From the NCBI GenBank assembly GCA_049593815.1, contig JBAWHL010000531.1, positions 1 through 42,306 of the forward strand: a DNA stretch of 42,306 nucleotides, given 5' to 3'. The position numbers were made by a program, and so were the translations under genes. The first letter of the stretch is position 1; every line of letters starts with the position of its first letter. This document shows, in pieces, positions 1-42,306 of the stretch. The stretch is from Ilumatobacteraceae bacterium (lineage in GTDB: Bacteria; Actinomycetota; Acidimicrobiia; Acidimicrobiales; Ilumatobacteraceae). Below the pieces are notes generated by a model, which made no database searches, had not been told where the DNA came from, and saw only the letters and a program-made list of their open reading frames with translations.

Positions 1-122
1 GTGGAGTACCCGAGCGACTCGATGCGGCCCGCCGTCTCGGCTGCCTGACCGGCGCTGACGCCGTCGGTGTGGAACCAGACACCGAGGTTCGATGGGCCGG
101 TGAGTCGCTCTCGTGCAGTCAT
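1..122 (-). CDS. Partial CDS (N-terminus only): luciferase-like (LLM class) flavin/F420-dependent oxidoreductase
   Basis: Own translation of the minus strand from ATG at 122: MTARERLTGPSNLGVWFHTDGVSAGQAAETAGRIESLGYS. This resembles the N-terminal beta1-alpha1 of LLM-class oxidoreductases. It runs off the window edge and is not in the ORF track. Confidence 0.4.
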   Translation of the reverse strand, partial: MTARERLTGPSNLGVWFHTDGVSAGQAAETAGRIESLGYS

Positions 123-156
123 GCGGCCGACGTTACGACGGAGCCCCCGCCGGTGA

Positions 157-1377
157 TCAGTCGGGGAGCATGGGCATCGTCATCCCCGGGTCGCCGCGCA
201 TCGTCGTGGCGCGTCGAATCGACGACGAACCGAACCGGTCACGCACGGCATCGACGACCAACTCCAGTCCCGGTGCTTCGGTCCGGTCGAACGCCAAGGC
301 CAGTTGAACGGCACCGGCGTTCTGCAGGTTGCCGACCGAGACACCGAGCAGGGTGAGCCCCCGGCTGTTCAACAACTCCCAGTTGGCGTCGAGCAGCGCG
401 GCCGCAGTGCCGTGGATCGTGGAGGTCGACGCCGTCGCGGCCGGTAGCGAATACGAACGCGTGGCCCGTGCGAAGTCGTCGAAACGGACTCGCAGGGTGA
501 TCGTTCGGCCCACCCGTTCGGCGCTGCGCATCCGGCGGGTGATTCGATCGACCAACCGCCAGAGGACCACGTCGATCTCGTCGCGCGAGCGCGAGCGGCG
601 CCCGAGGGCCTGCTGGGAACCGATGGAGCGGCGTCGCCGGCCGGTCTCGACGGGCCGTGGGTCGTGGTTGTGGGCGAGGGCGTGGAGGTGGCGGCCGCTG
701 GCCGGGCCGACGATGCCGGTCAGCGCGGCCTCCGACAGATCGGCCACATCGGCCACGGTGTGGATGCCGCGCTGTGCGAGCTTGTCGGCGGTGATCCGAC
801 CCACTCCCCAGAGCCGCTGAACGGGGAGCGGATGCAGGAAGGCGAGCTCGGCGTCGGGCTCGACCACGAGCAGGCCGTCGGGCTTGCCGACGGCGCTGGC
901 GACCTTGGCGAGGAACTTCGTGCGCGCGATCCCGACGGTGATCGGCAATCCGACCTCATCGGCGACGCGCCGGCGCAGGACGGTGGCGATCTCGCGTGGT
1001 GTCCCGGCGAGCCTCCAGAGACCGGCCACGTCGATGAACGCCTCGTCGATCGACATCGGCTCGACCGTGGGTGACGTGTCGCGGAAGATGGTGAACACGT
1101 CCTCGCTCGCCGCGGTGTAGGCATCGAATCGAGGGGCGACCCCGATCAGGTCGGGGCACACGCGTCGCGCGGCGTGCGCCGGCATCGCGGTGCGCACTCC
1201 CATGCGCTTCGCCTCGTAGCTCGCGGCCAGGACGACGCCGCCGGTCGCCGAGCAGCCGACGGCGATCGGCTTGCCGCGCAGCGACGGGTCGTCGCGCTGC
1301 TCGACCGAGGCGTAGAAGGAGTCGAGGTCGGCGTGCAGCACCGTCGCGGTGGATCGGGGTGGCGCAGACTCGGACAT
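157..1377 (-). CDS. dinB: DNA polymerase IV (Y-family translesion polymerase)
   Basis: ORF 157..1413 (-). N-terminal motif VLHADLDSFYASVEQRDDPSLRGKPIAVG and SIDEAFIDV are typical of DinB. The track start at 1413 is a TTG; ATG at 1386 or 1377 is more likely. Confidence 0.9.
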   Translation of the reverse strand: MSESAPPRSTATVLHADLDSFYASVEQRDDPSLRGKPIAVGCSATGGVVLAASYEAKRMGVRTAMPAHAARRVCPDLIGVAPRFDAYTAASEDVFTIFRDTSPTVEPMSIDEAFIDVAGLWRLAGTPREIATVLRRRVADEVGLPITVGIARTKFLAKVASAVGKPDGLLVVEPDAELAFLHPLPVQRLWGVGRITADKLAQRGIHTVADVADLSEAALTGIVGPASGRHLHALAHNHDPRPVETGRRRRSIGSQQALGRRSRSRDEIDVVLWRLVDRITRRMRSAERVGRTITLRVRFDDFARATRSYSLPAATASTSTIHGTAAALLDANWELLNSRGLTLLGVSVGNLQNAGAVQLALAFDRTEAPGLELVVDAVRDRFGSSSIRRATTMRGDPGMTMPMLPD

Positions 1378-1426
1378 CGAACACATGTTCGCACGTCGGG
1401 TGCAGCGCTGCAACCCGTTCTGGTTC

Positions 1427-1462
1427 CGGTTGCGGTTGCGGTTGCGGTCGCGGTCGCGGTCA
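1427..1462. repeat. Hexanucleotide tandem repeat (CGGTTG)3(CGGTCG)2CGGTCA
   Basis: Read directly from the sequence. There are six consecutive 6-bp units. The last unit contains the stop codon (1460-1462) of the GGCT-like gene. The array lies in the gap upstream of dinB. Confidence 0.9.
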
Positions 1463-1909
1463 GGCGAGTGGACGGTGGGTGAGCCAGTTGCCGGAGACGA
1501 TGGGAAGCAGATCGAGCCCGGACCCGTACCGATAGGACCAGGCGATGACGCCGGACTCGGTGACGACGGCGATGCGGGTGTAGCGGCCGCCGACGACGTC
1601 TTCGACCTCGTCGAGCACCTCGAGCGCCTCGGTCAGGGACTCGGGGCGCAGGCCGAACACCCGGCCGTGGATTCGGGCATCGGTACGCGGTTCGTTCGCG
1701 TCGGCGAAGACCGCGGCGGGATAGTCGAAGCCCGTGTCGAAGAGCTCGCCGACGACCGTGTCTGCGCACCCGTCGTCGAGGACCCATGGCTCGAGGAAGT
1801 GCCAGCGGACATCGCCCGGCAGCAGCGTTCCGTACACGAAGACGTGGGAGATCCCGGCGGGGTCCCGACGGCACGCCGCGTTGCTCGTCGGTGTGCCGTC
1901 CACGCTCAC
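1460..1909 (-). CDS. Gamma-glutamylcyclotransferase / AIG2-like (GGACT) family protein
   Basis: This is the C-terminal 130-149 aa of ORF 1460..2575 (-): VFVYGTLLPGDVRWHFL...GELFDTGFDYPAAVF...IHGRVFGL, a GGCT-like fold signature (YGTL, E in GELF). An in-frame GTG at 1909-1907 overlaps the potC stop TGA (1908-1906) as GTGA. Confidence 0.7.
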   Translation of the reverse strand: MSVDGTPTSNAACRRDPAGISHVFVYGTLLPGDVRWHFLEPWVLDDGCADTVVGELFDTGFDYPAAVFADANEPRTDARIHGRVFGLRPESLTEALEVLDEVEDVVGGRYTRIAVVTESGVIAWSYRYGSGLDLLPIVSGNWLTHRPLA

Positions 1910-2721
1910 GACGTCGAGTCTCGGCGCTCGCGTGCGCCCCAGACCGTGCCGGCGAGCATGAGGGCGACGCTGACCACGAGGATGGCCGTGGCCAGCACGT
2001 TGACCTCGGGAGGGAACTTCACACGGAAGCTGCCGTTGATGTACAGCGGGAACGTCACCAGGGAGCCGGCGTTGAACAGGGTGATGATGAAGTCGTCGAG
2101 CGAGAGCGCGAACGACAGCAGCGCTGCTGCCAGGATGCCGGGCAGGATCAACGGGAAGGTGACCTTCCAGAAGGTGCGCAGCGGCGATGCTCCGAGATCC
2201 TGGGCGGCCTGCTCCAGGGTCCAGTCGAACCCGCGCACGCGGGCCCGCACGGTCAGTGCCACGAAGCTGACCTGGAACATCACGTGGGCGATCACCACGG
2301 TGGTGAATCCGCGGGTGATGTCCCAGTCGAGGAACAATGTCGCCAACGAGGAGCCGAGCACGATCTCCGGCGTCGTCAACGGGAGCACGAGCAGGAAGTT
2401 CAAGCCGCCGCTGCCCTTGAACTGGTAACGCGCCAATGCGATGGCGATCAGCGAGCCGAGCAGCGTGGCGACGAGGGTCGAGAGCGCGGCGATCTTCAGG
2501 CTCTCGATGAACGCGTTCGTCAACGACTCGTCGCCGAACGGATCGGCCCAGTTGGACAGCGTGAATTCCTGCCACTCGACGTTGTAGTTGCCCTTCGGCT
2601 TGTTGAACGAGAAGGCGACGATCCAGATGATCGGGACGAAGAGGTAGACGAGCGCCAGGCCCGCGTACACGTTCAGCGCGGTTCGGGCGATGCGCCCACC
2701 GGTGGACGACGGGACGCTCAT
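1906..2721 (-). CDS. potC: Spermidine/putrescine ABC transporter permease (PotC-type)
   Basis: 271 aa, 6-TM MetI-like permease. It has an EAA-type loop (LEQAAQDLGASPLRTFWKVTFPLILPG) and sits in the pot operon. Confidence 0.88.
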   Translation of the reverse strand: MSVPSSTGGRIARTALNVYAGLALVYLFVPIIWIVAFSFNKPKGNYNVEWQEFTLSNWADPFGDESLTNAFIESLKIAALSTLVATLLGSLIAIALARYQFKGSGGLNFLLVLPLTTPEIVLGSSLATLFLDWDITRGFTTVVIAHVMFQVSFVALTVRARVRGFDWTLEQAAQDLGASPLRTFWKVTFPLILPGILAAALLSFALSLDDFIITLFNAGSLVTFPLYINGSFRVKFPPEVNVLATAILVVSVALMLAGTVWGARERRDSTS

Positions 2722-2749
2722 GTCAGCGCCCTCATGTCAGCGCCCTCAT
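2718..2749. repeat. 14-bp tandem repeat at the potB/potC junction (TCATGTCAGCGCCC x2 plus a third partial unit)
   Basis: TCAT recurs at 2718, 2732 and 2746 (period 14). On the minus strand each unit reads ATGAGGGCGCTGAC. See findings. Confidence 0.9.
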
Positions 2750-3825
2750 GTCAGGTCTTCCGTGCCGAAGAAGCGGCTGTAGATCACGACGAACACCGTG
2801 ATGATGAACATCAGCACGAACGACATCGCCGATGCGAGCGGCACGTTGTTCTGCACCAGGAACTGGTCCTGGATCGAATTGCCGATCATCGTCGTGTTCG
2901 GGCTGCCGAGGTACAGCGAGTTGACGAAGTCGCCCGCTGCCGGAATGAACGTGAGGAGCGTCCCGGCGAAGATGCCCGGGATCGACAGCGGCAGCACGAC
3001 CTTGGCGAACGCCGACGTCGACGTCGAGTAGAGGTCCTTGGCCGCGTCGACGAGGCGGACGTCGATCTTCTCCAGGCTGACGTAGATCGGCAGCACCATG
3101 AACGGCAGGAAGTTGTACGTGAGGCCGAAGACGACCGCGGCGGGCGTGTTGATCAATCGGCCGTTGTCCATGATGCCCGCCGTCTCGAACAGTCCGGAGA
3201 CGTGGAACGATTCGATCAGTCCCACGATCACCCCTTCGTCGGACAGCAGGCTGCGCCAGGCGATCGTGCGAATCAGGTACGACGTGAAGAACGGGATGAC
3301 CACGAGACCGAGCAGCAGCGTGCGGTACCGGCCGCCGCGGAACGCAATCACGTAGGCCAGCGGATATCCGATGGCGATGGTCAGGGCGGTCGCGATGCCC
3401 GCGTAGAGGAATGCCCGTTGGAACTGCGGTCCGAAGTCGGTGAACGCGTCGACGTAGTTCCCGAAGTTCCAGTCGAAGTCGGCTTCGACGGCGAACCGGC
3501 TGGGCAGTGTCGACAGCGACAGGCGGAGCAGGGTGAACAGCGGCGCCAGGTAGAACAGCGCGAGCCACAACATGCCGGGTTTCAGCAGCCCGTACGGTGC
3601 GATCTTGCGTCGGGTCTCGGGCGTGCCGGTGACCGCGACCACCACGAGCATCAAGACGCTCGCCAGCACGAGCGACAGCGCGACGATCGCGAGTGGGCCC
3701 GTGAGGATGCGGGTGCCGACGGCGACGAGGAGCACCCCGGCGCCGACGAGCGCGCCGAGGCCGAGCAGCTCCGGGCGTCTGACGCCCGTGCGCTCGACCT
3801 TCGGTCGCTCGACGGTGGTGGTCAC
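2746..3825 (-). CDS. potB: Spermidine/putrescine ABC transporter permease (PotB-type)
   Basis: 359 aa with a GTG start at 3825. Polytopic permease with an EAA loop (VDAAKDLYSTSTSAFAKVVLPLSIPG). Its N-terminal extension carries an extra TM segment. Confidence 0.88.
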   Translation of the reverse strand: MTTTVERPKVERTGVRRPELLGLGALVGAGVLLVAVGTRILTGPLAIVALSLVLASVLMLVVVAVTGTPETRRKIAPYGLLKPGMLWLALFYLAPLFTLLRLSLSTLPSRFAVEADFDWNFGNYVDAFTDFGPQFQRAFLYAGIATALTIAIGYPLAYVIAFRGGRYRTLLLGLVVIPFFTSYLIRTIAWRSLLSDEGVIVGLIESFHVSGLFETAGIMDNGRLINTPAAVVFGLTYNFLPFMVLPIYVSLEKIDVRLVDAAKDLYSTSTSAFAKVVLPLSIPGIFAGTLLTFIPAAGDFVNSLYLGSPNTTMIGNSIQDQFLVQNNVPLASAMSFVLMFIITVFVVIYSRFFGTEDLT

Positions 3826-3829
3826 CGCA

Positions 3830-5068
3830 TCAGGCTCCGGTGATCGCAGAGAACGCGGCGTCGTACTCGGCCTCGACCTCCTCGGAGAGCTGGGCGAACG
3901 ACTGGGTGTTCGCCAGCGTGGCCTCGTCGGGGAAGATCAGCGGATCGTTGGCGAGATCGGGGTCGATCTTCTCGACCTCGGCGCGGACACCGGTCACGGG
4001 TGAGACGTAGCCGACCCACGCGGTGATCTGGGCGGCCTGGACCGGGTCGTACACGAAGTCCATCCACTTGGCAGCGGCGTCGATGTTGGTGGCCCCCTTC
4101 GGGATGACCATCGCATCGGCCCACGCCGTCGCACCGGATTCGGGGAACACGAACCGGACCGCAGGATTGTCGCGGGCGATCGCCGCGACGTCGCCCGACC
4201 ATCCGATGGTCACCGCCAGGTTGCCGTTCGACAGGTCGTCGAAGTAGTCGTTGCCGTGGAAGCGTCGGATCTGGCCATCGGCCTTCGCCTGCTCCAACTT
4301 GTCGAACGCGGGTGCCGCTTCGTCGTAGGAGGAGAGTGTGGAGATGTCGATGCCGAGGCTCATGGCGATCACGCCGATCGTGTCGCGCATCTCGGTGAGG
4401 GCCCCGACCTTGCCGGCGAACTCCGGGTCGAAGAGGTCGTCGACGCTGGACAGCTCTCGCCCCGTCACGTCGATGTTGTAGGCGATGCCCGCGAACCCTG
4501 TCTGCCACGGGAGGCTGTACGTGCCGTCGGGATCCCACGCCGCGCCCTGGAGGTCCGGGCGCAGGTTGGCGGCGTTCGGGATCAGGTCGAGCGGGAGTTC
4601 GTCCAGCCAGCCCAGCGTGATCAACCGACCGACGAGCCAGCCGGTCGGGGCGATGATGTCCGGATCGATCGGTTCCCCACGACCGAGCAGGGGCTGGATC
4701 TTGGCGAAGTACTCGTTGTTGTCGTTGAACGCCTCGGTGTAGCGCATGTCGATGCCGGTCGCTTCGGTGAACCGGTCGACGGAGCCGGTGAGGCCGTCCT
4801 CGGTCGGGTCGATGTACGACGGCCAGTTCTCGAAGAAGAGCTCGTTGCCGCCGCCACCGCTGCTCCCACCGTCACCGGACGTCGCGGGGCTCGAGCCGGA
4901 CGAGCCCGACGAATCGCCGTCGCTGCCGCCGCACGCCGCCAGCAGGGCGGGCAGGGACACACCCGCGGCGCCGAGTGCGCCGGCGCGAGCGAGGAGCTGG
5001 CGCCGGGTCAGCGGCCCGCGTGCGCCGAGGAGCGGATTGGTGAATGGGTTGGTTCGGCGAGTGGTCAT
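3830..5068 (-). CDS. potD: Polyamine (spermidine/putrescine) ABC substrate-binding lipoprotein
   Basis: 412 aa. It has a twin-arginine-like signal (TRRQLLARAGALGAAG) followed by the lipobox LLAACGG. The mature part resembles PotD/PotF-family periplasmic binding proteins. Confidence 0.85.
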   Translation of the reverse strand: MTTRRTNPFTNPLLGARGPLTRRQLLARAGALGAAGVSLPALLAACGGSDGDSSGSSGSSPATSGDGGSSGGGGNELFFENWPSYIDPTEDGLTGSVDRFTEATGIDMRYTEAFNDNNEYFAKIQPLLGRGEPIDPDIIAPTGWLVGRLITLGWLDELPLDLIPNAANLRPDLQGAAWDPDGTYSLPWQTGFAGIAYNIDVTGRELSSVDDLFDPEFAGKVGALTEMRDTIGVIAMSLGIDISTLSSYDEAAPAFDKLEQAKADGQIRRFHGNDYFDDLSNGNLAVTIGWSGDVAAIARDNPAVRFVFPESGATAWADAMVIPKGATNIDAAAKWMDFVYDPVQAAQITAWVGYVSPVTGVRAEVEKIDPDLANDPLIFPDEATLANTQSFAQLSEEVEAEYDAAFSAITGA

Positions 5069-5137
5069 GACGTCCTTCGGGTCGGTTGATGGGTTCGGTG
5101 GAGGTGGTTGCGGTCGGTGAGGGTGCGGCGTGCGCGA

Positions 5138-6280
<1,143 letters not shown>

Positions 6281-6418
6281 CTGCGCCCTGCTCTCTCGGA
6301 CCCGGTGTTCATGCGAGGGGGAGAATAGCCCGGTTCACGCACGCGTTCGACGGCGTCGACGGGTCCTTCACGAAGCGGCAACAATCGGCCCGTTCACCCC
6401 CATCGCGCGTGGCAATCT

Positions 6419-7864
6419 GTGCGGATGGCAACGACGCTGTCTCAACTCAATTCCAACTTCATCGGTGGCGATTGGCAGGCCGCCGCCGACGGCGCGACCG
6501 ACGAGGTCGTCAACCCGGCAACCGGTGCCGTGATCGGGTCCGTGCCCGCGTCCGGCGCCGCCGATGTCGACGCCGCAGTGCACGCGGCGTCTGCCGCGTT
6601 TCCGGCCTGGGCAGCACTCACGCCGCGCGAGCGGAGCGAGATCCTCCACCGGGTCGCCGACATCGTCGACGACAACATCGAGGAGCTGTCGAAGATCGAG
6701 TGCGAGAACGTCGGCAAGCCTGTCGGGATCGTCGAGTTCGAGATGGACCTCACACAGGACAACTGGCGGTTCTTCGCCTCGGCCTGCCGCTTCCTCGAGG
6801 GCAAGGCGGCGGGGGAGTACATGTCCGGCTACACCTCGATGGTGCGGCGTGACCCGCTCGGGGTCGTTGCGTCGATCACCCCCTGGAACTACCCGCTGAA
6901 CATGGCGACGTGGAAGCTCGGTCCGGCCCTCGCCGCGGGCAACACCGTGGTGCTCAAGCCGTCCGAGCTCACGCCGTACTCGGTGCTGCGTCTGGCCGAA
7001 CTGACCGCCGACGTGCTGCCTCCCGGTGTGCTCAACGTGGTGTGCGGTCAGGGTCACGTGGCAGGCCAAGCGCTCAGCGAGCATCCGGACATCGCGATGA
7101 TCTCGATCACCGGCAGCGTCGGCGCCGGCAAGGCGGTCGCTCGTTCCTCGGCGGAGTCACTCAAGCGTGTGCATCTGGAACTCGGCGGCAAGGCACCGGT
7201 GATCGTCTTCGACGACGCCGACATCGAGGCCGCGATCGAGACGCTCAAGGGCATGGCGTACTACAACTCCGGTCAGGACTGCACCGCACCGTGTCGGGTG
7301 ATCGCCGGAGCCAAGGTCTATGACGACTTCGTCGCGGGATTGACCGACGCCGTCGGATCGATCGTCACGGGTGACCCGATGGCCGAGTCGACCGAGATGG
7401 GGCCGGTGGTGTCGTCGGCGCAGCTCGATCGCGTTGCCGGATTCGTCGATCGGGCACGCGAGGCCGGCGGTGAGGTGACCGTCGGTGGTCAGCGCAAGTC
7501 CGGCGCCGGGTTCTTCTACGAACCGTCCGTCGTCGTCGGCGTCGATCAGGCGTCGGAGATCATCCAGCGCGAGGTGTTCGGTCCGGTCGTCACGGTGCAG
7601 CCCGCGGCGGATGAGGAGACGGCGCTCGCCATGGCAAACGACGTCGACTACGGGCTCGCCGCGAGCGTGTGGACCGCCGACGTCGGCCGGGCGATGCGCA
7701 TGAGCAAGGCGCTGCAGTTCGGCGCGGTGTGGGTCAACGACCACATCCCGATCGTGTCGGAGATGCCCCATGGCGGCTTCAAGCAGTCCGGCTACGGCAA
7801 GGACATGTCGATGTACGCCGTCGAGGCCTACACCGAGGTCAAGCACGTCATGATCAAGCACTGA
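6419..7864 (+). CDS. patD: Gamma-aminobutyraldehyde dehydrogenase (NAD-dependent aldehyde dehydrogenase, PatD/YdcW type)
   Basis: 481 aa, with close recalled similarity to E. coli PatD along the whole length ([68 protein letters not shown]). The start is GTG 6419 or ATG 6425. It is divergent from the pot operon. Confidence 0.88.
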
Positions 7865-7908
7865 CCCGGAGAACTGCTGAGCCGCGTCGGGACCTCGGGG
7901 ACCTCGAC

Positions 7909-7939
7909 GTTACAAATGGGGTCTGACCCCTGTTGTAAC
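7909..7939. repeat. Palindromic intergenic element, core GGGGTCTGACCCC with GTTACA/TGTAAC arms
   Basis: GTTACAAATGGGGTC-T-GACCCCTGTTGTAAC; 13 of 15 arm positions pair. It lies between the convergent stops of patD (7864) and the antiporter (7948). Confidence 0.8.
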
Positions 7940-7947
7940 GGTCGGGG

Positions 7948-9813
7948 TCAGGCTGGGGGGCGGTCGGTGCCGGTGGGGTCGGTGGCGTCGTGGGCGGCGA
8001 TTTCGTCGTCGAGCTGTTGTTGCAGCGACGGCGCGGCCAGCCCGATGACGTCACCGTCGGTCGGGATCGGATCGTTGTGGCACAGCACCGCCATCTTGCC
8101 GTCGACCACGCGGACCATCGGGATGAACAGTTCGTCCTCGAACGCTCCGACGATCGTCGGGCCACCCGGTGCGCCGCGAACGCGCCAACCCTGACGTGAC
8201 CGCTCGTCGAGGGTGGCATAGCTGATGCCCTCGATGCCGATCACTCGTCCCAGGTACTCCTGAGGCACGGACGCATCACCGTTGCGACGCTTGGACGGCA
8301 TCAGCTGGAACACCTCGCGACGACCGAAGACGCGAGCGAATCGGGCAGTCCCGAGCGCATTCACCTCGTCGTTGGACGTGAACGCCAGCAGACGCCCGAT
8401 CCCGCGCAGGTCGAGGGTGTGGGTCGCGTCGTCGGCCAGGACGCTCATCCGTCGGGCCTGGAGCCCTCCGGCGATCGCTCGTGTCACGTTGTACGGGTCG
8501 GTGTCGACGAGCAGCGTCTTGATGTTGCGCTGGTGCAACTCGCCGGCCAACCCGCGGGCCACGGCATGGGCGCCGGCGATCAGCACCCCGTTGGCGTGTG
8601 GATCGGCGAGACCCAGCCACCGGGCGGCCGGCCCAGCGAGGAACCCGTAGACGACGATCGTGCCGATGATCACGAGGAAGACGATCGGGACGATCTTCGA
8701 CGCGTCGGGGATGCCCTCCTGCTCGAGCCGGATCGCGAAGATCGCCGACACCGCAGCGGCGACGATGCCTCGAGGAGCCATCGTCATGAGGAACACACGC
8801 TCACGCCAACTCAACGACGTCCTGACCGACGACACGATCACCGTGAGCGGTCGAGCGACGAGGACGAGGACCGCGAGGAAGACCAGCGACGGCAACAGCA
8901 CGTCGCGCAGCGCGTCGGGGTCGATGCGGGCGGCGAGGAGGATGAAGAGCACCGAGATCAGCAGCGTCCGCAGGCTCTCGTTGAACTCCAGGACCTGGCG
9001 GATCGTCGAACTCTCGCGACGGGCCAGGTACATGCCGAGCACCGTGACCGTCAGCAGCCCGGCCTCCTCCTGCACTTCGTTCGTCAGGACGAACGCGCCG
9101 ATGACGAACGCGAACACGACGGGGACCGTCAGCTGGTCCGGGATCAGGAACCGTCGCAGCGCCGTGTCGAGGACGGCCGCGGCGGCGAGCCCGATGCCCA
9201 CACCGGCGAAGATCGTGAGGAGCACGACGCCGACGACCTTGATGACCGCCTCGTCCGGGTTGTCGAGCAGGACGATCTCGAACGCGACGAGCGCAGCGGT
9301 GGCGCCGATCGGGTCGATGAGCACACCCTCCGCCCGCAGGATCGGCCCGGTCGGCCCGGCGGGACGCACGAAGCGCAGCAGCGGGCCGACGACCGTCGGG
9401 CCGGTCACGACCAGCACGGCGCCCAACACGATGGCCGCCTGATTCGAGATTCCGAAGATCTCCCTCGCTCCGTACCATCCGATCGCGAACGTCAGTGCCG
9501 CGCCGATCGTGATGAGTCGCCGCACGACCGTGCCGGTGTTGCGCAGTTCCCTCGGTGGGAGGTCGAGCCCGCCTTCGAAGAGGATGAGCGCGACGGCGAG
9601 CGACACGAGTGGGAACAGCGTGCCGCCGAGCAGTTCGTCGGGGTCGACGATGCCCGTGACGGGGCCGAGCAACAGTCCGGCCACGAGCAGGGCGATGATC
9701 GACGGGACCTGGGCGCGCCAGGCGAGCCACTGCGCCAACATGCCCGCGCCGAGGATCACCGCAAGGGTCGGCCCGAACGACGATTCGCTCGCCGCGACGA
9801 TGCTGAAGTTCAC
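7948..9813 (-). CDS. Cation:proton antiporter (CPA1/NhaP-like) with C-terminal RCK/TrkA-like domains
   Basis: 621 aa with a GTG start. About 400 aa of polytopic Na_H_exchanger-like sequence is followed by a soluble tail (VLIAGAHAVARGLAGELHQRNIKTLLVDTD...) resembling TrkA-N/TrkA-C. Confidence 0.82.
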   Translation of the reverse strand: MNFSIVAASESSFGPTLAVILGAGMLAQWLAWRAQVPSIIALLVAGLLLGPVTGIVDPDELLGGTLFPLVSLAVALILFEGGLDLPPRELRNTGTVVRRLITIGAALTFAIGWYGAREIFGISNQAAIVLGAVLVVTGPTVVGPLLRFVRPAGPTGPILRAEGVLIDPIGATAALVAFEIVLLDNPDEAVIKVVGVVLLTIFAGVGIGLAAAAVLDTALRRFLIPDQLTVPVVFAFVIGAFVLTNEVQEEAGLLTVTVLGMYLARRESSTIRQVLEFNESLRTLLISVLFILLAARIDPDALRDVLLPSLVFLAVLVLVARPLTVIVSSVRTSLSWRERVFLMTMAPRGIVAAAVSAIFAIRLEQEGIPDASKIVPIVFLVIIGTIVVYGFLAGPAARWLGLADPHANGVLIAGAHAVARGLAGELHQRNIKTLLVDTDPYNVTRAIAGGLQARRMSVLADDATHTLDLRGIGRLLAFTSNDEVNALGTARFARVFGRREVFQLMPSKRRNGDASVPQEYLGRVIGIEGISYATLDERSRQGWRVRGAPGGPTIVGAFEDELFIPMVRVVDGKMAVLCHNDPIPTDGDVIGLAAPSLQQQLDDEIAAHDATDPTGTDRPPA

Positions 9814-10044
9814 CAGCCCATCACCAGGCTCAACAGTTCGGGCCCGCGCCGGTCGACATCCGGTCGGAGCGTAGCCGGGGCTCGGTCGTCTGTCATCGGT
9901 CTCTCAGCCGTCTCTCAGCAACATGCTCTGACCAGGCGCGTCGCGGGCAGCCGTCGCGGCGGTCGTGCGTCGCCGGCGATGTCGGTGACGAGGAGCGGCG
10001 GTGGACGGGGGCCGGAGCGCGCCGTGGGGGGATACGGTCGCACC

Positions 10045-11286
10045 ATGGCGGCACGCATGGAACGGCTCACCTTTCCCGGCAGCCAGGGGGTCGACCTCGC
10101 TGCCCGAATCGACCTTCCCGCAGGCCCGCCGCGGGCGTTCGCCCTCTTCGCTCACTGCTTCACGTGCAGCAAGGACATCGCTGCGGCGTCACGCATCTCG
10201 CGAGCCCTGACCGAGCTCGGATTCGGTGTCATGCGGTTCGACTTCACCGGTCTGGGCATGAGCGACGGCGAGTTCTCGAACACCAACTTCACGTCGAACA
10301 CCGACGACCTCGTCGCTGCAGCGGACACCCTGCGCACTCGCTTCGCCGCGCCACAACTCCTGATCGGCCACTCCCTCGGTGGCGCCGCGGTGCTCGCCGT
10401 CGCACACTCCATTCCCGAGGTGCGCGCCGTCGCCACGATCGGTGCCCCGTCGAGCCCGAGCCATGTCGAAGCGCTGTTCGGTTCCTCCCTCTCGGCCATC
10501 GAGGACGACGGCGACGCCGACGTGGAACTCGGTGGACGGACATTCACGATCCGACGGCAGTTCCTCGACGACCTTCGACGTCACGTCGTGACCGAGCAGG
10601 CAGCGACGTTGCGCTCCGCGCTGCTCGTGTTGCACTCGCCGATCGACAACACCGTCGGCGTGGAGCACGCCGCGGAGATCTTCGGTGCGGCACGCCACCC
10701 GAAGAGTTTCGTCTCGCTCGACGGTGCCGATCACCTGCTGACCAACGCCGCCGACGCGTCCTTCGCCGCGTCGATGATCGGAGCGTTCGCGGCGCGCTAC
10801 GTGACCGACGAGAGCGGCGCGGCCGATGTGCCGCGCGCGAGTGCACCCGTCGTCGTGGCCGAGACGACGCAGGGGCCGTTCCTCAACCACGTCGTCGTCG
10901 GGCGCCATCGAATGCTCGCCGACGAACCGGTCTCGATCGGCGGATTCGATGCTGGCCCGTCGCCATACGACTTCCTCGGTGCGGCGCTCGGGGCGTGCAC
11001 CTCGATGACGCTGCGGATGTATGCGGACCGCAAGGGTCTGCCGCTCGACCGGGTGAGCGTCGAGGTCACCCATGACAAGGTGCACGCCGACGACTGCACC
11101 GAGTGTGCCGACAACGAGGTACTCGCCGGTCGCACGGGCATGATCGACCGGTTCGAGCGGGTGGTGCACATCGTCGGTGATGAACTCAGCGCCGACGACC
11201 GGCAACGCCTCCTGGCGATCGCTGACCGGTGCCCGGTGCACCGAACCCTGGAGTCGGCGAGCGTCATCGTCACGCACGCCGGCTGA
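10045..11286 (+). CDS. Bifunctional alpha/beta-hydrolase / OsmC-family protein
   Basis: This is the last 413 aa of ORF 8419..11286, from the in-frame ATG at 10045. It has the nucleophile elbow GHSLGG and a C-terminal OsmC/Ohr-like domain (GPSPYDFLGAALGACTSMTLRMYA...RCPVHRTL). The upstream 540 aa of that ORF are antisense to the antiporter. Confidence 0.82.
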   Translation: MAARMERLTFPGSQGVDLAARIDLPAGPPRAFALFAHCFTCSKDIAAASRISRALTELGFGVMRFDFTGLGMSDGEFSNTNFTSNTDDLVAAADTLRTRFAAPQLLIGHSLGGAAVLAVAHSIPEVRAVATIGAPSSPSHVEALFGSSLSAIEDDGDADVELGGRTFTIRRQFLDDLRRHVVTEQAATLRSALLVLHSPIDNTVGVEHAAEIFGAARHPKSFVSLDGADHLLTNAADASFAASMIGAFAARYVTDESGAADVPRASAPVVVAETTQGPFLNHVVVGRHRMLADEPVSIGGFDAGPSPYDFLGAALGACTSMTLRMYADRKGLPLDRVSVEVTHDKVHADDCTECADNEVLAGRTGMIDRFERVVHIVGDELSADDRQRLLAIADRCPVHRTLESASVIVTHAG

Positions 11287-11401
11287 CGCTCCGGATGAGG
11301 TCGCTGGGTCGCTTCGGGCCGTCGATCAGCGACGCGCGTCGTCGGGAACCACCGACAATTCACGCCGCCCCACACCGCTGCCTCCTCTAGGGTCGCCCGC
11401 C

Positions 11402-12256
11402 ATGGGGAATCTGGCGGAGGATGTCGAATTGACCGAGGTGGGGCCCGGGACCTTCGAGCGGACACTCTCGGCGGACTGGGAGATCTGGGGCCCCAACGGT
11501 GGATACGTCGCCGCGGTTGCGCTGCACGCCGCACATCGCCACTGCGGCCGTGCCCGGCCGGCCAACATCACGGTGCACTTCCTCGGGGTGGCGAACTTCG
11601 ACGAGCCGGTCACGGTGACGGTCGAGACGTTGCGCAGCGCCCGCCAGGTGTCGAGCCTGCTGGTGCGCATCGACCAGAGCGGTCGCCCGATCCTGAGCGC
11701 CATGGTCTGGGCGGTCGACGCCGACCTCGGCGGTCTGGCCCATGACGCTGCGGTGATGCCGAACGGTCCGACGTGGAGCGAGTGCCCGACGATCGAGGAG
11801 CGATGGGCGGGGGCCGACGAGCCGTCGCGATATCGATTCTGGGACAACTTCGAGCAGCGACCGCTCACGTGGATCGCCGACTGGGAGAACCGGGAGCCGC
11901 AGCCGCCGCTCTACCAGAACTGGATGCGGTACGTGTCCGGCGACGCACCTTCGGATCCGTGGGACCAGGCGGCGCGCCTGCTCGTGCTCGTCGACCTCGG
12001 GGGCTGGCCGGCGGTCGGCCGGGCTCATCTCGACAACAGTTGGATCGCGCCGAGCATCGACGTGTCGTGCGAGTTCCACCGCCTGCCGTCCGCTGACGAA
12101 GGCGAGCCCCGAAACAGCGACGAATGGTTGCTCCTCCATGCGCAGAGCCCGCACGCCGGCGATGGTCTGATCGCCACCCACCAACAGGTCTGGAACGACC
12201 GCGGAGAACTGTTGGCGAGCGGCATCAGCCACCTGCTCTGCCGCCGCGTCGGCTGA
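11402..12256 (+). CDS. Acyl-CoA thioesterase (TesB-like double hotdog family)
   Basis: In-frame ATG at 11402 within ORF 11177..12256. WGPNGGYVAAVALHAA and the length (~284 aa) are typical of the 4HBT_3/TesB-like family. Confidence 0.7.
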   Translation: MGNLAEDVELTEVGPGTFERTLSADWEIWGPNGGYVAAVALHAAHRHCGRARPANITVHFLGVANFDEPVTVTVETLRSARQVSSLLVRIDQSGRPILSAMVWAVDADLGGLAHDAAVMPNGPTWSECPTIEERWAGADEPSRYRFWDNFEQRPLTWIADWENREPQPPLYQNWMRYVSGDAPSDPWDQAARLLVLVDLGGWPAVGRAHLDNSWIAPSIDVSCEFHRLPSADEGEPRNSDEWLLLHAQSPHAGDGLIATHQQVWNDRGELLASGISHLLCRRVG

Positions 12257-12279
12257 CGCTCATGGCTCGTGCAGCGGTG

Positions 12280-13155
12280 TCAGGCGGGTGAGGCGTCCGC
12301 CGGCTGGACCGACGCCAGCGAGCCGTCACGTCGACGGACCAGGGCGGCGTTGAACTCGGCGCTCATCAGGGCAGTGATCGCCAGGAGGCTGAGCCAGGTG
12401 ACCAATCCGAGGACCAGCGCGAACTGACCGTAGGTCTCGCCGGCTCCTTCGGTGATCCTGAGCACGATCGCCGTCCCGAAGTGCTGGAGCAGGGTGTAGA
12501 TGACCCCGGCGGCGATCGCCCCGGGCCAGACGTCCCGCCACGTCGGTGAGGCGGAGGCGAGGTAGCGGAACATGGCTGCGAGCGTGGCGATGTTGATCGC
12601 GACGGTTGCGGCGACCAGGAGGATCCGGCCTCCGATGGGGAGGTCGGCCTCCTCGACGATCGTCGCGATCGCGAGGCTGCCGATCTGGGCCGCTCCGATG
12701 AACACGAGCCCGAGCAGTGCATGGCCACGCTGGACCGGCATCGCATTGCGGTGATCGACGTCGACTTCCCAGATGTCGTCCTGCGCCATCTGCAGCGCGA
12801 CGAACGCCTTGGTCGCCGACCAGAGCGCGCCGCCGAGCCCGATCATCAGCACCCAGATGTTCCCGTCGAGCGAGGTCGGGTCGTCGGCCAACTGTGGGCC
12901 GAGGACCGGAATGTCGCTGAGCGCTCCTTCGATGATCCGCTCCTGCAGTTCCTCGTTGTTCTGGAGGACGAACCCGAGGATCGTCGTTGCTGCCAACATC
13001 AACGGGAAGATCGACAGGAATCCGAAGAAGGACAGGACCGAGGCGTTGCGACCGGACAAGTGGCGCCGCCACCCGTCGAGCGTGTCGACGACCACGTCGA
13101 TCGCCGTGCTGCGCTCGCGCAGCCCCATCACGGTCTTGCTCGTCGTCCACGGCAT
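12280..13155 (-). CDS. YihY/BrkB (virulence factor BrkB / RNase BN-like) family membrane protein
   Basis: ORF 12280..13281 (-). The stretch RNASVLSFFGFLSIFPLMLAATTILGFVL and 6 predicted TM segments are typical of YihY. The likely start is ATG 13155, because the upstream 42 aa are Arg/His/Asp-rich. Confidence 0.78.
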   Translation of the reverse strand: MPWTTSKTVMGLRERSTAIDVVVDTLDGWRRHLSGRNASVLSFFGFLSIFPLMLAATTILGFVLQNNEELQERIIEGALSDIPVLGPQLADDPTSLDGNIWVLMIGLGGALWSATKAFVALQMAQDDIWEVDVDHRNAMPVQRGHALLGLVFIGAAQIGSLAIATIVEEADLPIGGRILLVAATVAINIATLAAMFRYLASASPTWRDVWPGAIAAGVIYTLLQHFGTAIVLRITEGAGETYGQFALVLGLVTWLSLLAITALMSAEFNAALVRRRDGSLASVQPADASPA

Positions 13156-13225
13156 CAGCGACGAGCCTCCGTGGTCGCGTGGGCGGCGGTCGTGTCGGTG
13201 GCGCTCGTCGTCGTCTTCGTCATGT

Positions 13226-13924
13226 TCATGGCCCCTGCATCGTGCCGGTTGTCGGCGCCAGATCCCACTCGATCGGTGCACGACCTGCGTCGACGAGTGC
13301 CTCGTTCGCTCTGCTGAACGGTCGCGTTCCGAAGAATCCGTTGTGTGCCGACAACGGCGACGGATGCGGTGACTCGATGATCGTGTGGCGGCCGGTGTCG
13401 ATCAGGTTGCGCTTGCGACGGGCCGCGTTCCCCCAGAGGATGAACACGACCGGGTCGGTCTTCGCTGCCACCACGTCGATGACGTGGTCGGTGAACGTCT
13501 CCCAGCCGTGCTTCTGGTGGGAGGCCGCCTGGCCGGCGCGGACCGTGAGCGTCGTGTTGAGGAGCAGGACTCCCTGCCGGGCCCACGACTCGAGGTTCCC
13601 GTGATCGGGGACCGCGACACCGAGATCGGTGTGCAGCTCCTTGTGGATGTTGGCGAGTGACGGCGGGATGCGAACGCCGCGCCGTACGGAGAAGCAGAGC
13701 CCGTGCGCCTGGCCGGGGCCGTGGTACGGGTCCTGCCCCAGAATCATCACCTTGACGTCCGCGTACGGCGTCAGGTGGAGCGCGGCGAAGACCTCGTCCT
13801 CGGGCGGGTACACCGTGGCGGTCTGACGTTCTCGTGCGACGAAGGCCTGGAGGTCGAGCCAGTAGGGCAGATCGAACTGATCTCGCAGCAACGGATTCCA
13901 ATCGGTCCGGGTCATCGCGCCCAT
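13226..13924 (-). CDS. ung: Uracil-DNA glycosylase, family 1
   Basis: 232 aa. Canonical motifs VMILGQDPYHGPGQAHGLCFSV and HPSPLSA. Confidence 0.95.
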   Translation of the reverse strand: MGAMTRTDWNPLLRDQFDLPYWLDLQAFVARERQTATVYPPEDEVFAALHLTPYADVKVMILGQDPYHGPGQAHGLCFSVRRGVRIPPSLANIHKELHTDLGVAVPDHGNLESWARQGVLLLNTTLTVRAGQAASHQKHGWETFTDHVIDVVAAKTDPVVFILWGNAARRKRNLIDTGRHTIIESPHPSPLSAHNGFFGTRPFSRANEALVDAGRAPIEWDLAPTTGTMQGP

Positions 13925-13932
13925 TGCCTAGC

Positions 13933-14979
13933 ATGGACGCGGTGTTCGATCATCTCGAGCGAGCCTCGCTCGCCACCCTGCCCACCCCGCTGGAGGCGGG
14001 ACCGACCCTCGACGACGGCTCGCGTCTCTGGGTCAAACGCGACGACCTGACCGGGCTCGGCGGCGGTGGCAACAAGGCCCGCAAGCTGGAGTTCCTCTGC
14101 GGTGCGGCGGTGGCTGCCGGCGCGAAGTCGCTGGTCACGGTCGGCGCGGGACAGTCGAATCACTGTCGTATGACGGCTGCTGCGGGCGCGAGGCTGGGAC
14201 TCGAGGTCCACCTGGTGCTGTCGGGCGATCGCCCGGACGAACCCGAGGGCAATCAGCTCCTGTCGATGTTGTTCGGTGCGCAGCTGCACTTCACCGGTGC
14301 CGAGGAGAGCCATTGGGGTGAGCTCGAGATCGCCCGTGAGGCGCTGACCGATGGGCTCGTGGCCGACGGCATGGCGCCGTACGCGATCCCGATCGGTGGC
14401 AGTACGGCGGTCGGTGCCGTCGGCTACGCACTCGCCTTCATCGAGTTGCTCGATCAGTGTGACGCCACGGGCATCTCGCCCTCCCACGTGGTGTTCACGT
14501 CGTCGAGCGGCGGGACCCACGCGGGCCTGCTGGCCGGCCGAGCGGCGGCCGCACACGAGGGTCGGACCGTTCCGGACGTGGTGGCGATCGGCGTCGCCAA
14601 AGGCGTCAACATCGGTCGTCCCGACGTGGTGAAGCTCGGAAACGAGGCGCTGTCGTTGATGCAGTCCGACGCGATCGTGGCAGCGGAGGACGTCGAGGTC
14701 GATACACGCTGGATCGGCGACGACTACGCGGTGCCGACGGCTGCAGGGGACGAGGCGGTCCGGTGGGCCGCGGCAACCGGCGGTTGGCTGCTCGACCGGA
14801 CCTACTCGGGCAAGGGGGCGTCCGGGTTGCTCGGACTCGCCGCCGAGGGACGCTTCGGTGGCGATGACCGGGCAGGCGACGTCGTGTTCGTCCACACCGG
14901 CGGTTGGCCGGCACTGTTCGGCCCCGGTGGCGTGCCCGCAGCCACGCCGTCTCCGGGGCGGTCATCCCCCGAGCGATGA
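13933..14979 (+). CDS. PLP-dependent D-cysteine desulfhydrase / ACC deaminase family enzyme
   Basis: In-frame ATG 13933 within ORF 13834..14979. LWVKRDDLTGLGGGGNKARKLEFL contains the PLP lysine context of the ACCD/DcyD family, and HTGG is near the C-terminus. Confidence 0.82.
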   Translation: MDAVFDHLERASLATLPTPLEAGPTLDDGSRLWVKRDDLTGLGGGGNKARKLEFLCGAAVAAGAKSLVTVGAGQSNHCRMTAAAGARLGLEVHLVLSGDRPDEPEGNQLLSMLFGAQLHFTGAEESHWGELEIAREALTDGLVADGMAPYAIPIGGSTAVGAVGYALAFIELLDQCDATGISPSHVVFTSSSGGTHAGLLAGRAAAAHEGRTVPDVVAIGVAKGVNIGRPDVVKLGNEALSLMQSDAIVAAEDVEVDTRWIGDDYAVPTAAGDEAVRWAAATGGWLLDRTYSGKGASGLLGLAAEGRFGGDDRAGDVVFVHTGGWPALFGPGGVPAATPSPGRSSPER

Positions 14980-15082
14980 GCGACTGCACCGCCCGTGGTG
15001 CGCTGGCTCATCGCGGCGCGTCCTGCTCGGTCGACGACGGGATCTGCTGACGGCAACGGTCCGGACGGATAGCGTCTGCGCC

Positions 15083-16054
15083 ATGACCGACCAGATCCTC
15101 GATGTCGACCTGTTGGCGTTCGAACGGACCACGGGCACCCAGCGTCGCGCCGTGGTCGACGGGGTGCGTCGAAGCCTGGCGACCGGTTTCGTGTACACCA
15201 GCCACGACCTCTCCGAGGACCTCCTCGACACCACCTACGCGATGCTGCGCGAGTTCTTCGAACTCGAGACCGAGGCCAAGCAGCAGTTCACCGTGCCGGG
15301 AGCTCACGGCCAGACCGGCTACACGGGCCTGCTCGTGGAGACGGCGGCCTCCAGCGACAAGCCCGACTGGAAGGAGATGCTCAACTGGTCGGCACCCATC
15401 GCCGCTGGGCACCCGCTCAAGTCCAAGTTCCCGACCGCCTACCCCGATCAGGTCCTGCCCGAGTCGGTCGTGCCCGGCATCACCGAGGTGTTGTATCGCT
15501 TCCACGAGTCGATCGCCGACCTCCAGCGACGGTTCCTCCGCGTGATCGCCGAAGGGATCGGCTGCCACGAATCGTTCTTCGACGACATGGTCAAGGACGG
15601 CCCGACGCTGACACGAGCGATCCGCTATCCGGCGATGGCGGAGTTGCCGGACGAGGGACACGAATGGGCCGGCCAGCACGGCGACATCAATCTGATCACC
15701 GCGCTCCCGCGAGCGACCGCGCCGGGCCTCCAGGTTCGCGTGGACGACGGTTGGGTCGACGCGACGCCGCCGGACGACGCCGTCATCATCAACACCGGCA
15801 TCATGTTGGAGCGGCTCACCAACGGGGTCATTCCGATCGGCTGGCACCGTGTCGTCGCGGCCCCGGACTTCACCGGCGAGCGGTACAGCGTCGTGCAGTT
15901 CTGTCACCCGCGTCCGTGGACGGTGCTGGCGCCGGTGTCGTCGTGTTGCACCGAGGAGAACCCGCAGCGCTTCTCTGCGATCAGTGCCGAGCATGCGCTC
16001 GACGAAGTCCTCTACGAGATCAATCTCGTCGAGGACGCGCGCCGCGTGGGGTGA
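15083..16054 (+). CDS. 2-oxoglutarate/Fe(II)-dependent oxygenase (isopenicillin N synthase / ACC-oxidase-like family)
   Basis: In-frame ATG 15083 within ORF 14858..16054. H-x-D (QHGDINLITAL), distal His (GWHRVV) and R-x-S (ERYSVVQF) form the facial triad and 2OG-binding pattern. Confidence 0.8.
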   Translation: MTDQILDVDLLAFERTTGTQRRAVVDGVRRSLATGFVYTSHDLSEDLLDTTYAMLREFFELETEAKQQFTVPGAHGQTGYTGLLVETAASSDKPDWKEMLNWSAPIAAGHPLKSKFPTAYPDQVLPESVVPGITEVLYRFHESIADLQRRFLRVIAEGIGCHESFFDDMVKDGPTLTRAIRYPAMAELPDEGHEWAGQHGDINLITALPRATAPGLQVRVDDGWVDATPPDDAVIINTGIMLERLTNGVIPIGWHRVVAAPDFTGERYSVVQFCHPRPWTVLAPVSSCCTEENPQRFSAISAEHALDEVLYEINLVEDARRVG

Positions 16055-16057
16055 CCA

Positions 16058-16080
16058 GGGAGCCGAACCCGTTCGGCCCC
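16058..16080. terminator. Hairpin between convergent genes (GCCGAAC-CC-GTTCGGC flanked by G and C runs)
   Basis: A perfect 7-bp inverted repeat at 16062-16077, read directly. There is no U-tract, so intrinsic-terminator function is uncertain. Confidence 0.3.
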
Positions 16081-16114
16081 GACGCGATCTCGACGTGCAG
16101 ACGGGTGGCGCCGG

Positions 16115-17992
16115 TCAGCGCATGATGCGCGGCATCGGTGGCAGGTCGTCGGTGTCCTGCAGTGCGAGGTCGACCCAGATCGACGTCGACAGGTCGATGG
16201 GGATGAACCAGTTGTCGGGAACGTCGGGAGTGCCACCGGCGCCCGGTCCGCGAGCGTCGGGCGGTGCCCACCCGCAACTCTCGCTGGGATAGATCATCGC
16301 CGCCCATCCGCTCGCCGTGACCTGACCCGTCTCGGTGATGTTCCACTCCGAGTCGATCTCGCGATTGTCGTCGGTCGTCTCGATCGTGACCGGTTCGTGG
16401 CCGGATCCGTTCGGCAGGCTCGCCCATGGTCCGGTGCCCACGCTGCACACCTGACGGAAGAGGGCATCGATCACGGGACCGTAGGCGTCGACGGGTGTGC
16501 CGTCGAGGTCGCGAATCGTGAGCCGAATGTGAGGCGCCACGGCGTCGGTGGGAATGTCGACCGTGGCGTCGGTGGGAACGTCCGCGCGGATGCCGAGCGG
16601 GAGCGGGTCGGTGTCGCCCATGAAGCCGAGAACCTGACCGGCGCGCACTGCGGTACCGACTCGAGCGAGCGGCGTCAGTCGGAGATGGTCGGGTGCGGCA
16701 CCGTCGTTCGTGCCGGGCGTGTCGTCGTTGAAGCCAGCGAGCCGGTAGCTCCGCCCGTGATCGTCGGTGACGGTCACCGAGATCACGTCGCCGGGTTCGT
16801 CGACGACCGCGGTGACCGTGCCATCGACGACGGAGAGCACCGGCTGCATCTTGACGCCGAACGCGATGCCCGGCGCCTGGTCGGCGCAGAGACCGGCCGC
16901 CTCCACTTCGGCGGCGGTGGCGCTGCTGCCGGCGTTCTGGGCGACGTCTTGGGCATCGCCGCAGTCGGGTGCCGCGAGTCGGGTGGGTCCGAGCACGGGG
17001 AACGCCACCGATGCGGTTCGTTCCTCTGCCGGTGTCTCCGGGGCGGGTGCCTCGGCGGCGGGAGGCTCTGGGGGGAGCCCGAGTCGGGCCTGTGCCTGCG
17101 CGGACGTGGGTGTCTCGGGGATCGGTTGGCCGGCCAGGAAGGCCCACACACCGAGCCAGCGCTGCTGGTACTCGCGCACGGTCAGCACGTTGCCGGCCGA
17201 TGGGATCGGCACGATGTCCATGAGGGCGACGTCGCGCGATGCCCGTGGGTAGTACCACATCACGGGGATCATCGAGACGTCGTTGTTCCACTGTCGGAGG
17301 AACATCTCGACATCGGCGGCCGCTCGCTGGTCCTGCACTTCCGGCGGCGCGAGATAGGCATGGCTGTAGCCGCCGAACCCGTTCCAGGTCGAGGTGATGA
17401 ACTGGTAGGCGCCGGATGCCCCGCCCTTGTTGGTCGGGATCGAGTAGTTGCCGCGCGACTCCATGTAGCGGATCGTCGCCAGGATGTTGGCGATCTGACT
17501 CGGATATGCGATGACGTTCTGTGGCGCCGGCGCCGGCGGCAATGTCGTCGGCGCCGTGGTGGCCGGAGCGGGAACGCTGGTGGTCGACGCCGCAGTGGAC
17601 GTCGGCGCGGCGGGGACCGTCGTGGTGGTCGTGGTCGTCGTCGCCGGCAGCGTCGTGGTGGTGGTCGTGGTGGACGTGGACCCCGGTGCGGTGCTCTGCT
17701 CGGCGTCGGCGGTGGGGGTGACCTCATCGGTGGCCGATGTGGTTCCCGTGGGCAGCGTCAATCCGACCACCGAGGCAGCGACGGTCAGGGTTGCCACCAC
17801 CGACACGACCCGGCCACGGGCCGGACGTCGACCGCTGGGCGCGACGCGACCGGAGCGAAGCGGACGGCGTGAAGCGTCCGGGCGGCTGGTCGCTGTGGAA
17901 TGGTCCATCGGAGTGGGGTGTGTCGTCGGGTCGTCGTTGTTCGGAGCGTGGCCGAGGGCTGCGAGGCCAGCGGATCTCTCCAGGAGATTCAT
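16115..17992 (-). CDS. Secreted/anchored cell-wall protein: lytic-transglycosylase-like domain plus LytM (M23)-like domain
   Basis: Part of ORF 16115..18949 (-), starting at ATG 17992 (alternative 17908). Features: a TM/signal segment VVSVVATLTVAASVVGL, a Thr/Pro-rich linker, the SLT-like YMESRGNY...ASGAYQFITSTW, and the C-terminal M23-like GQVLGFMGDT...APHIRLTIRDLDGTPVD. Confidence 0.78.
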   Translation of the reverse strand: MNLLERSAGLAALGHAPNNDDPTTHPTPMDHSTATSRPDASRRPLRSGRVAPSGRRPARGRVVSVVATLTVAASVVGLTLPTGTTSATDEVTPTADAEQSTAPGSTSTTTTTTTLPATTTTTTTTVPAAPTSTAASTTSVPAPATTAPTTLPPAPAPQNVIAYPSQIANILATIRYMESRGNYSIPTNKGGASGAYQFITSTWNGFGGYSHAYLAPPEVQDQRAAADVEMFLRQWNNDVSMIPVMWYYPRASRDVALMDIVPIPSAGNVLTVREYQQRWLGVWAFLAGQPIPETPTSAQAQARLGLPPEPPAAEAPAPETPAEERTASVAFPVLGPTRLAAPDCGDAQDVAQNAGSSATAAEVEAAGLCADQAPGIAFGVKMQPVLSVVDGTVTAVVDEPGDVISVTVTDDHGRSYRLAGFNDDTPGTNDGAAPDHLRLTPLARVGTAVRAGQVLGFMGDTDPLPLGIRADVPTDATVDIPTDAVAPHIRLTIRDLDGTPVDAYGPVIDALFRQVCSVGTGPWASLPNGSGHEPVTIETTDDNREIDSEWNITETGQVTASGWAAMIYPSESCGWAPPDARGPGAGGTPDVPDNWFIPIDLSTSIWVDLALQDTDDLPPMPRIMR

Positions 17993-18040
17993 CGGCACGC
18001 AACCCCCGCGAGTGGAGCGCGTTCTGGTGACGATACTCGC

Positions 18041-19105
18041 ATGGGCTCCGCGCTGACGGCGGGTACGGTTCAGTCCCCGATGTCCGATCAGTCCCCGATG
18101 TCCGAGCCGCCCCCCGACGACCCGTCGATCGTCGTGCCGGTCGACCCGCCGGAAGACGCACCAGCGGCCCCGCCAGCGGTCGGCAAGGTCATGCTGGCGG
18201 TCGACATCGGAGCGACGCACTTCCAAACGGGTCTCGTGACCGCCCGTGGTGCGCTCATCGACCGTGAAGACGCGCCGATCGAACTGGATGTCGGGCCGGA
18301 GCAGCACTACACGGCGCTGGCCGCGCTCGTGACCCAGATGCTCGACCGTGCCGCCGATCGCCATCTGGCGACCGTGGTCGGTATCGGCGCCAGCAGCGGG
18401 GGACATGTGAGCCGTGGGCTCGAGACGGTGACCCCGTTGAGCGTCAGCTCGTGGCGCGACTTCCCGCTCCGCTCGCGCCTCGTCGAGTTGACGGGCATCG
18501 AGTGTCACGGTGACCTGGACGCTCGGGCGCTCGCGCTCGCCGAAGGATGGCTCGGCGCGGCCCAGGGGCAGTCGAACTTCTGCACGATCACCGTCGCCGC
18601 CGGCGTGTCGGGTGGCGTGGTGCTCGACGGTGACCTGCTCGACGGCCACTCGGGGTACGCCGGTCAGCTCGGTCACTTCGTCGTGGAGCCCGGGGGGCGA
18701 CGATGCTCCTGCGGGACGCAGGGGTGTCTCGAGGCCGAGGCATCGGGACAGGCGATCGATGCCATCACGGGCCGCCCCGCCAGTGAGCCGTCGTATCAGA
18801 TCATGCAGCGCACCGGCGGCCTCGTGGGTCGCACCGCAGCATCGATCTGCAACGCCTTCGACCTCTCGCTCGTCGTGGTCGGCGGCAGCATCGCGTTGGG
18901 ATTCGGATCGACGTTCTTCCACGCCGCCCAGATCGCGCTCGACGATCACGCACGCCTGTCGTACAGCCGCGGCGCACGCATCGTGCCGTCCCGCTTGGGC
19001 GAGGAGGGGCCGCTGGTCGGCGCCGGTGCCGTTGGATGGCGTGGCGTCCGTCGTGCTCGTCGCCAGGGCCGCTCAGGTGATCGTCAGCCCCCGAAGGAAC
19101 GGTAG
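18041..19105 (+). CDS. ROK family protein (sugar kinase/regulator-like)
   Basis: In-frame ATG 18041 (alternative 18191) within ORF 17900..19105. LAVDIGATH, the ROK Cys motif GHFVVEPGGRRCSCGTQGCLE, and VVVGGS. Confidence 0.8.
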   Translation: MGSALTAGTVQSPMSDQSPMSEPPPDDPSIVVPVDPPEDAPAAPPAVGKVMLAVDIGATHFQTGLVTARGALIDREDAPIELDVGPEQHYTALAALVTQMLDRAADRHLATVVGIGASSGGHVSRGLETVTPLSVSSWRDFPLRSRLVELTGIECHGDLDARALALAEGWLGAAQGQSNFCTITVAAGVSGGVVLDGDLLDGHSGYAGQLGHFVVEPGGRRCSCGTQGCLEAEASGQAIDAITGRPASEPSYQIMQRTGGLVGRTAASICNAFDLSLVVVGGSIALGFGSTFFHAAQIALDDHARLSYSRGARIVPSRLGEEGPLVGAGAVGWRGVRRARRQGRSGDRQPPKER

Positions 19106-20208
19106 ACGTACTCCGCCGGGCCCCGTCCGAACCGTTGCTGCCATGCGACGGCGAGCGAGATGGCGACCACCCAGAACACGAGTGCGAACGCCAGGGCGGT
19201 GTCGATCCCGGCCGGTTCGATCCACCCCAGCCACTCCACGAGGACTTCGAACACCACGACGTGCAGGAGGTACAGCGTCAACGTCATCTGTCCCGCCCGT
19301 CGCAGGGGATCCGTCAGCTCCCGGTGACGGGTCGCCAGCCAGTCGAGGGCTGCGTACGCGATCAGCGCCGTGCCGAGCGCGCTGACCACATAGGCCACAC
19401 CACCCTCGAAGGGGCGGATCGACAGCACGACGTCGCCCCAGGTTCGCGTCGATCCGTCGACGGCCAGCGACGCGAGCGCGGCCGCGATCACCATCGTCGC
19501 GCCGAGGCCGAGTGCGGTCCGCCGCCACCACGAGGTGTGCAGGAGGCGGCCGAGCACGATGCCGGCACACAGGAAGCCGAGCCAGGGGAGCAGCGGATGG
19601 GTCCCGTTGACGACCACGCCGAATACGTAGCGATCAACCGACTGCGGATCGGGAGCGGTGAGCCAACGGGTGCTGTGGCCGGCGCGCTCCCGTTCGACGA
19701 CCCACCCACGCACGCCGGTGCCGGCAGCCACCGCGATCGATCCGATGAGGACGATCCAGCGCGTGCGCAGCGTGAACAGCGACGCAGCGATCACGAACAT
19801 CACGCCGTAGTACGGAAGGATCGTGCCGGGCCAGACCTGGTCGAGCAACAGTCCCACGACGTACAACAGGACGCCGCGCCGCGCCAGTCGCCAGCGGGCG
19901 GCGGTGACGCGATCGGGCGATCCGATGGAGCGGCGCGTGAGCAGGGTCACGCCGACGCCGGCGACCAGGACGAAGGTGGCCGCGAAACGTGTCGACAGGG
20001 GGCCGACCCACGGGTCGAAGAACATCGTCGACCAGCCGTCACCGATGGGGGAGCGCCCGCGGTCGGCCAGCAGGAGGTACCCGTGGTAGTTCATGACCAC
20101 GACGCCGATGAGCGCCACGGCGCGTACGACGTCGGGGCCCGGCAGGCGGTCTGCCGGAGCGGTCGGCGGTCGTGGGGCGTTCGGTCGTGGCGTGGGGGTC
20201 AGAGCCAT
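19084..20208 (-). CDS. DUF418/DUF1624 (YeiB-like) polytopic membrane protein
   Basis: 374 aa. RAVALIGVVVMNYHGYL and about 9 TM segments are typical of the YeiB/heparan-glucosaminide-acyltransferase-like family. Confidence 0.72.
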   Translation of the reverse strand: MALTPTPRPNAPRPPTAPADRLPGPDVVRAVALIGVVVMNYHGYLLLADRGRSPIGDGWSTMFFDPWVGPLSTRFAATFVLVAGVGVTLLTRRSIGSPDRVTAARWRLARRGVLLYVVGLLLDQVWPGTILPYYGVMFVIAASLFTLRTRWIVLIGSIAVAAGTGVRGWVVERERAGHSTRWLTAPDPQSVDRYVFGVVVNGTHPLLPWLGFLCAGIVLGRLLHTSWWRRTALGLGATMVIAAALASLAVDGSTRTWGDVVLSIRPFEGGVAYVVSALGTALIAYAALDWLATRHRELTDPLRRAGQMTLTLYLLHVVVFEVLVEWLGWIEPAGIDTALAFALVFWVVAISLAVAWQQRFGRGPAEYVYRSFGG

Positions 20209-21152
20209 TCGAATCGATCGACCGCCGTCGTGATCAGCGGGCGCTGGAGATCGACGCGATCGCCGATCGACGGCAGCGGATCACCGTCGGGGACGAACGC
20301 CATCGAGGTGTGCATGTGTGGCGGCTCGTGCAACGCCAGCCGTGTGCGCTCGAAGTGGAACGGGCTGAGGCCGCCAGCGAGTTCCGCAACGCCACCGGCG
20401 CTGCCCGCGCCGATCATGACGAGATGGCCCGATGCGGGCACGCTGGACAATCGGTAGCCGGCGCGATCGCCGCTGGCGATCGGCCGCACGTCGATCACAT
20501 CGGCAGTGAGCTGGAGGAACGACTTGTCCCCGTGCCAGAGCGCCGTGCCGAGGCGGAGTCGGTAGCGGCGCGCGGTGGGGAGCGCGGTGGGGAGCGCGGC
20601 GTAGTCGACCGGGTCGATGTGGCTCAGCCACACCGGGATCGCGGGGTCGATGTCGTCGATCGCGCGCACGATCTCGTCACGGTGATCGGCCGACGTCCCG
20701 GCGAGGGGCGGGTGGATGCTCACGCCGACGACCTCGAGCCCGGCGGCATCGGCCGCATCGATCAGGTGGGCGTCGCCGCCGAACCGTCGCATCGACGACG
20801 CGAGCTTCACGACGACTCGACCGTTCCACCCTGCGAGGGCGTCGATGTGGGCGTGGTGTCCCACGGTGAGGATCGGCGCCGTCGAGTCGGGCATGGTCAA
20901 CGTCGGCGTGAGGACCGCGACGTCGGTGCTGGTGCCGACCGCCGTCGAGCCGAGCACGTCGAGCACATCGAGTTCGTCGATCGTGCCCACGGCGATCGTG
21001 TCGCTGAACTCGGCAGCGATGCGGGCGAGCGCCAGCCGACCGAAGCCATAGCCGTTGCCCTTGACCACGGGGACCAGGCCATCGATGCTGCTGGCGACAC
21101 GAGCGACGTGGCTCCGCCACATCGCGGTACGCACGGTGAGCCGGATCGTCAC
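20199..21152 (-). CDS. Alanine racemase-family (fold type III PLP) protein
   Basis: C-terminal ~317 aa of ORF 20199..21401 (-), from the in-frame GTG 21152. VVKGNGYGFG matches the PLP-lysine motif of alanine racemases. Its stop overlaps the DUF418 start by 10 nt (ATGGCTCTGA). Confidence 0.68.
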   Translation of the reverse strand: MTIRLTVRTAMWRSHVARVASSIDGLVPVVKGNGYGFGRLALARIAAEFSDTIAVGTIDELDVLDVLGSTAVGTSTDVAVLTPTLTMPDSTAPILTVGHHAHIDALAGWNGRVVVKLASSMRRFGGDAHLIDAADAAGLEVVGVSIHPPLAGTSADHRDEIVRAIDDIDPAIPVWLSHIDPVDYAALPTALPTARRYRLRLGTALWHGDKSFLQLTADVIDVRPIASGDRAGYRLSSVPASGHLVMIGAGSAGGVAELAGGLSPFHFERTRLALHEPPHMHTSMAFVPDGDPLPSIGDRVDLQRPLITTAVDRFEWL

Positions 21153-21267
21153 CTCGTCGACGGTAGCTGGCCCGCACGGGCCCCAGCGGTCTGCGTCAGT
21201 GGCAAGGTTGCGCCCGGGCGTAATCCCGACTGTTCCGATCGGCTTTGTCGGCGATATCGTCCGGAGG

Positions 21268-21801
21268 ATGGCGACGACGTCGGTGTTCAGCTTCCCGAAT
21301 CCCGTGAACGAGACCTCCGCGCGTCTGGTCGCCGCTGGTGTGGTGGTGCAGGCCATCGCCTTCCTCGTGCTGCGTGAGGGCTGGATCCTGATCCCGCTCA
21401 CCTACGGATTCGCCGCCCGCGTCGCCACTGGACCGACGCTGTCGCCGCTCGGTCAGGTCTCGACCCGGATCGCGACGCCGTGGGTGGAGGCTCGTCGCCG
21501 GCGAGACGACCCGACGGTCGAGTCCCGACTGGTTCCCGGCCAACCGAAACGGTTCGCGCAGGCCATCGGTCTGGGGTTCACCGCCGCGGCATCGGTTGCC
21601 TGGATCGTCGGCGCACCGACGGTCGCACTCGTGCTGATCGTGATGCTCACCGTGGCGGCGACGCTCGAAGCCGTCGTCGCGGTGTGTCTCGGATGCATCG
21701 CCTACAGCGCGCTGTGGGGCTGCGCGGACTGCGACGACATCAGCGATCGTCTGCGCCGAGCGCTCGCCGAATCTCGTCAGCTCGCCGACGCTGACGCCTG
21801 A
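21268..21801 (+). CDS. DUF4395 family membrane protein
   Basis: In-frame ATG 21268 within ORF 21055..21801. About 177 aa with 4 TM segments, FPNPVNETSARLVA at the N-terminus and a Cys-rich tail CLGCIAYSALWGCADC. Confidence 0.65.
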   Translation: MATTSVFSFPNPVNETSARLVAAGVVVQAIAFLVLREGWILIPLTYGFAARVATGPTLSPLGQVSTRIATPWVEARRRRDDPTVESRLVPGQPKRFAQAIGLGFTAAASVAWIVGAPTVALVLIVMLTVAATLEAVVAVCLGCIAYSALWGCADCDDISDRLRRALAESRQLADADA

Positions 21802-21935
21802 TCGTCCTGCCGCCCGACTCGTGCCCGACCGTCGGCGTCGCGCTGGGCCGTTGCGTTGTGGCATCGAGCTGGGCCGTGGCGCTGGGCCGTCGCGCTGTGT
21901 CGATCGGTTGGCGCGGCAGCCGCGAATCGTGGTGG

Positions 21936-23261
21936 TCAGCGTGACGACGTGCGACCGGGCCACGCACGCAGACGCGGGATGATCGGGTCGGCGGTCCGGT
22001 GCCGGAACATCCCCGTCCACACCCCCCAGCCGTAGGCGACATCGGTCGGCGTCGACCTCGGATCTGCCACGACCGACGCCACCGCCAGCCATCGGCAACG
22101 GCGAGAGAACAGCGAGCCGAGGGCAACGAGCGGCCACCAGACGCGCCGCACGGCCGACGCGAGCTGCTGCCCCGCCAGCAGATGTCCACGCATCGCCAAC
22201 TCGAACGACGGACGGCGCGGCAGGCCGGGCAGCTTGCGTTCGAGTGCGGCGGCGCTGCCCACCGCGATCGTGACACCGGTCGCGAGGTGCCCGCCGAGGA
22301 CGGCCAGCCAGGCCGCCGCTGTCCAGCCATTGATCTGCACGGGGGAGAGCGCTCCGGGGTGCCGCAGCGCGAGCGGAGCGGCCGACGTGCCGTAGCCGGC
22401 GTGCTGACGCAGACGTGCCCGCCACGTCGATCGGGGCTCGTGCCACACGCTGATGGACGGATCGAATCGGCATCGCCACCCTGCTTGGTCGAGACGCCAG
22501 ACGAGATCGACGTCCTCGCCGAACCGCAGCCCCGGATCGAACCAGCCGACGGCGTCGAGCGCTTCGACCCGCACCAGCAGCGCGGCACCAGGGACGTAGC
22601 TGACCCGGGTCCCGGCCCGGATGCGCGCCGGTTCCCGACCGAGATCGAGCGGCGACGCGTTCTCGCCGGCAACCCGCGGGGCGACGAGCGCGACCGTCGG
22701 GTCGTCGAAGTGCCACAGCAACGGCTGGACCCAGTCGGCGAGGTCGGGCGGCACGGTCACGTCGGCATCGAGAAACGCCACGAGCGCGGTCCGCACCAGC
22801 GGGCGTGCAGCGTTGCGTGCCGCAGCCGGGCCCGCGTTGGTGTGCAGTCTGGCTGCGGCGCCGGCGAGTGGCGGCGTCGTGCCGTCGTCGATCGTCAGGC
22901 GGCCGTCGTCGTGGACGTCCCGGTGGATGTCCTGGTGGACGTGCTGGTGGATGTCCTGGTGGATGTCCTGGTGGATGTCACCCGCTGACGCTCGGCCGCG
23001 GGAGAGCGGGCCGTACTGCGGGGTGACGACGGTGACGTCCTCGGTGCCGAATCGAGGCGGCCGTCCGGGGTCGGGAAGCGGATGGATCGCCCCGGCGTCG
23101 AGCAGTCGATCGACCAGGTGCGATGCGTCGACGTCGTCGTCGGACTCGAGGCGTCGTGCCACTGCGGTGCCCGCGGCGGTGGTCCTGAAGACGCGCAGCG
23201 GCGAACCGGCGAGGATCAGCGAGCCGTGTCGACTCCACGAGCCATCGCGCCGGAACCGCAC
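21936..23261 (-). CDS. mftF: Mycofactocin-system glycosyltransferase (GT2), MftF-like
   Basis: ORF 21936..23414 (-); the likely start is GTG 23261, 1 nt after the mftE stop. Recalled similarity to mycobacterial MftF along the whole length: AGSPLRVFRTT, AFLDADV, DPTVALVAPRV, VSYVPGAA, GEDVDLVWRL, YGTSAAPLALRHP, SRRCRW, DVAYGWGVW. Confidence 0.78.
   Translation of the reverse strand: MRFRRDGSWSRHGSLILAGSPLRVFRTTAAGTAVARRLESDDDVDASHLVDRLLDAGAIHPLPDPGRPPRFGTEDVTVVTPQYGPLSRGRASAGDIHQDIHQDIHQHVHQDIHRDVHDDGRLTIDDGTTPPLAGAAARLHTNAGPAAARNAARPLVRTALVAFLDADVTVPPDLADWVQPLLWHFDDPTVALVAPRVAGENASPLDLGREPARIRAGTRVSYVPGAALLVRVEALDAVGWFDPGLRFGEDVDLVWRLDQAGWRCRFDPSISVWHEPRSTWRARLRQHAGYGTSAAPLALRHPGALSPVQINGWTAAAWLAVLGGHLATGVTIAVGSAAALERKLPGLPRRPSFELAMRGHLLAGQQLASAVRRVWWPLVALGSLFSRRCRWLAVASVVADPRSTPTDVAYGWGVWTGMFRHRTADPIIPRLRAWPGRTSSR
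22911..22982. repeat. 12-bp tandem repeat x6 (GTGGATGTCCTG-like) inside mftF, encoding (DIHQ)n
   Basis: Units at 22911, 22923, 22935, 22947, 22959 and 22971. The minus-strand in-frame translation is GDIHQDIHQDIHQHVHQDIHRDVHD. Confidence 0.92.
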
Positions 23262-23262
23262 G

Positions 23263-24048
23263 TCAACGCTGGGTGTCGAGGTCGAGTGGCCGCCAACGTT
23301 CGATCTGGTGGACGAGATCCTCGACGAACTGGCCGATGAACTTCTCGCCCTCGCGGCCCGACGCGCCGTCGGGGTCGCCGAGGACGCCGTTCGGGCTGAC
23401 CGCTCGGACGCCACGCGACCGCAGGTCGTCGATCGAGGCGTCCGCGCCCGCCTCGGCGAGCTCGAGTCTGACCAGGCCCGGATCGATCGCCAGCATCATC
23501 GAGGTCTCGATCCGCCCGGCGTGCAGGTCTGCAGGTCCGCCGTCGCGCCGACGGGGCCACGACGGCGTCCAGGCGAGCACCCGTCGACCTTCGGACTCGA
23601 GGGTCGCAGTCGCCACCGACACCGCTGCATGGTTCCCGCCGTGACCGTTCACGAGCACGACGCCGGCAGCCCAGTCGGCACTGCGCACGAGCTCGACGAT
23701 CACCATCGCGGTCGCCTCGGTTCCGATGGAGAGCGTCCCGGGGAATGCTGCGTGTTCGCCCGACGCGGTGACGCTCAGGGTTGGGCCGACCATCAGTCCG
23801 TCGGTGTGATGGATCGCGCGGCCGGCGAGCTCCTCGGCGATGAGCGTGTCGGTGGCGAGCGGCAGATGCGGCCCGTGTTGCTCGGTCGACCCGAGCGGGA
23901 TCAGCAGGATCGGGGCGGGGGTGGAGGCGGCCCCGCCCGGCGGCGACGTCGGCGACTCCCGATCGGTTCCTGCCGGCGACGTCCGTTGCGCAGGCGCGGA
24001 GCGGATGGCGTTGTCGACCTCGGTCCAGGTCGCGTCACCGAGTCGCAT
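23263..24048 (-). CDS. mftE: Mycofactocin maturation peptidase, creatininase family, MftE-like
   Basis: 261 aa. Motifs LGSTEQHGPHLPLATDT, SGEHAAFPGTLSIG, VNGHGGN, HAGRIETS and AVSPNGVLGDP. It lies immediately upstream of the MftF-like GT2. Confidence 0.78.
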   Translation of the reverse strand: MRLGDATWTEVDNAIRSAPAQRTSPAGTDRESPTSPPGGAASTPAPILLIPLGSTEQHGPHLPLATDTLIAEELAGRAIHHTDGLMVGPTLSVTASGEHAAFPGTLSIGTEATAMVIVELVRSADWAAGVVLVNGHGGNHAAVSVATATLESEGRRVLAWTPSWPRRRDGGPADLHAGRIETSMMLAIDPGLVRLELAEAGADASIDDLRSRGVRAVSPNGVLGDPDGASGREGEKFIGQFVEDLVHQIERWRPLDLDTQR

Positions 24049-24057
24049 CGGTGTCGC

Positions 24058-24870
24058 TCACGTGTCGGGGGCGTCGAGATAGCCCCAGTCGCGCAGTTGC
24101 TCGAGGATGCGGCGGGCCGCATCCGGCGGGTCGAGGGTGACGAGTTCGGCGTGGTTGTCGCCGCCACCGACGTCCAGGATCTGGCGGACGCGTTCGAGTG
24201 AGTCGCCACGCGGTGCGGCGACCGCACGGGTGCGCGGGCGATACGGCTGCACCTCGGCCTCGGAGGGCTGTCCGGGTGGACCGGTGACCGTGGCGACCTC
24301 GGCTCGGCGCGTCGCCAACGACGCCGCCATCGGCGCTCGTCGCAGGCGGGCGACCGCTCCCTCCACGGACAACACGGCGGGCACGTCGACATCGAGGATC
24401 TCGCGGCGGCCACCGTCGAGCCGCCGCGTCACCCGGAGCGAGCCGAACGTCGGTCCCTGCGGTTCGACACTGACGAGTCCGAGTGCTTGGGCGCACCCGA
24501 GTTCGTCGGCGATGAAGGCGGGCACCGAGCCGGTGCCGCGGTCGACGGATGCATCACCGCAGAGCACGAGATCGGCGTCGGTTGCGTGCGCCGCGAGCGC
24601 CGCAGCGACGACCCGGCTGTCGAGTTCGGACGAGGCGTCGATGCGCGTGACGTGGTCGGCCCCGACCGCCAGCGCAGTGCGCAGTGCGTCGTCGGCAGCC
24701 GCGGACCCCACGCACACCACGTGGACCGTCGCCGGCGGGTCGGCGGACGCAGCGAGCGTGAGCGCGGTCTCGAGTGCTGCCTCGTCGGCGTTCGAGACAC
24801 CCGACCAGCGCGGGTCGGCGATGCGTTCGGCGTCGAGCGACACCCACTTCCAACAGACGAGGATCTTCAT
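24058..24870 (-). CDS. etfB: Electron transfer flavoprotein beta subunit (EtfB/FixA)
   Basis: 270 aa. MKILVCWKWV..., DEAALETALTLA and LVLCGDASVDRGTGSVPAFIADELG are typical of ETF beta. Confidence 0.9.
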   Translation of the reverse strand: MKILVCWKWVSLDAERIADPRWSGVSNADEAALETALTLAASADPPATVHVVCVGSAAADDALRTALAVGADHVTRIDASSELDSRVVAAALAAHATDADLVLCGDASVDRGTGSVPAFIADELGCAQALGLVSVEPQGPTFGSLRVTRRLDGGRREILDVDVPAVLSVEGAVARLRRAPMAASLATRRAEVATVTGPPGQPSEAEVQPYRPRTRAVAAPRGDSLERVRQILDVGGGDNHAELVTLDPPDAARRILEQLRDWGYLDAPDT

Positions 24871-24951
24871 CGTGGGTGACTGTTCATCGTGCTGGTCGGC
24901 TCATCGTGCTGGTCGGCTCATCGTGTGGGTCGGTTCGTCCTGCGGGCCGTC
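24867..24951. repeat. 17-bp tandem repeat x5 between fixX and etfB (TCATCGTGCTGGTCGGC-like)
   Basis: TCAT occurs at 24867, 24884, 24901 and 24918, followed by a degenerate TCGT at 24935. The fixX stop (TCA) follows at 24952. The period is exactly 17 throughout. Confidence 0.92.
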
Positions 24952-25248
24952 TCAGGACCGCTTGAAGACGACACCGTGGCCGCCCTCGGGATAGGTCCAG
25001 GTGATCGCGCCGTCCTTGTTGCAGACGAGGTAGCAGGTGCCGCACTCGAAGCACTGCTCGTAGTTGAACAGGATGCCGCCGTCGCTGGTCGGGACGAACA
25101 GCTTCGCGGGACACGCCACGACGCACTCGCGCGTCGAGCAGTCGGCGCAGATGCCGTCGTCGACGGTGATGTGCGCGCGCTCGTGCACGTCGAAACGGGT
25201 CGAACCGATGAGATCCTCGAACGACACATCCGGCCAGCGTTCGATCAT
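24952..25248 (-). CDS. fixX: Ferredoxin-like protein FixX
   Basis: 98 aa. CADCSTRECVVACPA...CFECGTCYLVC and the size are typical of FixX. Its ATG overlaps the fixC stop (ATGA). Confidence 0.9.
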   Translation of the reverse strand: MIERWPDVSFEDLIGSTRFDVHERAHITVDDGICADCSTRECVVACPAKLFVPTSDGGILFNYEQCFECGTCYLVCNKDGAITWTYPEGGHGVVFKRS

Positions 25249-26558
25249 CCGAAGCTCCGCATTCCGTCGATGGCGTCGCGAGCGAGATCGCGCATTCTGA
25301 CCCCGGCGCGTTTGCGTTCGTCGTTGAGGATGCGTCGGAGGCCGGGCTTCGGCGTGGGGTTGTCGACGCGGAACATGCGCTCCACCGTATTGGCGATCAT
25401 CTCCGGGTAGAGGTGCTGGACGCGATCGGACAACACGAGCGACGGCGCCCGGCGAAGCTTGCGATGATCACGCAGCACGAACGTCTCGTTCAGACGGCGT
25501 TCGTATCCGGCGAGCCCCGCCTCGGACGGGTCGCCCTTGGCGAGTGCCTCGGCGGCGGCTTCACCGGCGTACATGCCACTCGCCATGGCGAAGTTGACCC
25601 CCTCGAGCCAGATGCCGGCCGCGAGACACAGCGCCGCAGCATCGCCGGCGACGAGCAGGCCGTCGCCGGTCATCTTGGGCATCATCTCCAGGCCGGCTTC
25701 GGGAATCACGTGCGCCGAGTACTCCTTGACCTCACCGCCTTCGACCAGCGGGGCGATGCCCGGATGTGACTTGAGGTTGGCGATGATCTCCTCGGGCCGT
25801 CGCTGCTGAGCAGCCAGCTTGGGGAGCTTCAACACGACGCCGACGGCGAGCGTGTCGAGGTTGGTGTAGACGAACCCGCCGCCGTTCACCCCCGACGTGC
25901 CACCGAGGATCTCGATGTCGACGCCCTCGCGGTCGCGGACGGCGAAGCGCTCGTCGATGACCTCCTTCGGCAGCGCGATCGTCTCTTTGACACCGACGGT
26001 GTAGTTGGCCGCGTCGACCTCGCCGTACAGCCCCGCTTCCTTGGCGAGAAAGCTGTTGACGCCGTCGCAGGCGATCACGATCGGCGCGTGCAGGTCGCCG
26101 TCGGGGCGGTCGGTGCGCACGCCCGTGACCGTGCCCCGCTCGTCGCGCAACAACCCCGTCACCGTCGTCGAACACACGAGGAGCGCGCCGTCGGCCTCGG
26201 CCTTCGATGCCAGCCAATGGTCCCAGTCCGGTCGGTAGGCGGTGGCGCCGTTGTACGGCGGCTTGCCCCAGTCGGCCGATCGGAAGTCGACGGTGAGCGC
26301 CTGGGTGTCGGTGAGGATCATGGTGGACCGACGGGTGATCCACCGCTGGATGGGTGCGTCCTCCCACCACTTCGGATGCAGCTGGTCGAGGATGCGCGGG
26401 TAGACGACGCCGCCGTACATGTTCTTCGATCCGGGGAACGTGCCGCGTTCCAGCAACACGACCGAATGGCCCTTTCGTGCCAGCACGGTGGCGGCTGCCG
26501 CTCCTGCGGGGCCGGCACCGACGACGATCGCGTCGAAGCTGGTCGAGGTGTCATGCAT
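25245..26558 (-). CDS. fixC: FAD-dependent oxidoreductase FixC (ETF:quinone oxidoreductase-like)
   Basis: ORF 25245..26582 (-). The Rossmann motif FDAIVVGAGPAGAAAA is present. ATG 26558 overlaps the etfA stop as ATGCATGA; 26582 is the alternative start. Confidence 0.9.
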   Translation of the reverse strand: MHDTSTSFDAIVVGAGPAGAAAATVLARKGHSVVLLERGTFPGSKNMYGGVVYPRILDQLHPKWWEDAPIQRWITRRSTMILTDTQALTVDFRSADWGKPPYNGATAYRPDWDHWLASKAEADGALLVCSTTVTGLLRDERGTVTGVRTDRPDGDLHAPIVIACDGVNSFLAKEAGLYGEVDAANYTVGVKETIALPKEVIDERFAVRDREGVDIEILGGTSGVNGGGFVYTNLDTLAVGVVLKLPKLAAQQRRPEEIIANLKSHPGIAPLVEGGEVKEYSAHVIPEAGLEMMPKMTGDGLLVAGDAAALCLAAGIWLEGVNFAMASGMYAGEAAAEALAKGDPSEAGLAGYERRLNETFVLRDHRKLRRAPSLVLSDRVQHLYPEMIANTVERMFRVDNPTPKPGLRRILNDERKRAGVRMRDLARDAIDGMRSFG

Positions 26559-27549
26559 CGTCGGCTCCCGTCGCGTCGGCATCCACGGGGTCTGCCGCGG
26601 GTTCGGTCGTCGTGTCGATCTCGGGCTCCGGCTCGTTCGCGAGCAACCGACGCAACTCGGCGAGTGTCTCGTTGGCGTCGCTCACGACCGCGAGGTCCGA
26701 CATCACCATCATCGGGCAGTGCGGGTCGGTGTTGACGCTGATGATGTGTTCGGGGTGCCCGAGTCCGCTCGTGTGCTGCACCGCGCCGCTGACGCCGAAG
26801 GACAGGTACAGCACCGGGTCGACGACGACGCCGGTGGTACCGATCTGGCGGTCGTGGTGCACCCATGACCGGTCGGTGATCACGCGGGTCGCCCCCATCA
26901 CCCCGCCGATCGACACGGCGAACTGGTCGAGTTGGGTGAACCGCTCCTCGGTGTCGAGACCGGCGCCGCCGCCGACGATCCGTCGAGCTTCGGCGAGGTC
27001 CATGGTCTGCACGTCGGGTGGGAGCACGTCGACGACGACCGCGTCGCGACACGCCGCAGACGCCGCGGCATCGGTGCCAGCGCTTCCGGGGTGGACACTG
27101 ATCGTCGGTGGTTCGGCGATGTCGAGCGGCTCGCGCACGCCCGCCTCCAGCGTGGCGACGAACGGACCACCCGGGCGACGCTCGTGGAGTTCCAGTCCGC
27201 CACGACGTGCGAGCCGCACGCGGTGCGCCGTGATCTCGGTTGCCCCCGAGAGCAGCGGGCGGTCGAGCCTCGCCGCGAGTCGGGGAGCGAGGTCGCGCCC
27301 GTCGGGAGTGTGTGGCAACACGACGATCGCCGAGTCGTCGAGGTCTTCGACGATCGGAGCGAGCGTCGCCGCCCATCGGGCGGGCTCCACTGCGCCGAGT
27401 TCGACCAACAGCGCGTCGGTGGCGATGCCGACGACGTCGGCGGTGTCGGTGGCCGACCCGGCGATGATCACGCGACCAGCGCACTCGGCGATCGCCTCGG
27501 CCGCGCCGGCGGGCAGGACGCCGTCACGAACCGGAACCACAGCGATCAT
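26551..27549 (-). CDS. etfA: Electron transfer flavoprotein alpha subunit (EtfA/FixB)
   Basis: In-frame ATG 27549 within ORF 26551..27780 (-), 332 aa. The FAD-binding C-terminal half contains VLYLSFGVSGAVQHTSGL and IISVNTDPHCPM. Confidence 0.9.
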   Translation of the reverse strand: MIAVVPVRDGVLPAGAAEAIAECAGRVIIAGSATDTADVVGIATDALLVELGAVEPARWAATLAPIVEDLDDSAIVVLPHTPDGRDLAPRLAARLDRPLLSGATEITAHRVRLARRGGLELHERRPGGPFVATLEAGVREPLDIAEPPTISVHPGSAGTDAAASAACRDAVVVDVLPPDVQTMDLAEARRIVGGGAGLDTEERFTQLDQFAVSIGGVMGATRVITDRSWVHHDRQIGTTGVVVDPVLYLSFGVSGAVQHTSGLGHPEHIISVNTDPHCPMMVMSDLAVVSDANETLAELRRLLANEPEPEIDTTTEPAADPVDADATGADDA

Positions 27550-28208
27550 TCGTCCAGCGTACGGTCGTCGTCGACAGCGTGTGCAATCTCGTCGTCCGAT
27601 CCGCGCTCGCGGATCCACCGGATGATTTCGACGAGTGCGGTCAACCCCAGCGCGGTGCCGAAGGCCAACCAGAACGCGAGCGAGTGGTCGTCTTCGAAGG
27701 CCTGACCGAAGATGTAGCCGAGCACGGCCGCATAGGTCGCCCAGATGACGCCGGCGACCGCCACCCAGGCGGCGAACCACGCCCGAGGTTGTTCGGTGAG
27801 CCCGGACGACACCGTCAGCAGGGTGCGACCGCCGGGGATGAATCGGGCGGTGATGAGCAGTGGGCCGCCGCGTTTGCGGATCTGGGTGTGGGCCTGTTCG
27901 AAGCGCACGAGTCGTTGTTCCTTGCGCTTCGCCCAGGTCTCGAGGCGGGGACGGAAACGGCGGCCGATCGTGTAGGCCAGGTTGTCGCCGAGGAACGCCC
28001 CGAGCGCGCCCGCCAGGATGACCAGCGCCAGCTGCTGATTGCCCGCGCCCGCAGCGACGCCGCCGGCGATGACGGTCGTCTCACCCGGCACGATCGGCAG
28101 GATCGAGTCGAGCAGGGCGACCGCGAAGATGATCAGCAGGAACCACCAGTTCGACGAGAATTCGTCGAGCCAGTCGGTGAGGTCGGTGATGATGTTGGCC
28201 AGGATCAT
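27546..28208 (-). CDS. DedA family (VTT/SNARE-associated domain) membrane protein
   Basis: 220 aa. LPIVPGETTVIAGG and FLGDNLAYTIGRRF are DedA hallmarks. Its stop overlaps the etfA start (ATGA at 27546-27549). Confidence 0.88.
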   Translation of the reverse strand: MILANIITDLTDWLDEFSSNWWFLLIIFAVALLDSILPIVPGETTVIAGGVAAGAGNQQLALVILAGALGAFLGDNLAYTIGRRFRPRLETWAKRKEQRLVRFEQAHTQIRKRGGPLLITARFIPGGRTLLTVSSGLTEQPRAWFAAWVAVAGVIWATYAAVLGYIFGQAFEDDHSLAFWLAFGTALGLTALVEIIRWIRERGSDDEIAHAVDDDRTLDE

Positions 28209-28234
28209 TCGTGCAGCGTCGGTCGAGCGGGCCG

Positions 28235-30781
28235 TCAGTCGGCGGTGATCTGGATTCGCAGCCGGCGGTGTTCAGCCGCCGACGACGACGCGATCACGAG
28301 GTCGTACTCGCCGGGTTCGGTCCGCCACGCTGCGGTCGCCAGGTCCCAGTGATGGAACGCGTCGGCACCGAACGTCACGGACGCCGTCGTCGTCGTGCCG
28401 GCGGGCACGACGAGCTTGGTCCACGACCGCAGCTCCTTCGGCGGTCGCGACACGGTGCCGTCGATCGGGGCGACGTACCCCTGCACGACCACCGTGGCGT
28501 CGCGGGCTCCGGGCGCGGTGATCGGGATCGTGACCGTCACGGCAGGGTTCGCGGCCGACACCGTCGTCCGGTCGGCCTGCGGGTCACCCCACTCGGCCGC
28601 GCCGTAGCTGAGCCCATGGCCGAACGCGAACCGAGGCTCGAGACTGCGGGCCTCGTACCCGCGGTAGCCCATGAAGAGCCCCTCGCCGTAGCGCTGGGTG
28701 CCGGCGCCGGTGCTGTCGTGGTCGGGCTGGTGGTGGACGTAGGCCGGATGGTCTTCGAGTCGCTTCGGATACGTCGTGGGCAGTCGACCGCCGGGGTCCG
28801 CAATCCCGAGGAGGACGTCGACGAGCCCTTCGGCCTGCTCCTGCCCGGCGAAGAACGACGTCAGGATCGCGGGCGCCGCGCCCGGGTCGGCGGGGTCGGC
28901 CCAGTCCATCGTGACGGGCGAGCCCGCATTGACGACGACGGCCGTGTTGGGATTCGCGGCGACGACCCGCCGGATGAGTTCGTCCTGGTTGCCCGGCAGG
29001 TCCATCGTGGTGCGGTCGTGGCCCTCGGTCTCCCACTCGTCGTTGGTGCCCGCGACCACGATCACGGCGTCGGCGGCCGCCGCGGCGTCGACGGCGCGGT
29101 CGAGCAGGTCCGCCGGTTGGGGCGGTCGGATGCCGACGCGCAGGGCGGCGAACCCGTTGCCAGCGGCCGTCGACCAACGGAACGCGAGGGGGACCGCGAC
29201 ACCAGCGGTGCACTCGATCGTCTCGGTGACCTCGATGCTGCCGTAGCCGAAGAACTCCTCCCCGCGGGGGAGTGAGCCGTCGGGGTCGTCGACGATCGTG
29301 GTCATCCCGTCGCCCGGATCGGCGGTGACCGACACCGGGCCGGTGCTGACGACACCGATCGTGTGGGGTCCGTCGATGTCGGGAATGAACGCACCGTCGA
29401 CGCGTGCGGAGAACGCTCGCGGGTCGATGCCTTCGGGGGTGGAGCCGAAGAAGCGCACCATCGTCGACGACGCCGGCTGCTCGAGGACGGTCTCGGCGTT
29501 CCAGTCGGTGCCGTTGACGTAGGACACCGTCAGGCCGGGGTCGCCGGTCGGCGTGCGGAGCTGGCCCTTGCGCACGATCGGGGTCAGCCGGTCGATCAAC
29601 ACGCCGGGTTCGTGCACGACGGTTGCGTTCGTCGCCGAGCCCGGCCCGATCCGATCGGTGATCGCCGCGAGAAGCGTGCGGTGCCCGAACGGTGTGAGCG
29701 ACGCGGAACCGCCGCCCATGCACCGGTCGATCGACGCGTTCGGACCGACGACGGCGACCGTACGGATCGTCGTCGCGTCGAACGGGAGGACCGGCGACGT
29801 CGTGCCCCCGGTGGTCGTCACGGGTTCGTTGCGCAGCAGCACGGTGCCGGCGATCGCGGCCCGGCGGGTCAGGGCGCGTTCGGTGGGGTCGTCGACGGAG
29901 GTCTCCTCGACGTCGCAGGAGCGTTCGTCGGCGTGCGTGCGATTGGCGAGCACGAGCAGGTCGCGCACGAGTCGGTCGACCTGTGCCTCGTCGACGTCAC
30001 CGCGTTCGACCGCCGCCACGAGCTTGTCGCCGTAGATCCGCACCGGGCCGGGCATCTCGAGGTCGAGCCCGGCGTTCGCCGCGCCGACGGCGTCGTGCAC
30101 GCCGTACCAGTCCGAGACGACGAAGCCGTCGAAGCCCCACTCCTCACGCAGGATCTCGGTCAGCAGTCGCCGGTTCTCTGCGCAGTGCTGCGTGTCGAGG
30201 CGGTTGTAGGCGCTCATGATGCCCCACGCGTTCGCCTCCTTGACCGCCCGCTCGAAGGGTCGAAGGTAGAGCTCGCGCAGCGTGCGCTCGTCGACCTGCG
30301 CATCGACGGACATCCGCTCGATCTCGGTGTCGTTCGCCACGAAGTGCTTGACCGTCACCGCCACGTCGTGGGACTGGACGCCGGTGACGTAGGCAACGGC
30401 GAGCGCACCGGTCAGTTCGGGGTCCTCGCTGTAGCACTCGAAGGTGCGGCCGCCGACCGGGGTGCGGTGGAGGTTGACCGTGGGGCCGAGCACGATGTGG
30501 GCGCCCTTGCGGCGGCCCTCGGTGCCGATCAGTCGACCGATCTCCTCGACGATCGCCGGATCCCACGTGGCGCCGAGGGTGATGCCGGAGGGAACGACGA
30601 CGCCCGGGGTGCCGGAGCCGCCGTAGCCCTCGCCGCGCACGCCGTTGGGCCCGTCGGACATCTTCAGCTGCGGGATCCCGGCTTCGGGGAACGCGCAGGT
30701 CCGCCACGTGCTCTTGCCTGCAACGAGCCGGCACTTGTCGTTCAAGCTGAGCGCGGCCACTGCCGCATCGATGTCGATCAC
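28235..30781 (-). CDS. Glycoside hydrolase family 3 beta-glucosidase (BglX-like, with C-terminal Fn3-like/PA14-type regions)
   Basis: ORF 28235..30940 (-). KMSDGPNGVR, the GFDGFVVSDW nucleophile region, and the length. The preferred start is GTG 30781 (VIDIDAAVAALSLNDKCRLVAG), because the upstream 53 codons cross palindromic repeat elements. Confidence 0.88.
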   Translation of the reverse strand: MIDIDAAVAALSLNDKCRLVAGKSTWRTCAFPEAGIPQLKMSDGPNGVRGEGYGGSGTPGVVVPSGITLGATWDPAIVEEIGRLIGTEGRRKGAHIVLGPTVNLHRTPVGGRTFECYSEDPELTGALAVAYVTGVQSHDVAVTVKHFVANDTEIERMSVDAQVDERTLRELYLRPFERAVKEANAWGIMSAYNRLDTQHCAENRRLLTEILREEWGFDGFVVSDWYGVHDAVGAANAGLDLEMPGPVRIYGDKLVAAVERGDVDEAQVDRLVRDLLVLANRTHADERSCDVEETSVDDPTERALTRRAAIAGTVLLRNEPVTTTGGTTSPVLPFDATTIRTVAVVGPNASIDRCMGGGSASLTPFGHRTLLAAITDRIGPGSATNATVVHEPGVLIDRLTPIVRKGQLRTPTGDPGLTVSYVNGTDWNAETVLEQPASSTMVRFFGSTPEGIDPRAFSARVDGAFIPDIDGPHTIGVVSTGPVSVTADPGDGMTTIVDDPDGSLPRGEEFFGYGSIEVTETIECTAGVAVPLAFRWSTAAGNGFAALRVGIRPPQPADLLDRAVDAAAAADAVIVVAGTNDEWETEGHDRTTMDLPGNQDELIRRVVAANPNTAVVVNAGSPVTMDWADPADPGAAPAILTSFFAGQEQAEGLVDVLLGIADPGGRLPTTYPKRLEDHPAYVHHQPDHDSTGAGTQRYGEGLFMGYRGYEARSLEPRFAFGHGLSYGAAEWGDPQADRTTVSAANPAVTVTIPITAPGARDATVVVQGYVAPIDGTVSRPPKELRSWTKLVVPAGTTTTASVTFGADAFHHWDLATAAWRTEPGEYDLVIASSSAAEHRRLRIQITAD

Positions 30782-30805
30782 GGCGCTGATACTTGCAGAC
30801 GTCGC

Positions 30806-30860
30806 GTTCGGGGTCTGCCCCGACTCGTGACAGGGGGTCGCGCCTGAGGTCTGACCCCTG
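30806..30860. repeat. Compound/degenerate copies of the GGGGTC..GACCCC palindromic element
   Basis: GTTCGGGGTCTGCCCCGAC (30806-30824; stem TCGGGG/CCCCGA) and CAGGGGGTC-gcgcctgag-GTCTGACCCCTG (30831-30860). These lie in the 88-nt gap between the OYE stop and the GH3 start. Confidence 0.6.
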
Positions 30861-30869
30861 GCGTGACGG

Positions 30870-32852
30870 TCAGACGGCGGCGCCGGCGCGTTCGCCCTCG
30901 ACGACGGCGGCATGGGCTCGGCGGGGGGCGACGCAGTCACCGACTCGTTCGACGCTCACACCAGCGGCTCGGAGATCGTTGTAGAGCCACTCGACCGGGT
31001 TGGCCTGGACGGCGAGGACGACCCAGTCGGGCGTTCGGGTCTGGCTCGTGCCGGTCGGGTGATGTTGCAGGTGCAGGGTGAGGCGCGCCGGCGAATCATC
31101 GGATGACGTCTCGGGTGCGGGCTCCAGGTCGGTGACGATCAGATCGGTCGTCTGGACGATGCCCTTCTCGCCGGCACGGATCCACCAGTTCTCCATGTCG
31201 AGGGTGATGCCGAGGTCCTGGCCGACGACCATCCCCGGTGTGATGATCTCGACGTCGCAGCCACGATCGGCCAGCACCTCTGCCGTCGACGTCGCATGGT
31301 GGAAGCCGATCTCGTCGAACACGATGACCGTGCCCGACGGGTGCACCGAACCGTCGAGGACCCGGCGCACGTCGACGACGTTGGTCGCTTCCTCCGGCGC
31401 CCAGTACGGCCGTGCCGGCTCGGCGCCGGTCGCGACGATCACGTGATCTGGGCGCTGCTCCTCGACGAGGCCCGGCCAGACCCCGACGCCGTACTCGAAT
31501 TCGACACCGAGGCGTCGACACTCGGTGACCTGGTTGCGGATCATGTCGCCGAACTCGGCACGGTTGGGCACGCTCGCGGCGAGCCTGACCTGGCCGCCGG
31601 CCTCGGTGTCCTGCTCGTAGACCGTCACGTGGTGTCCGTTGCGACGTGCGGCGATCGCCGCCTGCAACCCGGCGGGTCCAGCGCCGACGACCATGACCGA
31701 CTTCGGCTTGCGGGTGAGGTCGACCGTGCCGACGCCCTCGGACTCGCGCCCGGTGCGTGGGTTCTCGATGCACCCGAGCCAGCGGTTCAGTCCCATGCGG
31801 CCCACGCACTCCTGGTTGCACGACAGGCACAGGCGGGTCTCGTCGGTCGATCCGGCGCGGGCCTTGGCGGCGAACTCGGCGTCGGCGATCTGCCCGCGCA
31901 CGACGCCGACGAGGTCGCACTGTCCCTCCGCGAGCGCACGTTCGGCCTGCAGCGGGTCCTTGAACCGCCCGACACCCACGACGGGCAGGTCGACGGCCTT
32001 GCGAATCGCTGACGGGATGAACATCGCGTAGCCCGGCGGAACGTGCATCGACGCCTCGATCATGAACAGGCTGGCGGTGGCGACACCGATCGAGGTGTTG
32101 ATGTAGTCGACGTGGCCGGTCGCTTCGACGATCTGGGCGATGCGCACCGCGTCGTCGATGGTCGTGCCGTGTTCGATCAGTTCGTCTCCGCAGATGCGCA
32201 CGCCGAGGGCCAGGCGCCCGCCGATCGCCTTGCGGACGGCGGCGACGATCTCGACGAGGATTCGGGCCCGGTTCTCCAGCGATCCGCCGTACTCGTCGGT
32301 GCGCCGGTTGGTGGCGGGGGAGAGGAAGCCGCGCACGATCGAGGAGTGCGAACACTGGAGTTCGATGCCGTCGAAGCCGCCTTCGGCGCAGTGCTCGGCG
32401 ACCAGTGCGTAGCCGGCGACGATCTCGTCGATCTCGGCGTGCGTCACGGCCTTGGGCACTTCGCGGAACAAGGGGTCGGCGACCGCGGACGGGGCCCACA
32501 CCGGCAGCCGGGAGAACATCGACGAGGCCTGACCGCCGTTGTGGTTGATCTGGGCGAAGATCGGCACCCGGTGGCGGTGGACCGCGTCGGTGATCTTGCG
32601 GTACCCCGGGATGACGTCGCGGTGGAAGCCGTGGATCAGCTTCTCGTACGGCCAGTCCGTTGGATGGGTGGAGTGTTCCTCGGTGATGATCAGGCCCGTG
32701 CCGCCTGCGGCTCTGGCTGCGTAGTACGCGGCGTGCTGGTCGGTCGGCAGCCCGTTGCGGGCGTAGTTGGTCAGGTGCGCGGAGAAGACGATTCGGTTGC
32801 GCACCTCGACGGGGCCGAGCTCGAGCGGGGACCAGAGATAGCGGTAGGCCAT
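30870..32852 (-). CDS. OYE/FadH-type NADH:flavin oxidoreductase (2,4-dienoyl-CoA reductase-like; FMN + 4Fe-4S + FAD/NAD domains)
   Basis: 660 aa. It has an Old Yellow Enzyme TIM-barrel N-terminus, a Cys cluster (CLSCNQECVGRMGLNRWLGC), and a C-terminal Rossmann motif VMVVGAGPAGLQAA. Confidence 0.88.
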   Translation of the reverse strand: MAYRYLWSPLELGPVEVRNRIVFSAHLTNYARNGLPTDQHAAYYAARAAGGTGLIITEEHSTHPTDWPYEKLIHGFHRDVIPGYRKITDAVHRHRVPIFAQINHNGGQASSMFSRLPVWAPSAVADPLFREVPKAVTHAEIDEIVAGYALVAEHCAEGGFDGIELQCSHSSIVRGFLSPATNRRTDEYGGSLENRARILVEIVAAVRKAIGGRLALGVRICGDELIEHGTTIDDAVRIAQIVEATGHVDYINTSIGVATASLFMIEASMHVPPGYAMFIPSAIRKAVDLPVVGVGRFKDPLQAERALAEGQCDLVGVVRGQIADAEFAAKARAGSTDETRLCLSCNQECVGRMGLNRWLGCIENPRTGRESEGVGTVDLTRKPKSVMVVGAGPAGLQAAIAARRNGHHVTVYEQDTEAGGQVRLAASVPNRAEFGDMIRNQVTECRRLGVEFEYGVGVWPGLVEEQRPDHVIVATGAEPARPYWAPEEATNVVDVRRVLDGSVHPSGTVIVFDEIGFHHATSTAEVLADRGCDVEIITPGMVVGQDLGITLDMENWWIRAGEKGIVQTTDLIVTDLEPAPETSSDDSPARLTLHLQHHPTGTSQTRTPDWVVLAVQANPVEWLYNDLRAAGVSVERVGDCVAPRRAHAAVVEGERAGAAV

Positions 32853-32922
32853 GACGCCGCCAACGGTACCCGCCGCGGTCCTCCCCGGCCCTCCCCGGTC
32901 CGCCCCGCCACCGCGACGCCAA

Positions 32923-32957
32923 GTGTTACATCAGGGGTCAGACCCCTGATGTAACAC
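32923..32957. repeat. Perfect 35-bp palindrome GTGTTACATCAGGGGTC-A-GACCCCTGATGTAACAC
   Basis: The 17-bp arms are exact reverse complements around A32940. It lies in the divergent region between the OYE (start 32852, -) and SDR (start 33043, +) genes. Confidence 0.95.
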
Positions 32958-33042
32958 CGGATGCAACACTCGTGTCGCTGCCGCACCGGCCGGTGCCGAG
33001 ACGGTCCCGATTCCGGCCGGGGTGCCCGTCTACATTTGGGCG

Positions 33043-33909
33043 ATGTCCGATGATGCGAACACGAACGATGCGCGCCCGTCTGCTGGATCGCCTGCGATCG
33101 CCCCGGGGAACGTCGCCGTCATCACCGGTGGAGCCAGCGGAATCGGGCTGGCCGTCGCCGAGGCACTGATCGCGAAGGGCATGAAGGTGATCCTCGCCGA
33201 CATCGACGCACCGAAGCTGCGCGACGTCGAGGCGCGACTCACCGAATCGGGCGCCGAAGTGGCCACCATGATCTGCAACACCGCGGCCGAGCCCGAGATC
33301 AACGCGCTCGCCGAGTTCGCGCTCGAACAGTTCGGCGGGGCCCACGTCCTCTTCAACAACGCCGGCATCGGCGGTGTCGGCGATGCCTGGTCCGACCCGG
33401 TCGACCTGTGGCGTCGCGTCATCGACATCAACCTGATGGGCGTCGTCTACGGCATCCGCGCGTTCCTCCCGATCATGCGGCAGCAGGGCGTCGGACACAT
33501 CGTCAACACCGCGTCGATGGCAGGTCTCGGACCGGTGCCCGGCGCGGCGCCGTACGCGGCGACCAAGCACGCCGTCGTGGGGCTGAGCGAGAGTCTGTAT
33601 CTGGAGCTCGTCGCGACCGCCGACCCGGTGAGCGTGAGCGTCCTGTGCCCCGGTTTCGTCAAGACCGATCTGATGAACAAGGAGCCCGACGAGGTCGAGT
33701 CGCCGATCGGGCAGTTCATCAACCAGCTCCTGCGCGCCGGGGTGGACGGCGGGATCCCCGCGAGTGACGTCGGCGACGCGGTCGCGGCGGCGATCGAGGC
33801 GCAACAGTTCTGGATCCTGACGCACCCGGACATGTTCGAGGGTGCCGTCGAGCGCGTCCAGCGCGCGGTCACCCAGACCAACCCGCCGATGTTCGGCGCC
33901 GAGGCCTGA
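33043..33909 (+). CDS. Short-chain dehydrogenase/reductase (classical SDR)
   Basis: In-frame ATG 33043 within ORF 33022..33909. TGGASGIG, NNAG and YAATK motifs. Confidence 0.9.
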   Translation: MSDDANTNDARPSAGSPAIAPGNVAVITGGASGIGLAVAEALIAKGMKVILADIDAPKLRDVEARLTESGAEVATMICNTAAEPEINALAEFALEQFGGAHVLFNNAGIGGVGDAWSDPVDLWRRVIDINLMGVVYGIRAFLPIMRQQGVGHIVNTASMAGLGPVPGAAPYAATKHAVVGLSESLYLELVATADPVSVSVLCPGFVKTDLMNKEPDEVESPIGQFINQLLRAGVDGGIPASDVGDAVAAAIEAQQFWILTHPDMFEGAVERVQRAVTQTNPPMFGAEA

Positions 33910-33917
33910 CGGAACGA

Positions 33918-35198
33918 ATGGGCACCTCCACCTCGTCCTTCGGTGTCGGCAAGCGCGAGTCGCACGACTCGACCGACTTCTACGCCCGGTTCGCCGCGCC
34001 CGAGGTCAGCGATGACGACGAGCTCGGCGAGCCCGGGCAGGTCGACGTCATCCACATCGGTGACGCACGCGACATGTCGAAGGTGCCGGACGCGTCCGTG
34101 GCGCTCGTCGTCACGTCGCCTCCGTACTTCGCGGGCAAGGAGTACGAGACGGCGCTCGGCGAGGGGCACGTCCCGGGTGACTACATCGAGTACCTGACGA
34201 TGCTGCGCGACGTGCTGACCGAGTGTGTCCGAACGCTCGAGCCCGGCGGCCGCATCGCGGTCAACGTCGCCAACCTGGGCCGCCGTCCCTACCGCAGTCT
34301 CGCCGCGGACGTCACGACGATCCTGCAGGACGATCTCCGCTTGCTCCTGCGCGGTGAGGTCATCTGGCAGAAGCAGCGCGGGGCCAGCGGCTCGTGCGCC
34401 TGGGGTTCGTACCAGTCGCCGGCCAACCCGGTGCTGCGCGACACCACCGAGCGGGTGATCATCGCCAGCAAGGGGCGCTTCGACCGTGTCGGGCGCGGTG
34501 CCGCTGCCGATGGTGAAGCCGGCGTCGCGACGATCGCCGGTGACGAGTTCATGGAAGCCACGCTGGACGTGTGGGAGATTCCTGCCGAGAGCGCGACCCG
34601 CGTCGGTCATCCGGCGCCGTTCCCGGTCGCCCTGGCCGAGCGCTGCATCCAGTTGTTCACCTACGACGGCGACGTCGTGCTCGACCCGTTCATGGGGTCG
34701 GGAACCACCGCGGTCGCGTCGGTCAACACCGGCCGCCACTACATCGGCTATGACACCGATTCCGCGTACGTGCGCCAGGCGCGCGAGCGGGTGTCGTCGA
34801 TGGTGCCCGAGCAACGACGTGAACGTCGCACGCTCAAGGAGATGGCGCGCACTGCGCTCGACGCAGCCGGGGCCACCGACATCGAAGAGGTCGCTCGGAT
34901 CGCTCCCGGCGTCACGGTCAGCTTCCGAGCGACGTGCGCCGACGGTGTCGTGCGCCTGTTCGAACTCGCCGGGGTGCACACGCCGGCGCGGGCCGGCCTC
35001 AGCCGCATCGACGCGGTGTGGCGCACGATCGCCAAGGCGGCGATCGCCAACGAATCCGTTCCCGACACCGACTTCGTCGTGCTCACGTCCGGCACGGTTC
35101 GCGGTGGTCCATTGGCGTCCGTCGTCGGCGAGGGGCGCCCGATCCGCGAGGTCATCGACCTCACGCGTGACGACGCAGCCGACCGACTCCGAGCCTGA
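33918..35198 (+). CDS. DNA methyltransferase (N4/N6 family, beta class, SPPY motif) with unassigned ~130-aa C-terminal domain
   Basis: 426 aa. Motif IV VVTSPPYFAGKEYE precedes motif I VLDPFMGSGTTAVAS. Residues ~295-426 match no domain I recognise. Confidence 0.85.
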   Translation: MGTSTSSFGVGKRESHDSTDFYARFAAPEVSDDDELGEPGQVDVIHIGDARDMSKVPDASVALVVTSPPYFAGKEYETALGEGHVPGDYIEYLTMLRDVLTECVRTLEPGGRIAVNVANLGRRPYRSLAADVTTILQDDLRLLLRGEVIWQKQRGASGSCAWGSYQSPANPVLRDTTERVIIASKGRFDRVGRGAAADGEAGVATIAGDEFMEATLDVWEIPAESATRVGHPAPFPVALAERCIQLFTYDGDVVLDPFMGSGTTAVASVNTGRHYIGYDTDSAYVRQARERVSSMVPEQRRERRTLKEMARTALDAAGATDIEEVARIAPGVTVSFRATCADGVVRLFELAGVHTPARAGLSRIDAVWRTIAKAAIANESVPDTDFVVLTSGTVRGGPLASVVGEGRPIREVIDLTRDDAADRLRA

Positions 35199-35284
35199 AC
35201 GGCTGAGCATCGCCCGGCACGGGCGTGCCGGAGGCGACTCGGGCCCGAGGTGTCGAGCGGTCGCTGCGGCATGATTGCTGGCCG

Positions 35285-36586
35285 ATGACCGAGGACATCC
35301 CCGAGCAGGACGCGGCACGGCTGCAGGCCGACCGACGGGCACTTCGTTCGGTTGCCGTGCAGTTCTTCGCCAACGGGACCGTGTACGCCACGGTGATCCC
35401 GCGGTTGCCCGACATCCGCGAACGCGTGGACATCTCGATCGGAGCGCTGGGGTTGGTCCTGACGATTGGGAGCATCGCCGGGCTCGTCGGGTCCCTGCTG
35501 ACCGCCCGGGTCATCGCCAGCGTCGGCAGTCGACGGGTGATGATCTACGGCGCGGTGCTGTCGATCGGTGCGCTGCCGATCATCGGCTTCGCCACGTCGC
35601 CGGTGGTCCTCGCAGCGGCCCTGATGCTGCTGTTGTTCTTCGACATCTTCATCGACGTCGCCATGAACGTGCAGGGCTCTGCGCTCAGCGCCCGCCGGCA
35701 CACCCCGGTGATGAACCGCCTGCACGGCCTCTGGAGTCTCGGCTCGGTCGCCGGGGGAGTGCTCACCGTCGTCCTGCTCCGGGCGGACGTGAGCACCCCG
35801 GTCCACCTCACGGTGGTGGCCTGCCTGCTGATCGGCGTGCTGATGTTCGTGGCCCCGGGCCTGCTGCACCGCGACGAGACGCCCGAGTTGACCGATGCGG
35901 TCGCTGCGCTCGGTTCGGAGCCCACTGGCGGGACCCTCGTGGCCGGGACCCTGACGGACGAGGGCCCGATGGGACGCGTCCCGGCGGGTGGCGCCGAGAC
36001 GCCCGTCGCTGGCCGGGGGCGCACGCGGTTCGGCGTCGTCCCGATGCTGTTGGCCATCGGTGGTGCGACCGCCATGACGATCGAGATCACCAACGGTGAC
36101 TGGGCGTCGTTCCGGCTCGGCGACGACCTCGCCGCGCGGCCGGGGATCGCTGGCCTCGGGTTCCTCACGTTCACGACCGGTATGACCATCGGTCGCCTCG
36201 GGGGCGACTGGGTGCAGGTGCGCGTGGGCACCAACAACCTGTTCAAGCTGTCCGCACTGATCGCCGGGATGGGCTCGGCGCTGGCGATGCTCGTCCCGAA
36301 CGTCGGGGTCTCCGTCGTCGGCTTCCTCATCGCCGGACTGGGAACGTCGATCCTGTTTCCCCAGCTCTACGATCGCGCCGCTCGTGCACCGGGGCCGCCG
36401 GGATCCGGGTTCGCCTCGATGCTCATCGGGCAACGCGGCGCCGGTGTCCTGGCGCCGCTGATCGTCGGAGCGCTGGCCGACACGACCGCGTTCAGCGTCG
36501 GCCAGGCGATGGCGGTCGTCGTCCTGCCCTCCGCCGTGATCGTCTACCTGACCACCCTCGTCCGCCAACCCGCTCGTCGACGGTGA
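35285..36586 (+). CDS. MFS transporter
   Basis: In-frame ATG 35285 within ORF 35225..36586. About 12 TM segments in a 6+6 layout with a long central loop. Confidence 0.78.
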   Translation: MTEDIPEQDAARLQADRRALRSVAVQFFANGTVYATVIPRLPDIRERVDISIGALGLVLTIGSIAGLVGSLLTARVIASVGSRRVMIYGAVLSIGALPIIGFATSPVVLAAALMLLLFFDIFIDVAMNVQGSALSARRHTPVMNRLHGLWSLGSVAGGVLTVVLLRADVSTPVHLTVVACLLIGVLMFVAPGLLHRDETPELTDAVAALGSEPTGGTLVAGTLTDEGPMGRVPAGGAETPVAGRGRTRFGVVPMLLAIGGATAMTIEITNGDWASFRLGDDLAARPGIAGLGFLTFTTGMTIGRLGGDWVQVRVGTNNLFKLSALIAGMGSALAMLVPNVGVSVVGFLIAGLGTSILFPQLYDRAARAPGPPGSGFASMLIGQRGAGVLAPLIVGALADTTAFSVGQAMAVVVLPSAVIVYLTTLVRQPARRR

Positions 36587-37282
36587 TCAGAGCGGAGTGA
36601 CGACGAGGTCGAACCGGTCGTCGCTCCAGGTGTCGAGGGCCGTGAGGCCGTCGGTGAGGATCGCCCGTGCCAGTGCCCCCTTCGCCGCCTTCGCGAAGTG
36701 GCCCCCGGGCTTGCCGGTCGGGTCCACCAGGTTGACGGACACGCCCTCGACGCTGTTCCCGCTGCCCGTTCCGAAGGACACCGCGGCACGGTGTTCCTGA
36801 GGGAGCAGATCCACCAGCACCCGCCGTCGGGCCGCATGCGCGAGCGTTGCGGTCACGTCGTCGCGCCACCATGTCGAGAGCTTCCCCGTGGACGGCAGCG
36901 ACGCGCCCATCTTGAGGCGGTAGTCGGGGACGGGATCATCCCCGCGGACGAGCCCGAGGAGGCCGGAGACCACCACGATCTGCTTCATCACGGCGGCCGG
37001 CAGCGTCGCTGGGTCGAGATGGTCCCAGACCACGCCGGTGTAGCGCTCCCACGCCGGCAGTGTCAGGGCTCCGTCGAGGTTCGCGTTGGCGGAACGGGCC
37101 CGGTCGAGGTGGTCTCCCTTCACGCCGAGCAGCTTGGCGTCGCCCCCGCCGAGATCGGCGAGCGCGGCCGCGACGAACGCCCGGCGCTCGCCCAGCGCGG
37201 CGCCGAACGCCCCCGCTCCCGGCGACCACCGTGCCCTGCGGGCGTTTCCGCCGATCGCCTTGCCCTCCGAGGGCGGCAACAA
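36587..37282 (-). CDS. yaaA: Peroxide stress protein YaaA (DUF328/UPF0246)
   Basis: C-terminal ~231 aa of ORF 36587..37660 (-). LLLPPSEGK, AWERYTGVVW and PDYRLKMG are YaaA signatures. The start is uncertain (TTG 37282 or ATT 37288). Confidence 0.72.
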   Translation of the reverse strand: MLPPSEGKAIGGNARRARWSPGAGAFGAALGERRAFVAAALADLGGGDAKLLGVKGDHLDRARSANANLDGALTLPAWERYTGVVWDHLDPATLPAAVMKQIVVVSGLLGLVRGDDPVPDYRLKMGASLPSTGKLSTWWRDDVTATLAHAARRRVLVDLLPQEHRAAVSFGTGSGNSVEGVSVNLVDPTGKPGGHFAKAAKGALARAILTDGLTALDTWSDDRFDLVVTPL

Positions 37283-37344
37283 GAGAATTGGAACACTGTG
37301 AGAAAAAGTTGCTCGGGGGCTCGCCACAGCACCACTCTGGCCTC

Positions 37345-37350
37345 TACAGT
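37345..37350 (+). promoter_or_regulatory. Candidate -10 hexamer TACAGT, 7 nt upstream of the ferredoxin ATG (leaderless transcript?)
   Basis: A TANNNT-type hexamer read directly from the sequence. It sits at the edge of the only clearly AT-richer patch in the window (37281-37320). There is no Shine-Dalgarno before ATG 37358. Confidence 0.25.
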
Positions 37351-37357
37351 CCAGATC

Positions 37358-37558
37358 ATGCGAGTACACCTCGATGCAGAGAAGTGCCAGGGCCACAACC
37401 GTTGTTACGCGTTGGCGCCGGAGTTGTTCGACGTCGACGACTACGGCCAGGCCGTGCTGCTCGTCGAGGGCGACGTGCCCGCCGAGCTGCAGGACAAGGC
37501 GCGGCTCGCCGCCGCGAACTGCCCCGAGTACGCGATCACCATCACGGAGAACGGATGA
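37358..37558 (+). CDS. 3Fe-4S-type ferredoxin (P450 redox partner)
   Basis: 66 aa: MRVHLDAEKCQGHNRCYALAPELF...ANCPEYAI (CxxHxxC...CP pattern). It lies directly upstream of the P450 gene. Confidence 0.85.
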   Translation: MRVHLDAEKCQGHNRCYALAPELFDVDDYGQAVLLVEGDVPAELQDKARLAAANCPEYAITITENG

Positions 37559-37559
37559 C

Positions 37560-38957
37560 ATGACCGACATCGTCGAGAACGACACGATCCAGGGCGACAC
37601 CGACGACGCGCAGGTCCAGACCACGCGCATCGATGAAGCGACCGGCAACAAGATCATCACGGTCGAACGCGACGGCGAGAGCTACGACGTCGTCATCGGC
37701 AGTGGCCCCGAAGGCACCGACATCTGGCAGCGCGTCCCGTACGACGCCGCCGACTACGGCCCGGTGTCCGACTTCGCCGCCGACTTCGATCACGCGGATC
37801 CCGCCTACAACCCCAACGCCCCCGAGGTGTGGAAGGAACTGCGCGAGTCGGGCTGCCCGGTCGCGCACTCCGAGCGCTACGGCGGCATGTGGGCGCCATT
37901 GACGCACGACACCGTCCACGAGGTCGCCTACGACACCGACAACTTCACCAGTCGCAGCGTGATCGTCAGCGTCGGCCGCCCCGGCGATCTCGCGATCCCG
38001 GCACCGATCGGTGGCGCCCCGCCGATCACCAGCGACCCACCGTTCCACAACATCGCTCGGCGCCTGCTGCTGCCGCCGTTCGCGCCGAAGAAGATCGAGC
38101 CGTGGGAGCCCGAGGTCAAGCGGCTCTGCAACGACCTGCTCGATCGCATGGGTGACATCACCCCTGGCGAGACCGTCGTCGACGCAGCCATCCAGTACGC
38201 GCAGAACATTCCGGTCAACGTGATCGCCCGCATGCTCGGTTTCCCCGAGAAGGACGAGGCGCTGTTCCGCAAGTTCGTGCACGACGCGCTGGAGACGATC
38301 AACGAGGAGCCGGGGACACGCGGCGGCCTCGACGAGCTCGGTGCCTACATCGATCGCCAGGTCAAGGAGCACCGCGAGAACCCTCGCGACGACCTCACGA
38401 GCTACCTGTGCGATGTCGAACTCGAGGGCAACAAGCTGTCCGACGATCACGTCGCCGGTTCGATCATCCTGTTGCTCATCGCCGGCATCGACACCACCTG
38501 GTCGGCGATCGGTTCGTCGATCTGGCACCTGGCGCAGCATCCCGAAGATCATCAGCGTCTGCTCGACGATCCCGAGATCATGACCTTCGCGCTGGAGGAG
38601 TTCCTCCGCTCGTATGCGCCGGTCACCATGGCTCGTCTCGTCGCCAAGGACAACGACTTCCACGGTTGTCCGATGAAGAAGGACGATTGGGCGCTCCTGC
38701 CCGTCCCGGCCGCCAACCGCGACCCGAAGAAGTTCGAGGACCCCGACACCTTCATCGTCGACCGCGAGGAGAACCGCCACGCGGCGTTCGGTCTCGGCAT
38801 TCACCGATGCCTCGGATCGAACCTGGCCCGACTCGAGCTGAAGGTTGCCATCGAAGAGTTCATCAAGCGCTTCCCGCGCTTCGAACTCGCCGGTGACGTC
38901 CGCTGGAGCGTCGGGCAGATCCGTGGACCGCGCGAGCTGCCGGTCCGCATCCTCTAA
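37560..38957 (+). CDS. Cytochrome P450
   Basis: In-frame ATG 37560 within ORF 37374..38957. I-helix AGIDTT, EEFLR (ExxR), and the heme loop FGLGIHRCLGSNLA. Confidence 0.9.
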   Translation: MTDIVENDTIQGDTDDAQVQTTRIDEATGNKIITVERDGESYDVVIGSGPEGTDIWQRVPYDAADYGPVSDFAADFDHADPAYNPNAPEVWKELRESGCPVAHSERYGGMWAPLTHDTVHEVAYDTDNFTSRSVIVSVGRPGDLAIPAPIGGAPPITSDPPFHNIARRLLLPPFAPKKIEPWEPEVKRLCNDLLDRMGDITPGETVVDAAIQYAQNIPVNVIARMLGFPEKDEALFRKFVHDALETINEEPGTRGGLDELGAYIDRQVKEHRENPRDDLTSYLCDVELEGNKLSDDHVAGSIILLLIAGIDTTWSAIGSSIWHLAQHPEDHQRLLDDPEIMTFALEEFLRSYAPVTMARLVAKDNDFHGCPMKKDDWALLPVPAANRDPKKFEDPDTFIVDREENRHAAFGLGIHRCLGSNLARLELKVAIEEFIKRFPRFELAGDVRWSVGQIRGPRELPVRIL

Positions 38958-38994
38958 GTCGCCGACTGAGCGCGACACCGCAACGTCGATCGAC

Positions 38995-39033
38995 GGCCAT
39001 CACGTCGGGGGTCAGACCCCGAACGTGATGGCC
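38995..39033. repeat. Palindromic intergenic element, core GGGGGTCAGACCCC with CATCACGT/ACGTGATG arms
   Basis: GGCCATCACGTCGGGGGTC-A-GACCCCGAACGTGATGGCC; 17 of 19 arm positions pair. It lies between the convergent P450 and crcB stops. Confidence 0.85.
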
Positions 39034-39059
39034 GTGGTCGTTTTCGGGGTGTTCTCAGC

Positions 39060-39149
39060 CCGGTCTCCTGCAGCGCTACGTCGTACAGCGCTGTGTCCTG
39101 CAGTCCGGTCTCCTGCAGCGCTCTGCGTCGTGCAGCGCGGTGTCGTCAG
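39060..39149. repeat. Imperfect ~45-bp direct repeat x2 (each starts CCGGTCTCCTGCAGCGCT)
   Basis: An identical 18-mer occurs at 39060 and 39105. The remainder of each unit is similar, with internal AGCGCT-centred inverted repeats. The second unit runs into the crcB stop (39146). Confidence 0.8.
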
Positions 39150-39478
39150 AGGAGTGTGCTGCCCACCGCCGCTGCGCCGCATGCGCAGGCGACGGAGGCG
39201 ACCGCGTAGAGCGAGCCCCAGCGCCATCCAGCGCTCGCTGCGAGGTTGCGGACCTCGAGCGCGAACGACGAGAACGTCGTCAGGGAGCCGCAGAATGCAA
39301 CGCCGAGCACCGTCGTGGCGGGCGCCGAGAGATCGGAGGCGACGACGATCCCGAGCAGGCCGGCGCCGATCGAATTGACCCACATCAACGCCACCCACGA
39401 GCAGGCGAACTGTCCTGCCAGGTGCCGGGCGACCGCACCGAATCCGGCGGCCACGACGAAGCAGAGCGCGGTGATCAT
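39146..39478 (-). CDS. crcB: Fluoride channel CrcB/Fluc (second of a pair)
   Basis: C-terminal 110 aa of ORF 39146..40864 (-), from ATG 39478. WVNSIGAGLLG and FCGSLTTFSSF. Its ATG overlaps the upstream crcB stop (ATGA). Confidence 0.88.
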   Translation of the reverse strand: MITALCFVVAAGFGAVARHLAGQFACSWVALMWVNSIGAGLLGIVVASDLSAPATTVLGVAFCGSLTTFSSFALEVRNLAASAGWRWGSLYAVASVACACGAAAVGSTLL

Positions 39479-39912
39479 GCCGACTCCGCCGCGGCCGGAC
39501 CGAGCGGGACGCCATGCGCGACGAGCGTGGCGCCGATGCCCGCGAGCAACGTGACGGCGCCGTAGCCGATGGCCAGGGCCATGCGGTCGGCGTCGGCGAG
39601 GTCGTTGATGCTCATCGCGAACGCCGAGAACGTGGTGAACCCGCCGAGCACCCCGGTCACGGTGAACGCCCAGCCCATCGTGTCGCGCTCCATGCGACGT
39701 GCCACGATGCCGATCAGGAACGCACCCACGACGTTCACGATCAGGGTGGCCCATCCCCAGGCGACAGCCCCCTGCGGCGTGGACACGGCATCGAACATCG
39801 CGCCGACCGCCCAGCGGCCACTCGCTCCGAGTGCTCCACCCAGGGCGACGACGCACAGCACCAGCGGCGACGTCGGCGCCCCCCGATCGAACATCTGCAG
39901 GCCCGCCGACAT
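39475..39912 (-). CDS. crcB: Fluoride channel CrcB/Fluc (first of a pair)
   Basis: ORF 39475..40029 (-). LIVNVVGAFLIG and GVLGGFTTFSAF. The likely start is ATG 39912 or 39894. Confidence 0.85.
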   Translation of the reverse strand: MSAGLQMFDRGAPTSPLVLCVVALGGALGASGRWAVGAMFDAVSTPQGAVAWGWATLIVNVVGAFLIGIVARRMERDTMGWAFTVTGVLGGFTTFSAFAMSINDLADADRMALAIGYGAVTLLAGIGATLVAHGVPLGPAAAESA

Positions 39913-40066
39913 GTCGCCGGAGACGTGGTGGCCGGACCCGGTCCTGTCGGCGCCGTCCTCCGGGGAGGGCGTTCGAGGTTGGTCCACCCCCTGTTCGTAG
40001 CAAACGTGGGGCACTCGCAGGTGGTTCACACCGGTTTCTCACCGCGGACCGAGCAGACTGGTCGCC

Positions 40067-40777
40067 GTGACCGAGATCGAGACTGCGCGCATCCTGATTG
40101 CGGAAGACGACCGCGCCGTGCGTGAATCGCTGGTGCGGGCACTGCAACTGGAGGGCTACACGGTGGTCGCCGCCAACAACGGTGCGGACGCCCTGGAGGC
40201 AGTCCGCGAGGCGCAGCCCGACGTCCTGCTGCTCGACGTGTCGATGCCCGTGGTCGACGGGCTCACCGTCTGCCGAGTGCTGCGCTCGGAGGAGAACCGG
40301 CTCCCGGTGCTCATGTTGACGGCGCGGACCGAGACCAGCGACCGTGTGGCCGGGCTCGACGCCGGCGCCGATGACTACCTCCCCAAGCCCTACGACCTCG
40401 AGGAGTTGTTGGCCCGCGTCCGGGCGCTGCTGCGTCGTTCCGGGTACGGCACGAGCGGGGCGGAGCATTCGTCCGACGAACTCGTGCTCGGCGATCTGCG
40501 CATCGACCCGTCCGGCCGGCGAGTCTTCCGGGGCGAACGCGAGGTCCTGCTCTCGAAGACGGAGTTCGATCTGCTGGAGCTTCTCGTGATGAATCGTGGC
40601 ATCGTGCTCGACCACTCCACGATCTACGAGCGCATCTGGCACTACGACTTCGGCCCCGACTCGAAGAACCTCGCCGTCTACATCGGCTATCTGCGGCGCA
40701 AGACCGAGGCAGAGGGCGAGTCGCGCATCGTGCACACGGTGCGTGGCGTGGGGTACACCGCTCGAATCGACGACTGA
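40067..40777 (+). CDS. OmpR/PhoB-family response regulator
   Basis: 236 aa with a GTG start. Receiver domain (ILIAEDD, LLLDVSMP, YLPKP) plus winged helix (VHTVRGVGYTAR). Confidence 0.93.
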   Translation: MTEIETARILIAEDDRAVRESLVRALQLEGYTVVAANNGADALEAVREAQPDVLLLDVSMPVVDGLTVCRVLRSEENRLPVLMLTARTETSDRVAGLDAGADDYLPKPYDLEELLARVRALLRRSGYGTSGAEHSSDELVLGDLRIDPSGRRVFRGEREVLLSKTEFDLLELLVMNRGIVLDHSTIYERIWHYDFGPDSKNLAVYIGYLRRKTEAEGESRIVHTVRGVGYTARIDD

Positions 40778-40790
40778 TGAGGAGGCACTG

Positions 40791-42218
40791 ATGGGCCTTC
40801 GCTGGAAGATCGCACTGTCGCTCGCTGCGGTCGCGCTGACGGCGACGATGGCGGTCGGACTCATCAGCTATCGCACGACGAGCGCCCGACTGGTGGACGA
40901 GGTCGACCGGTCGATCACCGAGGCGTCATCGCAGATGCTCGGGCGGACGGTCGCCGAACGAGTGCAGATTCCCAGTCGCAGCCTGCTCGAGGTCTATTCC
41001 GTGCGCGTGCTCGCCGCTGACGGAACGGTCGTTGCCACCTCGTTTCCCAACGACGTCGACGTGAAGGTCGACGATGCGGCCGCCGCCGTGGTCGGGCACT
41101 CCGGATCGAGTACCCGGGCGACACTGCACGTCGACGGCGACGACGTTCGCGTGCACACGTTCGGGCTTCCGAACGGCGCGGTGCAGATCTCGCGCTCGTT
41201 GAGCGAAGTCGACAGCGTCCTCGACGATCTCCGCAAGCGCACGATGGTGCTCGTGGTGGCCGTGTCGGCAGCCGCGGCAGCTCTCGGGTGGTTGATCGCG
41301 GGCACGGTTGCAGCTCCCGTCAGCAGGCTGACCAAGGCGGCCGAGGAGGTCGGGTCGTCGGGCAGCTTCGACGTCGATGTTCCCGGTTCGGGGACCGACG
41401 AGGTCGGTCGACTCGGCGCAGCCTTCCGCAACATGCTCGGCGCGCTCGCACTCTCACGAGCCGAGCAGCAACGGCTCGTGCAGGACGCGGGACACGAGCT
41501 GAGGACACCGCTGACCAGCCTCAAGACCAACCTGTCGGTTCTGCGTCGTCACCCGGAGATGAACCGCGAGATACGCGACGGCGTGCTCGACGACCTGGAC
41601 AGCGAGATCACCGAGCTGACCGAGTTGGTGAACGAACTCGTGGCCGTCGCCTCGGGTGAGCTCGACGAGCAGCCCGACGAGCAGATCGATCTGGCCGTGC
41701 TGGCCACCGATGTCGCGGAGCGAGTCGGCCGGCGCCGTTCGCGGACGATCGCGGTCGACGTTCGGTCTGCCGGGGTCGTGTCGGCGCCGCCGGCGATGTT
41801 GGAGCGGGCGATCACCAACCTGGTGGACAACGCATGCAAGTTCGACCAGAGCGGGGCCGACATCGAGGTCGTCGTGGATGCCGGGACCCTCACCGTGCTC
41901 GATCGAGGTCCGGGTGTCCCTGCAGGCGAGTCGGAGCGGATCTTCGATCGGTTCCACCGGTCCGAGGCAGCTCGATCGATGCCTGGCTCCGGACTCGGAC
42001 TGTCGATCGTTCGCGACGTCGTGACCAGAGCGGGCGGAGCGACGTCGGCAGGTCCACGTGACGGTGGTGGCTCGGCGATCGGCTTCACACTGCCGGTGAC
42101 GTCGGCCTCGACGTCGACGTCCGCGCCGACTGGAGCGTCCGCAGGGCGCTCTCCGTTGCCACCAGCGCCGCTGCCGCCGCCGTCGCCGAGTGCGCCGCCG
42201 TCGCCGCCATCGGCGTGA
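40791..42218 (+). CDS. Sensor histidine kinase (TM-sensor-TM-HAMP-HisKA-HATPase)
   Basis: In-frame ATG 40791 preceded by GAGGAGG (40779-40785). H-box AGHELRTPLTSL, N-box NLVDNACKF, G-boxes DRGPGV and GSGLGLSIV, and a Pro/Ser-rich tail. Confidence 0.9.
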   Translation: MGLRWKIALSLAAVALTATMAVGLISYRTTSARLVDEVDRSITEASSQMLGRTVAERVQIPSRSLLEVYSVRVLAADGTVVATSFPNDVDVKVDDAAAAVVGHSGSSTRATLHVDGDDVRVHTFGLPNGAVQISRSLSEVDSVLDDLRKRTMVLVVAVSAAAAALGWLIAGTVAAPVSRLTKAAEEVGSSGSFDVDVPGSGTDEVGRLGAAFRNMLGALALSRAEQQRLVQDAGHELRTPLTSLKTNLSVLRRHPEMNREIRDGVLDDLDSEITELTELVNELVAVASGELDEQPDEQIDLAVLATDVAERVGRRRSRTIAVDVRSAGVVSAPPAMLERAITNLVDNACKFDQSGADIEVVVDAGTLTVLDRGPGVPAGESERIFDRFHRSEAARSMPGSGLGLSIVRDVVTRAGGATSAGPRDGGGSAIGFTLPVTSASTSTSAPTGASAGRSPLPPAPLPPPSPSAPPSPPSA

Positions 42219-42306
42219 CACCGGCTCTTGCCGATTTCCTCACCGTCGTCTTACCGGACTCGTGTTGTGTCCTCACGAAGGTCGACGAATCTCGCGGTCG
42301 AAGCAC

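Follow-up and report, generated by a model that had tools for sequence, protein, structure and literature searches.

A probable distal half of an ETF-type mycofactocin cluster in an Ilumatobacteraceae contig

Why should genes for an electron transfer flavoprotein (ETF) and its quinone oxidoreductase adjoin two maturation genes of mycofactocin, a redox cofactor, in a member of the Ilumatobacteraceae (Acidimicrobiia)? The window under study, which is the whole 42,306-nt contig JBAWHL010000531.1 and stands alone, contains seven same-strand ORFs, dedA, etfA, fixC, fixX, etfB, mftE and mftF, all on the minus strand and with the coordinates given by a first-pass annotation. The five junctions presented there as coupled can all be read in the sequence as described: (i) ATGA at dedA/etfA (27546–27549); (ii) ATGCATGA at etfA/fixC (26551–26558); (iii) ATGA at fixC/fixX (25245–25248); (iv) a 9-nt gap between etfB and mftE (24049–24057); (v) TGAcGTG at mftE/mftF (23259–23265). 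The claim of coupling across all seven genes fails at fixX/etfB, which had been omitted: these genes are uncoupled, with an 81-nt spacer (24871–24951) that contains 2.9 copies of a 17-nt tandem repeat (24884–24933). Every other junction from dedA to mftF is an overlap or a gap of at most 9 nt; at fixX/etfB, two relatives (L001 and L002) have a gap of about 20 nt. The same-strand cluster also extends upstream of dedA, with a GH3 β-glucosidase gene and an oxidoreductase gene (OYE_2) that had both been missed. For comparison, we used 80 species-level genome loci, selected for the highest similarity of their MftF to that of the window.

The two genes at the 3' end of the block are supported as MftE- and MftF-type, i.e. 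as predicted late maturation enzymes. MftE frees the modified core peptide from its precursor. The window MftE (23263–24048, minus strand), a creatininase-family peptidase of 261 residues, scores 233.8 bits against TIGR03964 (cut-off 172) and displays the motifs EQHGPHLPLATD, NGHGGN and HAGRIETS in its translation, as well as the AVSPNGVLGDP stretch already pointed out in the first-pass annotation. The 441-residue MftF-type GT2 glycosyltransferase (21936–23261, minus strand) is divergent: whereas MftE passes its family model, MftF narrowly falls short of TIGR03965 (264.8 bits versus 280, i.e. 15 bits under the cut-off). It shows deletions relative to other MftFs and a lineage-specific 30-residue insert, partly encoded by a 12-nt repeat present in 5.8 copies (22911–22979); with the insert removed, the score is 261.6 bits, the relatives scoring 273–453. 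Residues D125–D126, D165/D167 and the GEDVDL motif are among the invariant columns in an alignment of seven MftFs, and synteny supports orthology despite the sub-cut-off score.

By their family scores, EtfA (26551–27549, minus strand; NF038209, 337.5 bits, cut-off 240) and EtfB (24058–24870, minus strand; TIGR04503, 213.6 bits, cut-off 200) are members of the curated mycofactocin-associated ETF alpha and beta families. Matches to EtfB at E ≤ 1e-30 fall into 190 clusters (50% identity clustering). Both subunits are strongly divergent from solved ETFs (47–97 bits), their top solved relatives being 4KPU_A (97 bits) and 1EFP_A (92 bits) for EtfA and 1O94_C (47 bits) for EtfB, so that flavin content and partner are not readable from sequence. 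FixC (25245–26558, minus strand; 271 bits over its full length to 7KOE_C), the ETF:quinone oxidoreductase flavoprotein, and the ferredoxin-like FixX (24952–25248, minus strand; 64.8 bits to 7KOE_D; Pfam Fer4_9), whose eight cysteines are enough for two 4Fe–4S clusters, are by homology orthologue-grade relatives of the menaquinone-reducing EtfC and EtfX of Thermotoga EtfABCX. FixC is 63% identical to its counterpart in a Streptomyces cluster and 82–90% identical in the loci most like the window (L001–L003, L011–L014 and L019).

The same-strand block opens with the gene for OYE_2 (30870–32852, minus strand), which its score places in the curated mycofactocin-system FadH/OYE oxidoreductase 2 family (TIGR03997, 966.9 bits, cut-off 793) and which shares 65% identity with the OYE_2 encoded in a Streptomyces plasmid cluster. 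It combines an FMN barrel, a 4Fe–4S motif and an FAD/ADP-type domain (Pfam Oxidored_FMN and Pyr_redox_2); the CxxCxxxCx11C motif is conserved. The second dinucleotide site shows no glycine-rich motif and reads DE[IL]GFH[HQ]ATS where an NADPH-binding GxGxxG would be expected. OYE_2 aligns with histamine dehydrogenase over the full length, and with E. coli FadH to residue 483 only. The next gene (28235–30781, minus strand) encodes a GH3 β-glucosidase-like protein with a PA14 insert (Glyco_hydro_3, Glyco_hydro_3_C, PA14 and Fn3-like domains; NF052330, 3e-169, below cut-off). Its start is uncertain, GTG at 30781 giving 848 residues in an ORF open to 30940; its stop lies 26 nt ahead of dedA, and the gene occupies an equal position in L001–L003 and L011–L014. 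The gene at 27546–28208 (minus strand) encodes a DedA/VTT-domain membrane protein (VTT_dom, 70.4 bits); 17 of the 80 loci anchored on MftF have a DedA gene, some of them without the ETF module. On the other side of the block, a DUF4395 gene convergent with mftF (21055–21801, plus strand; 106.8 bits) is a conserved mftF neighbour in Acidimicrobiia (37 of 80 loci); another conserved neighbour, downstream of mftF (44 of 80), is an Ala_racemase_N-like gene (fold-type III PLP; 20199–21401, minus strand; 35.1 bits), whose true start is probably near 21116.

The first-pass annotation reported no mftB, mftC or mftD in the window, which is upheld: NCBIfam scans of plausibly coding ORFs, chosen by codon-position GC, found none of mftA, B, C and D in the window, six-frame tblastn with MftB, MftC, MftD, MftG and MftR as queries gave zero matches there, and no window ORF has a G[VI]Y* ending. 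In the window-like relatives (L001–L003, L011–L014, L019), mftABC is likewise missing from the 10 kb around the locus, and searches linked no MftC to the contigs with the ETF locus.

The association itself is widespread. EtfA–FixC–FixX–EtfB adjoins mftE/mftF in 45 of the 80 loci, so the proposed adjacency is kept in relatives. The order OYE2–GH3–DedA–EtfA–FixC–FixX–EtfB–MftE–MftF is identical in L001–L003, L011–L014 match it from GH3 on, where their flank starts, and L019 from DedA. More specifically, 11 of the 45 ETF loci also have mftC in the fetched flank, most as one contiguous block, and mostly with OYE_1 straight after mftC, the position of mftD in classical clusters; the order in some is mftA-B-C-OYE1-OYE2-ETF-mftF. 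The description of mftE–mftF as appended to an unrelated DedA–ETF operon is thus misleading, relatives holding the ETF block inside contiguous mftABC...mftF clusters. Identity among relatives is 55–90% throughout the block, and the ETF block is shared across two classes at 47–65% protein identity. Altogether, these comparisons show a block conserved, at the sequence level, across Acidimicrobiia and Actinomycetes, and support a genuine, conserved linkage between ETF/FixCX and mycofactocin genes.

ETF and MftD occur together in no locus (±10 kb of mftF, 80 loci). Where the sequence reaches 8 kb or more upstream of mftF, 37 loci have ETF, 7 have MftD and 14 have neither (Fisher p = 4e-4 for exclusivity, uncorrected for phylogeny and within the ±10 kb view), and MftG occurs solely alongside MftD in the examined loci. 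In published tables, MftC is present and MftG absent in Ilumatobacter coccineus, Iamia, Aquihabitans, Prauserella marina and five Saccharopolyspora species; Saccharopolyspora clusters have TIGR03997 and no mftD, and S. erythraea makes methylated mycofactocin despite this. Note that L060 has OYE genes and no ETF, and that L038, L039 and L089 read mftABC–DedA–mftE–mftF with no ETF, OYE or MftD within 10 kb, as does, with mftE undetected, the similar L079; at locus level, then, the module is not obligatory. Some Ilumatobacter mftE–mftF loci have unrelated upstream genes.

The linkage had been put forward as undescribed, which holds only for papers (our literature search found none naming mycofactocin and ETF together) and is false for databases. 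NF038209 and TIGR04503, both passed by the window proteins, are already named "mycofactocin-associated electron transfer flavoprotein" alpha and beta, and RefSeq annotates complete clusters of the ETF type on Streptomyces plasmids. The accompanying idea of an ETF role in mycofactocin redox chemistry is reasonable; the linkage is not new. We consider the window to be probably the distal half of a mycofactocin cluster of an "ETF-type", i.e. one with neither MftD nor MftG, and the most sensible reading of the module's role appears to be that it moves electrons between the quinone pool and the chemistry of mycofactocin.

MftD is the FMN-dependent premycofactocin synthase, and MftG is a GMC flavoenzyme, the respiration-linked mycofactocinol dehydrogenase. 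In systems with neither, we favour a model, somewhat better than even in our judgement, in which the OYE-type Fe–S flavoenzymes, which have no recognisable NAD(P)H site, would act like trimethylamine or histamine dehydrogenase. They would oxidise a mycofactocin-pathway substrate, the candidates being AHDP (an amine; the step of MftD) and mycofactocinol (the step of MftG), singly or together, and deliver the electrons to the dedicated ETF, from which these would pass through FixX and FixC to menaquinone. With potentials of −255 mV for mycofactocinol and −74 mV for menaquinone, transfer from the former to the latter is downhill. If this model is true, the module is the respiratory link in organisms with neither MftD nor MftG, and possibly an oxygen-independent premycofactocin synthase.

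MftC is a radical-SAM enzyme that requires a low-potential reductant. The module might be of the bifurcating FixABCX type, using NADH (or mycofactocinol) and menaquinone to supply reduced ferredoxin or flavodoxin, e.g. to MftC. EtfA, EtfB, FixC and FixX do form the subunit set of bifurcating EtfABCX, and the solved bifurcating complex 7KOE contains close relatives of FixC and FixX. EtfA has its top solved match in 4KPU, a bifurcating ETF from Acidaminococcus, but by just 5 bits over a canonical ETF, and EtfAB are about equally far from both kinds. Moreover, in split loci such as that of the window, the module is accompanied by mftE/mftF and OYE_2 rather than by mftC, mycofactocin matures in classical systems that do not have the module, and bifurcation from mycofactocinol to ferredoxin would be roughly isoenergetic; we regard bifurcation as unlikely.

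It is very improbable that the locus is a remnant, or is repurposed for another glycosylated product in a genome devoid of mftABC. The divergent, sub-cut-off MftF with its deletions and repeat insert, and the lack of mftABC in the 42-kb window and within 10 kb in window-like relatives, would fit such a loss. However, the MftE motifs are intact, the 55–90% identity across the block argues for selection, I. coccineus, which represents the Ilumatobacteraceae in the published MftC/MftG table, has MftC, and a graded series of loci leads from the window arrangement to full clusters in one contiguous block. A role of the ETF/FixCX/OYE genes in some ordinary catabolic pathway of a dehydrogenase, with mftE/mftF as mere neighbours, conceivable since ETF–FixCX modules such as E. 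coli fixABCX and ydiQRST serve unrelated pathways and some Ilumatobacter mftE–mftF loci do without the module, is highly doubtful given the adjacency in 45 of 80 loci from two classes, the position inside contiguous clusters and the dedicated family models that NCBI curators rested on this association.

The preferred reading, a route from OYE enzymes through ETF and FixCX to menaquinone, can be set against known systems. The window EtfA and EtfB share their neighbourhood with RefSeq-annotated members of NF038209 and TIGR04503, with no difference in kind; in the window's lineage the cluster is split from mftABC, which presumably lies at a separate locus, and has the GH3 gene inserted. With the classical mftR/mftG/mftA-B-C-D-E-F cluster (Mycobacterium; Streptomyces sp. 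NBC_00080 plasmid, L007), the window has MftE and MftF homologues in common, and its relatives have identical MftA C-termini (IDGMCGVY) and a highly conserved MftC; in contrast, OYE_1/OYE_2 and EtfAB–FixCX are found instead of MftD and MftG, which the window lacks. The bifurcating ETF:menaquinone oxidoreductase EtfABCX of Thermotoga maritima (PDB 7KOE) has the same four subunit types, and FixC and FixX are clear homologues of its menaquinone branch, whereas EtfA (81 bits) and EtfB (39 bits) are very divergent from its chains and the window gene order is alpha–C–X–beta. OYE_2 shares the FMN-barrel, 4Fe–4S and ADP/FAD build of trimethylamine dehydrogenase (Methylophilus W3A1, PDB 1O94), with which it aligns over most of its length, and of histamine dehydrogenase; like an amine dehydrogenase, it has no glycine-rich NADPH motif and is encoded near an ETF, and the W3A1 ETF is the top solved match of EtfB by a trivial margin, yet for OYE_2 the overall scores against FadH and against naphthoyl-CoA reductase (about 248 bits) exceed those against the amine dehydrogenases (169–179 bits). 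Finally, ETF-type loci are exactly those with no MftD or MftG nearby, and the genera that have them are MftG-negative in published tables; from this complementary distribution only, we infer that the OYE and ETF genes may encode functional, non-homologous analogues of MftD and MftG.

The seven minus-strand open reading frames that the first-pass annotation had read as mftE and mftF appended to a dedA-etfA-fixC-fixX-etfB operon are borne out by translation of the window, and its account of their junctions agrees with the sequence: dedA and etfA meet at ATGA, etfA and fixC at ATGCATGA, and fixC and fixX at ATGA, a 9-nt gap separates etfB from mftE, and mftE and mftF meet at TGAcGTG, mftF starting 1 nt past mftE. 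That account omitted the spacer between fixX and etfB, which is lengthened to 81 nt by a 17-nt tandem repeat (2.9 copies, 24884-24933) and measures about 20 nt in the window-like relatives L001 and L002; ATG and GA-rich stretches occur within the repeat unit. The block also runs further upstream on the same strand than first drawn, into the gene of a GH3 β-glucosidase with a PA14 insert (28235-30781), whose stop lies 26 nt upstream of dedA, and then into that of OYE_2, a mycofactocin system FadH/OYE oxidoreductase, so that the mycofactocin-related block extends from about 21.9 to 32.9 kb instead of ending at 28.2 kb. The dedA product is a membrane protein with a VTT domain. A terminator scan of the window found none and a promoter scan returned one weak plus-strand promoter-like site, both scans being uninformative in this GC-rich host. 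Two other tandem repeats, one 5' of OYE_2 between divergent genes (10 nt × 3.2, 32876-32907) and one just 3' of the mftF stop (13 nt × 4.8, 21836-21897), could be operator or terminator-like elements. Elsewhere in the window, a potABCD-type polyamine ABC transporter and an adjoining aminobutyraldehyde dehydrogenase (1906-7864) form an ordinary putrescine-utilisation cluster with no relation to the mycofactocin finding. The SDR encoded at 32950-33909 was rejected as a mycofactocin-coupled SDR: no mycofactocin SDR model is among its top NCBIfam matches, and it is 30% identical to a true member of that group.

Both ETF subunits pass the models of the mycofactocin-associated families, EtfA with 337.5 bits against NF038209 (alpha subunit, cut-off 240) and EtfB with 213.6 bits against TIGR04503 (beta subunit, cut-off 200); no model specific to mycofactocin exists for FixC and FixX. 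The nearest EtfA homologues, 68-75% identical, come from metagenomes and metagenome-assembled genomes (MAGs), one of them named Ilumatobacteraceae, and 190 clusters at 50% identity match the EtfB family at E ≤ 1e-30. Matches to solved ETFs are weak: EtfA reaches 97 bits with the bifurcating 4KPU and 92 with the canonical 1EFP, and EtfB 44-47 bits with bifurcating and canonical structures alike. Since EtfAB is equally distant from both kinds, we retain the reading in which the module is a bifurcating FixABCX producing reduced ferredoxin, and consider it rather improbable. In the literature, "group 5" ETFs are described as uncharacterised.

Measured by curated cut-offs, the initial identification of the two late mycofactocin genes holds for mftE and falls slightly short for mftF. 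MftE scores 233.8 bits against TIGR03964 (cut-off 172) and 189.5 bits against Pfam Creatininase, and its translation retains intact EQHGPHLPLATD, NGHGGN and HAGRIETS, which we take to be the metal-ligand motifs of the creatininase family. MftF scores 264.8 bits against TIGR03965, 15 bits below the cut-off of 280; with the same model, the MftF of the syntenic relative L001 scores 285.5, that of L002 273.3, and those of two other loci, L023 and L040, 369.9 and 433.9. A 12-nt tandem repeat within mftF (5.8 copies, 22911-22979) is part of a lineage-specific 30-aa insert rich in HQDI/HQDV, which is missing from the MftF of L001 and L002; the protein scores 261.6 bits once the insert is removed, so the insert is not the cause of the missed cut-off. 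The GT2 motif columns D125-D126, D165/D167 and GEDVDL are invariant in a seven-sequence MftF alignment, the gene lies next to mftE, and syntenic loci form a chain to contiguous mftABC-...-mftF clusters. In a genome scan, the window MftF was nearest to Ilumatobacteraceae MAGs, with an identity of at most 68%. The low MftF score would suit a locus that has decayed or been repurposed, but the intact motifs and the conservation of the block make this unlikely.

This conservation emerged from a survey anchored on MftF, in which the best 80 of 580 relatives were examined by tblastn with reference proteins. EtfA-FixC-FixX-EtfB adjoins late mft genes in 45 of these 80 loci, as in the window and in the RefSeq annotation of plasmids; the adjacency is thus conserved, and mere coincidence is an unlikely explanation for it. 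In the window-like relatives, the order OYE2-GH3-DedA-EtfA-FixC-FixX-EtfB-MftE-MftF is identical as far as the fetched flanks extend. The block ends in ...EtfB-MftE-MftF in Acidimicrobiia and in ...EtfB-SDR-MftF-MftE in Streptomyces, Prauserella, Saccharothrix, Saccharopolyspora and Actinoallomurus. A Streptomyces plasmid cluster is 65% identical to the window in OYE_2, 63% in FixC and 47% in both EtfA and EtfB. Of the 45 loci with ETF, 11 have mftC as well, for example with the arrangement MftA-B-C-OYE1-OYE2-DedA-EtfA-FixC-FixX-EtfB-MftF in L023 and MftA-B-C-OYE1-OYE2-EtfA-FixC-FixX-EtfB-SDR-MftF-MftE in L055, L057, L058, L077, L081 and L082. The gene directly after mftC codes in most of them for OYE_1 (TIGR03996), in the slot that mftD occupies in classical clusters. 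ETF and MftD occur together in none of the 80 loci (best 80 of 580), MftD being absent from the window and from all 45 ETF-bearing loci, and MftG is found only where MftD is also present. Where the sequence reaches 8 kb or more upstream of mftF, 37 loci carry ETF, seven MftD and 14 neither (Fisher p = 4e-4, with no correction for phylogeny). Three MAG records with Acidimicrobiia-like mycofactocin/ETF clusters (L023, L028 and L033) bear Bifidobacterium titles (B. breve for two, an uncultured Bifidobacterium sp. for the third), labels that look wrong. In a MAG labelled Chloroflexia (L070), an ETF-like gene of 33% identity lies with FixC and FixX near mftA, mftF and an apparently frameshifted mftC.

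The first-pass annotation had also reported that the window lacks mftB, mftC and mftD, and further searches, which cover the complete 42,306-bp contig, corroborate this: NCBIfam scans of plausibly coding ORFs, chosen by codon-position GC, found none of mftA-D in the window, six-frame tblastn of the window for MftB, MftC, MftD, MftG and MftR gave no match, and no window ORF ends in the MftA C-terminal signature. Likewise, mftABC is absent within 10 kb in the loci of the window-like relatives. Searches with a Streptomyces MftC query and an Acidimicrobiia MftC profile, in which the matches listed share at least 78% identity, yielded among those matches no MftC linked to the relatives' ETF-bearing contigs; four MAG contexts of MftC are split mftR-mftABC-SDR loci, none from the assemblies holding the ETF loci. 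On the MAG contigs L009, L010 and L091-L093, mftR-mftA-mftB-mftC is followed by SDR genes with no mftD, mftE or mftF nearby, in a shared Patatin-Rhomboid-...-OsmC-G6PD context, a further kind of split cluster; on two of these contigs a GMC oxidoreductase is encoded within a few kb.

The neighbouring genes recur to different extents. GH3 lies between OYE_2 and dedA in the window, in L001-L003 and in L011-L014 of the survey; it is found in 6 of the 80 survey loci, the matches in L027 and L051 being weaker (40% identical), on the opposite strand and downstream. Mycofactocin bears β-1,4-glucose chains, so the GH3 enzyme could trim the sugar tail of the cofactor. DedA is tied to mycofactocin genes independently of ETF, since it is encoded directly between mftC and mftE in L038, L039 and L089, and directly before mftF in L079, where mftE was not detected, all four loci being devoid of ETF, OYE and MftD within 10 kb. 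After mftF, the window holds a DUF4395 gene convergent with it and an Ala_racemase_N-like PLP-fold gene (together 20199-21801), as do most window-like relatives, with DUF4395 again on the opposite strand. They occur after mftF in 37 and 44 loci of the 80, respectively, and because they are also present in ETF-less loci, the Acidimicrobiia mycofactocin system may include them as members so far unrecognised.

The redox cofactor mycofactocin derives from a peptide, mycobacterial alcohol metabolism depends on it, and to our knowledge a route for its re-oxidation is known only in MftG-bearing organisms. According to the paper on MftG, this enzyme is missing from about 25% of the genomes that have MftC, and what replaces it is described there as an open question; the paper tabulates Ilumatobacter coccineus, Iamia, Aquihabitans, Prauserella marina and five Saccharopolyspora species as having MftC and lacking MftG. 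The BGCFlow paper describes 17 Saccharopolyspora clusters with TIGR03997 and without mftD, and the production of methylated mycofactocin by S. erythraea; one MftD-less genus thus demonstrably makes the cofactor. The linkage of ETF to mycofactocin had at first been thought undescribed. Our literature search indeed retrieved no paper pairing mycofactocin with "electron transfer flavoprotein" or "ETF", but the families are curated in NCBIfam, and PGAP already labels as mycofactocin-associated the ETF subunits of the Streptomyces plasmids NZ_CP107797 and NZ_CP016083, whose genes lie inside mftABC...mftFE clusters without mftD or mftG. The association, correctly observed and sensibly reasoned in the first-pass annotation, is therefore already known and catalogued. 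What the window contributes is no more than a variant from uncultured Ilumatobacteraceae, split and with a GH3 gene; it exemplifies the family well and is no discovery in its own right.

The survey, for its part, attaches a specific electron path, open to experiment, to what had been a label in a database. ETF, FixCX and OYE genes mark loci without MftD and MftG, and the genera that carry them are MftG-negative in published tables. We tentatively propose that OYE_1/OYE_2, EtfAB and FixCX form an oxygen-independent, respiration-coupled stand-in for both MftD and MftG. An amine-dehydrogenase-like OYE would turn AHDP into premycofactocin (the MftD step), and mycofactocinol would be re-oxidised through the same OYE-ETF-FixCX chain, with menaquinone as acceptor (the MftG step). 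Because OYE_1 sits in the mftD slot and the relatives of the OYE enzymes oxidise amines, the oxygen-free oxidative deamination of AHDP is an attractive second role for these enzymes. Transfer from mycofactocinol to menaquinone would be favourable, given the potentials of -255 and -74 mV reported in the MftG paper. This path may explain mycofactocin systems without MftD and MftG and, if it operates, would answer what serves the quarter or so of MftC-positive genomes without MftG.

The proposed path leans on two known systems. OYE_2, which scores 966.9 bits against TIGR03997 (cut-off 793.15) and is encoded upstream of GH3, combines an FMN barrel with a CxxCxxxCx11C cluster motif; all four 4Fe-4S cysteines are kept everywhere, unlike in the OYE_1 of L057 and L060 (Prauserella muralis and a Saccharomonospora species), where threonine takes the place of the second (CVLTNQKC or CTLTNQKC). 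In alignments to 3K30, 6L6J and 1DJQ, the C-terminal domain of OYE_2 is alignable with histamine dehydrogenase and not with FadH, and in motif columns from 15 OYE_1 and OYE_2 sequences the second dinucleotide site shows no glycine-rich loop (DE[IL]GFH[HQ]ATS in OYE_2, DP[VI]G.. in OYE_1). OYE_2 thus has the build of trimethylamine and histamine dehydrogenases: FMN barrel, CxxCxxxC...C and a C-terminal domain that lacks an NAD(P)H motif. Trimethylamine dehydrogenase, which belongs to this fold family, passes its electrons to a dedicated ETF; PDB 1O94 is the complex of the two. FixC, in turn, is a clear homologue of the FixC of Thermotoga EtfABCX (271 bits to 7KOE_C), and FixX, with its eight cysteines, is an equally clear one of the ferredoxin-like subunit of that complex (64.8 bits to 7KOE_D); in the matched branch of EtfABCX, electrons leave the ETF flavin, cross two 4Fe-4S clusters and an FAD, and reach menaquinone. 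Taken together, these likenesses suggest as the simplest chain one in which electrons would pass from the substrate to the OYE FMN, its 4Fe-4S cluster, the ETF FAD, FixX, FixC and menaquinone, joining a trimethylamine dehydrogenase-like donor to an EtfABCX-like quinone branch.

Follow-up and report, generated by a model that had tools for sequence, protein, structure and literature searches.

A 17-nt tandem repeat at the fixX-etfB junction of an uncultured Ilumatobacteraceae bacterium, and the 3n+2 spacing of duplicated stop/start junctions

How does a tandem array of mini-ORFs come to lie between two genes of an operon, and what would it do to the translation of the second gene? The question is raised by a 42,306-nt stretch of DNA (hereafter the window) from an uncultured soil Ilumatobacteraceae bacterium (Acidimicrobiia), which hosts an operon of the order etfA-fixC-fixX-etfB-mftE-mftF. 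Plain ATGA overlaps are found at the DedA/etfA, etfA/fixC and fixC/fixX junctions, the fixX ATG lying on the fixC stop (25248-25245). At the fixX-etfB junction the two genes are separated by 81 nt, and the following features are found.

24952..25248, minus strand: gene of a FixX-like ferredoxin, 98 aa (Pfam Fer4_9, 1.7e-08); stop TGA at 24954-24952
24951-24935, minus strand: unit 1, GACGGCCCGCAGGACGA, degenerate, with ACGA in place of the ATGA of units 2-5
24934-24918, minus strand: unit 2, ACCGACCCACACGATGA, holding the first ATG (24921)
24917-24901, minus strand: unit 3 of the 17-nt array, GCCGACCAGCACGATGA
24900-24884, minus strand: unit 4, GCCGACCAGCACGATGA, same sequence as unit 3
24883-24867, minus strand: unit 5, ACAGTCACCCACGATGA, the ATG of which is the etfB start codon (24870-24868)
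24901..24921, minus strand: mini-ORF 1, ATG AGC CGA CCA GCA CGA TGA (MSRPAR and stop)
24884..24904, minus strand: mini-ORF 2 (MSRPAR and stop), its ATG overlapping the mini-ORF 1 stop
24867..24887, minus strand: mini-ORF 3 (MNSHPR and stop), its TGA overlapping the etfB ATG
24058..24870, minus strand: mft-etfB, 270 aa, starting MKILVCWK (TIGR04503, 213.6 bits)

The name etfB, given in a preliminary description of the window, is borne out by the mft_etfB model TIGR04503, the cut-off of which is 200. NCBIfam cut-offs are similarly reached by mft_etfA (NF038209, 336.5, cut-off 240) and MftE (TIGR03964, 233.8, cut-off 172). An MftF-like gene, located as MftE downstream of etfB, scores 264.4 against a cut-off of 280, FixX scores 50.7 bits against the equivalog cut-off of 166 of NCBIfam NF011993, and FixC is also below the equivalog cut-off of its model. 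The names MftF, FixX and FixC thus rest on domain content and on conserved synteny, etfA-fixC-fixX-etfB being kept together in all relatives examined. The EtfB N-terminus, MKILVCWKWV, is matched by that of 106 of 120 homologues. N-terminal extensions in homologues, considered as a sign of similar arrays, are few and look like gene-caller overruns into fixX.

The five 17-nt units between the fixX stop and the etfB ATG, the three 6-codon mini-ORFs starting at 24921, 24904 and 24887, and the overlap of each TGA with the next ATG, down to the etfB ATG at 24870, had all been described before and are reproduced from the sequence. The ATGA overlaps are three in number, at 24904-24901, 24887-24884 and 24870-24867. 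Tandem Repeats Finder reports the interval 24884-24933 (period 17, 2.9 copies, 93% matches, score 86), and an additional, looser 34-nt row extends to 24954. Units share pairwise 9-17 of 17 positions, unit 1 being the most degenerate; units 3 and 4 are identical, and hence derive from the most recent duplication. Because unit 1 carries ACGA instead of ATGA, the first ATG falls 30 nt past the fixX stop, so that the restart codon is not within a few nt of the upstream real stop, and the chain is unanchored on fixX.

Mini-ORF chains as such are only mildly unusual. Chains of at least two ATG-started mini-ORFs of at most 12 codons are two in the window, i.e. the array described here and a second one described below. 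First-order Markov simulation of the window sequence gave 0.44 such chains on average over 300 replicates, 25 of which had two or more. The feature that goes beyond chance is the coincidence of the chain with a tandem repeat, the end of which falls exactly on a real start codon. A generic count (ATG, GTG or TTG starts, up to 30 codons) gave 57 chains of at least two against 131 expected; it is useless in a genome of 69% G+C, and was dropped in favour of the ATG-only version.

The array is real. Logan contigs from runs X1 (record 2) and X2 (record 5) span it free of gaps, and no 31-mer is repeated in the region, so that copy number can be resolved by a k=31 assembler. Five units are found in the window and in both contigs. 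A co-occurring sister population, the flanks of which are about 93% identical (X1 record 3), has two, and this comparison involves the sole close relative found, one 151-nt contig in run X1. In this contig 24875-24944 is replaced by 19 nt, and two 17-nt units, GACGGCCGACACGATGA and GCAGCCGGGCACGATGA, remain, both ended by ATGA; the former occupies the unit-1 position, where ATGA is therefore present. The fixX stop precedes the first ATG by 13 nt, and the spacer measures 30 nt vs 81 nt in the window, a difference of 51 nt or 3 x 17, corresponding to whole units. Head-to-tail, near-identical units with whole-unit length polymorphism are the marks of a slipped-strand VNTR, and both are found here.

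Wider relatives are more distant (EtfB at most 68% identical in the genome scan, two loci in the metagenome scan, at most 72% among 5.8 billion proteins). The array repeat is absent in 17 of 17 Ilumatobacteraceae relatives, the fixX-etfB spacers of which are of 1-36 nt and unrepeated, with 6-14 nt between the fixX stop and the restart codon. In 11 of the 17 the junction is bridged by one mini-ORF that terminates on the etfB start, and all 13 start codons located in these spacers are in relay frame, none being out of frame. In L011, the closest relative, a 14-nt stretch, (G/A)TGAAGATCG, is duplicated at the fixX-etfB junction, and the resulting mini-ORF, VKIGS, copies the EtfB N-terminus. Spacers of relatives evolve fast. 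The frequency of bridging mini-ORFs, once shared ancestry is allowed for, does not clearly exceed the chance expectation of 0.22. Shuffled spacers gave 9.0 expected vs 9 observed, a comparison that is uninformative, since two NTGA ends suitably spaced are bridged automatically; a census of distances modulo 3, given below, was used in its place. The conserved mini-ORF of relatives was considered as proof of function, and is weakened in this role by shared ancestry and because its start overlaps a purine-rich GAG(A/G)TG (as GAGGTG), alternatively a weak Shine-Dalgarno (SD) sequence; L014 has GGGGAGG at the corresponding place, and no mini-ORF.

The 17-mer, searched in the window with up to 3 mismatches, is found in the array and in two chance-like hits lacking ATGA; similarly, the 14-mer of the second array has no match outside its own array in the 42-kb window. 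The spacers of relatives being short, unrepeated and in 11 of 17 cases provided with one bridging mini-ORF, the array is interpreted as a local tandem multiplication of the etfB start module. The preliminary description had proposed two alternatives, the neutral slippage duplication of an ancestral ATGA junction, or a termination-reinitiation relay that would set the yield of etfB and possibly of mftE/F. Local tandem duplication is supported by the unrepeated relatives, the confinement of the unit to the array, the identical units and the two vs five copies; the piece duplicated is not the fixX/etfB ATGA overlap, and corresponds rather to the etfB start module.

Duplicated junctions are not limited to etfB. 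Others have been identified in the window, together with a stepping-stone mini-ORF, and in relatives (the latter marked by their locus).

2718..2749, minus strand: second relay, perfect 14-nt repeat TGACATGAGGGCGC in two copies plus a partial copy, between ABC permease genes 1 and 2
3822..3832, minus strand: stepping-stone mini-ORF (MR and stop) between a solute-binding-protein gene and permease 1
37555..37563, plus strand: 5-nt duplication ATGACATGAC (ATGAC ATGAC) at the junction of a ferredoxin-like gene with a P450 gene
L016, 18723-18765: junction array, 14 nt in three copies
L019 and L021, permease 1/permease 2: 26 nt, with CTGGCATGA at both ends
L019, permease 2/next gene: 14-nt junction duplication
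L024, permease 2/next gene: 20-nt junction duplication
L011, fixC/fixX: 26-nt junction duplication
L018, fixX/etfB: 29-nt junction duplication

The 14-nt relay, also reproduced in an X1 contig, encodes two MRALT mini-ORFs (2749-2732 and 2735-2718, minus strand, each with its stop), and ATGA overlaps link the permease 1 stop (2748-2746) to the permease 2 ATG (2721). At the same junction relatives have either a 26-nt version with one mini-ORF or a plain GTGA overlap. The latter is found in the more distant L025-L034 lineage, and is likely the ancestral state. In the stepping stone a TGATG stop/ATG overlap is followed by CGG, and then by a TGA overlapping the permease 1 GTG start (3825). Upstream of the P450 gene the ferredoxin-like stop (37556-37558) overlaps ATG ACA TGA (MT and stop), the TGA of which overlaps in turn the P450 ATG (37560).

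It had been noted that with a unit of 17 nt, congruent to 2 modulo 3, the register of the ATGA overlaps is maintained. This is correct, and length modulo 3 is the variable that matters most, the about nine independent junction duplications of the family being all of 3n+2. The census, independent of gene callers, scored pairs of (A/G/T)TGA junctions by their distance d modulo 3: d was 2 in ten rows and 1 in two, and neither of the latter is real, one being antisense and the other the 2 x 14 array measured end to end. Independent junction duplications amount to about nine of 3n+2 vs none of 3n+1 (binomial probability 0.002), a small, eye-curated sample taken in related genomes over a total of about 250 kb. 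Unit lengths of 3n+1, which would have spoken against a relay, are not seen among the junction duplications scored. Duplications of 3n are invisible in the census, because they are read as N-terminal extensions. In arrays lacking start codons the period is unconstrained (10, 13, 19 and 47). The occurrence of 3n+2 in all cases, and of 3n+1 in none, argues that ribosomes see the extra start codons, and that the array is not strictly neutral; of the earlier proposal of neutral slippage, the slippage-type local duplication stands, and strict neutrality is argued against. The spacing suggests that only junction duplications keeping ribosomes "in step" may survive.

Signals at the junction have been monitored too. 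As previously stated, no SD sequence precedes any ATG of the array: anti-SD duplexes upstream of the four ATGs are of -1.6 to -3.5 kcal/mol, and stronger ones, of -4.2 to -13.4 kcal/mol, are found at the fixX-etfB junction of every relative. Neither promoter-like (sigma-70-like included) nor terminator-like sites were found in the spacer, nor TANNNT on either strand; fixX and etfB are hence probably co-transcribed, on a single transcript. The window and the spacer have no match to Rfam families, even at E <= 1, the spacer folds no better than shuffled sequences (z = -1.0), and none of the RNA runs searched holds the stretch. Peptides encoded by mini-ORFs across relatives (MSRPAR, MSSRAR, MRAT, VTRLL, VMSPS, MQPS, VKIGS) are unconserved, and give no hint of a peptide function. 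A regulatory leader peptide or attenuator uORF was rejected, as the array is intercistronic, the peptides vary among relatives and folding does not exceed that of shuffles.

We favour the reading, with a probability of about 0.65, that the array is a tandem-multiplied mft-etfB start module, and that slippage duplications of this kind are retained only where a termination-reinitiation relay is preserved. Slipped-strand or unequal-exchange events duplicating the module would give rise to a small VNTR. The unit has a length of 3n+2 nt and ends with ATGA, and any added copy therefore amounts to a 6-codon ORF with its stop on the next start; a ribosome starting on any copy would terminate atop the next ATG, reinitiate there, and be handed down to etfB. 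Out-of-frame entry into etfB, expected of a 3n+1 unit, or ribosome loss in an 81-nt untranslated gap, would both be avoided. Translation of the mini-ORFs, the passage of ribosomes along the chain by reinitiation and the removal of 3n+1 duplications by selection are all inferred. In E. coli termination-reinitiation drops by 80-100% at 38 nt (PMC10666635), and the 81-nt gap, if devoid of a relay, would thus uncouple etfB. At 30 nt, the distance between the fixX stop and the first ATG, reinitiation is already poor in the species tested (PMC10666635), and SD removal usually cuts it by 60-90% in E. coli (PMC6728339); the array units lack an SD. The array probably lowers EtfB synthesis somewhat. Stop/start junction duplications would arise repeatedly in Ilumatobacteraceae, relay-compatible ones alone persisting, and the array would be a tolerated, strain-variable insertion which keeps some coupling, not a purpose-built regulator.

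Among the alternatives, the one that survives best, though we deem it unlikely, is neutral, microsatellite-like slippage, by which the spacer is untranslated, the mini-ORFs are never read, etfB is initiated on its own and the 3n+2 length is coincidental. The fast evolution of the spacer, the unconserved peptides, the unequal copy number in close populations, the wealth of other non-coding short-period repeats in the window (periods 10, 13 and 47), the broken first link and the modest excess of the bare chain motif all fit this hypothesis. It is at odds with the spacing of about nine of nine independent junction duplications, none being of 3n+1, with the relay frame of every start codon in the spacers of the 17 relatives, and with the lack of any such length restriction in start-codon-free repeats; moreover, etfB having neither an SD nor a promoter motif, a route to independent initiation is not evident.

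It is less probable still that the array is an adaptive rheostat, in which a selected copy number sets the EtfB:FixX (or EtfB:EtfA) ratio and the MftE/F levels, each extra reinitiation step attenuating translation by a fixed factor, and slippage providing reversible tuning. Such a device would suit the five vs two copies of co-occurring populations and an operon for a heteromeric complex in which, the other junctions all being clean ATGA overlaps, stoichiometry could be adjusted only at fixX-etfB; a relay layout recurs in other multi-subunit systems, such as ABC permeases. However, just two alleles have been seen, in contigs, in populations about 7% diverged, the loss of the unit 1 ATG and the divergence of units 1, 2 and 5 look like decay rather than maintenance, and most relatives manage repeat-free.

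A DNA or RNA regulatory site, be it a regulator-binding array, an internal promoter as in the MIRU-containing senX3-regX3 spacer, where promoter activity is reported (PMC4213456), or a structured RNA, is very improbable: regulators can bind tandem direct repeats, but no sigma-70-like promoter, terminator, TANNNT, Rfam match or unusual folding was found in the spacer, a repeat absent in all 17 relatives cannot be a conserved operator, and the 3n+2 rule would be left unexplained. Assemblers are known to err in short tandem repeats, but a copy number inflated or created by the assembler is scarcely credible, given the agreement of the independent assemblies at this array, its lack of repeated 31-mers, and the reproduction of the 14-nt array as well.

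The closest known analogues of the etfB array are the mycobacterial MIRUs, here compared by their published description. Both types of repeats are tandem, intergenic, located within operons and co-oriented with genes, vary in copy number among strains and are hosted by actinobacteria; in MIRUs, too, the stop of the unit ORF overlaps the downstream start at -4 nt and would hand translation on (Supply et al. 1997, summarised in PMC12548453). The units of the senX3-regX3 MIRUs of Mycobacterium tuberculosis, 77 and 53 bp long (PMC4213456), are also of 3n+2. In contrast, MIRU units are of roughly 40-100 bp and 4-5 times longer, those of the window being of 17, 14 and 5 nt, and are dispersed at many loci and apparently mobile, whereas junction units (5-29 nt) are built from the local junction. 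A mobile, dispersed MIRU-like repeat was discarded for the etfB array, as the 17-mer and the 14-mer are confined to their own arrays in the 42 kb of genome searched. Hosts differ (Acidimicrobiia, placed in Ilumatobacteraceae by the nearest relatives, vs Mycobacterium), and MIRU spacers have reported promoter activity whereas the fixX-etfB spacer lacks a promoter motif.

Every link of the chain is a classic -4 overlap as in termination-reinitiation coupling (Huber et al. 2019, PMC6728339; 2023, PMC10666635), and the gene products are subunits of heteromeric complexes, a class enriched in such overlaps; known cases, however, join two real genes directly, and here one to three SD-less mini-ORFs of 2-9 codons are interposed. 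The array ORFs also recall the short "delivery" ORFs and the synthetic bicistronic designs in which the gene of interest starts on the stop of a leader ORF (reviewed in PMC12548453), in that an ORF with a functionless peptide would just bring the ribosome to the downstream start. Such leader ORFs are single and have a strong SD of their own, whereas those of the array are SD-less, chained and derived from duplications. With VNTRs or microsatellites of the ordinary intergenic type the array shares the head-to-tail organization, the identical centre, the degenerate outer units and the unequal copy number between close populations, but in the array unit start and stop are in fixed register, and lengths are restricted to 3n+2 across the family.

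It is tempting, though doubtful, to regard 3n+2 "junction VNTRs" as a general, undescribed class, in which SD-less relays bridge gaps, copy number acts as a stoichiometry dial, and MIRUs are a special case. If true, the dial would be heritable, adjustable by slippage and internal to operons, MIRUs being its mobile version, and the rule, if it holds, would give a mechanistic rationale for the 77- and 53-bp lengths of the senX3-regX3 MIRUs. Should the rule fail at scale, the array would be an ordinary strain-variable microsatellite. Spacers of this type contain real start codons, which gene callers may mistake for the gene start, and offer to engineering natural examples of multi-step relays. 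A rule holding at scale would be comparative evidence, gained without culture or ribosome profiling, for reinitiation at SD-less starts lying on stop codons in a little-studied actinobacterial class. It would also point to a simple route by which overlapping genes may gain spacers while their coupling is kept, by duplicating the junction and retaining the copies that are in register.

The 17-nt array separating fixX from etfB arose by tandem duplication of the etfB start module and varies between strains. It belongs to a recurring class of duplicated junctions, which appear to persist only in a register compatible with a mini-ORF relay, that is, tiny ORFs in which each stop overlaps the following start (ATGA). 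Genes on the minus strand are ordered DedA-like, mft-etfA, fixC, fixX, repeat, mft-etfB, mftE, mftF-like glycosyltransferase, and the same synteny is found in the nearest relatives, which are Ilumatobacteraceae MAGs (Acidimicrobiia). The DedA/etfA, etfA/fixC and fixC/fixX junctions are plain ATGA overlaps, and the etfB-mftE gap measures 9 nt. In the window region 21936-28208, mftE and the mftF-like gene lie directly behind the ETF/Fix genes.

27546-28208, minus: DedA-like gene
24954-24952, minus: TGA stop of the fixX-like gene
Array unit 1, 17 nt, minus, first after the fixX stop: GACGGCCCGCAGGACGA
Array unit 2, 17 nt, minus: ACCGACCCACACGATGA
Array units 3 and 4, 17 nt each, minus, identical: GCCGACCAGCACGATGA
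Array unit 5, 17 nt, minus, containing the etfB ATG: ACAGTCACCCACGATGA
24921, 24904 and 24887, minus: spacer ATGs, opening MSRPAR*, MSRPAR* and MNSHPR*, respectively
24870, minus: etfB ATG, opening MKILVCWKWV...
mft-etfB, minus: TIGR04503, 213.6 bits

The anatomy given in the preliminary description (five units, three mini-ORFs, TGA/ATG overlaps leading onto etfB) was reproduced on the minus strand, the TGA of every mini-ORF overlapping the following ATG. The N-terminus MKILVCWKWV is common to 106 of 120 EtfB homologues. Tandem Repeats Finder detects the array core (2.9 copies, 93% matches, score 86), and pairwise comparison shows the greatest divergence in units 1 and 5. Because unit 1 carries ACGA in place of ATGA, the first ATG is found 30 nt past the fixX stop. 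No Shine-Dalgarno (SD) sequence accompanies the etfB ATG or the three spacer ATGs; this had been noted from the sequence alone, and is borne out by anti-SD duplex energies of -1.6 to -3.5 kcal/mol, the weakest among all junctions compared. The spacer was scanned for promoter-like sites, terminator-like sites and TANNNT, and none were detected; it has no Rfam match, and its RNA folding is not unusual (z = -1.0). A search for RNA runs covering the window region found none. Taken as a motif by itself, the chain departs only mildly from expectation: the window has 2 ATG-only chains of at least two short mini-ORFs versus an average of 0.44 over 300 simulations of its sequence under a first-order Markov model, 25 of which reach at least 2. 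Both chains are tandem repeats placed exactly on gene junctions.

Of the words sampled from the region, 85% are present in the soil metagenome run X1; X2, a run from the same study, contains the region as well. One contig from each crosses the array gap-free, and no 31-mer is repeated in the region, so these assemblies can resolve the number of copies; an assembly artefact, envisaged in the preliminary description, is thus very unlikely. A further X1 contig (record 3, 151 nt), from a sister population, has flanks about 93% identical to the window, omits 24875-24944 and has 19 other letters there. When reconstructed, its spacer proves to be exactly two units of 17 nt, GACGGCCGACACGATGA and GCAGCCGGGCACGATGA. 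Each ends in ATGA, and together they give one mini-ORF, MSSRAR*, whose ATG is 13 nt past the fixX stop. The comparison of copy numbers suggested earlier thus reveals variation, two co-occurring populations differing by three whole units (5 versus 2), as read from assembled contigs.

No close relative was found in databases, the best EtfB identity among 5.8 billion proteins being 72%. Spacers at 17 fixX-etfB junctions of relatives are 1-36 nt long and unrepeated, and etfB mostly starts at GTGA. A single mini-ORF of 3-5 sense codons, beginning 6-14 nt past the fixX stop, bridges 11 of the 17 spacers, its TGA overlapping the etfB start (MRAT*, MQPS*, VQSS*, VTRLL*, VMSPS* and VAAS* are among them). 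These spacers contain 13 start codons, every one of them in the bridging frame and none outside it. Bridging ORFs are expected in random 20-nt spacers with a chance of about 0.22, and the 17 loci represent only about 6 lineages; as a sign of function these mini-ORFs are suggestive, not decisive. The conserved GAG(A/G)TG of the relatives could be a weak SD rather than a mini-ORF start, a reading favoured by GAGGTG in L012 (-11.0 kcal/mol) and by GGGGAGG in L014 (-13.4 kcal/mol), a locus that has no mini-ORF. In L011, the locus of the closest relative (EtfB 72% identity), the junction at 2881-2898, TCGTGAAGATCGGGTCATGAAGATCGCT, is a 14-nt duplication, (G/A)TGAAGATCG twice, and the mini-ORF, VKIGS*, copies the EtfB N-terminus.

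Duplicated junctions were also found elsewhere in the window and in loci of relatives.

Window 2717-2754, minus: second relay, a perfect 14-nt repeat between the permease 1 and permease 2 genes of an ABC transporter of the spermidine/putrescine type
Window 3822-3832, minus: solute-binding protein/permease 1 junction, TGATG CGG TGA
Window 37555-37563, plus: 5-nt duplication, GG ATGAC ATGAC C, at the ATGA junction from a ferredoxin-like gene to P450
L016 18723-18765: 14-nt repeat, 3.1 copies, triplicating a 10-nt overlapping junction, GTGGATCTGA
L019, permease 2 to next gene: 14-nt duplication, GCGTGATC twice
L024, permease 2 to next gene: 20 nt, GCATGAG twice
L011 2562-2591, fixC-fixX: 26-nt spaced pair, GG(G/A)TGAT twice
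L018, fixX-etfB: 29 nt, CGTGAG twice

In the second relay, whose repeat is reproduced in X1, the permease 1 stop overlaps the ATG of the first of two successive MRALT* mini-ORFs leading to the permease 2 ATG, with ATGA overlaps throughout. Relatives about 90% identical have here a single mini-ORF of 9 codons that begins and ends at ATGA, with a spacing of 26 nt and CTGGCATGA common to both ends; a relative at 80% identity has a plain GTGA overlap, likely the ancestral state. Upstream, the solute-binding-protein stop overlaps the ATG of a two-codon stepping stone, MR*, whose TGA overlaps the permease 1 GTG start. The 5-nt duplication yields MT* before the cytochrome P450 ATG (37560); the ferredoxin-like gene (37359-37558, 66 aa) has no Pfam match. 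The L016 repeat joins an Ala_racemase_N-like gene to a DUF418 gene through chained VDLSEWF* and VVLSEWI*, at a junction that in the window and other relatives is a plain 10-nt (or 4-nt) overlap.

Spacings of the duplicated junctions are 5, 14, 14, 14, 14, 17, 20, 26, 26 and 29, all 3n+2, and unit lengths other than 2 mod 3, which would have spoken against the register proposed in the preliminary description, were not encountered among them. A census independent of gene callers considered (A/G/T)TGA pairs in which long ORFs with a coding-like composition end at the first motif and begin at the second.

Distance mod 3 = 2: 10 rows, of which one, an internal codon of etfB in L007, is a false positive
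Distance mod 3 = 1: 2 rows, neither real (an antisense artefact; the 2x14 array measured end to end)
Distance mod 3 = 0: 8 rows, in-frame internal codons, uninformative

About 9 independent 3n+2 events versus 0 of 3n+1 have a binomial probability of 0.002, in a small sample curated by eye. A 3n duplication would only lengthen the N-terminus, and hence go unnoticed; a 3n+1 duplication would let ribosomes enter the gene out of frame; 3n+2 alone would make each copy a closed mini-ORF finishing on the following start, as the register claim held. The missing 3n+1 class, the best available evidence, suggests that the spacer start codons are read.

Where a repeat contains no start codon, its period is 10, 13, 19 or 47. 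At window 32876-32907, minus, a 10-nt tandem repeat, GGGGCGGACC GGGGAGGGCC GGGGAGGACC, triples the SD-like GGGGAGG in front of a gene for an Oxidored_FMN/FAD oxidoreductase, at about 20-50 nt from its ATG (32852); it is another duplicated translation-initiation region, here lacking start codons. The repeat downstream of mftF (21836-21897, 13 nt x 4.8) and another at 39048-39149 (47 nt x 2.2) are non-coding and contain neither start codons nor a mini-ORF chain. The latter adjoins one of the intergenic palindromes centred on GGGGTC(A/T)GACCCC (7918-7930, 32934-32946, 39008-39020; e.g. GTGTTACATCAGGGGTCAGACCCCTGATGTAACAC), which match also at 30846-30858 (1 mismatch) and in L016 (about 4090-4130). 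With 4 matches in the window versus 0.15 expected, they look like a family of REP-like elements or hairpin terminators. A perfect 19-nt repeat, TTCGGGGGTGTGATGTGGG, is found 3.1 times at L017 16460-16517, in a convergent intergenic region, and therefore involves no gene start. The mftF-like coding region hosts a 12-nt repeat in-frame over four codons (22911-22979, 5.8 copies, 89% matches). An exact 18-nt duplication at 18070-18105, plus, encodes QSPMSD QSPMSE close to the N-terminus of an ORF on that strand; it has an ATG in each copy and may exemplify 'hidden' in-frame (3n) start-region duplications.

Termination-reinitiation is most efficient at overlaps of -4 or -1. A distance of 38 nt lowers it by 80-100% in E. 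coli, and the abstract of the paper describes it as nearly lost at about 20 nt (PMC10666635). SD loss reduces it to a variable extent (PMC6728339). Given the drop with distance, an 81-nt gap would uncouple etfB from fixX; a chain of -4 overlaps could ferry ribosomes over it. As the first step in the window is weak (30 nt, no SD, ACGA in unit 1), EtfB output is probably reduced to some degree.

The closest known system is MIRU. According to PMC12548453, citing Supply 1997, these repeats are so placed at start codons that the gene and an ORF within the repeat unit are coupled at -4; the senX3-regX3 spacer has tandem 77- and 53-bp units (PMC4213456). Both lengths are 3n+2, as are the units described here. 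Unlike MIRUs, the latter are far shorter, derive from the very junction at which they lie and are not scattered over the window searched, and are therefore MIRU-like in working, not members of the MIRU family. A regulatory "dial" is a possible, candidate function of the array.
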